Assembly (NCBI GenBank): GCA_002269645.1
Contig: NIVC01000644.1
Coordinates: 135,996-199,995, forward strand
Reading direction: 5' to 3'
DNA: 64,000 nucleotides
Source: Macrostomum lignano
Taxonomy: Eukaryota
Shown: positions 1 through 64,000 of the stretch, piece by piece
Numbering within the stretch: position 1 is the first letter of the stretch
How the letters are laid out: each line of letters opens with the position of its first letter
Notes under the pieces: generated by a model
Told to the model about the DNA's origin: nothing
The model's database searches: none
Seen by the model: the letters and a program-made list of their open reading frames with translations, nothing else
Translations under genes and position numbers: made by a program

Positions 1-1054
1 TTGGGGGCAATGGAGTGAGATTGTGAGCACTAGAGTGAGATTGTGAGCACTAGAGTGAGATTGTGAGCACTAGAGTGAGATTGTGAGCATTAGAGTGAGG
101 TTGTGAGCACTGGAGTGAGATTGTGAGCATTAGAGTGAGATTGTGAGCACTAGAGCGAGATTGAGAGCACTGGAGTGAGATTTTGAGCACTGGAGTGAGA
201 TTGGAGGCAATGGAGTGAGATTGTGAGCACTGGAGTGAGATTGGGGGCAATGGAGTGAGATTGTGAGCACTGGAGTGAGATTGGAGGCAATGGAGTGAGA
301 TTGGAGGCAATGGAGTTAGATTGTGAGCACTGGAGTGAGTTTTTGAGCATTAGAGTGAGATTGTGAGCACTAGAGTGAGATTGTGAGTACTAGAGTGAGA
401 TTGTGAGCACTAGAGTGAGATTGTGAGCATTAGAGTGAGATTGTGAGCACTAGAGCGAGATTGAGAGCACTGGAGTGAGATTTTGAGCACTGGAGTGAGA
501 TTGGAGGCAATGGAGTGAGATTGTGAGCACTAGAGTGAGATTGTGAGCACTGGAGTGAGATTGTGAGCACTAGAGTGAGATTGTGAGCACTAGAGTGAGA
601 TTGTGAGCACTAGAGTGAGATTGTGAGCATTAGAGTGAGATTGTGAGCACTGGAGTGAGATTGTGAGCATTAGAGTGAGATTGTGAGCACTAGAGCGAGA
701 TTGAGAGCACTGGAGTGAGATTTTGAGCACTGGAGTGAGATTGGAGGCAATGGAGTGAGATTGTGAGCACTAGAGTGAGATTGTGAGCACTGAAGTGAGA
801 TTGTGAGCACTAGAGTGAGAATGTGAGCACTAGAGTGAGATTGTGAGCACTAGAGTGAGATTGTGAGCACTAGAGTGAGATTGTGAGCACTAGAGTGAGA
901 TTGTGAGCACTGGAGTGAGATTGTGAGCATTAGAGTGAGATTGTGAGCACTAGAGCGAGATTGAGAGCACTGGAGTGAGATTTTGAGCACTGGAGTGAGA
1001 TTGGAGGCAATGGAGTGAGATTGTGAGCACTAGAGCGAGATTGAGAGCACTGGA
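1..1054. repeat. 20-bp minisatellite (TTGTGAGCACTAGAGTGAGA), runs off the window start
   Basis: 20-nt period visible in column alignment; variants such as TTGGAGGCAATGGAGTGAGA recur in blocks. Confidence 0.95.
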
Positions 1055-1167
1055 GGCGAGAGCAATCTAAATGGTATTTAATTATTATTCAGATTCAATC
1101 TTCACATGACCTTATTGGCATTATCTGGTGCTTTAAGGTGATCGGTTGCTGAAAATCTTCTAAATAG

Positions 1168-2582
<1,415 letters not shown>

Positions 2583-3117
2583 GCACAGCTGCCTGGGCGT
2601 GTAAAAACCGGTTTAGTTAAAAACTCATTATAAAGTACTTCTTATAGTGTTATTCACCCGAAATTTTAGTTACTATTATTAACCGTAAATGACTGAAGCA
2701 ATGTTGGGACTCGTTTGTACTGAGCTCGTGTATTTTGTAAGTCTAATTAATAAATTTCCCTAAATTGCTGCATCTTTAACTTGTGCATTTTCAAGGCGTT
2801 ATCAATAAACAAACAAACAGGCGAAGCTCGCTGTTGCTAATGAACTTTAAATTTAGAAATCTGCCTCTAGAAATTTGAGTTTTTTTGTGTCAAGCTGCAA
2901 GATAGCAAAATATTCGACGGAGGGCTGTGCAGCCAGCGCCAATACTAAGCCTGGGAACAGAATTCAGTGATCACTTACTGTTGCGGGCTCCTCTTCTTTG
3001 TCGGGCAGGTTCTCCGAGCTCGTTTCTTCAAATCTTCTTCCTCTGGAGTAGTCTTCTTGACTTCTAAAATCGGCCGAATGTGAGAGCGTAACAACTCCAT
3101 TTGTAGACGTCGAAGTG

Positions 3118-6100
3118 TTCCTCGAGGGCAGAAATCAATATATTCCTCGAGTGCAGAAATCAATATATTCCTCGAGTGCAGAAATCTATGTATTCCTCGA
3201 GGGCAGAAATCAATATATTCCTCGAGTGCAGAAATCAATATATTCCTCGAGTGCAGAAATCAATATAATTCCTCGAGTGCAGAAATCAATATATTCCTCG
3301 AGTGCAGAAATCAATATATTCCTCGAGGGCAGAAATCAATATATTCCTCGAGGCAGAAATCAATATATTCCTCGAGTGCAGAAATCAATATATTCCTCGA
3401 GTGCAGAAATCAATATATTCCTCGAGTGCAGAAATCAATATATTCCTCGAGTGCAGAAATCAATATATTCCTCGAGTGCAGAAATCAATATATTCCTCGA
3501 GTGCAGAAATCAATTTATTCCTCGAGTGCAGAAATCAATATATTCCTCGAGTGCAGAAATCAATATAATTCCTCGAGTGCAGAAATCAATTTATTCCTCG
3601 AGTGCAGAAATCAATATATTCCTCGAGTGCAGAAATCAATATATTCCTCGAGTGCAGAAATCAATATATTCCTCGAGTGCAGAAATCAATTTATTCCTCG
3701 AGTGCAGAAATCAATATATTCCTCGAGTGCAGAAATCAATATAATTCCTCGAGTGCAGAAATCAATATAATTCCTCGAGTGCAGAAATCAATATATTCCT
3801 CGAGTGCAGAAATCAATATATTCCTCGAGGGCAGAAATCAATATATTCCTCGAGTGCAGAAATCAATATATTCCTCGAGTGCAGAAATCAATATATTCCT
3901 CGAGTGCAGAAATCAATATATTCCTCGAGGGCAGAAATCAATATATTCCTCGAGTGCAGAAATCAATATATTCCTCGAGTGCAGAAATCAATATATTCCT
4001 CGAGTGCAGAAATCAATTTATTCCTCGAGTGCAGAACTCAATATATTCCTCGAGTGCAGAAATCAATATATTCCTCGAGTGCAGAAATCAATATATTCCT
4101 CGAGTGCAGAAATCAATATATTCCTCGAGTGCAGAAATCAATATATTCCTCGAGTGCAGAAATCAATATATTCCTCGAGTGCAGAACTCAATATATTCCT
4201 CGAGTGCAGAAATCAATATATTCCTCGAGTGCAGAACTCAATATATTCCTCGAGTGCAGAAATCAATATATTCCTCGAGTGCAGAAATCAATATATTCCT
4301 CGAGTGCAGAAATCAATATATTCCTCGAGTGCAGAAATCAATATATTCCTCGAGTGCAGAAATCAATATATTCCTCGAGTGCAGAAATCAATATATTCCT
4401 CGAGTGCAGAAATCAATATATTCCTCGAGTGCAGAAATCAATATATTCCTCGAGTGCAGAAATCAATATATTCCTCGAGTGCAGAAATCAATATATTCCT
4501 CGAGTGCAGAAATCAATATATTCCTCGAGTGCAGAAATCAATATATTCCTCGAGTGCAGAAATCAATATATTCCTCGAGTGCAGAAATCAATATATTCCT
4601 CGAGTGCAGAAATCAATATATTCCTCGAGTGCAGAAATCAATATATTCCTCGAGTGCAGAAATCAATATATTCCTCGAGTGCAGAAATCAATATATTCCT
4701 CGAGTGCAGAAATCAATATATTCCTCGAGTGCAGAAATCAATATATTCCTCGAGTGCAGAAATCAATATATTCCTCGAGTGCAGAAATCAATATATTCCT
4801 CGAGTGCAGAAATCAATATATTCCTCGAGTGCAGAAATCAATATATTCCTCGAGTGCAGAAATCAATATAATTCCTCGAGTGCAGAAATCAATATATTCC
4901 TCGAGTGCAGAAATCAATATATTCCTCGAGTGCAGAAATCAATATATTCCTCGAGTGCAGAAATCAATATATTCCTCGAGTGCAGAAATCAATATATTCC
5001 TCGAGTGCAGAAATCAATATATTCCTCGAGTGCAGAAATCAATATATTCCTCGAGTGCAGAAATCAATATATTCCTCGAGTGCAGAAATCAATATATTCC
5101 TCGAGTGCAGAAATCAATATATTCCTCGAGTGCAGAAATCAATATATTCCTCGAGTGCAGAAATCAATATATTCCTCGAGTGCAGAAATCAATATATTCC
5201 TCGAGTGCAGAAATCAATATAATTCCTCGAGTGCAGAAATCAATATATTCCTCGAGTGCAGAAATCAATATATTCCTCGAGTGCAGAAATCAATATATTC
5301 CTCGAGTGCAGAAATCAATATATTCCTCGAGTGCAGAAATCAATATATTCCTCGAGTGCAGAAATCAATATATTCCTCGAGTGCAGAAATCAATATATTC
5401 CTCGAGTGCAGAAATCAATATATTCCTCGAGTGCAGAAATCAATATATTCCTCGAGTGCAGAAATCAATATATTCCTCGAGTGCAGAAATCAATATATTC
5501 CTCGAGTGCAGAAATCAATATATTCCTCGAGTGCAGAAATCAATATATTCCTCGAGTGCAGAACTCAATATATTCCTCGAGTGCAGAAATCAATATATTC
5601 CTCGAGTGCAGAAATCAATATAATTCCTCGAGTGCAGAAATCAATATATTCCTCGAGTGCAGAAATCAATATATTCCTCGAGTGCAGAACTCAATATATT
5701 CCTCGAGTGCAGAAATCAATATATTCCTCGAGTGCAGAAATCAATATAATTCCTCGAGTGCAGAAATCAATATATTCCTCGAGTGCAGAAATCAATATAT
5801 TCCTCGAGTGCAGAAATCAATATATTCCTCGAGTGCAGAAATCAATATAATTCCTCGAGTGCAGAAATCAATATATTCCTCGAGTGCAGAAATCAATATA
5901 TTCCTCGAGTGCAGAAATCAATATATTCCTCGAGTGCAGAAATCAATATATTCCTCGAGTGCAGAAATCAATATATTCCTCGAGTGCAGAAATCAATATA
6001 TTCCTCGAGTGCAGAAATCAATATATTCCTCGAGTGCAGAAATCAATATATTCCTCGAGTGCAGAAATCAATATATTCCTCGAGTGCAGAAATCAATATA

Positions 6101-7326
6101 TTCCTCGAGTGCAGAAATCAATATATTCCTCGAGTGCAGAAATCAATATATTCCTCGAGTGCAGAAATCAATATATTCCTCGAGTGCAGAAATCAATATA
6201 TTCCTCGAGTGCAGAAATCAATATATTCCTCGAGTGCAGAAATCAATATATTCCTCGAGTGCAGAAATCAATATATTCCTCGAGTGCAGAAATCAATATA
6301 TTCCTCGAGTGCAGAAATCAATATATTCCTCGAGTGCAGAAATCAATATATTCCTCGAGTGCAGAAATCAATATATTCCTCGAGTGCAGAAATCAATATA
6401 TTCCTCGAGTGCAGAAATCAATATATTCCTCGAGTGCAGAAATCAATATATTCCTCGAGTGCAGAAATCAATATATTCCTCGAGTGCAGAAATCAATATA
6501 TTCCTCGAGTGCAGAAATCAATATATTCCTCGAGTGCAGAAATCAATATATTCCTCGAGTGCAGAAATCAATATATTCCTCGAGTGCAGAAATCAATATA
6601 TTCCTCGAGTGCAGAAATCAATATATTCCTCGAGTGCAGAAATCAATATATTCCTCGAGTGCAGAAATCAATATATTCCTCGAGTGCAGAAATCAATATA
6701 TTCCTCGAGTGCAGAAATCAATATATTCCTCGAGTGCAGAAATCAATATATTCCTCGAGTGCAGAAATCAATATATTCCTCGAGTGCAGAAATCAATATA
6801 TTCCTCGAGTGCAGAAATCAATATATTCCTCGAGTGCAGAAATCAATATATTCCTCGAGTGCAGAAATCAATATATTCCTCGAGTGCAGAAATCAATATA
6901 ATTCCTCGAGTGCAGAAATCAATATATTCCTCGAGTGCAGAAATCAATATATTCCTCGAGTGCAGAAATCAATATAATTCCTCGAGTGCAGAAATCAATA
7001 TATTCCTCGAGTGCAGAAATCAATATATTCCTCGAGTGCAGAAATCAATATAATTCCTCGAGTGCAGAAATCAATATATTCCTCGAGTGCAGAAATCAAT
7101 ATATTCCTCGAGTGCAGAAATCAATATAATTCCTCGAGTGCAGAAATCAATATATTCCTCGAGTGCAGAAATCAATATATTCCTCGAGTGCAGAAATCAA
7201 TATAATTCCTCGAGTGCAGAAATCAATATATTCCTCGAGTGCAGAAATCAATATATTCCTCGAGTGCAGAAATCAATATAATTCCTCGAGTGCAGAAATC
7301 AATATATTCCTCGAGTGCAGAAATCA
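3118..7326. repeat. 25-bp satellite (ATTCCTCGAGTGCAGAAATCAATAT), about 168 copies
   Basis: Near-perfect 25-nt period over about 4.2 kb with occasional 26-nt variants; CTCGAG palindrome in each unit. Confidence 0.98.
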
Positions 7327-8280
7327 GTATCAAAGATGCGCCCTAGTCAACTTTCTATAACAATGACGAGGTCCTCCAGAAAGGGCGTCTTCTAGAAATA
7401 ACGGAATCGGAGTAGTGTGCTCCTATCGGTTACTCTAGGATAATCCAAATCAATCAATCGATAATCCTTTAAGGGTATCGGAATCGGTCCGCAGATCCTA
7501 TCCAATCCCTTAGGAAAATGGGAGGCCTCAAATTCAATGAACTCAGTAAAATCAAATGATCAATAACGGCCGGCAATAAAATCGCTCTCAATCAATCAAA
7601 TAACACAGGCTCGAACAAAGGCTTCCCAAACGGTATTTGTCTCCCTCAGACATGTAGCCTCGATTAGCTTCTCCCGCAAGCTTAAGCTCTTCAGAGGCTG
7701 CTCCGAGTCTGAGATTTTTAGCTCGGATTTTGGCTTGTATTTATAGGAAAATCTTGCGAGAATCAGGTTATTTTGGGTAGGTGACAGTTTCGCGTTCTAG
7801 AAATTTGACCCTTTGAAAATTGAATAGGATTCTTGCGAATCGTACAATAGATTTCAAGCATTAATTACCATATTCGGAGTTCTAAATTGAAATGTTGCAA
7901 AAATGATCATTCGTTCGTTTCGTGGTCTTAAAAATAAAGTGTGACCATTTGGCAGTGAGACATAAATTTAACATAGAATCCTAATTTTATAAAAGAAAAG
8001 CTCCATGAATATGAATAGAGCTGTAAGAAAGGCATTGACTTGGCGAGCTTCCTATCAGAAGAAATTCCTCCAGAAGCTCTACTTGAGTAGTCCTTGGCGT
8101 CAATATAATCTGCAACAAGATGCGGACTGGATTGCTGAAGCCTGGCATTGCCACTTGGCATTCTCTTGTGTAGACCTGTTTTGCGGATGCAACAGGTCTA
8201 TCATTGATCTTTTTTCATTTTGCGTATGTGAGCTACTGAGGTGGCCATGAGCCATGGGCCATCTGTCTGCCTGCCACTCT

Positions 8281-9023
8281 GGAGCCAGCCAAGGAGATCT
8301 AGAGCCAGCCAAGGAGATCTAGAGCCAGCCAAGGAGATCTAGAGCCAGCCAAGGAGATCTAGAGCCAGCCAAGGAGATCTAGAGCCAGCCAAGGAGATCT
8401 AGAGTCAGCCAAGGAGATCTAAAGCCAGCCTAGGAGATCTAGAGCCAGCCTAGGAGATCTAGAGCCAGCCAAGGAGATCTAGAGCCAGCCAAGGCGATCT
8501 AGAGCCAGCCAAGGAGATCTAGAGCCAGCCAAGGAGATCTAGAGCCAGCCAAGGAGATCTAGAGCCAGCCAAGGAGATCTAGAGCCAGCCAAGGAGATCT
8601 AGAGCCAGCCAAGGAGATCTAGAGCCAGCCAAGGAGATCTAGAGCCAGCCAAGGAGATCTAGAGCCAGCCAAGGAGATCTAGAGCCAGCCAAGGCGATCT
8701 AGAGCCAGCCAAGGAGATCTAGAGCCAGCCAAGGAGATCTAGAGCCAGCCAAGGAGATCTAGAGCCAGCCAAGGAGATCTAGAGCCAGCCAAGGAGATCT
8801 AGAGCCAGCCAAGGAGATCTAGAGCCAGCCAAGGAGATCTAGAGCCAGCCAAGGAGATCTAGAGCCAGCCAAGGAGATCTAGAGCCAGCCAAGGAGATCT
8901 AGAGCCAGCCAAGGAGATCTAGAGCCAGCCAAGGAGATCTAGAGCCAGCCAAGGAGATCTAGAGCCAGCCAAGGAGATCTAGAGCCAGCCAAGGAGATCT
9001 AGAGCCAGCCAATGAGATCTAGA
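8281..9023. repeat. 20-bp minisatellite (AGAGCCAGCCAAGGAGATCT), about 37 copies
   Basis: 20-nt period aligned in columns; overlapping AGATCT/TCTAGA palindromes at unit junctions. Confidence 0.97.
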
Positions 9024-9292
9024 CAAGGACAACTTGAGTAGGACGCAACACTCGAAATCTATGGTAAATGTGATGAAGGCAACTTTTCGCCGAAAAATAC
9101 ACTACAGAAATAGGAGGTTTCAATTTTTTCAGCACAAAAATGTTATTGCTTTTGACAGGAGGCAGATCCAGTGTTCATCTTTTGATATGTTGTGCCTTTC
9201 TTATTGCTCTATCGATATTTATAAAGCTTTTCGTTCAGGAAATAGTTTTAAAGGCAGGTTTCACCGGAAAAATACACTACGGAGATAGGAAA

Positions 9293-9534
9293 TTTCACGA
9301 TTTTCAACACTAAAACAGTGATTGAGTCTCTTAACAGTGTCAGAGAAAGTTCTAATCACACTATTTTGTGCCTCACATGCTGCTCTAACGACGCATTAAT
9401 CGATATTTTATGATAAATTGGTCTTGTCATTATTTTAAACGCTTTTTCCAATAAGACCATTTTTCCATGTCAGAGAACTTTCTCTGACACTGTTAGGAGA
9501 CTCAATCACTGTTTTAGTGTTGAAAATCGTGAAA
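9293..9534. repeat. 61-bp inverted repeat (9293-9353 / 9474-9534) with 120-bp spacer
   Basis: TTTCACGATTTTCAACACTAAAACAGTGATTGAGTCTC(T/C)TAACAGTGTCAGAGAAAGTTCT matches its reverse complement with one mismatch. Confidence 0.9.
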
Positions 9535-10148
9535 CTGGGGGCGGCCCAGAATCCGGCCGGCATCAGCGAGTGCCTCATCCTGGTCGCCCTGTTCTACGGC
9601 GCCTCGAGCGGCCTGCAGGTGGCCCAGTTCGACTCGGACACTCGCCAGTGCTCGCTCTTCCAATACACCGCAGTGTACCACCTCATCGATGGACTCGCTG
9701 CTGCAGAGAGATCGCAGCCCCCCCCCGCTGTGCCGCATTCGCCAATTCCAAAGCTGCCGGCTTCATTACTTTGAGCAAGAAGCTGGGCTCGAAGCTGAGG
9801 GCCGCCTGGCTGATGAGCGACGATGCGGACGCCAGCAGGAGCAACTTGGTGTGCGGCCAGACGCAGCAGTGGATGTCGGAGAATGTGGAGTGGAGCAGCG
9901 AGGGAGCCAAGCTCGACGAAGTGTCGTCCAAGATATGGCTGGAGAACGTGGAGAAGCTGCTCGCGAGCCTGCAGCAGGCCGGCCTCACGTGCCTGGTCAG
10001 GCTCAAGCGGGAGTCCCCACAAGAGAAGCCGCTGTTCGAATCCTACAACTGCGACTCCACGGGGAGTCGGGGCATCGCCTTTTGGGACGGCTGGACTGGC
10101 GGCGGGATGTCGCCTGTACTTTGTCAGGGTGGCCTCATCTTACAATGA
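9535..10148 (+). pseudogene. 5'-truncated, frameshifted GC-rich coding fragment, possibly PAN/apple plus C-type-lectin-like
   Basis: Strong GC3 bias; frames 9517-9774 (ECL...QFDSDTRQCSL) and 9570-10148 (RCAAF...W...W...TCLVRL...YNC...VLC) switch near the poly-C run at about 9718-9726. The domain call rests on Cys/Trp spacing only. Confidence 0.4.
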
Positions 10149-10364
10149 CAACTACCTGCCTCCCGCCTTGAACTCGTTTGACCCGATTTTTTTGAAAATT
10201 ACAGAAAAGCTACAAATACACTACGGGCAAATATGACGTGTCGGACTGACTGTTTGTGTCAATTTTTTACTTCAAGTATCACCGTGTCCTCTCTTCATCT
10301 CGTCTTGTCCTGCTTTTGCCTTCCGCCCTGTCCTGTCGCGCCTTTTCTCATTTCATTCTCAGCT

Positions 10365-11142
10365 GGCAGTCACATATGCCAGCAATCAACATGTGACAGT
10401 ATGTGTCAGTCACATATGCCAGCAATCAACATATGACAGGCTGTGTCAGTCACATATGCCAGCAATCAGCATGTGACAGGCTGTGTCAGTCACATATGCC
10501 AGCAATCAGCATGCGACAGGCTGTGTCAGTCACATATGCCAGCAATCAAGCATGTGACAGGCTGTGTCAGTCACATAAGCCAGCATGTGACAGGCTGTGT
10601 CAGTCACATAAGCCAGCACGTGACAGGCTGTGTCAGTCACATAAGCCAGCATGTGACAGGCTGTGTCAGTCACATATGCCAACATGTGACAGGCTGTGTC
10701 ATTCCCATAAGCCAACATGTGACAGGCTGTTTCAGTCACATATGCCAGCAATCAAGCATGTGACAGGCTGTGTCAGTCACATAAGCCAGCACGTGACAGG
10801 CTGTGTCAGTCACATAAGCCAGCATGTGACAGGCTGTGTCAGTCACATATGCCAACATGTGACAGGCTGTGTCATTCCCATTTAGCCAACATGTGACAGG
10901 CTGTTTCAGTCACATATGCCAGCAATCAAGCATGTGACAGGCTGTGTCAGTCACATAAGCCAGCATGTGACAGGCTGTTTCAGTCACATATGCCAGCAAT
11001 CAAGCATGTGACAGGCTGTGTCAGTCACATAAGCCAGCATGTGACAGGCTGTGTCAGTCACATATGCCAGTAATCAAGCATGTGACAGGCTGTGTCAGTC
11101 ACATATGCCAGCAATCAAGCATGTGACAGTATGTGTCAGTCA
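10365..11142. repeat. Minisatellite of about 35-41 bp (CAGTCACATATGCCAGCAATCAAGCATGTGACAGGCTGTGT and shorter variants)
   Basis: Directly visible tandem units of variable length. Confidence 0.93.
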
Positions 11143-11208
11143 GCCCCTCCCCCGGCTACGGTACTGCTTGAGAGCCAGCAAAAACTGCCCATGACCGCGC
11201 AGCCTCAA

Positions 11209-11367
11209 CTGCTCCAGCTTCTTAGACTTGACTGCCGCCGAGTACAGGGCGGTGGCGCAGCGACCCTCCAGCCCGAAGACCTGGGTTGGCGGCAACACGA
11301 GCTGGCGGAGGGCAGTGCTGGTGCTGAACTGGCGTCTCAGGATACTGAACATGGCGCTCGAAGACAT
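11209..11367 (-). pseudogene. ATP5PO: ATP synthase subunit O (OSCP) N-terminal fragment
   Basis: [53 protein letters not shown] matches the OSCP transit peptide plus [23 protein letters not shown] motif; conserved Y reads C; homology is lost after KLEQ; no further exons found. Confidence 0.8.
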
Positions 11368-12603
11368 GATGGAGCACTGGCTGCAAGCTTGAACAGAAGG
11401 CCGCATTTTGCTGCTTTTCGTCTGCTGCTTTTGAGGGAGCAAGCTTGCTATAACAATATCAATAATCAATAATAATATATCATTGACTTTTTATTCATAT
11501 ATAGATTTTAGAAAGCTAAGCCTGTTGTTTTGCATGAAATTTTTGCTTTCGTCACTACTAAGCGTGCAGAAAGTGGCTGATTATGGAGGTGAGGTGGACA
11601 TCGGGTGCTGAGTTGCAGGAACAAAGAGAGACTTGAATACGAAAGGCTAAAACAGTCTACAGCATCGACCAAGGACCCTACAGCAGTCAAGACTATACAC
11701 AGTTGCCAGGATAAAAAAGCAACTCGGAGACAAAATGAGGTGCAAGGATGATTTATTAGGAATTAATACAGCGCTTATTTTTTTCTATACTACAGCTAGG
11801 AGCATCGCGAAAAACACTGCATCGGAATCACCGAGAGTACGAGCTATGAACCTTTAGGGAAGGACAAACAAGATTTGAAATTTCTGGTTGCCCAACAACG
11901 AAGGGCCATTAACTTGGCTTGATGATTTCAACGCACCCCCAGCGGCCTGCACCCGAAAATGCGAACAACCAAAATGTTCACTTTTTCAGGAACTTGCCCC
12001 CCCCCATACGCTTTTGTTGTGACCTGTGTCACAGTGCTCCCCTGGTGCAAGTGCACTTTGATAGTTGTTGACTTTGGTAGTTGATTATTGTTACCCCCCC
12101 CCCGGCTCAAGCCAGTCTGGAGCTATGAGCCCTTTGGCTGAGCCTCTGCTCTCTTTCTCTCTCTCTCTCGCCTTGGCTGTTTAGCCCTTTGGCTAGCCGT
12201 GCTGATTGGCTGGGCCTCTGCTCTCTCTCTCTCTCCCTGGCCGTGCGCGCTTCCACCCTCCCCTCGCCGCAGCCAACCAGCTGTCAATCAGCTCCATTGC
12301 TTAAGCCCTTTCTCCCCCCCCTTGTTTGCGCCCCTGCCCCTTTTTACTCGTTATTTAAGGCGACGCTCAGACCCCGCCCCTTTTCTCACCGTGCCTGCGC
12401 CCATTTGCGCCCACCGCGATAAATAAACGAACGTGACCAGCGATCAACCGTAGAGACGGTCTCTTACTGCGAAGACTCAATTTATTGCAATCGATCGGCC
12501 TTCCCGTGTATGAGTGCTATAATCGACCCGGCCCGGTAAGCTGTCGAGACAATTGCCTGTGTTCCTCGGGGTCGCTCTCCTGATCTCTCTCTCTCTCACT
12601 CTC

Positions 12604-12812
12604 TCCTCAGTCTGACTCACCAGGCTGTCGAGTGGCCGACCGCCCGCAGCCCTCTCTCTCTTCCTTGACTCACCAGGCTGTCGAGTGGCCGCCCGCCCAC
12701 AGCCCTCTCTCTTTTCCTTGACTCACCAGGCTGTCGAGTGGCCGACCGCCCGCAGCCCTCTCTCTCTTCCTTGACTCACCAGGCTGTCGAGTGGCCGCCC
12801 GCCCACAGCCGC
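12604..12812. repeat. 53-bp tandem repeat x4 within a GC-rich island
   Basis: GACTCACCAGGCTGTCGAGTGGCC begins at 12614, 12667, 12720 and 12773. Confidence 0.9.
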
Positions 12813-13116
12813 CCCTCCCCTCTCTCTCGACTTCTCAACCTTGACCTCCCCCGAAGTGTCCGTACGCCTCGGGGTCGCCGATCGAGCTCGTAAGCCCTGG
12901 GCAGTCCAGTACCCGAACCCCGACACCGCTACCCGTCGCCCAACCCGGCCGTGCCAGCGAGGAAGGGGGATACAACACTTTTAACAACAACAATACTGCG
13001 AAAAGCTCGTTATCATGTAAGTACATGTGGCTGTAAGCCAAACCTTATTGAGTCTTGGGTATATAAGCATCAGCCAAAGGTGAGACGGTCGACAGCTATG
13101 CTCGCTAAGTAACTAC

Positions 13117-13866
<750 letters not shown>

Positions 13867-14074
13867 TTAATTATTAATTTAAATATTAATTTAAATATAA
13901 AACACAGATTATAATTATGAAAATATTATTTAAACTATTTATTGATTGTATACCATTTTCAATTGCATTCGTTTTCCCTCTTGGCCTACTAATCTCAGTA
14001 GCAAGTGTCGGTTGCTCATGCAGGATGATCATTTTTCTTACTGGTTTGATTTTTGAGTAAGAGTGAAGGCGGGT

Positions 14075-14357
14075 GAGTGAGAGTGAATGTGGGTGAATGA
14101 GAGTGAATGTGGGTGAATGAGAGTGAATGGGTGAATTAGAGTGTATGGGTGAATGAGAGTGAATGGGTGAATGAGAGTGAATGTGGGTGAATGAGAGTGA
14201 ATGGGTGAATTAGAGCGTATGGGTGAATGAGAGTGAATGGGTGAATTAGAGTGTATGGGTAATGAGAGTGAATGGGTGAATGAGAGTGAATGGGTGAATG
14301 AGAGTGAATGGGTGAATGAGAGTGAATGGGTGAATGAGAGTGAATGTGGATGAATGT
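14075..14357. repeat. 18-bp minisatellite (GAGAGTGAATGGGTGAAT)
   Basis: Directly visible. Confidence 0.9.
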
Positions 14358-14754
14358 GGTAAGAGCTGTCTCAAAATGAAAGCCTTGTTTTAGCTTTAAT
14401 CAATTATTACCAAAAACTGGGAATTATAAAAATAGGCTATAAAATCGAGAATATAATAAACTGATCATTGTTATCAGTCGATCAAATCGCTTTCATTTAT
14501 GAATTATGAAATGAATTCTCGACCTTTGAATTCCCCTTGAAAGCCTCAACAGCTCGCAGCAGTTTTCCCAATACTGTCTGTGCATTGTTTACTTCTGCAG
14601 CCAATGGCTCTTTAGCTCTCGCTTCGGTAGCGATAAACCCAAAAGGATGATTATTTTATAGCTCAAAATTCTACACGGAATTCTATTAAAAAGGTTGCAA
14701 AATTTATCAGTAGGAACTTGCAACAAAGTTTGTATCAACTTCAACTAAGACACG

Positions 14755-16561
14755 CAGGGAGAGACAGGGAGAGACAGGGATAGACAGGGAGAGAGACAGA
14801 GAGAGACAAGGAGAGACAGGGAGAGACGGAGAGGTAGGGAGAGACAGGGAGAGACAGGGAGAGACAGGGAGAGACAGGGGAGAGACAGGGAGAGACAGGG
14901 AGAGAGACAGGGAGAGAGACAGGGAGAGACAGGGAGAGAGACAGGGAGAGACAGGGAGAGACAGGGAGAGAGGCAGGGAGAGACAGGGAAAGACAGGGAG
15001 AGAGACAGACAGAGAGACAGGGAGAGACAGGGAGAGAGGCAGGGAGAGAGACAGGGAGAGACAGGGAGAGAGACAGGGAGAGACAGGGAGAGACAGGGAG
15101 AGACAGGGAGAGACAGGGAGAGAGGCAGGGAGAGAGACAGGGAGAGACAGGGAGAGAGACAGGGAGAGACAGGGAGAGACAGGGAGAGACAGGGAGAGAC
15201 AGGGAGAGACAGGGAGAGACAGGGAGAGACAGGGAGAGAGACAGACAGAGAGACAGGGAGAGAGGCAGGGAGAGACAGGGAGAGACAGGGAGAGAGACAG
15301 ACAGAGAGACAGGGAGAGACAGGGAGAGAGACAGACAGAGAGACAGGGAGAGACAGGGAGAGACAGGGAGAGAGAAGAAGAGAGAGACATGGAGAGATAC
15401 AGGGGGAGAGAAAGGGAGAGACATGGAGAGACAAGGGGAGGCAGGGAGAGAGACAGGGAGAGACAGGGGAGAGACAGGGAGAGACAGGGAGAGAAAGGGA
15501 GAGACAGGAGAGGCAGGGAGAGAGACAGTGAGAGACAGGGAGAGACAGGGAGAGAAACAGAGAGAGACAGGGAGAGGCAGGGAGAGAGACAGACAGAGAG
15601 ACAGGGAGAGACAGGGAGAGAGACAGGGAGAGACAGGGAGAGAGACAGGGAGAGAGGCAGGGAGAGAGACAGGTAGAGACAGAGAGAGGCAGGGAGAGAG
15701 GCAGGGAGAGAGACAGGGAGAGAGACAGGGAGAGACAGAGAGAGGCAGGAAGAGAGGCAGGGAGAGAGGCAGGGAGAGAGACAGGGAGAGAGACAGGTAG
15801 AGACAGAGAGAGGCAGGGAGAGAGGCAGGGAGAGAGACAGGGAGAGAGACAGGGAGAGACAGAGAGAGACAGAGAGAGAGAAGAAGAGAGAGACATGGAG
15901 AGATACAGGGGGGGAGAAAGGGAGAGACATGGAGAGACAAGGGGAGGCAGGGAGAGAGACAGGGAGAGACAGGGGAGAGACAGGGAGAGACAGGGAGAGA
16001 AAGGGAGAGACAGGAGAGGCAGGGAGAGAGACAGTGAGAGACAGGGAGAGACAGGGAGAGAAACAGAGAGAGACAGGGAGAGGCAGGGAGAGAGACAGAC
16101 AGAGAGACAGGGAGAGACAGGGAGAGAGACAGGGAGAGACAGGGAGAGAGACAGGGAGAGAGGCAGGGAGAGAGACAGGTAGAGACAGAGAGAGGCAGGG
16201 AGAGAGGCAGGGAGAGAGACAGGGAGAGAGACAGGGAGAGACAGAGAGAGGCAGGGAGAGAGGCAGGGAGAGAGGCAGGGAGAGAGACAGGGAGAGAGAC
16301 AGGTAGAGACAGAGAGAGGCAGGGAGAGAGGCAGGGAGAGAGACAGGGAGAGAGACAGGGAGAGACAGAGAGAGACAGGGAGAGAGACAGGGAGAGAGAC
16401 AGGTAGAGACAGAGAGAGGCAGGGAGAGAGGCAGGGAGAGAGGCAGGCAGAGAGACAGGGAGAGAGGCAGGGAGAGAGACAGGGATAGAGACAGGGATAG
16501 AGACAGGGAGAGAGACAGGGAGAGAGACAGGGAGAGACAGAGAGAGGCAGGGAGACAGACA
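14755..16561. repeat. Purine-rich (GGGAGAGACA / GGGAGAGAGACA)n low-complexity array with a 506-bp internal duplication
   Basis: Directly visible; near-identical ORF translations at 15389/15895 and 15423/15929 give the 506-nt offset. Confidence 0.93.
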
Positions 16562-17387
16562 GAACGTACCGGGCTACCTGCTGTCACGCAGCTAATCAAT
16601 AGTGGAGTCGTGTGACTGCTAATTTGATTGCAGCATTTGCTTTTGCTCTCTAAATGTTTCCTAGAACGATTGTTTCTCATTTTCTAAGCTCACTCCTGTA
16701 CTTGTTCAGTGTATTTTTTTCTAGAACTGCTCAAATCGAAGACTTTGATAGCCGGGTCGAAAGTGAATATTGATACGAGATACAATGGACCAGAATGCTA
16801 TTTGACTAAATGTCCCTTTTTCCATCTTCATTAACATAAATTGGTGATTTACAAAAGTTGACTTGGTAAATTAACAAAAGATCATTTCATGAATCCTTAT
16901 CTCAACAGAAACAAACTTAATGGGACTGCAATTCGCAGGCATTATATTATTAGTGGGAAATGACCAACCAAACAGAGCTGCTGCTTATGCTTGAGTGACT
17001 AACTGAGCTCATTAATTATGCTTTCAGAGGCCGCAAGCAATCTGCAGCAAAATCCATCATTTTATAATTAAGCCCGCGTCCACTGAGATCTACCTGAGAA
17101 TTTCTTTTGATATTCGTTTTTCCCTCGCTCCGTCTCCCTCTTCTTTATCCCCTTCTGGCTTATCCCGAAAATCCTCTTTTGGCGAGCTTTTCCGTCCACC
17201 TGGCAAAGAATGAAGGCTGCATTAATAATCCTTGCTGCAGCTGCCTGCCTCTTTGAGTCTTTGTCTCCGTCTCTCTTCATCTGCGCCGACTAGCAAATAA
17301 GCTTGTTTACAGCCCTGAGGACTTTTAGTCTATCAGGTTTCCTTAGCTGGAAGACATTCATTCAGTTTTGAGTACTTTTGAGCCGAG

Positions 17388-18332
<945 letters not shown>

Positions 18333-18736
18333 ATTTGTTTGTTGTTGTTAGACTGTCTACCAGTTTCCTGTTTAGACTCTGCAGTCCAGGAAAAGCTATT
18401 AAAAGCTCACCCAGCACAAATGCGAGTTTTAGTAGACAGAAACGGTTGGATCAAACTGCGAAATGTCGGAAGTGAGCGGTTAGATTTTGATTTTGAAAAG
18501 CAAGACAGAAACATTCAACCTTAATTGTTGCTGCTGCTGAAAACGAATGAACCAGAGGGCTTAGGCTTGATTCTTTGCATCATTGGCTTTTCCCGCAGTT
18601 TTGTCTGCGTTCGCTGTTGTTCTGTTGACTTGACAAATCACGAGAGTTCAGACTGGGAGAGCTCCGTCAGATGGTCAGATGGGGCTACCAGGAGACATCA
18701 TTTGATGAAGCTTTTGGAGTTTGGAGTAAGGTTGTC

Positions 18737-19250
18737 TCTCTCCCTCTCCTCTCTCCCCCTCTCTCCCTCTCCTCTCTCCCCCTCTCATCCCTCTCCTCTC
18801 TCCCTCTCCTCTTTCTCCCTCTCCTCTCTCCCCCTCTCTCCCTCTCCTCTCTCCCCCTCTCATCCCTCTCCTCTCTCCCTCTCCTCTTTCTCCCTCTCCT
18901 CTCTCCCCCTCTCCTCCCTCTCCTCTCTCCCTCTCCTCTTTCTCCCTCTCCTCTCTCCCCCTCTCTCCCTCTCCTCTCTCCCCCTCTCATCCCTCTCCTC
19001 TCTCCCTCTCCTCTTTCTCCCTCTCCTCTCTCCCCCTCTCCTCCCTCTCCTCTCTCCCTCTCCTCCCTCTCCTCTCTCCCTCTCCTCCCTCTCCTCTCTC
19101 CCTCTCCTCCCTCTCCTCTCTCCCCCTCTCCCCCCTCTCCTCTCTCCCCCTCTCTCCCTCTCCTCCCTCTCCTCTCTCCCCCTCTCCTCCCTCTCCCTCT
19201 CCTATTCTCTCTGTCTCTCTCCATTGCCTTCTCCCTCTTTCTTTCCCTCT
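18737..19250. repeat. CT-rich low-complexity repeat
   Basis: Directly visible polypyrimidine tract. Confidence 0.9.
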
Positions 19251-19796
19251 CGCTGCCCTTTTCCTAGGAGTTCGCAGTCTCCTAATTTGCAATCGCATTC
19301 GGCTACAAAAGTGCAAGCCACTCACTGCTGCTGATGGGTATTATTTTCACTGATTTGCAAGACGAGTCCACTTTGCGCAAATGTGTGCCAGGCACTCCAA
19401 GTCAATCAGAAGTGGATCAGATCTCCATCAGCCGTATCTCTGTCTGCCCAGAATCTCGCAGCCTCATCGGCTAACTATAGTCCTTTCCATTAGTCGATGT
19501 TCCCTGGAAAGCTGGCCGACCAACTTCTTGATCTGGCTCCATGCGGGTCTCTCTGCAGGCGCCAACAATCCCCTGGGGAATTGAGTTCCGCAGATGAAGT
19601 GCAATGGTCCAGATCGAGGAAGTCAAATGTTTGATGAGCACAAAACCCCCACTTCTCGATTTGCAGGCGTTTTTGGCGTACGTCAAAAGGGTGCACCGAG
19701 ATTTTCAATATTTTCCTTTCTGGTGACTCTTCATCCACTCGCGCCGTCTCGTTTTTCCTCGGTGTGCAAACTGCCGGCTATTGACAGAAAATAACC

Positions 19797-20072
19797 CATT
19801 CTTTGGGAATCCCTGCTTTGGGAAATCCCTGCTTTGGGAATCCCTCTTCTGGGAATCCCTGCTTTGGTAAGTCCCTGCCTTGGGAATCCTTTCTTTGGGA
19901 ATCCCTCCTTTGGGAATTCCTCCTTTAGGAATCCTTCATTTGGGAATCCCGCGTACGGGAATCCCTGCTTTGGGAATCCCTTCTTTGAGAATCCCTCCTT
20001 TGGGAATCCCTGCTTTGGGAAACCTTCCCTTCGGAAACCCTTCTTTAGAAAATTCTGCTTTGGGAAATCCAC
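19797..20072. repeat. Degenerate 15-bp repeat (TTTGGGAATCCCTGC)
   Basis: About 17 units with a conserved GGGAATCCC core and variable flanks. Confidence 0.85.
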
Positions 20073-20099
20073 CTGAGAAAAAAAGGAAGAAAAACAGAA

Positions 20100-20335
20100 A
20101 TATTTTTATTAGAGGCTGGGGGCTGTATGCACCCTGGCGCATTTTAAGCGACACTGTGTCACACAACCGGCAAGCATGTACACTTCACTGTGCATTGGGG
20201 GTTGGTCCTCAGGCTGTTAATTGCACGAGCAGAGCCAAGCCGAGATTCCAATTCAGCCTCAAATTAATGTGATCGCACTTGGAATCGAGCCTGGGCCGCT
20301 GGCACATCAGAGCGCTGCGCCAGCCTTGCCGCCTC
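20100..20335 (-). mobile_element. tRNA-derived SINE copy (same family as 48550-48904)
   Basis: Reverse complement shares CCCAGGCTCGATTCCAAGTGC, GAATCTCGGCTTGGCTCTGCTCGTGCAATTAAC, CAGTGAAGTGTACATGC and GCGCCAGGGTGCA...GCCTCTAATAA with the 48.5-kb copy. Confidence 0.75.
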
Positions 20336-20844
20336 GATTTGATTAATCAAGAATGACAATAAAGTCTGCCGTTTACTCAATACGCTGATGCGAAACCTAA
20401 AGCCTATTTTTTATTGGTGTTTAACATAAAACATTCGCTATATCCATCACAAAACATCTATTTCAGTATCGAATTTTAGACTCGTATTGCACACAATACT
20501 TACAACAGAGAGTTTATATTGGAATCATATAGATATAAGTGTGTCACGGTTGTGCTGCTTAACAAATAGTGTTCACCTGTGTTTTACGGTTGCGAAGTGC
20601 CACGTACGATAAAGGAGTAAATTTCTTCTTTAATAAATTCCAAGAAACAATAATAGAATTGTCTTGATCACAAATCTCCACTAGGCAGAGTGCACAACAA
20701 CGCTAAATTTCACTGAAAAAATATATGTAAGAATGTAATATTTTTTTCCTTGACCTTACAGCAGACAGCTTTAGCAGAAGGGTGCAACACGCATAATCAT
20801 CTTGACTTTCGAATAGCAAACAGCGCGATTCCTTTGTTACCGCC

Positions 20845-21900
20845 CCCTCCGCCTCTTTGCCCCGTACCCATCCTCCTGTGCCTCTCTACCCCGTGCCCCT
20901 CCTCCACCTCTCAGCCCCGTGCCCCTTCTCCTCCGCCTCTCTATCCCGTACCCCTCCTCCTCTGCCTCTCTACCCCGTGCCCCTCCTCCTCCGCCTCTCT
21001 ACCCCGTGCCCCTCCTCATCCGCCTCTCTATCCCGTGCCCCTCTTCCTCTGCCTCTCCGCCCCGTGCCCCTTCTCCTCCGCCTCTCTATCCCGTGCCCCT
21101 CTTCCTCTGCCTCTCCGCCCCGTGCCCCTTCTCCTCCGCCTCTCTATCCCGTGCCCCTCCTCCTCTTCCTCTCTATCCCGTGCCCCTCCTCCTCCGCCTC
21201 TCTACCCCGTGCCCCTCCTCCTCTGCCTCTCTACCCCGTGCCCCTCCTCCTCTGCATCTCCGTCCCCGTGCCCCTTCTCCTCCGCCTCTCCGCCCCGTGC
21301 CCCTCCTCCTCTGCCTCTCTACCCCGTGCCCCTCCTCCTCCGCCGCTCTATCCCGTGCCCCTCCTCCTCTGCCTCTCTACCCCGTGCCCCTCCTCCTCCG
21401 CCGCTCTATCCCGTGCCCCTCCTCCTCTGCCTTTCCACCCCGAGCCCCTTCTCCTCCGCCTCTCTATCCCGTACCCCTCCTCCTCCGCCTCTCTACTCCG
21501 TGCCCCTCCTCCTCCGCCTCTCTATCCCGTGCCCCTCCTCCTCCGCCTCTCTACCCCGTGCCCCTCCTCCTCCGCCTCTCTATCCCGTGCCCCTCCTCCT
21601 CTGCCTCTCCGCCCCGTGCCCCTTCTCCTCCGCCTCTCTATCCCGTACCCATCCTCCTCTGCCTCTCTACCCCGTGCCCCTCCTCCTCTGCATCTCCGCC
21701 CCGTGCCCCTTCTCCTCCGCCTCTCTATCCCGTGCCCCTCCTCCTCTGCCTCTCTACCCCGTGCCCCTCCTCCTCCGCCTCTCTACCCCGTGCCCCTCCT
21801 CCTCCGCCTCTCTATCCCGTGCCCCTCCTCCTCTGCCTCTCCGCCCCGTGCCCCTTCTCCTCCGCCTCTCTACCCCATGCCCCTCCTCCTCCGCCTATCT
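20845..21900. repeat. 29-bp C-rich minisatellite (CCCCGTGCCCCTCCTCCTCCGCCTCTCTA)
   Basis: Directly visible; lies just past the GPCR stop codon. Confidence 0.93.
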
Positions 21901-21955
21901 GCCTCTGTTCTACTGCGTCTGTGGTGTTGCACCGCCCTGGCTATCCACTTGTCTG

Positions 21956-23098
21956 TCATATCCGCCTCAACTGCACGGACTCCTCCCGAGACCGCTGCTC
22001 TCCAGCTGAGCAGGGCCTCAGCTTGTTGCGAAACGATGGAATCGAAACCACGTAGACAACAAAGTTGGCGAAGGAGTCCATGCTAGTGAGGGTGTTGGCC
22101 ACGCCGCTGAACACGTGCACCTTCATGCAGTGGTCGCCGCACTCGAAGTCCTTGATGATGCCAGCAATTAGCATGGGCAGCTCGCAGAGCACGAAGCTGC
22201 CGCAGAGCACCAGCACTGTGCGGTTGACGGCGTCGCTCTGGCTTCGTCGATGACGCATCGAGGTTGAGTTGGTCGACTCACGGTCGCGAGTGCTGCTCAC
22301 GCTGTTGCTGATCGGCACCTGCAGGACGTTGGCGGTATTGGCGGCTGCCCGCAGGCTGCAGGTCATCAGCGTGCTGATCACCAGCAGGCACACGATGGGC
22401 ATCGGAGACGTCAGGACGAAGAACAGCTTCGGGTAGGCGCTGTACCTGCGGCTGTGCGCGAACGCGGCCGGCGCCAGGCGCACGATCTGCCGCGACTCGG
22501 CGCACAGGAAGTAGGCAAGCTCGAAGGCACGCGGAGTCGTCAGCAGCGCCGCCAGCAGGCCGATGAGCAGCAGGCTCAGCCGGAAGGAGCGGCGCGACTG
22601 GCTCCGCTGGCTGCTCAGGCTGGCGCTGATGGCGCGGTAGCGGCGCCAGGCGATGAGCACGATGATCCAGTTGCGCAGGATCAGCGAGGATTTGTAGATG
22701 ATCCAGACCACCTGGCACACCAGGTAGATGAGGAACTGGGCTACAGCGAGAGAACTGCCAATGGGCATCAGGTGACTATTGGTGCTCCCAACCAGCAGGT
22801 AAAACAGCTCGAATGACAGGCCGCAGCTGTTGAAGCAGACCTCGCAGCAGCTCAGGTAGAATATCATCGAGATGAACAGGCTTCGACGCTTGAATGATAG
22901 GAACACCTTGATGGAGACCAGATTCACCATGAGCCCGATCATGGCCGCGATGCACTTGATGAAGTAGAGGCTGTCCAGCATCACCTGCGTGGGACCATTG
23001 TCCGCGTGGAATAGCGGCGTCTGCGGCTCAGTGCAGTTCCCGTGCACAATGTACACCATGCCGAAGGGCACATCGTCGGTGTGGTTCTCATCGAACAT
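21956..23098 (-). CDS. Rhodopsin-like (class A) 7TM GPCR, peptide/FMRFamide-receptor-like, intronless
   Basis: Seven hydrophobic segments; GLMVN in TM1, WRRYRAI at the DRY position, P in TM4 (LTTPR), FVLCELP in TM6, NFVVY in TM7; N-terminal NxT sequons. Coordinates start at the MFDEN Met; an upstream in-frame start at 27935 is displaced by the copia insertion. Confidence 0.88.
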   Translation of the reverse strand: MFDENHTDDVPFGMVYIVHGNCTEPQTPLFHADNGPTQVMLDSLYFIKCIAAMIGLMVNLVSIKVFLSFKRRSLFISMIFYLSCCEVCFNSCGLSFELFYLLVGSTNSHLMPIGSSLAVAQFLIYLVCQVVWIIYKSSLILRNWIIVLIAWRRYRAISASLSSQRSQSRRSFRLSLLLIGLLAALLTTPRAFELAYFLCAESRQIVRLAPAAFAHSRRYSAYPKLFFVLTSPMPIVCLLVISTLMTCSLRAAANTANVLQVPISNSVSSTRDRESTNSTSMRHRRSQSDAVNRTVLVLCGSFVLCELPMLIAGIIKDFECGDHCMKVHVFSGVANTLTSMDSFANFVVYVVSIPSFRNKLRPCSAGEQRSREESVQLRRI

Positions 23099-23129
23099 GG
23101 CTCTGAAAACGGTGTGATAATGGCGTGTG

Positions 23130-23416
23130 TGTTGAAGTTTGCTTCTTTTAATTAAGTATATTTTATCAGTTTGAACAAAAAGAAATACACAAGATGAAAA
23201 ATTGAGCAGTTTGGGGGGGGCACTTAAAGTATTAGCGTATTTGCGATATGAACTAACAACCATAGATATATCGGTACGATACTGTATTGAATATTTATTG
23301 AACTTTCTAGAAAGGGATACGCACAGCTATTTGCATTAACAATATTAATCAATATTATGTATCTGACAATTACTATATAAAGTACTAAAAGTACGAGCTA
23401 TATACTATAAACAACA
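23130..23416 (-). repeat. 3' LTR of the copia element, 287 bp
   Basis: Direct repeat of 27621-27907; no differences found by eye. Confidence 0.97.
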
Positions 23417-23541
23417 CTCCCACTTAATTGTCAGAAACTTATCATTGGAAGATTTAAGTTAATCGCGGTAGATTACTCAGTAGTCTCTGATATTAAAAAT
23501 GGATGACAATGACATTAGTTACTTCAGTTACTCCAGTTACT

Positions 23542-26500
23542 TCAATTCATATCCATACACTTAATACCAAGCATTGATCGCAGATTTTCAAACTGATGCC
23601 TGGGAATTGGCTTTGTTAGAATGTCCGCCAGCATTTCCTTTGTCGGACAGTATTCCAGTTTCACAGTACCAGCTTGAATAGCATCTCGAATAAAATGATA
23701 GCGGATGTCAATATGCTTTGTCCGCTTGTGTCGAATCGGATTTTTTGACATTGCAATGGCTCCTTGATTGTCTTCCTTAATTACAGTTGACCCAGTGATA
23801 TTGGCACCCAAATCACTTACAAGTCGACGAAGCCATATTGCCTCCTGTGTCGCAGACGCAAGGGCCATGTACTCAGCTTCTGTCGTTGACAACGCCACCG
23901 TGGTTTGCTTTTGACTTAACCATGTTACTGCTCCACCGGCCATAATGAAAACACTTCCAGTGACTGAGCGTCTGCTATCCAAGTCCGACGCCCAATCAGC
24001 GTCTGAGTAGCCAATGATCTCGTTACTTTCAGACTTCTCATATTTCAGAACGACGTCCGATGAGCCTTTCAGGTATCGAAGAATTCTCTTGGCAGCGGTG
24101 AGATGAGCCTCAGTTGGTTTGGAATTGAATTTCGATACTGCTCCCACTGCTTGAGCAATGTCTGGCCGTGTAGCGATCGCTGCGTACAATAGGCTGCCTA
24201 CAATTGATTGATAGGCCTTTGGATCCACGAATTTGCTGTAGCCATCGTTTTCAACGAGCTTGACGCTTGAATCCATTGGGGTTGTGGCTGGGTTTGCTTC
24301 CAACATTTTAAACTTCTTCAGTAGTTGCATAATGTATTGCTTCTGATGAAGTTGAAGAAATCGTCTCTCTGAGTCAATCACTATTGTCACTCCTAAACAG
24401 TAATGAAGCTCTCCCATATCTTTCATCTTGAATCGTCGAGTGAATTCCTCCTTGATACTCTGCATTTCATCCATAGTATCAGTAGCCATCACCAAGTCGT
24501 CAACATAAACCGCAATGATTGACATGTTTCCAAGTTTGCGAGTGAACACACATGGGTCTGCTCCACTTTCCTTGAATCCAATCGAGATTAGGTAATCACA
24601 GAGGGCCTTGTTCCAACACCGGGGTGATTGCTTTAGACCATATAGCGATCTTTTCAGCTTGCAGACTAAATTCTCTTCGTCGCATTTAACGTATCCGGGT
24701 GGTTGATCCATGAAGATTTCTTCTGTTAAATGTCCGTTTAGAAATGCAGTGACCACATCCATTTGATGAATGTGCATTTCTCGTTGAGTTGCGAATGCCA
24801 GTATAGTACGGATTGATGAGAATCTTACCACAGGAGAAAACGTCTCGTCATAATCCACTCCAGGTTGTTGAGAATACCCTTTGGCAACCAGGCGTCCTTT
24901 GAATCGTTCAATGTTTCTGCAGCTGTCATGCTTCACTTTGAATACCCACTTGCAGCCAACAGTCTTTCGTCCTTCTGGAAGAGGAACTAATTCCCACGTA
25001 TCATTTTCTATCAGAGAGTTGTATTCCGAGTCTGTTGCTTCTTTCCATTCCTTCGCATTGTCACAACTCCAAGCCTCGTCAATCGATCTGGGTTCCAAAA
25101 TCTCCATGGCTCGAAAAGCACGATGTTGTGGCTCTGTTGTACTTAGGCTAGCTACTTCGAAGTTCTCATTGTATTGAAAACGCTCTGGGGTTTTCCTTTG
25201 TCGCGTGGTCGTTGGCAGAATTTGTTGGATTTCAGTTTCAATTTCTTCATTCGGAGTTGTTCGGCTGTTGTGCTCGTCGAGGTTGACTTCCATATGTGAA
25301 TTTATCTTTTCATTGTTCTGCTGGAAATCATTCAACTTTCCGAAGTCTCCCTCATTGAAGATGACATCGTAACGAACAACTGTTTTCCTAGTTCTTTCGT
25401 CAAACAATCTGTAGCCCTTTTGATTGTCACTGTAGCCAACGAACCTTAGCTTGGTAGTCTTCTTATCAAGTTTTTGTCTCTCTACTGTAGGAATGTGAGC
25501 ATAAGCTACACAGCCAAACGTTCGAAGATGTGAGATGTTTGGCTTTCGTCCACACCATCTTTCGTAGGGTGTCATCATTGGCGCTACCGAGTTCGTCGGG
25601 ACTCTGTTGCGGATATACGCGGCTGTGTTGATGGCTTCTGCCCAATAAGCATTGCTAAGACCAGCATGAGTTATCATTGTTCTAGCAGATTCGATGAGAG
25701 TACGGTTCATTCTTTCAGCAACACCGTTCTGTTCTGGTGTATGGGCTACCGAAATTTCGTGTCGAATTCCTTTTGCAAGTAAAAACGCAGAAAATTCCTT
25801 GGACATGTACTCTCCTCCACCATCAGTTCGGAGAACTTTTATTGTTTTTTCAGTCTCATTTGTCACCTGCGCTTCGAATTCCTTAAACTTCTGGAAGACT
25901 TCAGACTTAGTCTTCAGAAAATAGACCTTCACAATGCGAGAGAAATCATCGATGAAAGTCGCAAAAAATCGATTCCCGCCAAACGACTGCGTCTGCATTG
26001 GTCCACAAATGTCACTGTGCACAAGTTGCAGTACTTCTGATGAGCGAATTTCTCCGACTGATTTGTGATTCTTTCGATGCGCCTTTCCTTCAACGCACGC
26101 TTCACAGAAATTCATATCACTCACAATGGAAGTGTCAGTACCCTCGACGTACCTTTTCTTGAATAGTTGTTCGAGTTGATTTCTGTGGAGATGTCCTAGA
26201 CGATGATGCCACAAATTGGCAGTTTCGAGCTCTGACTTTGTAGTCGTTACTGCAGCTGTAGCTAAGTTGTAATCTACATCACACTCAAGTTGATACAATC
26301 GATCAACTAGTGTTCCAAAGCCTACTAGCTTCCCTGTTTGGTTTCGAATCCAGCACCTAGTGTGACCAAACTGAATGACATTGTTCTTAAGTGTAGCCGC
26401 ACGTACACTGAACAGATTGCAGGCTAGTCTAGGTACGAAAAGTACAGATCCAAGAACTGCGTTAGAACGCTCACCACCAGGGAGTCTCGTGACGATGTTC

Positions 26501-27555
26501 ACTCGTCCAGTTCCGTAAGCTTGAACTGTTCGCCCGTCTCCGAGCCCTACATTTTCCGGTTCATCGAATTCAGTGTAGTCTTTTAGAGCATTCCTTTGAC
26601 AGGTCATATGTCTTGTCGCACCAGAGTCAATTATCCACCGTGCGGTTGTGTCCTGAGGACCAGTTTCTTCAGAGGTAAGAAATGTAGCGGCACTATCGGC
26701 TATCTCGTTGTCCAGGTTCGGATTCGAATGACTCGTACTTTCTGCAGCTTTAGCTTTATGCAGAGTCGATTTTGAGTTTTGCTGCCTGTTGCTCACGTTG
26801 AACCTGCACTCTCTACTGAAGTGTCCTTCCTTGCCACATGTGTAGCACTTAATTGGTCTGCGTCCCTTAAATTTGTCAACACGAAGAGCAGATTCCGAAT
26901 CACGGGATTCGTATTTCATAGTTTCACTTCGTTTCATTTCTTCATTAAGCAGTGCTTGTTGAACCGTCAGCAAAGTCAGCTCCTCTTCCTTTCGGGTCTC
27001 CAGAGCCGTAACCAGATGACTGTAGCTGTCAGGTAGACTGCTAAGAAGAATCACAACCTGGTCTTCGTCAGACACAGCAGCATTAATGGACGCCAGCTTG
27101 TCAGTTAACTCCTTCAGACAGCGAATGTGCTCCTGAACTGGAGTCCCATCAGTCATCTGCAGTCTAAATAGTTTTTTCTTCAAAAACAACTTGTTGGCAG
27201 TCGAGTCACGTTCGAAATGACCACATAAAATTTGCCACATCTGCCTCGGATCATCATCGCATGTAGTCACAAGGTAGATGTACTCACTGCTGAGAGACAG
27301 AACTATCATTGCTGCTGCTCGCTGTTGCTGTTCCTTGAATTCATTGCGTCGTGCTTCATTTGCGTCTTGCTGAAGAACATCTTCTCCGGTAGCTATGCCC
27401 CAGAGTCTTCTTGCGATTAAGCAATGTTTCATTTGGATTTTCCACGTCATCCAATTGTCCTTCGTGAGCTTCTCTATGTGCCATTTTTCTTCGCTTGCAG
27501 CCATAGCAACGTAACTGATCGACCGAGCGATCAAGTTTCCAGATGGCACGAACAA
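23542..27555 (-). CDS. Copia Gag-Pol polyprotein (Gag, CCHC knuckle, protease, integrase, RT, RNase H), 1337 aa, uninterrupted
   Basis: CYTCGKEGHFSREC; WIIDSGATRHMT; LWHHRLGH...CEAC; VHSDICGP, LRTDGGGEY, QNGVAERMNRT; YVDD; GYSDADWA; TKHIDIRYHF. Integrase precedes RT, the copia order. The true start is probably the MAASEEK Met. Confidence 0.98.
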   Translation of the reverse strand: MFVPSGNLIARSISYVAMAASEEKWHIEKLTKDNWMTWKIQMKHCLIARRLWGIATGEDVLQQDANEARRNEFKEQQQRAAAMIVLSLSSEYIYLVTTCDDDPRQMWQILCGHFERDSTANKLFLKKKLFRLQMTDGTPVQEHIRCLKELTDKLASINAAVSDEDQVVILLSSLPDSYSHLVTALETRKEEELTLLTVQQALLNEEMKRSETMKYESRDSESALRVDKFKGRRPIKCYTCGKEGHFSRECRFNVSNRQQNSKSTLHKAKAAESTSHSNPNLDNEIADSAATFLTSEETGPQDTTARWIIDSGATRHMTCQRNALKDYTEFDEPENVGLGDGRTVQAYGTGRVNIVTRLPGGERSNAVLGSVLFVPRLACNLFSVRAATLKNNVIQFGHTRCWIRNQTGKLVGFGTLVDRLYQLECDVDYNLATAAVTTTKSELETANLWHHRLGHLHRNQLEQLFKKRYVEGTDTSIVSDMNFCEACVEGKAHRKNHKSVGEIRSSEVLQLVHSDICGPMQTQSFGGNRFFATFIDDFSRIVKVYFLKTKSEVFQKFKEFEAQVTNETEKTIKVLRTDGGGEYMSKEFSAFLLAKGIRHEISVAHTPEQNGVAERMNRTLIESARTMITHAGLSNAYWAEAINTAAYIRNRVPTNSVAPMMTPYERWCGRKPNISHLRTFGCVAYAHIPTVERQKLDKKTTKLRFVGYSDNQKGYRLFDERTRKTVVRYDVIFNEGDFGKLNDFQQNNEKINSHMEVNLDEHNSRTTPNEEIETEIQQILPTTTRQRKTPERFQYNENFEVASLSTTEPQHRAFRAMEILEPRSIDEAWSCDNAKEWKEATDSEYNSLIENDTWELVPLPEGRKTVGCKWVFKVKHDSCRNIERFKGRLVAKGYSQQPGVDYDETFSPVVRFSSIRTILAFATQREMHIHQMDVVTAFLNGHLTEEIFMDQPPGYVKCDEENLVCKLKRSLYGLKQSPRCWNKALCDYLISIGFKESGADPCVFTRKLGNMSIIAVYVDDLVMATDTMDEMQSIKEEFTRRFKMKDMGELHYCLGVTIVIDSERRFLQLHQKQYIMQLLKKFKMLEANPATTPMDSSVKLVENDGYSKFVDPKAYQSIVGSLLYAAIATRPDIAQAVGAVSKFNSKPTEAHLTAAKRILRYLKGSSDVVLKYEKSESNEIIGYSDADWASDLDSRRSVTGSVFIMAGGAVTWLSQKQTTVALSTTEAEYMALASATQEAIWLRRLVSDLGANITGSTVIKEDNQGAIAMSKNPIRHKRTKHIDIRYHFIRDAIQAGTVKLEYCPTKEMLADILTKPIPRHQFENLRSMLGIKCMDMN

Positions 27556-27591
27556 CCAGATTACCAGAATGATCTAGTACATCGAAGTACT

Positions 27592-27620
27592 CGCAGTGGA
27601 AGCGTGCTGGGCCCATAACC
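27592..27620 (-). other. Primer-binding site complementary to the 5' half of initiator tRNA-Met
   Basis: The + strand CGCAGTGGAAGCGTGCTGGGCCCATAACC equals the D-arm to anticodon-stem sequence of metazoan tRNA-iMet as I recall it; it abuts the 5' LTR. Confidence 0.9.
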
Positions 27621-27907
27621 TGTTGAAGTTTGCTTCTTTTAATTAAGTATATTTTATCAGTTTGAACAAAAAGAAATACACAAGATGAAAAATTGAGCAG
27701 TTTGGGGGGGGCACTTAAAGTATTAGCGTATTTGCGATATGAACTAACAACCATAGATATATCGGTACGATACTGTATTGAATATTTATTGAACTTTCTA
27801 GAAAGGGATACGCACAGCTATTTGCATTAACAATATTAATCAATATTATGTATCTGACAATTACTATATAAAGTACTAAAAGTACGAGCTATATACTATA
27901 AACAACA
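27621..27907 (-). repeat. 5' LTR of the copia element, 287 bp
   Basis: Direct repeat of 23130-23416. Confidence 0.97.
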
Positions 27908-27952
27908 GTGTGAGTGCTTCACATTCCAGCTGCATGCTGTAGCTTTCGGGCA

Positions 27953-28482
27953 CTGGCTTCACCGGGTACCGGCTTCACCGGGTACCAGCTTCACCGGGTA
28001 CCGGCTTCACCGGGTACCGGCTTCACCGGGTACCGGCTTCACCGGGTACCGGCTTCACCGGGTACCGGCTTCACCGGGTACCGGCTTCACCGGGTACCGG
28101 CTTCACCGGGTACCGGCTTCACCGGGTACCGGCTTCACCGGGTACCGGCTTCACCGGGTACCGGCTTCACCGGGTACCGGCTTCACCGGGTACCGGCTTC
28201 ACCGGGTACCGGCTTCACCGGGTACCGGCTTCACCGGGTACCGGCTTCACCGGGTACCGGCTTCACCGGGTACCGGCTTCACCGGGTACCGGCTTCACCG
28301 GGTACCGGCTTCACCGGGTACCGGCTTCACCGGGTACCGGCTTCACCGGGTACCGGCTTCACCGGGTACCGGCTTCACCGGGTACCGGCTTCACCGGGTA
28401 CCGGCTTCACCGGGTACCGGCTTCACCGGGTACCGGCTTCACCGGGTACCGGCTTCACCGGGTACCGGCTTCACCGGGTACC
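27953..28482. repeat. 16-bp CpG-rich minisatellite (ACCGGGTACCGGCTTC), about 33 copies
   Basis: Near-perfect tandem; GGTACC palindrome in each unit. Confidence 0.97.
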
Positions 28483-28734
28483 GAAACGAAAGCAAACGCA
28501 CGGGCAGAAAATATCGGATCTTTGTCGAAAATGATTGACAAAGGAAATTTTCAGGCCTTTTGAAATGTGAAATTTAGCAGTTGGAGATTTCGAGCAGACG
28601 CCCACGAAACAGGTCAAAAAGATAAGCCTGTTGAAGTCGAAGCTTAACGCTCGGAATTTTTTATTCTCAAATTTTAAAAAAAGAAAAATATTAAGGCAGT
28701 CTGAAGCTTCAGCTTTCGAATTGCCACGCTTACG

Positions 28735-29255
28735 GGGGTGGCCGAGATGCCAACCCTCAGGGGAGGGAATGGCCGAGATGTCAATCCTCAGGGGAGGGAA
28801 TGGCCGAGATGCCAATCCTCAGGGTGTGTCCGAGATGCCAATCCTCAGGGGGTGTCTGAGATGCCAATCCTCAGGGGGTGTCTGAGATGCCAATCCTCAG
28901 GGGGTGTCTGAGATGCCAATCCTCAGGGGGTGTCCGAGATGCCAATCCTCAGGGGGTGTCTGAGATGCCAATCCTCAGGGGGTGTCTGAGATGCCAATCC
29001 TCAGGGGGTGTCCGAGATGCCAATCCTCAGGGGGTGTCTGAGATGCCAATCCTCAGGGGGTGTCCGAGATGCCAATCCTCATGGGTGGCTGAGATTCCAA
29101 TCCTCAGTGGGAGAGGGTGGCCGAGATGCCAATCCTCATGGGTGGCCGAGATGCCAATCCTCAGGGAGTGTCCGAGATGCCAATCCTCATGGGTGGCCGA
29201 GATGCCAATTCTCAGGGGGTGGCCGAGATTCCAATCCTGAGGTTGGATGCCAACC
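28735..29255. repeat. 26-bp minisatellite (GAGATGCCAATCCTCAGGGGGTGTCT)
   Basis: Directly visible, degenerate at both ends. Confidence 0.92.
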
Positions 29256-30169
29256 TCAGAGGAAGGGGGTGGATGGGTGAGGGGGACTAACCATTCTGAC
29301 TGTACAAAGATTTCTACACGTACAATTTATTCGAGTAAATTTTTATTACTTCCTTTTTGTCTTCCGAACTTGGGCGAAGATTTTTCGTCTAGCTTAAATT
29401 TTCCTTTTAAATTTTCTTCGAAATGAAGATGTTTAAGCCCAACTACAAATTAAAGAGAGTAAAAAATATTTTTTAGAATTCATTTGATCATTTTTTCATT
29501 TCAACAAATAGCTTGAATTTTTGGCTCTCGGCTTTTAATTTCGATTGAAGAACTTTTAAATATTCTAAAAATAGCAACTGACGTCACGAAAACTGCGTCC
29601 TTCAAAAACAGTGTACTTTGAATGAGTCATTGAATCTCTGGCAGCTGGCACTGATAAAACTCTTACTGATATAAGAAACTCAATGCACTTTTCAGCTATT
29701 GAAATAAGCGGGGCTCGCCACAGAGTCGCTGCTGAATGTGGTGAAATGAGAACTCTCGATCAAAGACAGACAAATCATTTCTGAAGTCGGATTCTCAATC
29801 ACACTTGCTGATAAGCGCCAATTAGCCCTTCTTGTCTCGCTCTCGCGGCCCAATTACACGCGGCAGTGTCAGACTTGTACAATTCGTATTACTTTACACG
29901 GGTCGTTTGATTCACCTTCGTTCTTCTGCGCACCTGCCACGCTGGATTCACTACCTTGATTCACAAAACTTCAGTCAGAACTTTTTAAACTCTTTTCTTT
30001 AGTGTTCGGCAGACCCGCGGCCCGGCCTAATGCGGGATTTTCTGGGATTCTAATGGGTTTCAACTCCTAGCTGAAGCTGGATGTGATTTCCCTAAGCCCC
30101 TAGTATTTGTGTAGTATATGTGTATACAAGTTGCTCAGTAGACTATAGGGTGAACGATAATTAACTGCC

Positions 30170-30680
30170 GAACCTAACCTAACCCTCACCTAAACCCTGA
30201 CACCCTTAACCTAAATTCTACAACCCTAACCTAACACCCTAACACCCTACCTTAAACCCAAACACCCTAACCTAAATCCAAACACCCTAACCTAAACCCA
30301 AACACTCTAACCTAAACCCAAACACCCTAACCTAAACCCAAACACTCTAACCTAAACCCAAACACCCTAACTTAAACCCAAACACCCTAGCCTAAATCCA
30401 AACACCCTAACCTAAACCCAAACACTCTAACCTAAACCCAAACACCCTAACCTAAATCCAAACACCCTAACCTAAACCCAAACACTCTAACCTAAACCCA
30501 AACACCCTAACCTAAATCCAAACACCCTAACCTAAACCCAAACGCCCTAAACTAAACCTAAACACCCTAACCTAGATCTAACACCCTCAACTTAAACCTA
30601 AGCACCCCAAGCTAAACTTTGACATCCTAACCTAAACCCAAACACCCTAACCTAAACCCTAACACCCTAACCTAAACCTC
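30170..30680. repeat. Telomere-like 20-bp repeat (CCCTAACCTAAACCCAAACA)
   Basis: CCCTAA cores in a 20-nt period, degenerate at the edges. Confidence 0.85.
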
Positions 30681-31199
30681 AGGGGCGGCTTCAGCTTCAG
30701 AAACGCGCTCTTGAGATTCGCAGGTCTGAATCCGGGTCTGGGTTGGAAATCCTTCAATTCCATGAAATAAAAAAACCGTTAAAATGAAGAGTAAATTATA
30801 ATTAAAAAATAAGACAAAAACATTTGAGCAATTTTCGCCGGCTGGATTTCGAATCCTACCTAATTAAGTACCCTAGCCTCTAATTAACTTACCAATAGCC
30901 TTGCATCAAGATGTGATGATGAAATTACTGATGAAGTTACTGATTGAAAGGCCTGTTTCAATTTCGGATTGCGTTATTATTAAATTTTCAAGGCTAAACA
31001 TGCAATGCGCTGGGTTTATAGCGGGTGTTGCAGACTCAACCAACTCCTCTTCGCTTCTCGTCCTTCCTGATTTCTCTGGGAGAGCTCGATTAGATATTTG
31101 ACTGCAGGACAGCCATTGGGGAGGTGGCCGGCCTCAGAATGCGCTCCGGTCGCGTTTGATTGGCTGCTGCAAGGACAGTACAGTTGGATACCTGCCCTC

Positions 31200-33645
31200 A
31201 GCTCCCTGCCTGTGCCCCCTGTCTCTGTCATCTCCCTGTTGTCCCTGCCATCTCCTTGCCTGTGCCCCGTCTCTGTCATCTCCCTGCCTGTGCCCCGTCT
31301 CTGTCATCTCCCTGCCTGTGCCCCCTGTCTCTGTCATCTCCCTGTCCCTGTCCCTGCCATCTCCTTGCCTGTGCCCCGTCTCTGTCATCTCCCTGCCTGT
31401 GCCCCGTCTCTGTCATCTCCCTGCCTGCGCCCCCTGTCTCTGTCATCTCCCTGCCTGTGCCCCGTCTCTGTCATCTCCCTGCCTGTGCCCCGTCTCTGTC
31501 ATCTCCCTGCCTGTGCCCCCTGTCTCTGTCATCTCCCTGTTGTCCCTGCCATCTCCTTGCCTGTGCCCCGTCTCTGTCATCTCCCTGCCTGTGCCCCGTC
31601 TCTGTCATCTCCCTGCCTGTGCCCCGTCTCTGTCATCTCCCTGCCTGTGCCCCCTGTCTCTGTCATCTCCCTGTTGTCCCTGCCATCTCCTTGCCTGTGC
31701 CCCGTCTCTGTCATCTCCTGCCTGTGCCCCCTGTCTCTGTCATCTCCTGCCTGTGCCCCGTCTCTGTCATCACCTGCCTGCGCCCCCTGTCTCTGTCATC
31801 ACCTGTTGTCCTGCCATCTCCTGCCTGTGCCCCCTGTCTCTGTCATCACCTGCCTGCGCCCCCTGTCTCTGTCATCACCTGCCTGCGCCCCCTGTCTCTG
31901 TCATCTGCCTGTTGTCCCTGCCATCTCCTTGCCTGTGCCCCGTCTCTGTCATCACCTGCCTGCGCCCCCTGTCTCTGTCATCTGCCTGTTGTCCCTGCCA
32001 TCTCCTTGCCTGTGCCCCGTCTCTGTCATCACCTGCCTGCGCCCCCTGTCTCTGTCATCACCTGCCTGCGCCCCCTGTCTCTGTCATCTGCCTGTTGTCC
32101 CTGCCATCTCCTTGCCTGTGCCCCGTCTCTGTCATCACCTGCCTGCGCCCCCTGTCTCTGTCATCTGCCTGTTGTCCCTGCCATCTCCTTGCCTGTGCCC
32201 CGTCTCTGTCATCACCTGCCTGCGCCCCCTGTCTCTGTCATCTGCCTGTTGTCCCTGCCATCTCCTTGCCTGTGCCCCTGTCTCTGTCATCACCTGCCTG
32301 CGCCCCCTGTCTCTGTCATCACCTGCCTGCGCCCCCTGTCTCTGTCATCACCTGCCTGCGCCCCCTGTCTCTGTCATCTGCCTGTTGTCCCTGCCATCTC
32401 CTTGCCTGTGCCCCGTCTCTGTCATCACCTGCCTGCGCCCCCTGTCTCTGTCATCTGCCTGCCTGTGCCCCCTGTCTCTGTCATCTCCCTGCCCTGTGCC
32501 CCCTGTCTCTGTCATCTCCCTGCCTGCGCCCCCTGTCTCTGTCATCTCCCTGCCTGCGCCCCCTGTCTCTGTCATCACCTGCCTGTGCCCCCTGTCTCTG
32601 TCATCTCCCTGCCTGTGCCCCCTGTCTCTGTCATCTCCCTGCCTGTGCCCCCTGTCTCTGTCATCTCCCTGCCTGTGCCCCCTGTCTCTGTCATCTCCCT
32701 GCCTGTGCCCCCTGTCTCTGTCATCTCCCTGCCTGTGCCCCCTGTCTCTGTCATCTCCCTGCCCTGTGCCCCCTGTCTCTGTCATCTCCCTGCCTGTGCC
32801 CCCTGTCTCTGTCATCTCCCTGCCTGCGCCCCCTGTCTCTGTCATCACCTGCCCTGTGCCCCCTGTCTCTGTCATCTCCCTGCCTGTGCCCCCTGTCTCT
32901 GTCATCTCCCTGCCCTGTGCCCCCTGTCTCTGTCATCTCCCTGCCTGTGCCCCCTGTCTCTGTCATCACCTGCCTGTGCCCCCTGTCTCTGTCATCTCCC
33001 TGCCTGCGCCCCCTGTCTCTGTCATCACCTGCCTGTGCCCCCTGTCTCTGTCATCACCTGCCTGTGCCCCCTGTCTCTGTCATCACCTGCCTGTGCCCCC
33101 TGTCTCTGTCATCACCTGCCTGTGCCCCCTGTCTCTGTCATCTCCCTGCCTGCGCCCCCTGTCTCTGTCATCACCTGCCTGTGCCCCCTGTCTCTGTCAT
33201 CACCTGCCTGTGCCCCCTGTCTCTGTCATCACTTGCCTGTGCCCCCTGTCTCTGTCATCACCTGCCTGTGCCCCCTGTCTCTGTCACCTCCCTGCCTGTG
33301 CCCCTGTCTCTGTCATCACCTGCCTGTGCCCCCTGTCTCTGTCATCACCTGCCTGTGCCCCCTGTCTCTGTCACCTCCCTGCCTGTGCCCCCTGTCTCTG
33401 TCATCACCTGCCTGTGCCCCCTGTCTCTGTCATCTCCCTGCCTGTGCCCCCTGTCTCTGTCACCTCCCTGCCTGTGCCCCCTGTCTCTGTCATCACCTGC
33501 CTGTGCCCCCTGTCTCTGTCACCTCCCTGCCTGTGCCCCTGTCTCTGTCACCTCCCTGCCTGTGCCCCCTGTCTCTGTCATCACCTGCCTGTGCCCCCTG
33601 TCTCTGTCACCTCCCTGCCTGTGCCCCTGTCTCTGTCATCTCACT
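31200..33645. repeat. C/T-rich minisatellite of about 30 bp (CCCTGCCTGTGCCCCCTGTCTCTGTCATCT)
   Basis: 30-nt period clear at 32581-32760; variant blocks elsewhere. Confidence 0.95.
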
Positions 33646-34072
33646 GTTAGATGTCATGTCCCTTGCCCTTTCACCTCCTTGTCTCTGTCATCTCTATGTC
33701 ACAACCGTTTTTCCAGGGTCTCAGAGATATGTAAAGTATATTATATATATAATAATTTACATGTCGCAAACATTCGATAATCCAGCCTCTCATTTGTCTA
33801 GTTCCGTTCTCTACTTTTTCCATCCAGTTTTTGAGCAATTCAAACGCTATAAAAAATTTCTGTATTGCTTTGTGTGGCACTAGAAACAATTGAAAACCGT
33901 TTCCAAGCTAAAGTACACAGAAAAGCCGGGAGGCAGTGCTCTGCAGTGCCATATTATTTTATTTATGGCCCTCCCTTTCGCTGTTGCGGCGCAAAGCAGT
34001 TGATCAACAAAAAAACTGCAGCATTCGAAGTACCGAATTTGCTTCCAGAGGCTTTGGAGCTGAATAGGAAGC

Positions 34073-34570
34073 AGTAGACAAATTGATACCATAGACAAAT
34101 TGATACCATAGACAATTTGATACCATAGACAAATTGATACCATAGACAAATTGATAACCAGAGACAAATTGATACCATAGAAAAATTGATACCATAGACA
34201 ATTTGATACCATAGACAATTTGATACCATGGACAATTAGATACCATAGACAAATTGATACCATAGACAAATTGATACCATAGACAAATTGATACCATAGA
34301 CAAATTGATACCATAGACAATTTGATACCATAGACAAATTGATACCATAGACAATTTGATACCATAGACAAATTGATACCATAGACAAATTGATACCATA
34401 GACAAATTGATACCATAGACAATTTGATACCATAGACAAATTGATACCATAGACAAATTGATACCATAGACAAATTGATACCATAGACAATTTGATACCA
34501 TAGACAAATTGATACCATAGACAATTTGATAACCAGAGACAAATTCATACCAGAGACAAATTCATACCAT
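34073..34570. repeat. 17-bp minisatellite (GATACCATAGACAAATT)
   Basis: Directly visible. Confidence 0.95.
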
Positions 34571-35014
34571 TGAGTCAAATCTGAGACGTCCTGAAATCGA
34601 AGAACTTGTCAATGGTAAAAAAGAATTCGATTGAAAAAAGACGCAACCAATTCAGGTGTGCTATTCAAAACACAATTCTGCGTGAACAGTACGCACTGTA
34701 ACAGCACCATACTCCATACTCTTGGCAGCTTCACTATGCGAGCCGTATTGATGCCACTGATGTAGAATTTCTGCGACTTCTTTAGGCACGAGGAATCGAT
34801 CGCAGTTTTCTGTCCAGCACTTGTAAACGAATTCACCATATCGGCTTCGGCTGTCACGCTTCTATGCGGCTTCGAAAGTGCTGCGATCGAAAATCCCAAA
34901 TTTTTCTGCTTTTAGGAGAAAGCCAATGTGACTTGTGAAGCGTTTGCGTCTCTTCTTGCTGCTGATGAATTATTCAGCCCTGATCTTACTGGGGAGTTCA
35001 CCCTCTGCCAGCTC

Positions 35015-35381
<367 letters not shown>

Positions 35382-36107
35382 GAGAACCCACTGCTTTAAC
35401 TTGCTCGCTCGAAACAAAAGACGACAAAAGGTTTTCATTATTTAGTAGATGAGCTTTCCAGTTGAGAAATTTGCGAACCGACTGAGTCAGTTTGAGATAA
35501 AGATTGATGCTAGATTGCAACACTGCTCTGAAAATATAGGGAACTGTGCATTCTGAGCTTTCAAAATCCGTCCAGGTCATTAGTCACCTGCTTGCAAAAT
35601 GACAGAGTAAGGAGACGGAGGGATGCAGAGAATGCTGGGCAACGCTGAGTGAAAATCAGATCTGAGCACATAATTTTCTCCAGTCTTCCTGTTTGAGAGC
35701 GGGGCCTGATAAATATTTAAAATTCTGTTCAAGCGCCACCCATCAACTCCAGGGCAGTTGGGACTCGAATATTCAATCAAGCAACTCTGCACGTTTGAGC
35801 CGTATGCACTTTTAGATGTTCGCAATTACTTTTTTGGGATTCTACCGTTAGTTTATGATGCTCTTATACCTTTCTTCATGAGGGTAGCAGCTCTCATCGA
35901 TTTCTTAGCAAAGTTTGACTGTGCCAGCCCCCACCGGAAGTTGATAAGATATTACGGCTGTCGATTTCCTGTTTTGGTGATCTTTTCAAAGAGTTGGTAT
36001 CTATAAGTGACTGAGGGTCGACTGGCAGGTAAAAGGGGATTGAGATTTTGGTTTACTTAGACACGACGAAAAACCAACACTGAACTGTTTTTAGAATCAG
36101 ATTTGAC

Positions 36108-36855
36108 CATGAGAAATGCTCGCTGTCATGAAAAATCGGCTGTGTCCATGAGAAATGCTCGCTACATCATAAAGAATCGGCTGTGTCCATGAGAAATGCT
36201 CGCTACGTCATGCAGGATCGGCTGTGTCCATGAGAAATGCTCGCTACGTCATGCAGAATCGGCTGTGTCCATGAGAAATGCTCGCTACGTCATGCAGAAT
36301 CGGCTGTGTCGATGAGAAATGCTCGCTACGTCATGCAGAATCGGCTGTGTCCATGAGAAATGCTCGCTGTCATGAAAAATCGGCTGTGTCCATGAGAAAT
36401 GCTCGCTGTCATGAAAAATCGGCTGTGTCCATGAGAAATGCTCGCTACATCATAAAGAATCGGCTGTGTCCATGAGAAATGCTCGCTACGTCATGCAGAA
36501 TCGGCTGTGTCCATGAGAAATGCTCGCTACGTCATGCAGGATCGGCTGTGTCCATGAGAAATGCTCGCTACGTCATGCAGGATCGGCTGTGTCCATGAGA
36601 AATGCTCGCTACGTCATGCAGAATCGGCTGTGTCCATGAGAAAGGCTCGCTACGTCATGCAGAATCGGCTGTGTCCATGAGAAATGCTCGCTACGTCATG
36701 CAGAATCGGCTGTGTCGATGAGAAATGCTCGCTACATCATAAAGAATCGGCTGTGTCCATGAGAAATGCTCGATACATCATAAAGAATCGGCTGTGTCCA
36801 TGAGAAATGCTCGCTACATCATAAAGAATCGGCTGTGTCCATGAGAAATGCTCGT
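36108..36855. repeat. 41-bp minisatellite (CATGAGAAATGCTCGCTACGTCATGCAGAATCGGCTGTGTC) with shorter variants
   Basis: Directly visible. Confidence 0.95.
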
Positions 36856-36933
36856 GTAAGCACCTAAGAAGGCAACAATGGTTTACAACTTATTCTATAC
36901 TATACCGAACTATGCATTCCCATCCCCTTGTAA

Positions 36934-37100
36934 GGGGTTGTAGCCTAGTGGTTAAGAGCGTCGGACTCACGACTGAAAGGTCAGGGGTTCGATTCTCGAT
37001 CCAATCGGAACAATTTGTATCCTTGAGCAAGACACTTAACTCTGCATTGCTTCAGTTCACACCGGTTCAAACTCAGATTGCCTCTCAGTGACACTCTACT
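36934..37100 (+). mobile_element. tRNA-derived SINE with a CORE-like central domain (3' boundary uncertain)
   Basis: A-box TAGCCTAGTGGTTA (36941), B-box GGTTCGATTCTC (36986), then TCCTTGAGCAAGACACTTAAC resembling the CORE-SINE motif; the anticodon arm does not fold as a tRNA. Confidence 0.65.
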
Positions 37101-38829
37101 CCACATCTCGCAATGGGTTTGGGTGGCAAAGCCGAGGAAATCAAATTGAAGTCCGAGCCACTCCCGGGGAATACTGATGCTATCGACAGTCCCTTTTCTT
37201 TTGGTCCGAAGTCTGACCCATATCCCATCAGTAGATCCCAACCGGTACCGAAAAGTTCTAAGCTTTCTTCAAAACTTCAAAACCACTTCTATTCGAGGGT
37301 TCTCGAGTTCCGGAGAAGTTTGCTAAATCTTCGTTCGTACTTTAGATAGATTGGTTGGAATAGGTTTTGGAATAGGAAATTTGCAGAACACAAAGCATCC
37401 ATGGAGACAAATAATATACCCATTTTAAAAAGCGTTGTGATTTCATTCTAAGATTAATGACACAGCTGGCCTTGAGGAAAAAACTCATTCGAATGCTGGG
37501 TCCGCTAGCACTACAGGCTACAACTTGGCAAAGAGAGCTGAATTTCTTCAAATAAGGACATTCGAGGATTCATTCATATTCAGACGCTAAAGTACGAGCG
37601 TGCCTCTTGTCTTGGTTCCTGGCTTACGCATTGCTGCCATGCTCTCATGCATGCATCCATGACCTGGGGAACGGCGGATAACATAAAATATCGCTGCTAG
37701 ATATTAAATGAAATTGACTAGTTCCCATGCAGTCTCCCTGACGAAAGGTCCCATCATTACTCGTAGTTGGTTCTTTGTGGGAGTTTGTTCCCGCTTAAGT
37801 TTTGAGAACCTGATCGAGCTCTCGAATGTTTTAATGAGCACACGGTTCAAATTTATGACGAGTTACAGAATGGAAGGAGGAAGCAAAATGCAGTTACAAT
37901 TGCATTGGAAAGCCTCAGAAGTCAGACTGTCAGCGCGCCCAGATCGCCAGAGACAACTTTTTTCCCATAATTGGCTCCCATGCTTCTGTAATAAAAGCGG
38001 AGCACCGCAGAGAATCCCCCGTGCGGTGCAGTAAAGAAATCCAATTTCGCCCCACAGGACGGCCGCACAACTTGCAGCAACCAGCGCCAGCTCATGGTAT
38101 GCCGCTGAGGAAGATACGACCCACCAGATCCCTATTCCCCAAGGAGAGGGAGAGCGGCGCCTTTTCAAAGCGCAAGAAGATTGCCTTTCCGCTACCATGC
38201 AGTCCAGATCGGTTCCCGACGGGGGGGGGGCTTTCAGAGCTTCTGCAGCGACACAGTTGGGGGGTGGTGTTTTCAAAATGAAAGCAAAATAGTCAGCTAA
38301 ATCTATATGTGCACTTCAGGGACTGTTTTCCTTCCTTTTTGTTTTCAATGAAATTATATATTTAGTGGGTTATTTATACAGAATGTTGAGTCCTCCGAAT
38401 TCTTTTCCTTGCTGCGTGTTGTTTGACCCCGGAAGCCCGTAATTCCCGAATAAATCACATAGGTAGAATTACAAAACAGATTATTAATGAAATTGGAATT
38501 CATCAATAAAATCAGGATGTTGTGAAGCCACTGTCATTATTTTCGATTGTACTTTTCGACCAACCGGCTATTCTATCATGGAAAACAGCATAAAGCCACT
38601 TTCTTACTCCCAAAAAGTCGACATTGTTGTGCAGGGGCTACAATTTAGGGACAATATTGTTTTCAAAAAATTACGCTCGGAGTCAATATTGCTGGCTTCA
38701 TAAAGATAAATTTAAAAGCAGAACGCTTTAGCTCTGAGAAGCAGCTTTCGAAAACCTAAGATACGAGCTATCTATGAGCATCCCAATTGAATCTCGAAAT
38801 ATCAGCATGTCACATCATTGACTGGTGGT

Positions 38830-39736
38830 AGCTCAGCAACTCCCCTGTGAGCCTTGGCATCTCAGCAACTCCCTGTGAGCCTTGGCATCTCAGCAACTCC
38901 CCTGTGAGCCTTGGCATCTCAGCAACTCCCTGTGAGCCTTGGCATCTCAGCAACTCCCTGTGAGCCTTGGCATCTCAGCAACTCCCCTGTGAGCCTTGGC
39001 ATCTCAGCAACTCCCTTGTGAGCCTTGGCATCTCAGCAACTCCCTGTGAGCCTTGGCATCTCAGCAACTCCCTTGTGAGCCTTGGCATCTCAGCAACTCC
39101 CTTGTGAGCCTTGGCATCTCAGCAACTCCCCTGTGAGCCTTGGCATCTCAGCAACTCCCCTGTGAGCCTTGGCATCTCAGCAACTCCCCTGTGAGCTTTG
39201 GCATCTCAGCAACTCCCCTGTGAGCCTTGGCGTCTCAGCAACTCCCCTGTGATCCTTGGCATCTCAGCAACTCCCCTGTGAGCCTTGGCATCTCAGCAAC
39301 TCCCTTGTGAGCCTTGGCATCTCAGCAACTCCCCTGTGAGCCTTGGCATCTCAGCAACTCCCTTGTGAGCCTTGGCATCTCAGCAACTCCCCTGTGAGCC
39401 TTGGCATCTCAGCAACTCCCTTGTGAGCCTTGGCATCTCAGCAACTCCCTTGTGAGCCTTGGCATCTCAGCAACTCCCTGTGAGCCTTGGCATCTCAGCA
39501 ACTCCCTTGTGAGCCTTGGCATCTCAGCAACTCCCTTGTGAGCCTTGGCATCTCAGCAACTCCCTTGTGAGCCTTGGCATCTCAGCAACTCCCCTGTGAG
39601 CCTTGGCATCTCAGCAACTCCCCTGTGAGCCTTGGCATCTCAGCAACTCCCCTGTGAGCTTTGGCATCTCAGCAACTCCCCTGTGAGCCTTGGCGTCTCA
39701 GCAACTCCCCTGTGATCCTTGGCATCTCAGCAACTC
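38830..39736. repeat. 28-29-bp minisatellite (CAGCAACTCCCCTGTGAGCCTTGGCATCT)
   Basis: Directly visible, about 31 copies. Confidence 0.96.
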
Positions 39737-42725
39737 TACAAGTACTACGAAGTATATTTCTACTATGTCATTCTAAGGGAGCATAATCAATTTACAACTG
39801 CTAAAAAACTGAAACCCACATTTAGCTGATATATTCTCTTCGTGGCCTGAACATCCTCTCCAAAGCAGACCCGAACTCGGCTTCCAAAATGCAGCCAATT
39901 TTCTGTCAGCTGCTGCATGGGACGATAAGTCAAAAACTGTACAATTAGCCCTTCTGGAACCAGCAATACATGCACGCGTATGAGGTCAACCTCAGGGAGC
40001 ATGCAGGCCGTTTGCTGTGTGAGAGTCGTATATCATATCCCGTCCGTCCTTTAAACCGTGTCTGCGCGTCGCTTCCTTGGGATGCACTTTTAACCGACGC
40101 AATAACAAAATACCCTTGGCTGTGGTCTGCCCCAGTCTAAATATAATTGGGTGCATCATTTTGAGTTCGAATGGTTTTTAGATCCTTTGTGAAGCTGATC
40201 CCTTCTGAGTTGAGATGTACGAGGGATGTTACAAAAGTTTATAGGCTGAGTTTACTGTTAACGACAAGAATATCCAAATGAGCTTGAAACTTGAAATCAC
40301 TGTTACCATTTTCCCTGCTGTGGACGAGCTGTTGGTTCTCCTTCGATCCATATAGTCAAGAGGAATTTTATGGTCGATGGATTTCAAAATGTGTCCATAA
40401 AAGTGCAAGTTGCTTTGTGCCCCGAACACGACATTCGCCCGACAACTCGTCATTTTCCTCCAACGATATTCAAGCAGCGAGTTGTCTACAGCTATTTATC
40501 AATTGTGAGTTTCCCTCATGCAATCAATTATTTTTATTTGTCATTGAGTCAAACGATACGTCTGAGGACTGCTTGAGTACGGTTCAACAGCATTGCATGC
40601 AGTTGGCTGCTTTGATACGGAAACTTTAGCCTTGCCATACCCTGTAGTTCTTCTCTGTTTATCATAAAGCATGATTAATGAGCTCGATGACATTAAAGCC
40701 AAACATACAAGGCGTACGAGATGCGTCTTACATGCATTTTGAATACCGAAGAAAAATCTGAAAAAAGCTAAAGAATCAAATCAATACAGCGTAAGAATCC
40801 AAGTGTAATTAAGAAGAACTCAAATTGCACGATCAATTCGTCAGTGCAGAATGTAGATGTACACTCATTGTACAGTTGTGCATGCATTGTACATGTACCC
40901 TGTAACATCAGGTGTCGGCAAACTGCGACCCTCTCCATCGCGAGCCTCGGGACCTTTGAAGCTTCACAATAGCAATCCAGCACTTCAATACTTATTGTAA
41001 ATTTAAATTTTGGTCATTGGATTTTGCAGCCTTGAGTAAATCTGCAGTCAAAGTACATGTAACTGGGCTTCTCAGTACCCAATGATCGCTTGGTCTGACA
41101 GCTTTTGGCTTTGAAGTCGACTTTTCACTCAGAGTAGCGAGCGGTCTGGTTCCTGGCGTCGCAAAGATTTGCGGCATCGCCGCGGGCTTGCCTGGGCTGC
41201 CTTCTGTTCTGCCAGGGTAGTCCTGCAGTCCGAGACACTACCTGACCGCCAGAAGGCGGCATTGTCACTGGCAGTGTTCGATAGACTGTCCTGTGGTACA
41301 ACGCCGAGACCTGGACGCTGACGGATTCGCTCGAGCAACAAGTTGACGTCGCGCACGCTGGCCTGCTGCGCGCCGCCTTCAAGATCGGTTACGAGCGGGT
41401 GACAAACGCGGCATATTGTATCACCGCACCGGACTGGTCCGTCCAAGCGAACTGATGCGCCGTCGGCAACTCCAGCTGGCAGGACACATCATCCGTGCCA
41501 AGACAACTCCCCGCAACTGGTGCAGGAGGTACTGCTGCTGACGCTGCAGGCACCCTACCGCGGCGGGGGCAGATCCGCACTTGGCGTTTTGTCGACTGCC
41601 TGCTGTCTGATGCCAGCGCCGCAGATGCGTGACGTTCATTCGCGACATGGCGCGAGGCTCTAAAGCAACATACATGTAAATACAGGACGCGACACTCACT
41701 TTTCATGGAAAAAAGTTTTGAAGGCTATTTTTAGATAAATATTTTGCTGGATACTACCGCTTTTCAATTAAAATTTAGTTATATTGTTTAAACATTCTAC
41801 ACGGCTAATCGATCCCTTCGAAGAGTTAGAAATGGTGTTTAAGGCACGTAACTAGTTTGAGATAGTAAAGGTATATTTGTTGATGAAAATGGGTTGCCTT
41901 AAGAAAAGTGAAATTTAAAAAAAGTTAAGCCAAATCCGCGAATGCTATTTTATCTTAAAGGGGAATAAATTTCAAAGGTCTCATCGAAAAAATAAATTTC
42001 CACGTGCATCCATTCGATCAAAAATGACAAGAAAAAACAATTTTTGACATTGTTTAGAAAAGTGGCCGTCAATTACAATTTCCATATAGATTTTGAGTGT
42101 AATTGCATCCTTCTATTTTTGTAGTCCTTTAGTATTTAGTCGTCTTGTCTTTATGCTTGTATTAGCTGTAGTCTTAATAAATTAGGCCTCAAGATACTTT
42201 TCAGGGTCTGGTCCCAATCGAGAGGGTTGAAGTGAAGGAATACTCACTTCAGGGTTGGGTATGTTAGCTGATTTTCGATGAGCGTTCTCCGCCATATTTG
42301 CGTCTCCGTCCTGGAAAGTTTTTTGAATTGATACTAATTTACACATCAGCTCTAGAAGTGACTGATTCAGAGCTGCATTGACTGGAAACTAGCTCCTAGA
42401 AACTAAAAAATTGTTATTTTTTAATATTAATTGTTTTTCTTATTTCCCTCTGAAAAGTTTAAACTCGGCAAGTTTTCAGTATAACTAAGCATTAATACTA
42501 ATAGGCAAAAAAATTCAGTGTTTGTATAACGAAGAACAGTTAGGTGGTAATATTATGTTCTTAATTTTTTTTAAAGTCACTTTTACGTTTAAATTAAAGT
42601 TTGACTATATTTTGAAATAGGTTTATTTTTACCGTACACACATTTGCCCTTCAAAAATTACTTGGTTTTTGTTCTTCTAAAACAGGTTGTGTACTTTTAT
42701 TGGCAATACGCCTATCAAGTAGAAA

Positions 42726-43429
42726 ATGTTAAAATTAGGGCGAATTTCAAGACTGAGAAATATCGTTGGTTTTAACCAGCGCTTGCATCGCAATGCAACT
42801 ACCAGTTCAATAACATCGCAATATCCTGTCATTGACCATGTCTATGATGCTGTAGTCGTTGGAGCTGGTGGCGCTGGTTTGCGTGCTGCTTTCGGACTCG
42901 CTAATGAAGGATTCAAGACAGCATGCGTAACAAAGCTGTTTCCTACTCGATCCCATACTGTTGCAGCGCAGGGTGGAATCAATGCCGCACTGGGAAACAT
43001 GGAGGCTGATGACTGGCGATTCCACATGTATGATACGGTGAAGGGTTCTGACTGGCTAGGTGACCAAGATGCTATTCACTACATGTGCGAGCAGGCGCCC
43101 AAGGCTGTGATCGAGCTGGAAAACTATGGTATGCCATTTAGTCGTTTAGAAAATGGCCGGATTTACCAGCGTGCTTTTGGTGGTCAGAGCATCAACTATG
43201 GCCAAGGAGGCCAGGCCCATCGTTGCTGTGCAGTGGCAGATCGAACTGGACATTCAATGCTGCATACCTTGTATGGCAGGTCATTGAAGTATGGCTGCGA
43301 CTATTTTGTTGAGTATTTTGCTCTGGACATTATCTATGAAGATGGAATCTGCAAAGGTGTCATTGCCTTGAATTTGGAAGATGGCACAATTCATAGGTTT
43401 CAATCAAAGAATACTGTTTTGGCTACTGG
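42726..43429 (+). CDS. SDHA: Succinate dehydrogenase flavoprotein subunit, exon 1 of 4 (join 42726-43429, 44509-44998, 45579-46055, 46738-47001; 644 aa)
   Basis: Transit peptide, [16 protein letters not shown]-attachment motif [15 protein letters not shown]; ends ACT GG followed by donor GTGAGT. Joined length 1935 nt, in frame. Confidence 0.97.
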
Positions 43430-44508
43430 GTGAGTATTGATACTAGTCATTATTGTTTATTACGTTTGACTTGACTTTGGAATTTGACCTTTGGCTTATA
43501 CACAGTAAAAGTTTCGAATTTTTTGGCCTTCTCTTAGCTTTGAAACCAAATTAGGCCTATATAAAGTTATTAAGTATTTAAAAAGTTTAATTAATAGATA
43601 TTTACAATAATTTATAAAAATATTAAAATATCATATATGTAACATTGAATAATAAATATTTTATTTTTCTTATAATTAGCAAATCTAGACTAACTAAAAC
43701 TAGAAATATATGGTCTAGATTCTTTATAATTAAGTATATAATTAATAGTTATATAAGCAAATGATTTTAATCAATTTTAATTTATAATAAAGATAATGTA
43801 ATAGCTTCTTACTTATAAACTATGAACTTGTGAACTTTATTGCTTGCATATATAAACATTGTTTTGATTGAATTCTTTCCCAATCTTTCATAACTTACAA
43901 TCATAAAAATCCTAAAAATCAATAAAATTTTTTAGACAATAATATTAATACATAGTTCTGTGTTCAAATAAAATGTATAAAATTCATAGTCACACATGGT
44001 TTCACACATGGTCTAGTTCCAATCACTCATGAAAAAAATCATAGTTGGTCAATCCTTAGTTTATTTTCTATTTGATCTATTGTAACTCTGATAGCTTATG
44101 CTTTTTATAGCAATATATACTTTTTACTATAGACTCATTAAAACTAGGTTTGCTACTAATTGTTAGATTTTGATTATTTGATTATTTAGTTTATTGCCAA
44201 GGGGTATTTTTATAGATGGCAATCTTATCTAATAAAAAATTGAATTGATTGGTTCACTAAGGCTCATCAATCTAGTGCACTAAGTGCCTGTAGCAAAGAA
44301 TTAGCTAGCTATAGGTTGCTTTTAAAACTTAATTTCATGCTTTTTTCTTCTTAACAATGGAGGGTGAAGCTGCTAAATTTAACTGACTTAATACTCACTT
44401 CAGACTACTATCAGATATATAAGTAGGAAATTGTTAAATATAAGGTTCAGTTGGAATAACTTGTACTCATAAGACAAAGCAGTCATTCACTTTCCACCTG
44501 AACCGCAG

Positions 44509-44998
44509 AGGCTATGGTCGGTGCTACTTCTCGTGCACCTCAGCGCACACCTGCACTGGCGATGGCACTGCCATGGTCAGCCGCGCTGGCCTGCCCAACC
44601 AGGACATGGAATTTGTCCAGTTCCATCCTACTGGCATCTATGGAGCGGGCTGCCTCATCACCGAGGGCTGCCGTGGCGAAGGCGGCTACTTGGTTAATAG
44701 CGAGGGCGAAAGGTTCATGGAGCGCTACGCTCCTGTTGCCAAGGACTTGGCCAGCCGCGACGTGGTGTCTCGTGCCATGACCATCGAGATTCGCGAGGGC
44801 CGCGGAGTTGGCAAGGACAAGGACCACATCTTCCTGCAGCTGCACCACCTGCCGCCTGAACAGCTGCGCAGCCGCCTGCCGGGCATCTCCGAGACCGCCC
44901 ACATCTTTGCCGGGGTGGACGTGACCCGGGAGCCGATCCCTGTGCTGCCCACTGTGCACTACAACATGGGCGGCGTGCCCACCAACTGGCAGGGCCAG
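44509..44998 (+). CDS. SDHA: SDHA exon 2
   Basis: Acceptor CCGCAG; completes ATGGYGR, then [46 protein letters not shown]; donor is GCGAGT. Confidence 0.95.
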
Positions 44999-45023
44999 GC
45001 GAGTTGCGCCCCATGATTATTCG

Positions 45024-45561
45024 AATAGCCAGTCTCATTAGATTGATAGCCAGTCTCATTAGATTGATAGCCAGTCTCATTAGATTCATAGCCAGTCTCA
45101 TTAGATTGATAGCCAGTCTCATTAGATTGATAGCCAGTCTCATTAGATTGATAGCCAGTCTCATTAGATTGATAGCCAGTCTCATTAGATTGATAGCCAG
45201 TCTCATTAGATTGATAGCCAGTCTCATTAGATTGATAGCCAGTCTCATTAGATTGATAGCCAGTCTCATTAGATTGATAGCCAGTCTCATTAGATTCATA
45301 GCCAGTCTCATTAGATTCATAGCTAGTCTCATTAGATTCATAGCCAGTCTCATTAGATTGATAACTAGTCTCATTAGATTGATAGCCAGTCTCATTAGAT
45401 TGATAGCCAGTCTCATTAGATTGATAACTAGTCTCATTAGATTGATAGCCAGTCTCATTAGATTGATAGCCAGTCTCATTAGATTGATAGCCAGTCTCAT
45501 TAGATTCATAGCCAGTCTCATTAGATTCATAGCCAGTCTCATTAGATTCATAGCCAGTCTC
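45024..45561. repeat. 21-bp minisatellite (ATTAGATTGATAGCCAGTCTC) filling SDHA intron 2
   Basis: About 25 copies occupying most of the 580-nt intron 44999-45578. Confidence 0.97.
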
Positions 45562-45578
45562 CTGTCCCCCTCCCGCAG

Positions 45579-46055
45579 GCCATCACCTACGATGCCCAGA
45601 AAGGCTCCGACGTGGTGATCCCCGGCCTGTACGCCGCTGGCGAGGCCGCCTGCGTGTCGGTGCACGGCGCCAACCGCCTCGGCGCCAACTCTCTGCTGGA
45701 TCTGGTCGTGTTCGGCCGCGCCTGCGCGCACACCATCGCCAAGGAGAACCGGCCTGGGGAGAAGCAGGCGCCTCTCCGCTCCGACTCCGGTGAGGCCTCC
45801 GTAGCCAACATCGACCGGCTGCGCAACGCCAAAGGCGACACCCCAACGGCGCAGCTGCGGCTGGACCTGCAGAAGGCCATGCAGAGCAACGCCGCCGTGT
45901 TCCGCGACGGCCCCACCCTGAAGCGCGGCTGCCAGGAGTTCGACGCGATCTACAAACGGATGGCCGATCTGAAGGTCACCGACCGCAGCCTGATTTGGAA
46001 CTCCGATCTGGTTGAGACGCTGGAGCTGCAGAATCTGATGCTCAATGCTGGACAG
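45579..46055 (+). CDS. SDHA: SDHA exon 3
   Basis: Acceptor CCCTCCCGCAG; AITYDAQKGSDVVIPGLYAAGEAACVSVHGANRLGANSLLDLVVFGRA...ETLELQNLMLNAGQ; donor GTGAGC. Confidence 0.96.
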
Positions 46056-46737
46056 GTGAGCCCTTCTCCTTCCCTTAGAATCTCTTCTCAGACTTCGCAT
46101 CCAGGTTTCATCTTTCGACTCTTATGTCACCCCTAGCCCTAAATATCATCGCACCTTTTATCTCTAATCTAAAATCATTTATATCATTAACTCTCCCCTT
46201 TCCCTCATTCAAATGACATCCCAACCTCTTTGTTAATCTAATCTTGCCTCTGAAAGCCAAGCTCATCCTCGCTTTTTTTATCCAATTCAATCTAATCTCA
46301 TTCATTCTTCTCAAAGTTTCTCCTTTCTCAATAAAATCTCATCTCATCCTTCTATTCTATTCTCACCTTGTATTACACCTGCCTGTTAAAAACGTTACCA
46401 TGACAATAATCACTAATGAGTCATTGCCAACAGCTGTCTTGTGCCTGTTTAGCGATTCCAACGCGTCTAAGAGGCGACTGCTGCGTCACAAGTGCGTCAC
46501 GTCCGTTGTAGAATTGTAATGGGGTCGCGAAAGAGTTGTCTAAGAATCGTTGTGTTGGCGCTTAACTTTCGCTTGAGAGTCGCTTTAGCAGGCCTCACAT
46601 ACGACTTTACAGCCCCAGAGTCACTTGCGTCGCCTCAGAGAGTCCGTTTCAGAGTCGCAGGCAATAAACGCTTCAAGGTGATCAATCAAATCTAATCTCA
46701 ACCGTGAAACCCAGCCGCTCCCGCCCTCTCAACGCAG

Positions 46738-47001
46738 ACTGTGTACGCTGCCGAGGCCCGCAATGAGTCGCGCGGCGCCCACGCCCGCGAAGACTTCAAA
46801 GATCGAATCGACGAGTTCGACTACACCAAGCCGACCGATGGCCAGACCAAGCGGCCGTTCGAGCAGCACTGGCGCAAGCACACGCTGTGCTTCATGGACG
46901 AGGCCACCGGCAAGGTGACGCTCAAGTACCGGCCGGTCATTGACAAGACCCTCGACCAGAAGGACTGCCCGACAGTGCCGCCGAAGATTCGGGCTTATTG
47001 A
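46738..47001 (+). CDS. SDHA: SDHA exon 4 (terminal)
   Basis: Acceptor AACGCAG; [19 protein letters not shown]...HWRKHTL...YRPVID...VPPKIRAY then TGA; AATAAA at 47420. Confidence 0.96.
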
Positions 47002-47574
47002 ACCCCATCGAGTTTGATTAACTGATTGTTCGATAAAGTTCACTAGCGAACTGATAGCCGCGTACTGTAAGTTGCACTTTCATTGCATATTTGTGCGCGT
47101 GTGCGAGTCCCCTTGTTCCTACTAACCCCTGTTCAGTTTAGTTTGCTACTGTTAGAGTGAAGCATAGCTTATATATATGTAGGTCTGGACAATATTCGTT
47201 TAGAAAATGAAACTTCGTTTATTTATTAGTTTATTAGTTAGCGTGAGTTTTGAACACAGTTTTCATTTTTACTCACTAAATGCTTAGAAGTAGCACTTAA
47301 ACTGTCAGCAACTTTGTCCTTGGAATTTGGAATATTCTATGAAACTTTGTGTTACAGTGTGCGATATGCTCCTTTCAGATAGAAACATATTAGTAAAACA
47401 AAATACGTTGACGAATTTAAATAAAAAATAGACTTTGTTGTTTTAGCTTCATCAAAACCGAACGGCACTGTTGTTGTCGAGACTTTACGTTACTCGTATA
47501 TTTGTTTAGATCTAAAAAATTGACTGCCTTCAGCTCTTTTTTGCAGTTTTGACTTGAAGACTTGAGCCTTCCAA

Positions 47575-48420
47575 TGCGAAGCATACAGAAGACAGACTGG
47601 CAGACCGAGAGGCAGGGGCAGAAAGAGGACAAACGCTCTTGTTTACTTATTCTAAGCTCCTTTAGTAGACGCTGAAAGTTAAGAAATTAATTTTTTCAAA
47701 CTCCAGTATGTCCTCGCATGTTATTACTTTCCAGACAGAACGACCTCGAAGAGTCGCTCGGGGTAGCTCGCAGCTTGCCAGACAGAATGACCTCGAAGGT
47801 TTCATTGTTTTGCATGGTCTGCTGGCTGGCAATTGAATGCTATCCCTGGCTAAGCTACAGTCGGAGAAGGCTGGGAAAAAAGGAGTTATGGGAGAATAGA
47901 ATTGCCACTCTTGGTCCAGCTGAGCCGGAAATAGCTTAAACGGTTGCTTTGCGAAGAATTGTGCTCAAAAACGGTGAGGGGTTTGCTTAAAAAAACAACT
48001 TACAAACTTCATTTCCAATGTGTCTAGTGTCGTTTCCGATGGATGCGTCATTGTGCAGCGCATTTTGCACCTTGATGTAATACGACTACGAGATGAACGT
48101 GAACTTGCCCATCAGGTAAACGGCATGATTTACTGCACTAGATCGAAACTGTCTGTGAACCAACGTAGGCCGCTATCAAACCAAAAAGCAAATCAGTAGA
48201 TGGTTTTCAAAATCTACACTCAACGGATCTGGAGCCTGCCGATTTCTTTATTTTTCTGCAGCTGAAGAGCCGTTTTAAGACAAGGTCCGGTGAATTCTTT
48301 CCCAAGGTCTTTCGAGCCAAAGCTATTTTGATGCGACTGACGCCATCCATGCTCAAGCGGTGGAAGAAGCGAGTTGCTACATGTGACGACTATGTTAAGA
48401 AGTTTTATCCATGAGGGGCA
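47575..48420 (+). mobile_element. Decayed mariner-family DNA transposon remnant
   Basis: STDLEPADFFIFLQLK (about 48220-48267) resembles mariner SPDLAPxDFFLFxxLK; LKRWKKRV...DDYVKK (about 48353-48400) resembles the mariner C-terminus; a diverged second copy lies at 59.3-59.9 kb. Confidence 0.5.
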
Positions 48421-48549
48421 AACCATCACTTTCTATGTAGGTTGTCAATTTCGCTAGACTATCAGTGACATTGCGATGCTTTATAAAGCAAATTTTAAAT
48501 GAAATGACCAAAATATGCGAGATTTAATATACTAGGAAGAATGCGCCGC

Positions 48550-48904
48550 GGGGGGCCGTAGCCCAGCGGTAGCGCAGGCTCTGGTGTGCCAGCGACCCAG
48601 GCTCGATTCCAAGTGCAGTCGCATTAATTTGGGTCTGAATTAGAATCTCGGCTTGGCTCTGCTCGTGCAATTAACGGCCTTGAGAGCCCCCCAAGGCGCA
48701 GTGAAGTGTACATGCCTAACGATAAAAATAAAGTTAGGGCCGCTGTACACTCCTGTGTGAGTGTGTGCCTGCGTACGTATCCGCGCGCTTGTGTGCCTGC
48801 TCAGGGGAGTCGGCGGAATGGGCAGTAATGCCTCTCGCCGGTTGTGTGCCTGTCGCTTAAAGTGCGCCAGGGTGCACACAACCCCCCTGCCTCTAATAAT
48901 AATA
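48550..48904 (+). mobile_element. tRNA-derived SINE with a 13-bp target-site duplication
   Basis: A-box TAGCCCAGCGGT, B-box-like GGCTCGATTCC, (AAT)n tail; flanked by AAGAATGCGCCGC at 48537-48549 and 48905-48917. Confidence 0.82.
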
Positions 48905-50219
48905 AAGAATGCGCCGCTTCAAAATGACACCAAAGCCCCCTTTTTGCTCTGGGTTTAAGTGTCAGAACTCCAGACACCCCGTGTACTTTTGCGAGATGAG
49001 TGCGGCAATTCAGGCTGCAGTCTGTGGGTTAACTATATCCTCATAGTTGCCCTTGCATGTAATAATATACATGCAAATACATGTGATATATTGCCGTAAA
49101 GCATATGTGTAGACTAGGCTCTCAGGCACCTGTTTGCGGGAGCTGGACCAAGTGCCCGCGGATGGCGCCATTGATCTCGCTCTTTGTGTCGTCCGCTCAC
49201 GTTCGACCCTGCCTGATGGATAGTTAAATTTCACTTGTGTCTGGCCGAGATTGCGGGTCCACTGCAGAGCTTGGATTAGCAGAGCCAAGCCGTGAAAATA
49301 TTCGTAATTATGAGCCTTTGCAGTGAGGACAACAAATCCTGCAGGAGTTTCCAAATCTTTCAACGGCTCCGATCCCCACTGAAGGGATTCAATCTTGAGG
49401 TTGTCTGTTCAAGCGGTGGAGCCAACGTCACTTGGGCTGATCCCCGCTAGCACCCCGTTTAACAACAACAAACAGCACACGCATAGCCTCGATCGGTACG
49501 CTTGTGACAGGTTCCTCAGACAGCTAGGCAGGTTAAAGGCTAGCCAAACTAACAACAATTCATTAAAATCCTTCATCTCATTAATGCAGAAATCGCTAAA
49601 TCTGAAACAGAACATACACAGAGTACTGATATACATGAAAAGCCCTTCAGAAATACATGTACTCTTGGCGTAAAGCTTTGTCAAGAGTTGGAAATTGTAA
49701 ATTAAGAAATCCGATTAGTTTCGTTTCCTGAAATAAAATAGCACAAACAATTAATAATTTCTTGGAAATTTGCTTGAATAACCACTGCCACACTTTAGGA
49801 ATCGAAAGGGTTCGTTATTGAGTTCTGGCTTAATTTATTTCCTTCCTCCATCGCATAATAGTTACGTTGAAGGCTGCGCGCTTCCAAAAAGCGACTGGAT
49901 GCGAATTATCGGGGAGAAAAAAGAAACGTTTGTTCACTTTTACCGAATCAAGGAAAATAATTGTCATAGTTTGTCTGGTCATGTTTCGTATCATCAGCCT
50001 CGCAGAATTAAATTCTGACTTTAACCGTCGGCACCTGAAAGAAAAGAGTAGAAAGGGTCAGCATGCACGAAGTATTTCTAAAATGCTAATAAATAAACTA
50101 GTCACTTGTTGTGACCTGTCTCTCCGGGCACTTCATCAGTTAGTAGTTTCGCTTTGCAATCAGATTCAAAATATTTTCAACACTCACCCATAAATGTAAT
50201 TCCATAGGGCCTACCTACC

Positions 50220-53200
50220 TTAAGGCTGATGCTTGCCCTGCGGCTTTCCTTTGCTGGGTCCCTTCAGATGCTGCTTTTTGGCAGCTCTCCCGCCGGACTT
50301 TTTCTCGCCATTTCCGCCGGCCTTGTGTACTTGAACTTTTTTCTTCTTATTAGATTCGTTTCTCTCGGAGCCGCCTACAATCATCCTCTTCTTGTTCTTC
50401 TCTGAAACAGTCAAACTTGTTGATGAATTGCATGCTAGTGTGTCAGAAATGTCGCCATTGTGAGTCATGGCGCTGATACTCACTTCTAAACTGAGGCGGC
50501 AGGGAGCTCTCGGAGCCGCCTACAATCATCCTCTTCTTGTTCTTCTCTGAAACAGTCAAACTTGTTGATGAATTGCATGCTAAAGTGTGTCAGAAATGTC
50601 GCCATTGTGAGTCATGGCGCTGATACTCACTTCTAAACTGAGGCGGTAGGGAGCTCTCGGAGCCGCCTACAATCATCCTCTTCTTGTTCTTCTCTGAAAC
50701 AGTCAAACTTGTTGATGAATTGCATGCTAAAGTGTGTCAGAAATGTCGCCATTGTGAGTCATGGCGCTGATACTCACTTCTGAACTGAGGCGGTAGGGAG
50801 CTCTCGGAGCCGCCTACAATCATCCTCTTCTTGTTCTTCTCTGAAACAGTCAAACTTGTTGATGAATTGCATGCTAGTGTGTCAGAAATGTCGCCATTGT
50901 GAGTCATGGCGCTGATACTCACTTCTAAACTGAGGCGGCAGGGAGCTCTCGGAGCCGCCTACAATCATCCTCTTCTTGTTCTTCTCTGAAACAGTCAAAC
51001 TTGTTGATGAATTGCATGCTAGTGTGTCAGAAATGTCGCCATTGTGAGTCATGGCGCTGATACTCACTTCTAAACTGAGGCGGCAGGGAGCTCTCGGAGC
51101 CGCCTACAATCATCCTCTTCTTGTTCTTCTCTGAAACAGTCAAACTTGTTGATGAATTGCATGCTATTGTGTCAGAAATGTCGCCATTGTGAGTCATGGC
51201 GCTGATACTCACTTCTAAACTGAGGCGGCAGGGAGCTCTCGGAGCCGCCTACAATCATCCTCTTCTTGTTCTTCTCTGAAACAGTCAAACTTGTTGATGA
51301 ATTGCATGCTAAAGTGTGTCAGAAATGTCGCCATTGTGAGTCATGGCGCTGATACTCACTTCTAAACTGAGGCGGCAGGGAGCTCTCGGAGCCGCCTACA
51401 ATCATCCTCTTCTTGTTCTTCTCTGAAACAGTCAAACTTGTTGATGAATTGCATGCTAGTGTGTCAGAAATGTCGCCATTGTGAGTCATGGCGCTGATAC
51501 TCACTTCTAAACTGAGGCGGCAGGGAGCTCTCGGAGCCGCCTACAATCATCCTCTTCTTGTTCTTCTCTGAAACAGTCAAACTTGTTGATGAATTGCATG
51601 CTATTGTGTCAGAAATGTCGCCATTGTGAGTCATGGCGCTGATACTCACTTCTAAACTGAGGCGGCAGGGAGCTCTCGGAGCCGCCTACAATCATCCTCT
51701 TCTTGTTCTTCTCTGAAACAGTCAAACTTGTTGATGAATTGCATGCTAAAGTGTGTCAGAAATGTCGCCATTGTGAGTCATGGCGCTGATACTCACTTCT
51801 AAACTGAGGCGGTAGGGAGCTCTCGGAGCCGCCTACAATCATCCTCTTCTTGTTCTTCTCTGAAACAGTCAAACTTGTTGATGAATTGCATGCTAGTGTG
51901 TCAGAAATGTCGCCATTGTGAGTCATGGCGCTGATACTCACTTCTAAACTGAGGCGGCAGGGAGCTCTCGGAGCCGCCTACAATCATCCTCTTCTTGTTC
52001 TTCTCTGAAACAGTCAAACTTGTTGATGAATTGCATGCTAGTGTGTCAGAAATGTCGCCATTGTGAGTCATGGCGCTGATACTCACTTCTAAACTGAGGC
52101 GGCAGGGAGCTCTCGGAGCCGCCTACAATCATCCTCTTCTTGTTCTTCTCTGAAACAGTCAAACTTGTTGATGAATTGCATGCTAGTGTGTCAGAAATGT
52201 CGCCATTGTGAGTCATGGCGCTGATACTCACTTCTAAACTGAGGCGGCAGGGAGCTCTCGGAGCCGCCTACAATCATCCTCTTCTTGTTCTTCTCTGAAA
52301 CAGTCAAACTTGTTGATGAATTGCATGCTAAAGTGTGTCAGAAATGTCGCCATTGTGAGTCATGGCGCTGATACTCACTTCTAAACTGAGGCGGTAGGGA
52401 GCTCTCGGAGCCGCCTACAATCATCCTCTTCTTGTTCTTCTCTGAAACAGTCAAACTTGTTGATGAATTGCATGCTAGTGTGTCAGAAATGTCGCCATTG
52501 TGAGTCATGGCGCTGATACTCACTTCTAAACTGAGGCGGCAGGGAGCTCTCGGAGCCGCCTACAATCATCCTCTTCTTGTTCTTCTCTGAAACAGTCAAA
52601 CTTGTTGATCAATTTCATGCTAAAGTGTGTCAGAAATGTCGCCATTGTGAGTCATGGCGCTGATACTCACTTCTAAACTGAGGCGGTAGGGAGCTCTCGG
52701 AGCCGCCTACAATCATCCTCTTGTTCTTCTCTGAAACAGTCAAACTTCTTGATCAATTTCATGCTAAAGTGTGTCAGAAATGTCGCCATTGTGAGTCATG
52801 GCGCTGATACTCACTTCTGAACTGAGGCGGCAGGGAGCTCTCGGAGCCGCCTACAATCATCCTCTTCTTGTTCTTCTCTGAAACAGTCAAACTTCTTGAT
52901 AAATTTCATGCTAAAGTGTGTCAGAAATGTCGCCATTGTGAGTCGTGGCGCTGATACTCACTTCTAAACTGAGGCGGCAGGGAGCTCTCGGAGCCGCCTA
53001 CAATCATCCTCTTCTTGTTCTTCTCTGAAACAGTCAAACTTCTTGATCAATTTCATGCTAAAGTGTGTCAGAAATGTCGCCATTGTGAGTCATGGCGCTG
53101 ATACTCACTTCTAAACTGAGGCGGTAGGGAGCTCTCGGAGCCGCCTACAATCATCCTTTCTTGTTCTTCTCTGAAACAGTCAAACTTCTTGATCAATTTC

Positions 53201-56200
53201 ATGCTAAAGTGTGTCAGAAATGTCGCCATTGTGAGTCATGGCTGATACTCACTTCTGAACTGAGGCGGTAGGGAGCTCTCGGAGCCGCCTACAATCATCC
53301 TCTTCTTGTTCTTCTCTGAAACAGTCAAACTTCTTGATCAATTTCATGCTAAAGTGTGTCAGAAATGTCGCCATTGTGAGTCATGGCGCTGATACTCACT
53401 TCTGAACTGAGGCGGTAGGGAGCTCTCGGAGCGCCTACAATCATCCTCTTCTTGTTCTTCTCTGAAACAGTCAAACTTCTTGATCAATTTCATGCTAAAG
53501 TGTGTCAGAAATGTCGCCATTGTGAGTCATGGCGCTGATACTCACTTCTAAACTGAGGCGGTAGGGAGCTCTCGGAGCCGCCTACAATCATCCTGTTCTT
53601 GTTCTTCTCTGAAACAGTCAAACTTCTTGATCAATTTCATGCTAAAGTGTGTCAGAAATGTCGCCATTGTGAGTCATGGCGCTGATACTCACTTCTGAAC
53701 TGAGGCGGTAGGGAGCTCTCGGAGCCGCCTACAATCATCCTCTTCTTGTTCTTCTCTGAAACAGTCAAACTTCTTGATCAATTTCATGCTAAAGTGTGTC
53801 AGAAATGTCGCCATTGTGAGTCATGGCGCTGATACTCACTTCTGAACTGAGGCGGTAGGGAGCTCTCGGAGCCGCCTACAATCATCCTCTTCTTGTTCTT
53901 CTCTGAAACAGTCAAACTTCTTGATAAATTTCATGCTAAAGTGTGTCAGAAATGTCGCCATTGTGAGTCATGGCGCTGATACTCACTTCTAAACTGAGGC
54001 GGCAGGGAGCTCTCGGAGCCGCCTACAATCATCCTCTTCTTGTTCTTCTCTGAAACAGTCAAACTTCTTGATCAATTGCATGCTAAAGTGTGTCAGAAAT
54101 GTCGCCATTGTGAGTCATGGCGCTGATACTCACTTCTGAACTGAGGCGGCAGGGAGCTCTCGGAGTCGCCTACAATCATCCTCTTCTTGTTCTTCTCTGA
54201 AACAGTCAAACTTCTTGACAATTGCATGCTAAAGTGTGTCAGAAATGTCGCCATTGTGAGTCGTGGCGCTGATACTCACTTCTAAACTGAGGCGGCAGGG
54301 AGCTCTCGGAGCCGCCTACAATCATCCTTTTCTTATTCTTCTCTGAAACAGTCAAACTTGTTGATCAATTTCATGCTAAAGTGTGTCAGAAATGTCGCCA
54401 TTGTGAGTCATGGCGCTGATACTCACTTCTGAACTGAGGCGGCAGGGAGCTCTCGGAGCCGCCTACAATCATCCTCTTCTTGTTCTTCTCTGAAACAGTC
54501 AAACTTCTTGATCAATTTCATGCTAAAGTGTGTCAGAAATGTCGCCATTGTGAGTCATGGCGCTGATACTCACTTCTGAACTGAGGCGGTAGGGAGCTCT
54601 CGGAGCCGCCTACAATCATCCTCTTCTTGTTCTTCTCTGAAACAGTCAAACTTCTTGATCAATTTCATGCTAAAGTGTGTCAGAAATGTCGCCATTGTGA
54701 GTCATGGCGCTGATACTCACTTCTAAACTGAGGCGGCAGGGAGCTCTCGGAGCCGCCTACAATCATCCTCTTCTTGTTCTTCTCTGAAACAGTCAAACTT
54801 CTTGATCAATTGCATGCTAAAGTGTGTCAGAAATGTCGCCATTGTGAGTCATGGCGCTGATACTCACTTCTGAACTGAGGCGGCAGGGAGCTCTCGGAGT
54901 CGCCTACAATCATCCTCTTCTTGTTCTTCTCTGAAACAGTCAAACTTCTTGAACAATTGCATGCTAAAGTGTGTCAGAAATGTCGCCATTGTGAGTCGTG
55001 GCGCTGATACTCACTTCTGAACTGAGGCGGCAGGGAGCTCTCGGAGCCGCCTACAATCATCCTCTTCTTGTTCTTCTCTGAAACAGTCAAACTTCTTGAT
55101 CAATTTCATGCTAAAGTGTGTCAGAAATGTCGCCATTGTGAGTCATGGCGCTGATACTCACTTCTGAACTGAGGCGGCAGGGAGCTCTCGGAGCCGCCTA
55201 CAATCATCCTCTTCTTGTTCTTCTCTGAAACAGTCAAACTTCTTGAACAATTGCATGCTAAAGTGTGTCAGAAATGTCGCCATTGTGAGTCGTGGCGCTG
55301 ATACTCACTTCTAAACTGAGGCGGCAGGGAGCTCTCGGAGCCGCCTACAATCATCCTCTTCTTGTTCTTCTCTGAAACAGTCAAACTTCTTGATCAATTT
55401 CATGCTAAAGTGTGTCAGAAATGTCGCCATTGTGAGTCATGGCGCTGATACTCACTTCTAAACTGAGGCGGCAGGGAGCTCTCGGAGCCGCCTACAATCA
55501 TCCTCTTCTTGTTCTTCTCTGAAACAGTCAAACTTGTTGATCAATTTCATGCTAAAGTGTGTCAGAAATGTCGCCATTGTGAGTCATGGCGCTGATACTC
55601 ACTTCTAAACTGAGGCGGCAGGGAGCTCTCGGAGCCGCCTACAATCATCCTCTTCTTGTTCTTCTCTGAAACAGTCAAACTTGTTGATCAATTTCATGCT
55701 AAAGTGTGTCAGAAATGTCGCCATTGTGAGTCATGGCGCTGATACTCACTTCTAAACTGAGGCGTTAGGGAGCTCTCGGAGCCGCCTACAATCATCCTCT
55801 TGTTCTTCTCTGAAACAGTCAAACTTCTTGATCAATTTCATGCTAAAGTGTGTCAGAAATGTCGCCATTGTGAGTCATGGCGCTGATACTTACTTCTGAA
55901 CTGAGGCGGCAGGGAGCTCTCGGAGCCGCCTACAATCATCCTCTTCTTGTTCTTCTCTGAAACAGTCAAACTTCTTGATAAATTTCATGCTAAAGTGTGT
56001 CAGAAATGTCGCCATTGTGAGTCGTGCCGCTGATACTCACTTCTAAACTGAGGCGGCAGGGAGCTCTCGGAGCCGCCTACAATCATCCTCTTCTTGTTCT
56101 TCTCTGAAACAGTCAAACTTCTTGATCAATTTCATGCTAAAGTGTGTCAGAAATGTCGCCATGTCCCATTAGATTAGTGGCCTTACATAACCTTTGCGTT

Positions 56201-56783
56201 TTGAATGTAGTTTTGCGCTTTTCTTTCAGCCTATAAATGGCGCTTCGAGCGTGTTGAATGGTTGTTTTTTGTGACATATTTGTTGCATTTACCTTTTAGG
56301 AAGTCTTTTGAGGTTTCATCTCGGCTGGTTTTGAGCTGTTGCAGAACTGAAGCGTTTCAATTATTCCGCTGTTATTAGGACAGAGTACCCAGTTTCATCT
56401 TTAATAGTACGAGCTAAGCAGTGGAAAACCCGTTACTCACTTCGACACTTCCTCCTCCATGCCTCTCGTCACCTTCTTCACCTGTAGAAGGCTCTTCTTC
56501 TTCTTCCTCTTCTTCCTCTTCTGGAAAAAGTTCCTCGTGGTCATCATCAGACTCTGTAATGTTGCGGGTTTCAAAGGAGGTCCTTCGAGTGTACGGTAAT
56601 CAAGTGTTGCTATGCAAGCACAATATTAGTTACTCTGTTTGCTACATAGAGTAGTCAGTCAAGCCAAGCCTGCTTATACTCACCTGATCCTGGAACTGGT
56701 CTGGCTTGGCAGCGAGTGCCAACCAGAAGCAAAACGAGCAGCAACAAGCTGTTCACTGCAGCTGCTCTGCCCTTCAGCGGCAT
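50220..56783 (-). CDS. Predicted secreted multi-copy peptide precursor (about 960 aa) encoded by a tandem exon-intron array
   Basis: Exon 1 56783-56684 (MPLKGRAAAVNSLLLLVLLLVGTRCQARPVPGS, signal-peptide-like); exon 2 56553-56441 (acidic, SDDDHEELFPE10...SVE); exon 3 56335-56293 (LKTSRDETSKDFLK); 39 repeat exons from 56103-56041 down to 50546-50484; terminal exon 50401-50220 (Lys-rich, ends in TAA). All junctions are GT-AG and phase-compatible, except that two repeat exons lack 1 nt. No transcript evidence is available here. Confidence 0.7.
50365..56161. repeat. 145-147-bp tandem array, about 40 units; each unit is one 63-nt exon plus one 82-84-nt intron on the - strand
   Basis: The unit read on the - strand: GTGAGTATCAGC...GTTTGACTGTTTCAG, then AGAAGAACAAGAAGAGGATGATTGTAGGCGGCTCCGAGAGCTCCCTGCCGCCTCAGTTTAGAA, then GTGAGT. 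Confidence 0.97.
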
Positions 56784-56927
56784 TCTCTTGCTTGACCAAA
56801 TAAAAAGAATAGCCTGCGGTTGTTGATTGTTCAGCGACAAAGTGCGAACTTGCACAATATTCTCCACAGCAAGCTTGACAAGCGTGTGTCTGGAAATCGG
56901 AGAAGCTCGCGGACTGGGGCGGCAGTA

Positions 56928-56935
56928 TATTTATA
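56928..56935 (-). promoter_or_regulatory. Candidate TATA box (TATAAATA) of the peptide-precursor gene
   Basis: About 145 nt upstream of the ATG at 56783, with no other ATG seen between them on the - strand. Confidence 0.55.
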
Positions 56936-56943
56936 GCAGTATA

Positions 56944-57045
56944 GTGGACCTGACCCTGGAGCCAATCCCTGTGCTGCCCACTGTGCACTACGACATGCGT
57001 GCCCACCAACTGGCAGGGCCAGACGAGTTGCGCTCGATAATTATT
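56944..57045 (+). pseudogene. SDHA: Duplicated 3' end of SDHA exon 2 plus start of intron 2
   Basis: Aligns to 44915-45030 with several substitutions, a 5-nt deletion in the MGG codons and the donor changed from GC to AC; continues into the same 21-bp satellite. Confidence 0.9.
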
Positions 57046-59235
57046 CGAATAGCCAGTCTCATTAGATTGATAGCCATTCTCATTAGATTGATAGTCATTC
57101 TCATTAGATTGATAGCCAGTCTCATTAGATTGATAGCCAGTCTCATTAGATTGATAGCCAGTCTCATTAGATTGATAGCCAGTCTCATTAGATTGATAGC
57201 CAGTCTCATTAGATTGATAGCCAGTCTCATTAGATTGATAGCCAGTCTCATTAGATTCATAGCCAGTCTCATTAGATTGATAGCCAGTCTCATTAGATTG
57301 ATAGCCAGTCTCAGTCTCATTAGATTGATAGCCAGTCTCATTAGATTGATAGCCAGTCTCATTAGATTGATAGCCAGTCTCATTACATAAGATTGATAGC
57401 CAGTCTCATTAGATAAGATTGATAGCCAGTCTCATTAGATAAGATTGATAGCCAGTCTCATTAGATTGATAGCCAGTCTCATTAGATTGATAGCCAGTCT
57501 CATTAGATAAGATTGATAGCCAGTCTTATTAGATAAGATTGATAGCCAGTCTCATTAGATAAGATTGATAGCCAGTCTCATTAGATTGATAGCCAGTCTC
57601 ATTAGATTGATAGCCAGTCTCATTAGATAAGATTGATAGCCAGTCTTATTAGATAAGATTGATAGCCAGTCTCATTAGATAAGATTGATAGCCAGTCTCA
57701 TTAGATAGGATTGATAGCTAGTCTCATTAGATTGATAGCCAGTCTCATTAGATTGATAGCCAGTCTCATTAGATTGATAGTCAGTCTCATTAGATTGATA
57801 GCCAGTCTCATTAGATTGATAGCCAGTCTCATTAGATTGATAGTCAGTCTCATTAGATTGATAGCCAGTCTCATTAGATTGATAGCCAGTCTCATTAGAT
57901 TGATAGCCAGTCTCATTAGATTCATAGCCAGTCTCATTAGATTGATAGCCAGTCTCATTAGATTGATAGCCAGTCTCATTAGATTGATAGCCAGTCTCAT
58001 TAGATTGATAGCCAGTCTCATTAGATTGATAGCCAGTCTCATGAGATAAGATTGATAGCCAGTCTCATTACATTAGTTTGATAGCCAGTTTCATTAGATA
58101 AGATTGATAGCCAGTCTCATTACATTAGTTTGATAGCCAGTTTCATTAGATAAGATTGATAGCCAGTCTCATTACATTAGTTTGATAGCCAGTCTCATTA
58201 GATTGATAGCCAGTCTCATTAGATTGATAGCCAGTCTCATTAGATTGATAGCCAGTCTCATTAGATTGATAGCCAGTCTCATTAGATTGATAGCCAGTCT
58301 CATTAGATTGATAGCCAGTCTCATTAGATTGATAGCCAGTCTCATTAGATTGATAGCCAGTCTCATTAGATTGATAGCCAGTCTCATTAGATTGATAGCC
58401 AGTCTCATGAGATAAGATTGATAGCCAGTCTCATTACATTAGTTTGATAGCCAGTTTCATTAGATAAGATTGATAGCCAGTCTCATTACATTAGTTTGAT
58501 AGCCAGTCTCATTAGATTGATAGCCAGTCTCATTAGATTGATAGCCAGTCTCATTAGATTGATAGCCAGTCTCATTAGATTGATAGCCAGTCTCATTAGA
58601 TTGATAGCCAGTCTCATTAGATTGATAGCCAGTCTCATTAGATTGATAGCCAGTCTCATTAGATTGATAGCCAGTCTCATTAGATTGATAGCCAGTCTCA
58701 TTAGATTGATAGCCAGTCTCATTAGATTGATAGCCAGTCTCATTAGATTGATAGCCAGTCTCATTAGATTGATAGCCAGTCTCATTAGATTGATAGCCAG
58801 TCTCATTAGATTGATAGCCAGTCTCATTAGATTGATAGCCAGTCTCATTAGATTGATAGCCAGTCTCATTAGATTGGTAGCCAGTCTCATTAGATTGATA
58901 GCCAGTCTCATTAGATTGATAGCCAGTCTCATTAGATTGATAGCCAGTCTCATTAGATTGATAGCCAGTCTCATTAGATTGATAGCCAGTCTCATTAGAT
59001 TGATAGCCAGTCTCATTAGATTGATAGCCAGTCTCATTAGATTGATAGCCAGTCTCATTAGATTGATAGCCAGTCTCATTAGATTGATAGCCAGTCTCAT
59101 TAGATTGATAGCCAGTCTCAGTCTCATTAGATTGATAGCCAGTCTCATTAGATTGATAGCCAGTCTCATTAGATTGATAGCCAGTCTCATTAGATTGATA
59201 GTCAGTCTCATTAGATTCAAAGCCAGTCACATCAG
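57045..59235. repeat. Expanded 21-bp satellite (ATTAGATTGATAGCCAGTCTC), about 2.2 kb, with 26-bp variant blocks
   Basis: Same unit as SDHA intron 2; 5-nt insertion variants cluster at about 57390-57710 and 58040-58490. Confidence 0.97.
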
Positions 59236-59309
59236 ATTACATCACATCGGAAGAAGCAGTCGAGATATGTGGGGGCGTTGCAGACTGCTGAATGTTCTCC
59301 AGTAATTTT

Positions 59310-59880
59310 TGCCAATGCGAAGCACAAACAGACTGGCGGACAGAGGGCAGACGCTATTATTTATTATTTACCCTTCTAGACTCCTTAAGTAGACGCTGAA
59401 ACGTTAAATTTTAAAATTTTCTAACTTCAGTATGTCGTCGCATGGTATAAATTTATCGACAATAATCTTGAGTCGCTTGGCAAATGGCTCGTAGCTGGCT
59501 GTCCAGACAGAATGACCTCGAAGGTTTCATTGTTTTGCATAGTCTGCTGTCTGGGCAATTGAACGCCAACCCTTGCTATACGCTCGTAAAGCAACAATGT
59601 CGGGAAGGCTTGGAGAGAGGAGTAATATGGGAGGAGAGAATTGCCACGTCAACTCCAAACTCTAAAAAAACCAAATTTCAACTACGATGCGCCCTGCGTC
59701 ATTTCCAATGGATGCGTTAATTGATTTCTGCAACGCATTGAATGCGATGAACGCGAAATTGCCTATCAGGTTAGTGTCGAGCAATCCTTTTACAATATCG
59801 CTTTGAGTCAATTCACGATCCGCACTCGAGAGATCTCGAGCCAGCCGATTTCTTTCTTATTTCCTCAGCTGAAGAGCCAT
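59310..59880 (+). mobile_element. Second diverged copy of the mariner-like remnant
   Basis: Shares AGTAGACGCTGAAA, CCAGACAGAATGACCTCGAAGGTTTCATTGTTTTGCAT, GAATTGCCAC and CAGCTGAAGAGCC with 47575-48270; DLEPAD/FFLFPQLK is recoverable with one indel. Confidence 0.5.
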
Positions 59881-60387
59881 ACGAGTGGGGCGAGTTGATG
59901 TCCCTATTTGTGGGGGGAATAAAACGTCTGCACGGGGTGCTATGGGGGTGCTGGCACATTCAATTTAAAAAGCCAACATTCACTTTAGACACCAAGCACA
60001 GGCTCACTCTCCCTCTCCTAACTTTTCCAAAGGTAACTTGAAAAGTGCACACTTAAAAATCTACTTCGCACATTTTATAAGAAAAAGATGGCCGCTTTGG
60101 ACATGTAGAAGATGAAGAGGAGATTATCGAAGAGATTGGAGAAGAAGACGAAGAAGAGCTCGGTGATGTAGAAGAAGGGGTTACCTACGCCGCAAGGCGA
60201 CAAAACGATTGAAGAAGAAGAAGAAGAAGGGGTTGAAGAAGAACAAGACCGACGAGGGCCCTTCATAGGAGAATATTCAACGAGGATCAAGCACGACTTT
60301 CTGGATGCCCACGAGACTCTCTGGCTGTCTGTCTGTCTGTCTGTCTGTCTGTCTTATTCTCTCTTACTCTTGCTCTCTTGTTCTGAA

Positions 60388-60428
<41 letters not shown>

Positions 60429-62380
60429 TTCATATTTTTAAATAAAAAACAGTAAAAGACGACTCAAATGGTGGTTTGGAAGAAGCGACAGAGTTTTAGG
60501 CTCGTACACGTTTTTAGCCAGTCCGGCCCTTTCCTTGTGACGAAATAGAATGTTGCTTGTCTAAATTGAATGAAGTTTGTTTGCAAGCAGTAGCTTATAA
60601 CCATAGACCGAAACTAAAATTTAAGTTTGTGTCTAAACTGAATATTCACTGGCTAAGAACTTAAGCTGGTCTAATTTGAATGCAATTGGAACTGTGCTTC
60701 AAACCATAGTGTCTAAATAGAATATCGTCTTCTAAACAGAACTGTTGTTTTGTTGAAATTGAACGAGTAAAGGTGTAATCAACCTGGTATTCACGCTCTG
60801 TGAAATTACGAAATATAACGTTTTGACCGAAGTTACACCATAGACAATCGAAGCGTGCAACTATCGGCTTAGTAGGTAGACCCAAAAAACCCCTCCAAAA
60901 ATGATACAATAACGACATAGACAGATTATTTCACGGCAGCAATTGCTTTCCTAAGCTTCAGCCGCTACGCTACGCGGCTTCAGCTTACGCAATTGCTGGC
61001 GAAAAAATCAGTATATATCGTTACATTGTAATTATATCTTTACCAGACGCAATAATTACAAAATATTTTGGCCATTATTCCACAGTTTTGATGTGTACCA
61101 TAGACATTTGATTGAAAAAATCCATCGCACAGTATTTTTGTGAATAAATAATACAGAACAGCAAGGAGTAAATGAACAAAAAGGAAAAAAAATCATTAAA
61201 ACTAAAGTACCAGCTACACGAAAAGAGTTCATTATTAATGCCACACCTAGTGCAGTTTATCAGTTTGTAGTCGAAATTTGAAAATTTGAAAATCAATTTA
61301 TCACCCAAAGTGAAACATGCAGTTCTCAAAGCCGCAGTTCCCAAAGATGCTCGACACTTTAGCCTGATGATTTGGCACTCCAAAAGTAGTTGGTCTATTT
61401 TGAATGTTTTCTAAAAAAGAGAAATACGGGTGCTCAAGTATAGTTGCAAAAACTTACCATTTGAAAGATAAACGTCTTGGCTTGCAGTGACAGTTCTTCT
61501 GATGAGCTTCTTTGGTACCGCAGTATCCAAGCTGGGATTCTTTAGGACTGTCGGCTGCTCGACTAAATCGATTGGCCGCTTTGAGGCATCGTTTATAGCC
61601 GTCGAGGCGTTGAAGACTTGCATGGTCGCGTTTTCTTCCTAGGTAGCGCCGCACGGTTCGTTCAGTCGTTTAGATTTTTCCGATTAATAAGCGCGGCTGT
61701 TTGACGAGATGCACCAGCCATAGTTGTTTGACAAGTCAAAAAGCTTTTTCTCGCTCTATTCGCTTTTCTGATTTCTTGCAAGACGCAAGCGAAATCAGCA
61801 CTCATCACAGTGTGTCTATGGTCAAACTGAGACACATCTCAGTGGTCTATGGGTAAAACAACTCTTGAAACAGCCAATTGAAGCATGATAAAAGCGTGGA
61901 ATAATGACAGTGACAAAAGCGTGTAATAATGGCCGCAAAAGCGTGGAATAATGGATAAATAATCAGCGACGATTGTCTGGCGAGCGCCGGGTCACTTCTT
62001 TTTATTTTAGCGCGCGCCAAAAATTTGGGGCATGTCCCGAATGTGTCTACTTACAAAAAAGTTACAAAACAAAAAAGTTAATGTTAAGTTACTATTGATT
62101 TGAAGAATGATATTAAATGTTTTATAGGATAATTACTCGAAACTAATAACTACACTGTTGGTCTCACCGTTGACATTAATCCGCATCTTCTTTCTAGTAG
62201 GAATATCCGCATCTCGCTGCACCTAGTTTCAGCCACTGACTCCGTCGTGACCTTCTGCGAATTTCATTGCTGAGTCTAAAGCCTTTCTGCTTTCGGGAAC
62301 TCGACATCAGTCCATAAGCACGCATTGTTGCCGACCACGTTTCGCATGTGATATTGGAGCATTGAAAAAAAGTCCTTTAA

Positions 62381-64000
62381 CCTCTACGCGACGAACCAAA
62401 AAATGCGTCACACCCTTTGCCGACGGCTGGCTGGCACGATTTCGTGCCAAGTGCATGAGTGTCAGAATTTCTACCCCCGTTCCAGACGGCAGCTAGCTCC
62501 ACAAGTATACCCGTATGTAACAAAGCCGCTTAACCAAAAGATAATTTGTCTATGGCTGGGGACCAAATGCTATGGCTGCATGTCTTTCATTCATGAGAAA
62601 ACCTTACAGGGAAATATGGAAAGGGCACTATTTTCGGCCATAGATTTTTATTGAAATCACTGTCGTGCTCATAATAGTTCTGCCAAGGACCTGCTTCAGA
62701 AATACAGAAACAGTCTTATTATAAAATTGGATCCTCTGTCTACCCAAAGCACCAAGCATTTCGCTCCTGAGAATCATTACATGGCGTTAGACTTTGACGG
62801 AGACTCGGAGTGAGCTGGTTCACTGCTGATGATGAGTCAATTGACGGATCCAAAGTTGAAAATCCCCATAGTGACCAAGAAGAAGGGCAGGATGAGTCAC
62901 TTGTAGAGAAACATGGCATCTTGTTGAAGATGGCGCTGATGCCAGCCAGCACCTCTGCTGAGTTCCTCGGAGTACCAGGAGTCAGGCCCGATTTGCAGCT
63001 TCCTGAGATCGCCGACGGAAACGAGGTGATTTTATCAAGCTGTACGAGGGCTGAGCAAATAGTTTCAGATTTCAGAATCTGATTTTGTCAGATTTTGTCA
63101 GCCCTCTCAACTATGCACATCCGGAAACTTATTGCTCAGCCCTCGTATTTGACGGACGGGTTGATGGAGAACATCAAGAACTGGACAACACGCAAAGGTT
63201 TGGAAGACCTATGAGGATAACTTTGACGGTGGAGCAGTCGCCAAATTTTGTGCTGAACTGGAAGGACTGCACGGTTAATGAAGTAAGAAAATTGATCGGA
63301 ATTGTTTTGCTGATGGGACTGGACAAGAAGCCTGAAATATCGAGCTATTGGTCGCAAGATCCGGCTTATCACTGTGCATTTCTTGCTGAGCCTTGTTCTC
63401 TTCCTAGAGACAGGTTCAAGCAGATCTTGTCCTGTTTTCGCTTTTACGATTGCACTGAGGCTCTGCACGGGGGTCCCTTGGCTAAGACGCAGCCTTTTTC
63501 TGCAACAGGCTAAGCGCTGTGCAGCAACAACTATGCCTCGTCAGCGGCTCTCGATTGACGAAAGTCTCGTGCTGTACAAGGGAAGACTGTTGTTCAAGCA
63601 GTACATCCCAACGAAGAGCAGTAAGTACGGAATCAAGATGTACTGCCTTTGTGAGTCCGAACATGACCTACCTGTGGAATTTTGAAATCCATACATCAAC
63701 TGAAGCCAACCAATTGTTCGTGATGGACTGGGCTGTCAAAATTTGTCCATGAGTGAGAGAGTTGTGGCTGAGTTGTGCCGCAATTTGCTTTACCTAGGCT
63801 ACCATATTTTCACAGACAGTTGGTTCACTTCGCACAGACTTGCTACGTGGCTGCTGCAACGGAATGTTCTTCTCACTGACACAGTGCGCAAAAACCGCGG
63901 CATCCCAAACCTGCTGCAGGCTGTAAATCTGCAGCCAACTTCTTCCCATTGCACGCTCTGGAAATGTGCTTGCCTGCAAGTTTGTTGACAGGAAACAGAG
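62381..64000 (+). mobile_element. Decayed piggyBac element (PGBD-like DDD transposase pseudogene), runs off the window end
   Basis: WKDCTVNEVRKLIGIVLLMGL...YWS...RDRFKQILSCFRF; LSIDESLVLYKGRLLFKQYIPTKSSKYGIKMYCLCES; YHIFTDSWFTS...TVRKNR, split over three frames. TTAA followed by CCTC at 62377-62384 is a possible left end (uncertain). Confidence 0.85.

Follow-up and report, generated by a model that had tools for sequence, protein, structure and literature searches.

Many peptides are released from multi-copy precursors that are cleaved at basic sites, as occurs with yeast alpha-factor MFalpha1, cnidarian Antho-RFamide, honeybee apidaecin, and the notothenioid antifreeze glycoprotein polyproteins. 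Other coding repeats, such as the kringle IV-2 repeat of LPA, the PEVK exons of titin, or the mucin VNTRs, form symmetrical-exon arrays or coding VNTRs under unequal crossing-over. The repeat locus of the flatworm Macrostomum lignano described here resembles both kinds of system. As in the multi-copy precursors, a predicted signal peptide and an acidic pro-region precede many identical short tandem peptides, and these have basic bounds of the proprotein-convertase type (KR before Met, RKK after Phe), known in this case from the sequence. However, each flatworm copy has a 63-nt exon to itself, with an 82-84-nt intron after it, and does not lie in one exon shared by all. Moreover, the peptide is devoid of the Gly required for amidation, the non-repeat tail is likewise Lys-rich, and the related repeats of alveolates lack basic sites. 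With the LPA, titin, and mucin arrays the locus shares phase-symmetrical exons, differences in copy number (39, 23, and 13), array-specific variants, and block duplications, but the flatworm unit measures just 147 bp with its intron included, and its 39 copies are near-identical, with a mean difference of 2.4%.

In M. lignano, simple and tandem repeats constitute 15% of the genome sequence (PMC5730564). The core of the adhesive protein Mlig-ap1, from the same organism, contains C-type lectin, vWD, C8, TIL, and EGF domains (PMC8621496). Like the product predicted here, Mlig-ap1 is secreted and has long, strongly positive repeat regions, although these are 'GRK' low-complexity repeats, whereas the array gene has a defined 21-residue unit. 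An Mlig-ap1-like adhesive protein was rejected as a candidate, since none of the five domains is present in the gene model.

A similar repeat has been found in alveolates. The Symbiodinium natans protein CAE7229251.1 contains 21-residue repeats with the sequence M[VS][IV]G[GD]D[ED]SSLPPEYR, and related ones are present in Paramecium sonneborni CAD8062986.1. All of them share the same 15-residue core with the flatworm unit, the Symbiodinium period is also 21 (49% identity over 57 ungapped residues), and its copy number differs among tandem gene copies (3 vs 4). However, the alveolate linkers are His/Asp-rich or acidic instead of basic, the 3-4 copies lie in a single exon, the host proteins are otherwise unrelated, and common descent is not established. 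It seems rather improbable that the core M-[IV]-[IV]-G-G-[SD]-E-[SN]-S-L-P-P-[QE]-[FY]-R, with a period of about 21, is an undescribed ancient eukaryotic extracellular repeat or linear motif, of which the flatworm gene would be an extreme, copy-number-variable expansion in the form of an exon-plus-intron minisatellite. If that were true, the core common to flatworm, dinoflagellate, and ciliate might be a ligand or a modification site for a conserved partner.

Organisation of the Repeat Gene

The window, that is, the whole stretch of 64,000 nucleotides analysed here, corresponds to positions 135996-199995 of M. lignano contig NIVC01000644.1. The gene is uncharacterised, and the finding itself is of an ordinary type. 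The explanation that we consider likely, taken as a whole, is that the array forms the repeat part of an expressed gene, shaped by unit copying and moderate purifying selection, whose product would be a secreted, strongly basic repeat protein.

The gene lies on the minus strand. Its TATA box is followed by exons for the predicted signal peptide and the acidic region and by a short third exon, after which come the 39 repeat exons and a terminal exon (Table 1); apart from the signal peptide, the acidic stretch, and the Lys-rich tail, the whole model contains repeats and nothing else. In the homeologous copy, located in NIVC01000645.1 (L005), the GenBank model begins some 23 nt downstream from the position equivalent to the TATA box. 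By inspection, the predicted signal peptide, MPLKGRAAAVNSLLLLVLLLVGTRCQA followed by RP, has a basic n-region, its hydrophobic core spans 15 residues, and the residues at -3 and -1 are small; this peptide and the exon 1-exon 2 junction are identical in four UniProt models of M. lignano (P0001, P0005, P0006, and P0007). Exon 2 is longer by 10 bases at its 3' end in the L005 copy, a stretch related to exon 3, LAGRDEVSRSSKDIQK, is found in paralog models, and the unique exons are compatible with the same phase as the repeat exons. One of the paralog models is named 'Secreted protein' in UniProt.

The array contains 39 tandem units, each formed by a phase-1/1 exon encoding KKNKKRMIVGGSESSLPPQFR (21 residues) and its intron, and an array of this kind is far beyond chance (TRF score 10685, 97% matches). 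All the units were taken out directly and compared. Every one of them has a TTTCAG acceptor, a GT[GA]AGT donor, and a CTGAC branch-like site, and their reading frame is open in phase 1 only. When the intron was considered as a structured RNA (e.g., a mirtron), a stable fold was not found (-19.2 kcal/mol, z=-1.0 vs shuffles), and an Rfam search of the intron gave no match at or above the gathering score.

Table 1. Location of the repeat gene, its parts, and adjoining elements in the window (position 1 is the first base of the window).
Feature	Position	Strand	Remarks
21-bp minisatellite ATAGCCAGTCTCATTAGATTG	57049..59238	.	Also in SDHA intron 2 (45025-45561)
Copy of SDHA exon 2 3' end and start of its intron	56944..57030	+	Abuts the TATA box
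TATA box TATAAATA	56928..56935	-	Read directly from sequence
Exon 1: ATG and predicted signal peptide MPLKGRAAAVNSLLLLVLLLVGTRCQA, followed by RPVPGS	56684..56783	-	Phase 1 end, donor GTGAGT
Exon 2: acidic pro-region ESDDDHEELFPEEEEEEEEEEPSTGEEGDERHGGGSVE	56441..56553	-	
Exon 3 LKTSRDETSKDFLK, 43 nt, predicted	56293..56335	-	Brings back phase 1 ahead of the array
Units 1-24, type A: 63-nt exon (KKNKKRMIVGGSESSLPPQFR) and 84-nt intron	52587..56103	-	Collinear with the 23-unit array of NIVC01000645.1 (L005)
Unit 3 exon, 60 nt	55750..55809	-	Without one Lys codon, plus P>T
Unit 19 exon, 62 nt	53400..53461	-	1-bp deletion GGCGGC>GGCGC (~53432), frame shifted as assembled
Unit 21 exon, 62 nt	53109..53170	-	1-bp deletion AAGAAGAGG>AAGAAAGG (~53157)
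Unit 24 exon, 60 nt	52671..52730	-	Without one Lys codon
Units 25-39, type B: intron +61C, +67C	50402..52586	-	Collinear with the 13-unit array of NIVC01000800.1 (L006)
Terminal exon KKNKKRMIVGGSERNESNKKKKVQVHKAGGNGEKKSGGRAAKKQHLKGPSKGKPQGKHQP	50220..50401	-	Stop TAA at 50222-50220
GenBank coding model, 159 aa	50220..53591	-	ATG of MIVGG in unit 18, four repeat exons, terminal exon

A previous sequence-only reading had listed several variants of the array, all of which were recovered at the coordinates given when the units were extracted. Thus, the TTT/TTC and CTG/CTA polymorphisms (13 units each) are synonymous, as are the AAT and AAA changes, located in unit 13 (exon 54342-54280); units 3 and 24 have each lost one AAG, with KR kept; the variant donor GTAAGT belongs to unit 2; and the non-synonymous set comprises G>D, seen twice (unit 9, exon end 54868; unit 14, exon end 54134), K>N at 53546 in unit 18, and the P>T change of unit 3. 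The split of the introns into two subfamilies is also present, with its boundary at 52587/52586. That reading had further described unit lengths of 145 and 147 bp, the difference being entirely intronic. The 82- vs 84-nt difference does lie in the intron, but the lengths are really 144, 145, 146, and 147, because extra small deletions are present in both exons and introns. Units 19 and 21 each show a 1-bp deletion in the exon, and there are two small intron deletions, of 1 bp in unit 13 (~54218) and a different one of 2 bp in unit 20 (~53242); none of these four had been listed.

Gene Models and Other Copies of the Locus

GenBank annotation of this genome was based on a genome-guided RNA-seq assembly (PMC5730564). 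The models of the window contig (159 aa) and contig 645 (258 aa) agree in strand and in stop codon, and the 159 aa (15+84+60) are reproduced only with the exon boundaries and phase proposed here. Paralog UniProt models also share the exon-exon junction between PPQFR and KKNKKR. Since an RNA-seq-guided model exists and has this phase, the repeat gene is probably expressed.

Three copies of the locus have been assembled: that of the window has 39 units, that of L005 has 23, and that of L006 has 13. All the units of contig 645 are type A and all those of contig 800 are type B, while both types meet in the window contig at ~52587. The intron substitution +61 G>C is present in 28/28 type-B units (window and L006) and in 0/47 type-A units, and the 2-bp deletion giving the 82-nt intron is restricted to B units (10 of the 15 in the window). 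On average, B units differ from one another by 0.55%, A units from one another by 2.3%, and A from B units by 3.1%. The order of the units is largely collinear between the window and L005 or L006: few units have been gained or lost, and a single block of three is duplicated (units 1-3 are similar to units 22-24). Turnover after the separation of the copies has been low. In L006, the ATAGCCAGTCTCATTAGATTG minisatellite is directly fused to a repeat-unit intron.

Alternative Explanations: Assembly, Decay, and Selection

As assembled, the reading frame halts after 18 intact units, at a stop in 53297-53295. It could be that the frameshifts are real, in which case the window and contig-645 copies would be truncated alleles or decaying pseudogenes encoding only 18 (or 9) repeats, and the uniformity of the downstream units would be maintained by copying alone. 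Besides the stop itself, the short GenBank models fit this proposal, and the column-14 deletion, present in L005 units 10 and 18, could be inherited, window unit 21 being equivalent to L005 unit 18. Furthermore, the DV1 line has extra chromosome copies (PMC5730564), and therefore redundant copies could decay. However, past the deletions 18 units and the terminal exon are all in perfect frame, and the L006 exons are intact (13/13). In addition, the three single-base deletions of the window (units 13, 19, and 21) all fall on substitution-polymorphic sites (P about 0.002-0.004, or about 0.003), a coincidence that artefacts explain and random deletions do not. The unit 19 deletion coincides with the G/A site behind G>D in units 9 and 14, and that of unit 21 with a G/A/C polymorphic site, the identical deletion being the one seen in the two L005 units; window unit 13 (AAT+AAA) matches L005 unit 10, in which AAT is accompanied by a deletion at the same site. 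The assembly was made with Canu and polished with Pilon only (PMC5730564), and leftover indels would be expected in near-identical repeats, because Pilon would be unable to polish them. Real frameshifts therefore appear unlikely, and the 1-bp exon deletions are probably PacBio/Canu consensus artefacts generated where reads of two alleles were mixed. Single-base deletions in the long-read consensus of near-identical repeats can pose as frameshifts, and the public models would be cut short here for the same reason (159 and 258 aa vs about 900 aa). The assembler could also have switched haplotypes within the repeat, so that alleles of type A and type B were fused. The separation of A and B units between contigs 645 and 800 points in this direction, as do the 5' flank of the gene (99.9% identity to L005), its 3' flank (99.8% to L006 and ~96.7% to L005), and the known redundancy and partial collapse of the assembly (PMC5730564). 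Nevertheless, across SDHA the window likewise alternates between L005-like and L006-like stretches, and therefore the A/B mosaic may be the result of real recombination among homeologous chromosomes; besides, the L006 copy is rearranged, since its array is joined both to the minisatellite and to SDHA exons 3-4 in a second copy, and is no simple B-type allele of the whole gene. A haplotype switch is thus a possibility to be taken seriously, although we are inclined to doubt it.

Purifying selection on the peptide, acting together with concerted evolution, had been deduced in the sequence-only reading, and random placement of the variants had been named beforehand as the result that would contradict it. 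Concerted evolution of the array is supported. Purifying selection is moderately supported, but only after pooling the 75 units of the three locus copies (39 + 23 + 13), which give a synonymous excess; the window alone, in which placement is near random, does not establish it. Variable sites are equally dense in exon and intron, both in the window (6/63 vs 8/84, P=1) and in the pooled units (8/63 vs 10/84, P=1), and an exon less variable than the adjoining intron was not seen in either set. Since introns are as uniform as exons, the near-identity of the units is mainly due to recent copying. In the window, third codon positions represent 4/6 variable exon sites (P=0.10) and 4/7 exon substitution types are synonymous (P=0.04 under uniform mutation, 0.10 given the transition/transversion mix). 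After pooling, third positions reach 6/8 variable sites (P=0.02) and synonymous types 6/9, against 21% expected (6 synonymous vs 3 non-synonymous; P=0.004, rising to 0.02 when the transition/transversion mix is allowed for), roughly a dN/dS of 0.13. The pooled depletion of non-synonymous variants with respect to the intron is not significant (0.06 vs 0.13 per site, P=0.17), and pooled synonymous sites are more variable than the intron (P=0.02), which is unexpected under simple purifying selection. A young array free of peptide selection, with a synonymous excess due to chance or to mutational bias (e.g., site-specific transitions spread by copying), would agree with the equal exon and intron densities, with the P values of 0.04-0.10 in the window, and with that of 0.17 for the non-synonymous comparison; moreover, the two common synonymous variants are frequent through block copying and are not independent events. 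We regard this absence of selection as improbable, taking into account the pooled excess of synonymous types and third positions, the confinement of each non-synonymous variant to at most 2 units of any one array, and the conservation of the core IVGGSESSL(P/A)PQFRKKN in the diverged paralogs P0003 and P0008. In sum, variation among units comes mostly from recent copying, and the evidence for selection on the peptide is modest, its signal being the synonymous excess of the pooled units.

Proposed Mechanism and Fate of the Protein

The predicted precursor would begin with a signal peptide and a short acidic pro-region, continue with 39 copies of KKNKKRMIVGGSESSLPPQFR, and end in a Lys-rich tail. 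Owing to the symmetrical phase-1/1 exon and the 82-84-nt intron, the 147-bp exon-plus-intron unit would behave as a minisatellite. Unequal crossing-over or slippage could then add or remove units or blocks, leaving frame and splice sites unharmed, and such copying would give rise to the three copy numbers and to the intron variants specific to each array type, with moderate purifying selection on the peptide superimposed on it. The locus is a clean natural case of a coding repeat in which exon and intron are gained or lost together as one unit, and the presence of three copy-number states in one sequenced line makes copying and selection separable.

The protein family is uncharacterised, and a literature text search for the peptide sequence returned no match. 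The protein might be cut at RKK/KKR into about 39 copies of MIVGGSESSLPPQF or remain as an intact polycationic secreted protein, and we give both fates about the same weight. If it is cut, it would be among the highest-copy peptide precursors in flatworms; if intact, it would constitute a further polycationic secretory protein in an animal used for bioadhesion studies. The basic flanks, KR before MIVGG and RKK after PQF, are present in 36/37 frame-intact units (units 19 and 21 excluded), the remaining one, unit 18, having NR in place of KR.

Gene structure and public gene models

The object described here belongs to two kinds of element that are already known: it is a coding minisatellite of exon-plus-intron units and, at the same time, a multi-copy repeat protein gene. 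Tandem Repeats Finder reports the 147-bp array as 39.7 copies with 97% matches, inside a minus-strand gene whose parts are collected in the table, together with other features of the window (window position p is contig position 135995+p, an offset fixed by a second locus from this contig, and the end of the window is the end of the contig). The repeat exons are bordered by TTTCAG|AG at the start and GAA|GT(G/A)AGT at the end, and a CTGAC branch-like site is found in the array introns. Treated as a structured RNA or mirtron, the array intron gave a fold z of -1.0, which is not significant, and no Rfam family above threshold.

Coordinates of the repeat-protein gene and of other features in the window
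Feature	Window position	Strand	Remarks
TATA box	56935-56928	minus	upstream of the repeat-protein gene exons
Exon 1	56783-56684	minus	begins with ATG; typical signal-peptide shape
Exon 2	56553-56441	minus	acidic
Exon 3	56335-56293	minus	43 nt
39 array units		minus	each a 63-nt exon encoding KKNKKRMIVGGSESSLPPQFR, only phase 1 open, then an 82-84-nt intron
147-bp array	50362-56162		
Terminal exon	50401-50220	minus	same phase carried on into a Lys-rich tail; TAA stop
GenBank coding model	50220-53591	minus	159 aa
AATCTAATGGGAC	56165-56185		within the unique intron that directly precedes repeat unit 1
SDHA duplicate	56944-57030		about 85 nt of SDHA exon 2 3' end and intron start; abuts the repeat-gene TATA box upstream
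21-bp minisatellite (ATAGCCAGTCTCATTAGATTG)	57049-59238		same minisatellite as in SDHA intron 2; the duplicated stretch as a whole compares with 44920-45561
SDHA gene			four exons; spliced protein identical to GenBank PAA79275.1
SDHA intron 2	44999-45578		apparent GC donor, CAG|GCGAGT; spliced product is PAA79275.1
mago nashi	2124-2582		intronless
Receptor-like ORF	21956-23263		seven-helix-looking
Ty1/copia	23130-27907		intact; just upstream of the receptor-like ORF
Ty1/copia polyprotein ORF	23542-27555	minus	1337 aa
Telomere-like 20-bp tandem repeat (ACCCTAACCTAAACCCAAAC)	30173-30678		internal to the contig
PiggyBac-type transposase ORF fragment	63085-63513		near the contig end

The GenBank annotation of M. 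lignano derives from a genome-guided RNA-seq assembly (PMC5730564). The length of its 159-aa model is matched exactly (15+84+60 aa) by a start at the MIVGG ATG in unit 18, followed by four repeat exons and then the terminal one. Junctions RPVRGP|ESEE and PPQFR|KKNKKR are found in UniProt models of M. lignano paralogs, and the predicted exon structure has independent support from both sources. The 258-aa GenBank model of the array copy on contig NIVC01000645.1 was not reproduced by simple exon combinations. Public models of the gene are truncated; the annotation pipeline left out transcripts overlapping repeat annotations (PMC5730564), and 39 identical exons are, in our judgement, beyond the resolution of short reads.

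The match of AATCTAATGGGAC to the unit of the 21-bp minisatellite (12/13), which lies exactly at the start of the repeat-unit-intron homology, may be due to chance, with about 0.08 such matches expected per window.

Copies of the locus

The other arrays were reached through two homeologs of the spliced SDHA protein, whose loci extend into them. The copy on NIVC01000645.1 (L005) is a complete gene with 23 units, type A throughout, and that on NIVC01000800.1 (L006) has 13 units, type B throughout, none of them broken. The sequence-only reading had divided the window array into two subfamilies by intron variants. The variants are present as stated and, since type A alone occurs on L005 and type B alone on L006, the subfamilies are two array types that exist separately on the other contigs.

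Unit order is collinear among the copies: L005 units 1-21 line up with window units 5-24, and L006 units 6-13 with window units 30-39. The haplotypes of window units 22-24 recur in units 1-3. Over 857 nt of 5' flank, the window gene and L005 are separated by a single substitution and a single 10-nt indel, and the 3' flank of the window gene (452 positions) shows 1 difference from L006 and 15 from L005. The SDHA region of the window is also a mosaic of L005-like and L006-like sequence. The A/B junction at 52587 may be a real recombinant, or it may be an assembler switch between the two array types.

Exon 2 of L005 (about 21548-21560, against window 56444) ends with 10 extra bases; they change the end phase, so that exon 3 would fall out of frame there and direct splicing to the repeats would be in frame. 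In L006 (19975-21224), the array breaks off on its 5' side within a unit intron and passes straight into the 21-bp minisatellite, beyond which SDHA exons 3-4 and the intergenic region are present a second time; this junction is either a minisatellite-mediated rearrangement or a misassembly.

Variation within the array and probable selection on the peptide

It had been claimed from the sequence that variation in the array is constrained by the protein, purifying selection acting together with concerted evolution. Direct reading confirmed every variant on which this claim was based. However, two 62-nt exons had been overlooked, in unit 19 (GGCGGC>GGCGC) and unit 21 (AAGAAGAGG>AAGAAAGG), together with two intron deletions, one of 1 bp in unit 13 and a separate one of 2 bp in unit 20. 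The observation was thus largely right but incomplete. Of the two processes proposed, concerted evolution is supported.

Within the 39 units of the window, substitution-variable sites are as dense in exons (6/63) as in introns (8/84; odds ratio 1.0), and indel types show equal density in both. Third codon positions account for four of the six variable exon sites (P=0.10), and four of the seven distinct exon substitutions are synonymous against 21% expected (P=0.04, or P=0.10 when conditioned on the five transitions and two transversions). The transition/transversion ratio, 5/2 in exons versus 2/7 in introns, does not differ significantly (P=0.13). The two common synonymous variants are frequent because units have been copied, and do not represent independent events. 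Thus, in the window alone variant placement is not clearly better than random.

When the window, L005 and L006 arrays are pooled (75 units), nine distinct exon substitutions are found, six of them synonymous (AAT, AAA, CTA, CCA, TTC, AGG) and three non-synonymous (K>N, G>D, P>T), giving roughly a dN/dS of 0.13. This synonymous excess has P=0.004 under uniform mutation and P=0.02 given the transition/transversion mix, the intron mutation spectrum yielding 0.003, and third positions make up six of the eight variable exon sites (P=0.02). Selection on the peptide is therefore moderately supported by the pooled synonymous and third-position excess, and only once L005 and L006 are added, the window alone being insufficient. 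It has to be noted that matters are less simple: variable-site density is equal in pooled exons (8/63) and introns (10/84), non-synonymous density (0.06) is not significantly under that of the intron (0.13, P=0.17), and synonymous density (0.45) exceeds it (0.13, P=0.02). Constraint is supported independently by the core IVGGSESSL(P/A)PQFRKKN, which is kept in paralogs P0003 and P0008, family members that have otherwise diverged.

Single-base deletions in the assembled gene

As assembled, the frame opened by the ATG runs for 489 residues, includes 18 intact units and meets a stop at 53297-53295, and units 22-39 plus the terminal exon, read separately, form an intact frame of 437 residues. Each of the three 1-bp deletions found in the window sits exactly on a substitution-variable position (columns 14, G/A/C; 30-31, G/A; and 125, A/T), a coincidence with a chance of about 0.002-0.004. 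Moreover, the L005 counterpart of window unit 13, which carries AAT and AAA, is unit 10, where AAT is accompanied by a deletion at the AAA site. The assembly was made from PacBio reads with Canu, Pilon being the sole polishing (PMC5730564). In our view Pilon cannot work on repeats that are almost identical. The single-base deletions are most simply read as consensus artefacts arising where reads of two alleles were mixed. The deletion of window unit 21 is shared by the corresponding unit of L005, unit 18, which favours a real, inherited frameshift; this reading is considered unlikely.

Predicted product and possible relatives outside Macrostomum

The product is predicted to be secreted, taking into account its putative signal peptide, and the repeats carry a net charge of about +5 per 21 residues. 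By sequence, sites KKR|M and F|RKK are compatible with proprotein-convertase cleavage, which would release about 39 copies of MIVGGSESSLPPQF; this fits as well as an intact polycationic secreted protein, of about 100 kDa, would. The latter reading fits with the Lys-rich character of the tail and of the paralogs throughout, and with the related repeats of other organisms, which have no basic sites. Mlig-ap1 (PMC8621496), a further protein that M. lignano secretes, also has large repeats rich in Lys and Arg and resembles the present one in these features, although the repeat-protein gene does not have the Mlig-ap1 domain core. General literature searches on the neuropeptides of M. lignano and on secreted proteins with Lys-rich repeats yielded no description of the gene, nor did text searches of papers yield any mention of the peptide or motif.

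Outside Macrostomum, an exhaustive phmmer search with paralog P0007 returned two proteins only. In Symbiodinium natans CAE7229251.1 (E=1.4e-9; 49% identity over 57 ungapped residues), M[VS][IV]G[GD]D[ED]SSLPPEYR occurs three times, with the 21-residue period of M. lignano and the repeats within one exon; Paramecium sonneborni CAD8062986.1 (E=7.6e-4) has three related copies. A PDB profile search with the motif gave a best match at chance level (E=7) and no solved structure. A 15-residue motif is common to the M. lignano and these alveolate proteins, through either homology or convergence, and the S. natans locus (CAJNDS010000705.1) bears tandem gene copies at 6103-6585 and 16193-16618, with 4 and 3 motif copies.

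Neighbouring features

The window is eukaryotic and rich in minisatellites (46 Tandem Repeats Finder rows). The 287-nt LTRs of the Ty1/copia element are 100% identical, indicating a very recent insertion. The mago nashi protein is identically encoded on three contigs, whose unique DNA is about 95% identical and whose minisatellites differ in length; the region as a whole is present in three copies, homeologous or allelic.

Follow-up and report, generated by a model that had tools for sequence, protein, structure and literature searches.

A 147-bp tandem array in the 64,000-nt stretch of Macrostomum lignano DNA analysed here (the window, to which positions refer unless stated otherwise) very probably forms the main part of a spliced gene that has escaped annotation and encodes an extremely basic, secreted repeat protein. 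This coding reading draws on three lines of sequence evidence, namely unique flanking exons, a synonymous bias among exon substitutions and independent paralogue protein models. We put at roughly 0.5 the probability that this is a real M. lignano gene whose product is a largely intact, secreted, disordered polycation; the 'intact polycation' part is inferred from its relatives and analogues. Here each 21-residue repeat has an exon and intron to itself. Genes for schistosome gland proteins already show this architecture, of which the present gene would be a very compact new case of such a tandem exon-intron secreted protein, with a 920-aa polycationic product.

Structure of the gene and its array

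The gene spans about 185,829-192,930 of contig NIVC01000644.1 on the minus strand, and comprises the following features in the window.

56928-56935, minus strand: TATA-type box TATAAATA, about 30-55 nt upstream of the paralogue model starts
56684-56783, minus strand: exon 1, coding part; ATG at 56783, ends in phase 1, GTGAGT next
56441-56553, minus strand: exon 2, acidic region ESDDDHEELFPEEEEEEEEEEPSTGEEGDERHGGGSVE; 113 nt, AG/GT borders and phase verified
56293-56335, minus strand: exon 3, linker LKTSRDETSKDFLK; 43 nt, ends in phase 1
50362-56162, minus strand: 147-bp tandem array; 39 units, each a 63-nt phase-1 exon plus an 82-84-nt intron
50220-50401, minus strand: terminal coding exon; partial 40th unit at its start, stop TAA at 50222-50220
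49839-49834, minus strand: AATAAA polyadenylation signal, about 380 nt past the stop codon

The array is a single one of about 5.8 kb (period 147 bp, 39.7 copies and 97% matches by TRF), with a mean pairwise unit identity of 96.7%. TRF and a unit-by-unit reading of splice sites confirmed an earlier note on this DNA in which tandem exon-intron units had been proposed on the minus strand. That strand carries 39 complete units, every one starting directly after CTGTTTCAG; the first repeat exon lies at 56103-56041 and the last full unit begins at 50546. The repeat introns (82-84 nt) have the layout GTGAGT...TTTCAG and all 39 splice-site pairs are intact, although the GTGAGT donor that had been ascribed to each unit is found in 38, the remaining one having GTAAGT. 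Spliced, a unit reads KKNKKRMIVGGSESSLPPQFR (21 residues). Its exon is 63 nt long in 35 units, 60 nt in two (starting at 55809 and 52730), where one AAG is lost in-frame, and 62 nt in another two (starting at 53461 and 53170), where 1-nt deletions shift the frame.

Unique sequence on both sides completes the gene. Exon 1 encodes the signal peptide MPLKGRAAAVNSLLLLVLLLVGTRCQA/RPVPGS, with a hydropathy peak of 3.9 over LLLLVLLLV, and its product is 71% identical in amino acids to paralogue P0001. The acidic region is found in paralogues P0001 and P0008 too, the linker motif RDE.S..SKD[IF][QL]K is common to paralogues, and the linker-repeat junction K/EKNKKRM is identical in P0006. The three junctions 56684/56553, 56441/56335 and 56293/56103 all have GT...AG, with phases 1, 0 and 1, so that the frame is continuous from the ATG at 56783 into the repeats. 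At the other end, the first 40 nt of the terminal exon are identical to a repeat exon, followed by a unique Lys-rich tail (...SERNESNKKKKVQVHKAGGNGEKKSGGRAAKKQHLKGPSKGKPQGKHQP) homologous to KKKRIQKHKAGGSGVKKTGG of P0005 and P0009; the array thus ends inside an exon that stays open for 47 further codons. The flanking exons in compatible phases, the TATA box (TATAAATA at 56935-56928) and the AATAAA, all claimed previously, are therefore borne out. The models of P0001, P0006 and P0007 all begin at a position homologous to about 56880.

Coding evidence and the two frameshifted units

As had been claimed, a single spliced frame is open and the remaining two contain stops; the unspliced unit has stops in every frame on both strands. 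Four of the seven distinct exon substitutions are synonymous in the coding frame, against 21% expected (p=0.04), while the same seven give 0/7 and 1/7 in the other two frames. Both high-frequency exon variants (13/39 units each) are synonymous. Exon and intron diversity within the array are similar (0.029 vs 0.037), so the selection signal is based on only seven substitutions. The count of 39 peptide copies held for complete units but not for intact ones, since two frameshifted units had been overlooked and only 37 are in frame; the 21-mer is identical in 32 of these and variant in five. The frameshifted exons are as follows.

53400-53461, minus strand: unit 19 exon, 62 nt; GGCGGC to GGCGC deletion, frame broken as assembled
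53109-53170, minus strand: unit 21 exon, 62 nt; 1-nt deletion AAGAAGAGG to AAGAAAGG, second frameshift

Because of the deletion in unit 19, the assembled open reading frame ends at residue 489, after 18 units; the frame is restored if both 62-nt exons are skipped. Three private indels occupy three neighbouring units in the very middle of the array. Long-read assembly and polishing have the least anchorage there, and homogenisation by unequal crossing-over should be strongest. This position would point to assembly errors as the source of the deletions in units 19 and 21. The predicted product has 920 aa, a pI of 11.5 and a net charge of +180, and lacks Cys, Trp and Tyr; these figures presuppose that both frameshifted exons are left out by splicing or result from such errors.

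Paralogues and annotation

Four M. lignano UniProt entries (A0A1I8IUW5, A0A1I8JK32, A0A1I8JLP8 and A0A1I8JIW0) match the gene in signal peptide, acidic region and spliced junctions (...PPQFRKKNKKRMIVGG..., ...VRKEKNKKRM...); a single unit is all that distinguishes two of the four. Since these models are the output of an automated pipeline and some of them start before the TATA box, they do not prove that the gene is transcribed. The more divergent relatives are long proteins of low complexity, rich in Lys and Gly, whose units are degenerate: in P0003, P0004, P0005 and P0009 one VIVGGSESSLAPQFRKKNRK unit stands among degenerate ones of the form KSVPKPGSSxASLPPxKPKK. These four also have a KHKAGGxGxKKxGG tail in common, which is expanded in P0009 as (GGSGVKKx)n. 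The best-conserved element, even in relatives about 35% identical elsewhere, is the core GGSESSL[P/A]PQF followed by RKKN. The family to which the gene would belong is restricted to this species and consists of secreted repeat proteins of low complexity and very high Lys content. No protein with the 21-residue repeat was returned from the annotated proteome of the source assembly, whose annotation seems to lack the gene; this fits repeat masking or assembly difficulty, but weak or no expression as well.

Nature of the product and alternative readings

In the gene, exon 1 encodes the signal peptide, exons 2 and 3 an acidic stretch and linker, the 39 repeat exons (KKNKKRMIVGGSESSLPPQFR)n, and the terminal exon a Lys/Gly-rich tail. 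In the reading we prefer, the protein would leave its gland cell largely intact, as a disordered polycation, and may bind polyanions (glycans, surfaces or other secretions, for example), a role already suggested for the Gly/Arg/Lys-rich parts of the flatworm adhesive protein Mlig-ap1. What counts against an intact product is the regular placing of KKR/RKK sites on both sides of a conserved, uncharged 14-mer, exactly the pattern expected of a processed polyprotein. Once the signal peptide is removed, cleavage of the prohormone-convertase type at KKR/M and within F-RKK, followed by carboxypeptidase trimming, would release about 37 non-amidated 14-mers (MIVGGSESSLPPQF). Processing of this kind, whether for a neuropeptide or for a gland-made pheromone, seminal or defence peptide, is possible but in our view doubtful, and its strictly neuronal share is quite unlikely. 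Signal peptide, acidic pro-region and multibasic sites at regular intervals, each copy being preceded by a canonical K-R, all suit it, as do the near-uniform units with their synonymous common variants, the lack of Cys or a folded domain and the conservation of the C-terminal core with RKKN across all relatives. A C-terminus conserved together with its cleavage site is typical of bioactive peptides, as neuropeptide families show. Multi-copy precursors (FMRFamide-type, cnidarian RFamide, pro-TRH, yeast alpha-factor, insect apidaecin) likewise hold many short, identical peptides between basic residues behind a signal peptide and acidic region, and Xenopus caerulein genes have one peptide per small exon; yet such precursors usually have maturation signals such as an amidation Gly, their spacers are short or acidic rather than seven-residue and polybasic, and their copies nearly always lie in one exon. 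Here the repeat unit has no Gly for amidation, and the basic spacer RKKN[K/R]K makes up one third of each unit, far beyond the needs of cleavage, and is conserved as strongly as the 14-mer 'peptide'. The divergent relatives lack the N-terminal cleavage site (KAPQ-VIVGG); they resemble Lys/Gly-rich structural proteins and, with their (GGSGVKKx)n, would be shredded if every KK/KR were cut. The P4 Arg of the furin motif is missing from KKNKKR, so cleavage would depend on a convertase of the regulated pathway being present in the appropriate cells. Searches gave no match to a known peptide family, to Pfam or in the literature, and found no homology to multi-copy peptide precursors; known flatworm genes of this architecture encode intact, gland-secreted repeat proteins. 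Of the prohormone/neuropeptide precursor proposed earlier, the cleavage sites and conserved core thus stand, whereas the conserved spacer, the missing amidation Gly and the lack of a family match speak against it. The computed [M+2H]2+ of MIVGGSESSLPPQF is 724.86.

The broken frame in unit 19, the near-equal exon and intron diversity and the lack of a protein from this locus in the annotated proteome would also suit a decaying or non-functional family copy, left by runaway minisatellite-type expansion of one exon-intron unit, with real frameshifts in units 19 and 21, and giving a truncated 18-unit product under nonsense-mediated decay, or none. Tandem repeats make up 44.7% of the window, so expansions are commonplace locally, and M. 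lignano, having become polyploid recently, has redundant copies. We nevertheless consider decay unlikely, since 36 of the 37 other exons show no disabling change, every splice-site pair is intact, exon substitutions are biased towards synonymous ones, the clustered central indels suggest assembly error and skipping two exons restores the frame. That the array is a non-coding satellite with coincidental exon-like features is highly improbable. By chance alone, one 147-bp unit could well combine a GT and an AG with a single open stretch of 63 nt, repetition would multiply it, and the unit has no significant RNA structure or Rfam match; but chance accounts poorly for unique flanking exons in matching phases with signal peptide, start, stop and poly(A) signal, for an array ending within an open exon, for paralogous models sharing the junctions and for a frame-specific substitution pattern.

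Evolution of the array

Intron variants divide the array into two domains.

52587-56103, minus strand: proximal domain, units 1-24; intron variants ...GAAATTGATCAAG...
50402-52586, minus strand: distal domain, units 25-39; intron variant ...GCAATTCATCAAC...

The distal domain has a higher-order 145/147-bp pattern (TRF period 437), and the haplotypes of units 1-3 reappear at units 22-24, the 3-nt in-frame deletion included. These sub-domains, the higher-order pattern and the re-duplicated three-unit block would be traces of whole-unit exchange, the array owing its origin and uniformity to unequal crossing-over or gene conversion that acts on entire exon-intron units. Unit structure and haplotype pattern support the earlier proposal that copy number is set through whole-unit duplication. 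Since the repeat exons are symmetric and their splice sites identical, copy number in the mRNA could also vary through exon skipping.

Comparison with known systems

The schistosome SmPoMuc genes, in which a 27-bp exon sits in a genomic repeat of about 1 kb, present in up to 20 copies with >93% identity, introns included, through concerted evolution, are likewise flatworm genes for a secreted protein, with a signal-peptide exon followed by one short symmetric exon per repeat, and their repeats also hinder assembly and annotation. They differ in unit size and number (about 1 kb with microsatellite spacers, whereas the present array has 39 copies of a 147-bp unit whose exon is 63 nt long), in encoding a Ser/Thr/Pro mucin repeat rather than a polybasic one, and in having 13 further exons for a C-terminal domain. 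Sm10.3/MEG-4 has tandemly repeated 81-base exons, one per protein repeat, and encodes a gland-secreted protein with a signal peptide; its symmetric exons permit skipping and transcripts of variable length. Unlike those of the present gene, the introns of MEG genes reach lengths of up to 5 kb and their exons typically measure 6-36 bp, and Sm10.3/MEG-4 has far fewer repeats and is O-glycosylated and sticky, not polycationic. We found no sequence similarity of the gene to SmPoMuc or to Sm10.3/MEG-4. The spider flagelliform silk gene and Coccidioides SOWgp have iterated exon-intron repeats in which protein repeats match genomic ones and introns are homogenised at least as much as exons by concerted evolution, although the organisms are unrelated, the units much larger and the functions those of a structural fibre or cell wall. 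Within the same species, the adhesive protein Mlig-ap1 is similarly secreted, strongly positively charged, low in complexity and poorly assembled by short reads; it is a multidomain protein of 5,000+ aa, two-thirds of it Gly/Arg/Lys-rich repeats. Searches with the window protein or with P0009 did not retrieve Mlig-ap1, so no relationship between the two is shown.

The neighbouring SDHA gene has the same donor, GTGAGTAT, a point in favour of the coding reading, and a duplicate of part of it (90% identity over 683 bp) adjoins the TATA box of the repeat gene.

56944-59238, no strand assigned: duplicated SDHA fragment (exon end plus intronic 21-bp minisatellite), source 44915-45561

Gene structure of the tandem array

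Tandem Repeats Finder resolved the long-period array at 50362-56162 into 39.7 copies of a 147-bp period (97% matches), with a secondary period of 437 bp. On the - strand we counted 39 complete units, each starting directly 3' of CTGTTTCAG. The repeat exon is 63 nt long in 35 of the 39 units, 60 nt in two that lack one AAG codon (unit starts 55809 and 52730) and 62 nt in another two that carry 1-nt deletions (unit starts 53461 and 53170). The introns measure 82-84 nt, and their donor is GTGAGT in 38/39 units and GTAAGT in 1/39; the neighbouring gene, SDHA, has the identical donor GTGAGTAT. The exons of 63 or 60 nt (37/39) are in phase 1 at both ends and hence symmetric, so that any number of them can be joined in frame. 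The 39 units of the earlier note were thus found complete, but only 37 of them are in frame.

Unique exons flank the array on either side.

Table. Features of the repeat gene (window positions; all on the - strand)
56935-56928, -: TATA box TATAAATA, read from the sequence
ATG 56783 to 56684, -: coding part of exon 1, unique sequence with a GT...AG border
56553-56441, -: exon 2, unique sequence with GT...AG borders
56335-56293, -: exon 3, unique sequence with GT...AG borders
Array, -: repeat-to-repeat splice junction AGAA/AGAAGAAC, proposed spliced sequence
50401-50220, -: terminal exon, which opens with the last, partial unit (40 repeat-like nt), followed by 47 open codons to TAA
49839-49834, -: poly(A) signal AATAAA, read from the sequence

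Exons 1-3 end in phases 1, 0 and 1, and the reading frame therefore continues into the repeats. The three junctions proposed earlier, 56684/56553, 56441/56335 and 56293/56103, have GT...AG borders at exactly these positions and in compatible phases. Indeed, the proposal that a tandem exon-intron array forms the body of a gene is upheld by the units themselves, by unique flanking exons in phase, and by the start codon, stop codon, TATA box and AATAAA signal. A donor-like site was also seen straight after the stop codon (TAA/GGTAGGT), with a good acceptor (…CTTTTCTTTCAG) 180 nt further; this stretch (50036-50218, - strand) may be a 3'UTR intron, whose removal would leave the stop codon near an exon junction.

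Mean pairwise identity between units is 96.7%, the introns being homogenised along with the exons. Intron variants divide the array into two sub-domains, units 1-24 and units 25-39, and the distal one has a 145/147-bp higher-order pattern, which accounts for the secondary period of 437 bp. Units 22-24 repeat the haplotypes of units 1-3, down to the in-frame 3-nt deletion. The boundaries of the array lie 59 nt into intron 3 at its start and 40 nt into the terminal exon at its end. Sub-domains, higher-order blocks and recurring haplotypes are what one would expect if whole exon-intron units undergo unequal crossing-over and gene conversion.

Evidence that the array is coding

Four lines of evidence, all read from sequence, indicate that the array is coding. 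Unspliced, the 147-nt (49-codon) unit has at least one stop in every frame of both strands; read-through translation was therefore rejected, and an open frame requires removal of the 82-84-nt intervals. None of the unspliced ORFs near the array resembles a called gene. Once spliced, one of the three frames is open, with the translation KKNKKRMIVGGSESSLPPQFR, and the other two are closed, exactly as the earlier note had it. Seven distinct substitutions were found among the repeat exons. In the proposed frame four of them leave the amino acid unchanged, where 21% would be expected (binomial p=0.04); for the two alternative frames the counts are none and one of the seven. Two variants have each reached 13/39 units (CTG/CTA Leu and TTT/TTC Phe), and both are synonymous. 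However, diversity is alike in exons and introns (0.029 vs 0.037), so the signal of selection rests on few changes, and such similarity is expected under unit-wide homogenisation.

The same signal peptide, acidic region, linker motif and spliced junctions (...VRK/EKNKKRMIVGG... and ...PPQFR/KKNKKRM...) occur in four M. lignano UniProt models of close paralogues, A0A1I8IUW5, A0A1I8JK32, A0A1I8JLP8 and A0A1I8JIW0 (P0001, P0006-P0008). All four break off within the repeats, without a stop codon. Three of them begin at one position, homologous to ~56880 and a few tens of bases 3' of the TATA box, which looks like a transcript 5' end. P0006 and P0007 differ in length by exactly one unit, the sole hint at transcripts of variable repeat number. 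We take the models as independent support for the exon-intron reading, although they are no proof of expression.

That the array is non-coding satellite DNA we consider very improbable, given an open spliced frame, flanking exons of matching phase and a synonymous bias confined to one frame. A structured RNA was also rejected: despite complements at the 5' end of the intron (GTGAGT...ACTCAC and CGCCAT...ATGGCG), the unit gave a fold z-score of -0.67, and no Rfam or tRNA matches were found within the window.

As assembled, the frame ends at residue 489, after 18 units, owing to the deletion in unit 19 (exon 53461-53400); the second 1-nt deletion is in unit 21 (exon 53170-53109). These frameshifts might point to a decaying copy, a reading we regard as rather unlikely. 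The whole array has four private indels, and three of them cluster in neighbouring units (19, 20 and 21) in its very middle, a region in which reads are anchored least firmly, polishing is poorest and unequal crossing-over would be expected to have its strongest homogenising effect; assembly error for this reason seems to us more likely than decay. No protein from the array locus was retrieved from the annotated Mlig_3_7 proteome, although the window belongs to the Mlig_3_7 assembly, where it matches NIVC01000644.1 at 135,996-199,995, up to the contig end, with 100% identity, and the gene appears to be unannotated in its own assembly. Masking or collapse of the repeats, or low expression, could account for this.

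The predicted protein and its family

With both frameshifted exons skipped, the predicted protein has 920 aa, a pI of 11.5 and a net charge of +180 (K 18%, S 13%, G 10%, R 9%, P 9%), and past the signal peptide it contains no Cys, Trp or Tyr. In the predicted signal peptide, MPLKGRAAAVNSLLLLVLLLVGTRCQA/RP, the n-region is basic, the core consists of 9 Leu/Val residues (hydropathy 3.9) and positions -3/-1 are occupied by small residues. The features of exon 1 thus agree with the hydrophobic signal peptide of the earlier note, from which we infer that the product is secreted.

The array gene can be assigned by sequence to a Lys-rich family specific to M. lignano, whose members (UniProt A0A1I8IUW5, A0A1I8JLP8, A0A1I8JIW0, A0A1I8ITX3 and A0A1I8JLA8, among others) are uncharacterised. 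Its similarity to P0001 is strong (E=1e-33), with exon 1 71% identical and the repeat units identical. In close paralogues, additional basic units, GRRKSDGKNPKVVPPARKKLERK and VHSLPRIHPSRKVGGSRKSAPPVRK, are present in degenerate form. A branch of divergent members (P0003-P0005 and P0009) has one unit KAPQVIVGGSESSLAPQFRKKNRK and several degenerate KSVPKPGSSxASLPPxKPKK units, and its C-terminal module is that of the window's terminal exon (KHKAGGSGVKKTGG vs VHKAGGNGEKKSGG), the tail of which aligns with P0005; in P0009 this module is expanded as (GGSGVKKx)n. Conserved throughout is GGSESSL[P/A]PQF-RKKN[K/R]K, that is, the C-terminal half of the proposed peptide plus the basic spacer. The family would therefore comprise secreted low-complexity proteins rich in Lys, with the amplified module differing from member to member.

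Among 5.8 billion clustered proteins and 1.84 billion cluster representatives, all relatives found were from M. lignano, Pfam had no domain in the repeat protein, and a PDB phmmer search with two units gave no match at E<=10. A Symbiodinium protein, P0010, matched P0001 (E=4e-6) but was rejected as a relative, because one 15-residue motif is counted twice, both proteins being repetitive, and the rest is unrelated; by our own BLOSUM62 estimate a single unit scores ~29 bits, for which thousands of chance matches are expected in 2.4e11 residues. P0010 and P0011 (Symbiodinium natans CAE7229251.1 and relatives) do contain M[VS]IGGD[ED]SSLPPEYR three times between His-rich spacers, strikingly like the flatworm MIVGGSESSLPPQFR; odd as it is, we judge this likeness to be a coincidence inflated by repetition in both proteins. 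Two further connections were dropped: an origin from the R/IVGG activation site of a trypsin-like protease, since there was neither a Pfam Trypsin match nor any PDB match, and a link to the adhesive protein Mlig-ap1 via the Gly/Lys-rich relatives, since a search with P0009 gave only its own cluster.

Intact polycation or processed peptides

We favour, at a probability of about 0.5, a product that would be released from a gland as a largely intact, strongly basic secreted protein. Its main competitor, ranked second and clearly less probable, is the prohormone-type precursor of the earlier note, which would be cut into many copies of one peptide; its restriction to neurons seems improbable. Processing would be consistent with KKR/MIVGGSESSLPPQF/RKK in every in-frame unit, where basic sites flank an uncharged 14-mer, with the acidic region that follows the signal peptide and with the strong conservation of the 14-mer's C-terminus. 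We nevertheless place the intact polycation higher because Phe directly precedes Arg, leaving no Gly for amidation (common but not obligatory in such peptides); because the polybasic spacer RKKN[K/R]K, which accounts for a third of every unit, is no less conserved than the peptide; because the N-terminal cleavage site is absent from the divergent relatives P0003-P0005, and the divergent relatives would fall to fragments were every KK/KR cut; and because no known peptide family matched. In addition, the furin-motif P4 Arg is missing from KKNKKR, so that cleavage would rely on a regulated-pathway convertase in a suitable cell type. A literature search with the 14-mer, other peptide strings and the UniProt accessions of the relatives found no paper. 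Of the precursor proposal, then, the signal peptide, acidic region and basic sites stand, as does the absence of amidation from the 14-mer, whereas the equally conserved spacer and the missing family match count against the whole. The predicted supply of about 39 near-identical 14-mers likewise holds in part: 32 of the 37 in-frame units encode an identical 21-mer, and two units are frameshifted.

Should processing occur, each translation might yield ~37 copies of a new non-amidated 14-mer, a tentative scheme in which dose would be set at two levels: heritably, through unequal crossing-over of the 147-bp exon-intron satellite, and per transcript, through skipping of identical symmetric exons. 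The calculated masses of the 14-mer are 1448.709 ([M+H]+) and 724.858 ([M+2H]2+), and that of its +Arg form is 802.909. If true, this scheme would be the most compact, highest-copy case of one peptide per exon, and the 14-mer would be a new flatworm peptide acting in signalling, as a pheromone or in seminal fluid. Whether it is a 100-kDa polycation or a 37-copy precursor, the product makes a good candidate secretion of adhesive, prostate, cement or rhabdite glands.

Known genes of the same architecture

By its architecture, the array gene is best filed as an extreme case of an established class, that of secreted repeat proteins whose genes are assembled from tandem exon-intron units, an architecture that is not new in flatworms. 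In SmPoMuc, a signal-peptide exon is followed by up to ~20 tandem 1-kb genomic repeats with one 27-bp exon each; these repeats are >93% identical, introns included (concerted evolution), and defeat assembly. Sm10.3/MEG-4 is a secreted oesophageal-gland protein with exon-skipping variants, and the SmPoMuc paper points to spider flagelliform (Flag) silk and Coccidioides SOWgp as further cases. The array gene has in common with the SmPoMuc, Sm10.3 and Flag-silk kind one exon per protein repeat, an intron inside the genomic repeat, homogenised units, symmetric repeat exons and a signal peptide on a separate 5' exon. This comparison class is architectural and not a homology family: all architectural features examined agree, but there is no sequence similarity to SmPoMuc, Sm10.3, Flag silk or SOWgp. 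The array gene is also far more compact (147-bp unit, 82-84-nt intron), has more copies (39), and its repeat is polybasic rather than mucin-type. Strict micro-exon genes have most of their coding sequence in exons of 6-36 bp separated by long introns, and the array gene, with 63-nt exons and 82-84-nt introns, falls outside this definition; protein cluster searches showed no sequence similarity to them. With multi-copy peptide precursors it has the layout in common, but no feature that makes it a member of a known peptide family.

A complete 7-kb gene thus sits in what any repeat masker would label satellite, and annotation may systematically miss such secreted repeat proteins in M. lignano, a laboratory model for adhesion, regeneration and reproduction in which RNAi and in situ hybridisation are routine. 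Known from the parasitic schistosomes (SmPoMuc, MEG-4), this mode of building genes from repeated exon-intron units is extended here to a flatworm that is free-living and branches early, and its extreme form (147-bp unit, 39 copies) suggests a mechanism that is old or easily reinvented in flatworms.

Other features of the window

Tandem repeats make up 44.7% of the 64 kb, with more than 20 separate mini- and microsatellite arrays that have periods of 4-74 bp and, in several cases, lengths of 1-4 kb; a long period and a spliced coding reading are each features of the 147-bp array alone. Interstitial degenerate telomere-like repeats (ACCCTAACCTAAACCCAAAC, ~25 copies) lie at 30173-30678. A duplication 12 kb away (56944-59238; source 44915-45561) covers the last part of an SDHA exon along with the 21-bp minisatellite (ATAGCCAGTCTCATTAGATTG) of the SDHA intron that follows; a second stretch is duplicated too (59335-59647 vs 47617-47908). 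The SDHA duplicate adjoins the TATA box of the array gene, and its minisatellite has expanded from 25 to ~100 copies. Upstream translations in P0002 and P0008 (…AIGSG…) suggest that the same SDHA fragment also lies upstream of the paralogues. The SDHA intron with the minisatellite (44998/45579, + strand) appears to use a GC donor (CAG/GCGAGT) with a normal CAG acceptor, this being the sole splice choice that keeps …NWQGQ/AITYDAQKG… in frame.

An intact Copia-type LTR retrotransposon occupies 23130-27907 on the - strand, with an uninterrupted 1337-aa gag-protease-integrase-RT ORF (23542-27555). Its 287-bp LTRs (23130-23416 and 27621-27907) are 100% identical, indicating a very recent insertion, and the element lies either directly upstream of a rhodopsin-family 7TM receptor ORF (21956-23263) or within its 5' end. 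A PiggyBac-type transposase fragment (63085-63513, + strand; Pfam DDE_Tnp_1_7, E=3e-13) was found near the contig end. Finally, an intronless full-length Mago nashi gene is present at 2124-2582 (+ strand). Three contigs of GCA_002269645.1 (NIVC01000644.1, NIVC01000800.1 and NIVC01000645.1) encode one and the same Mago nashi protein, and their flanks are ~95-96% identical, a local view of the hidden polyploidy of M. lignano.
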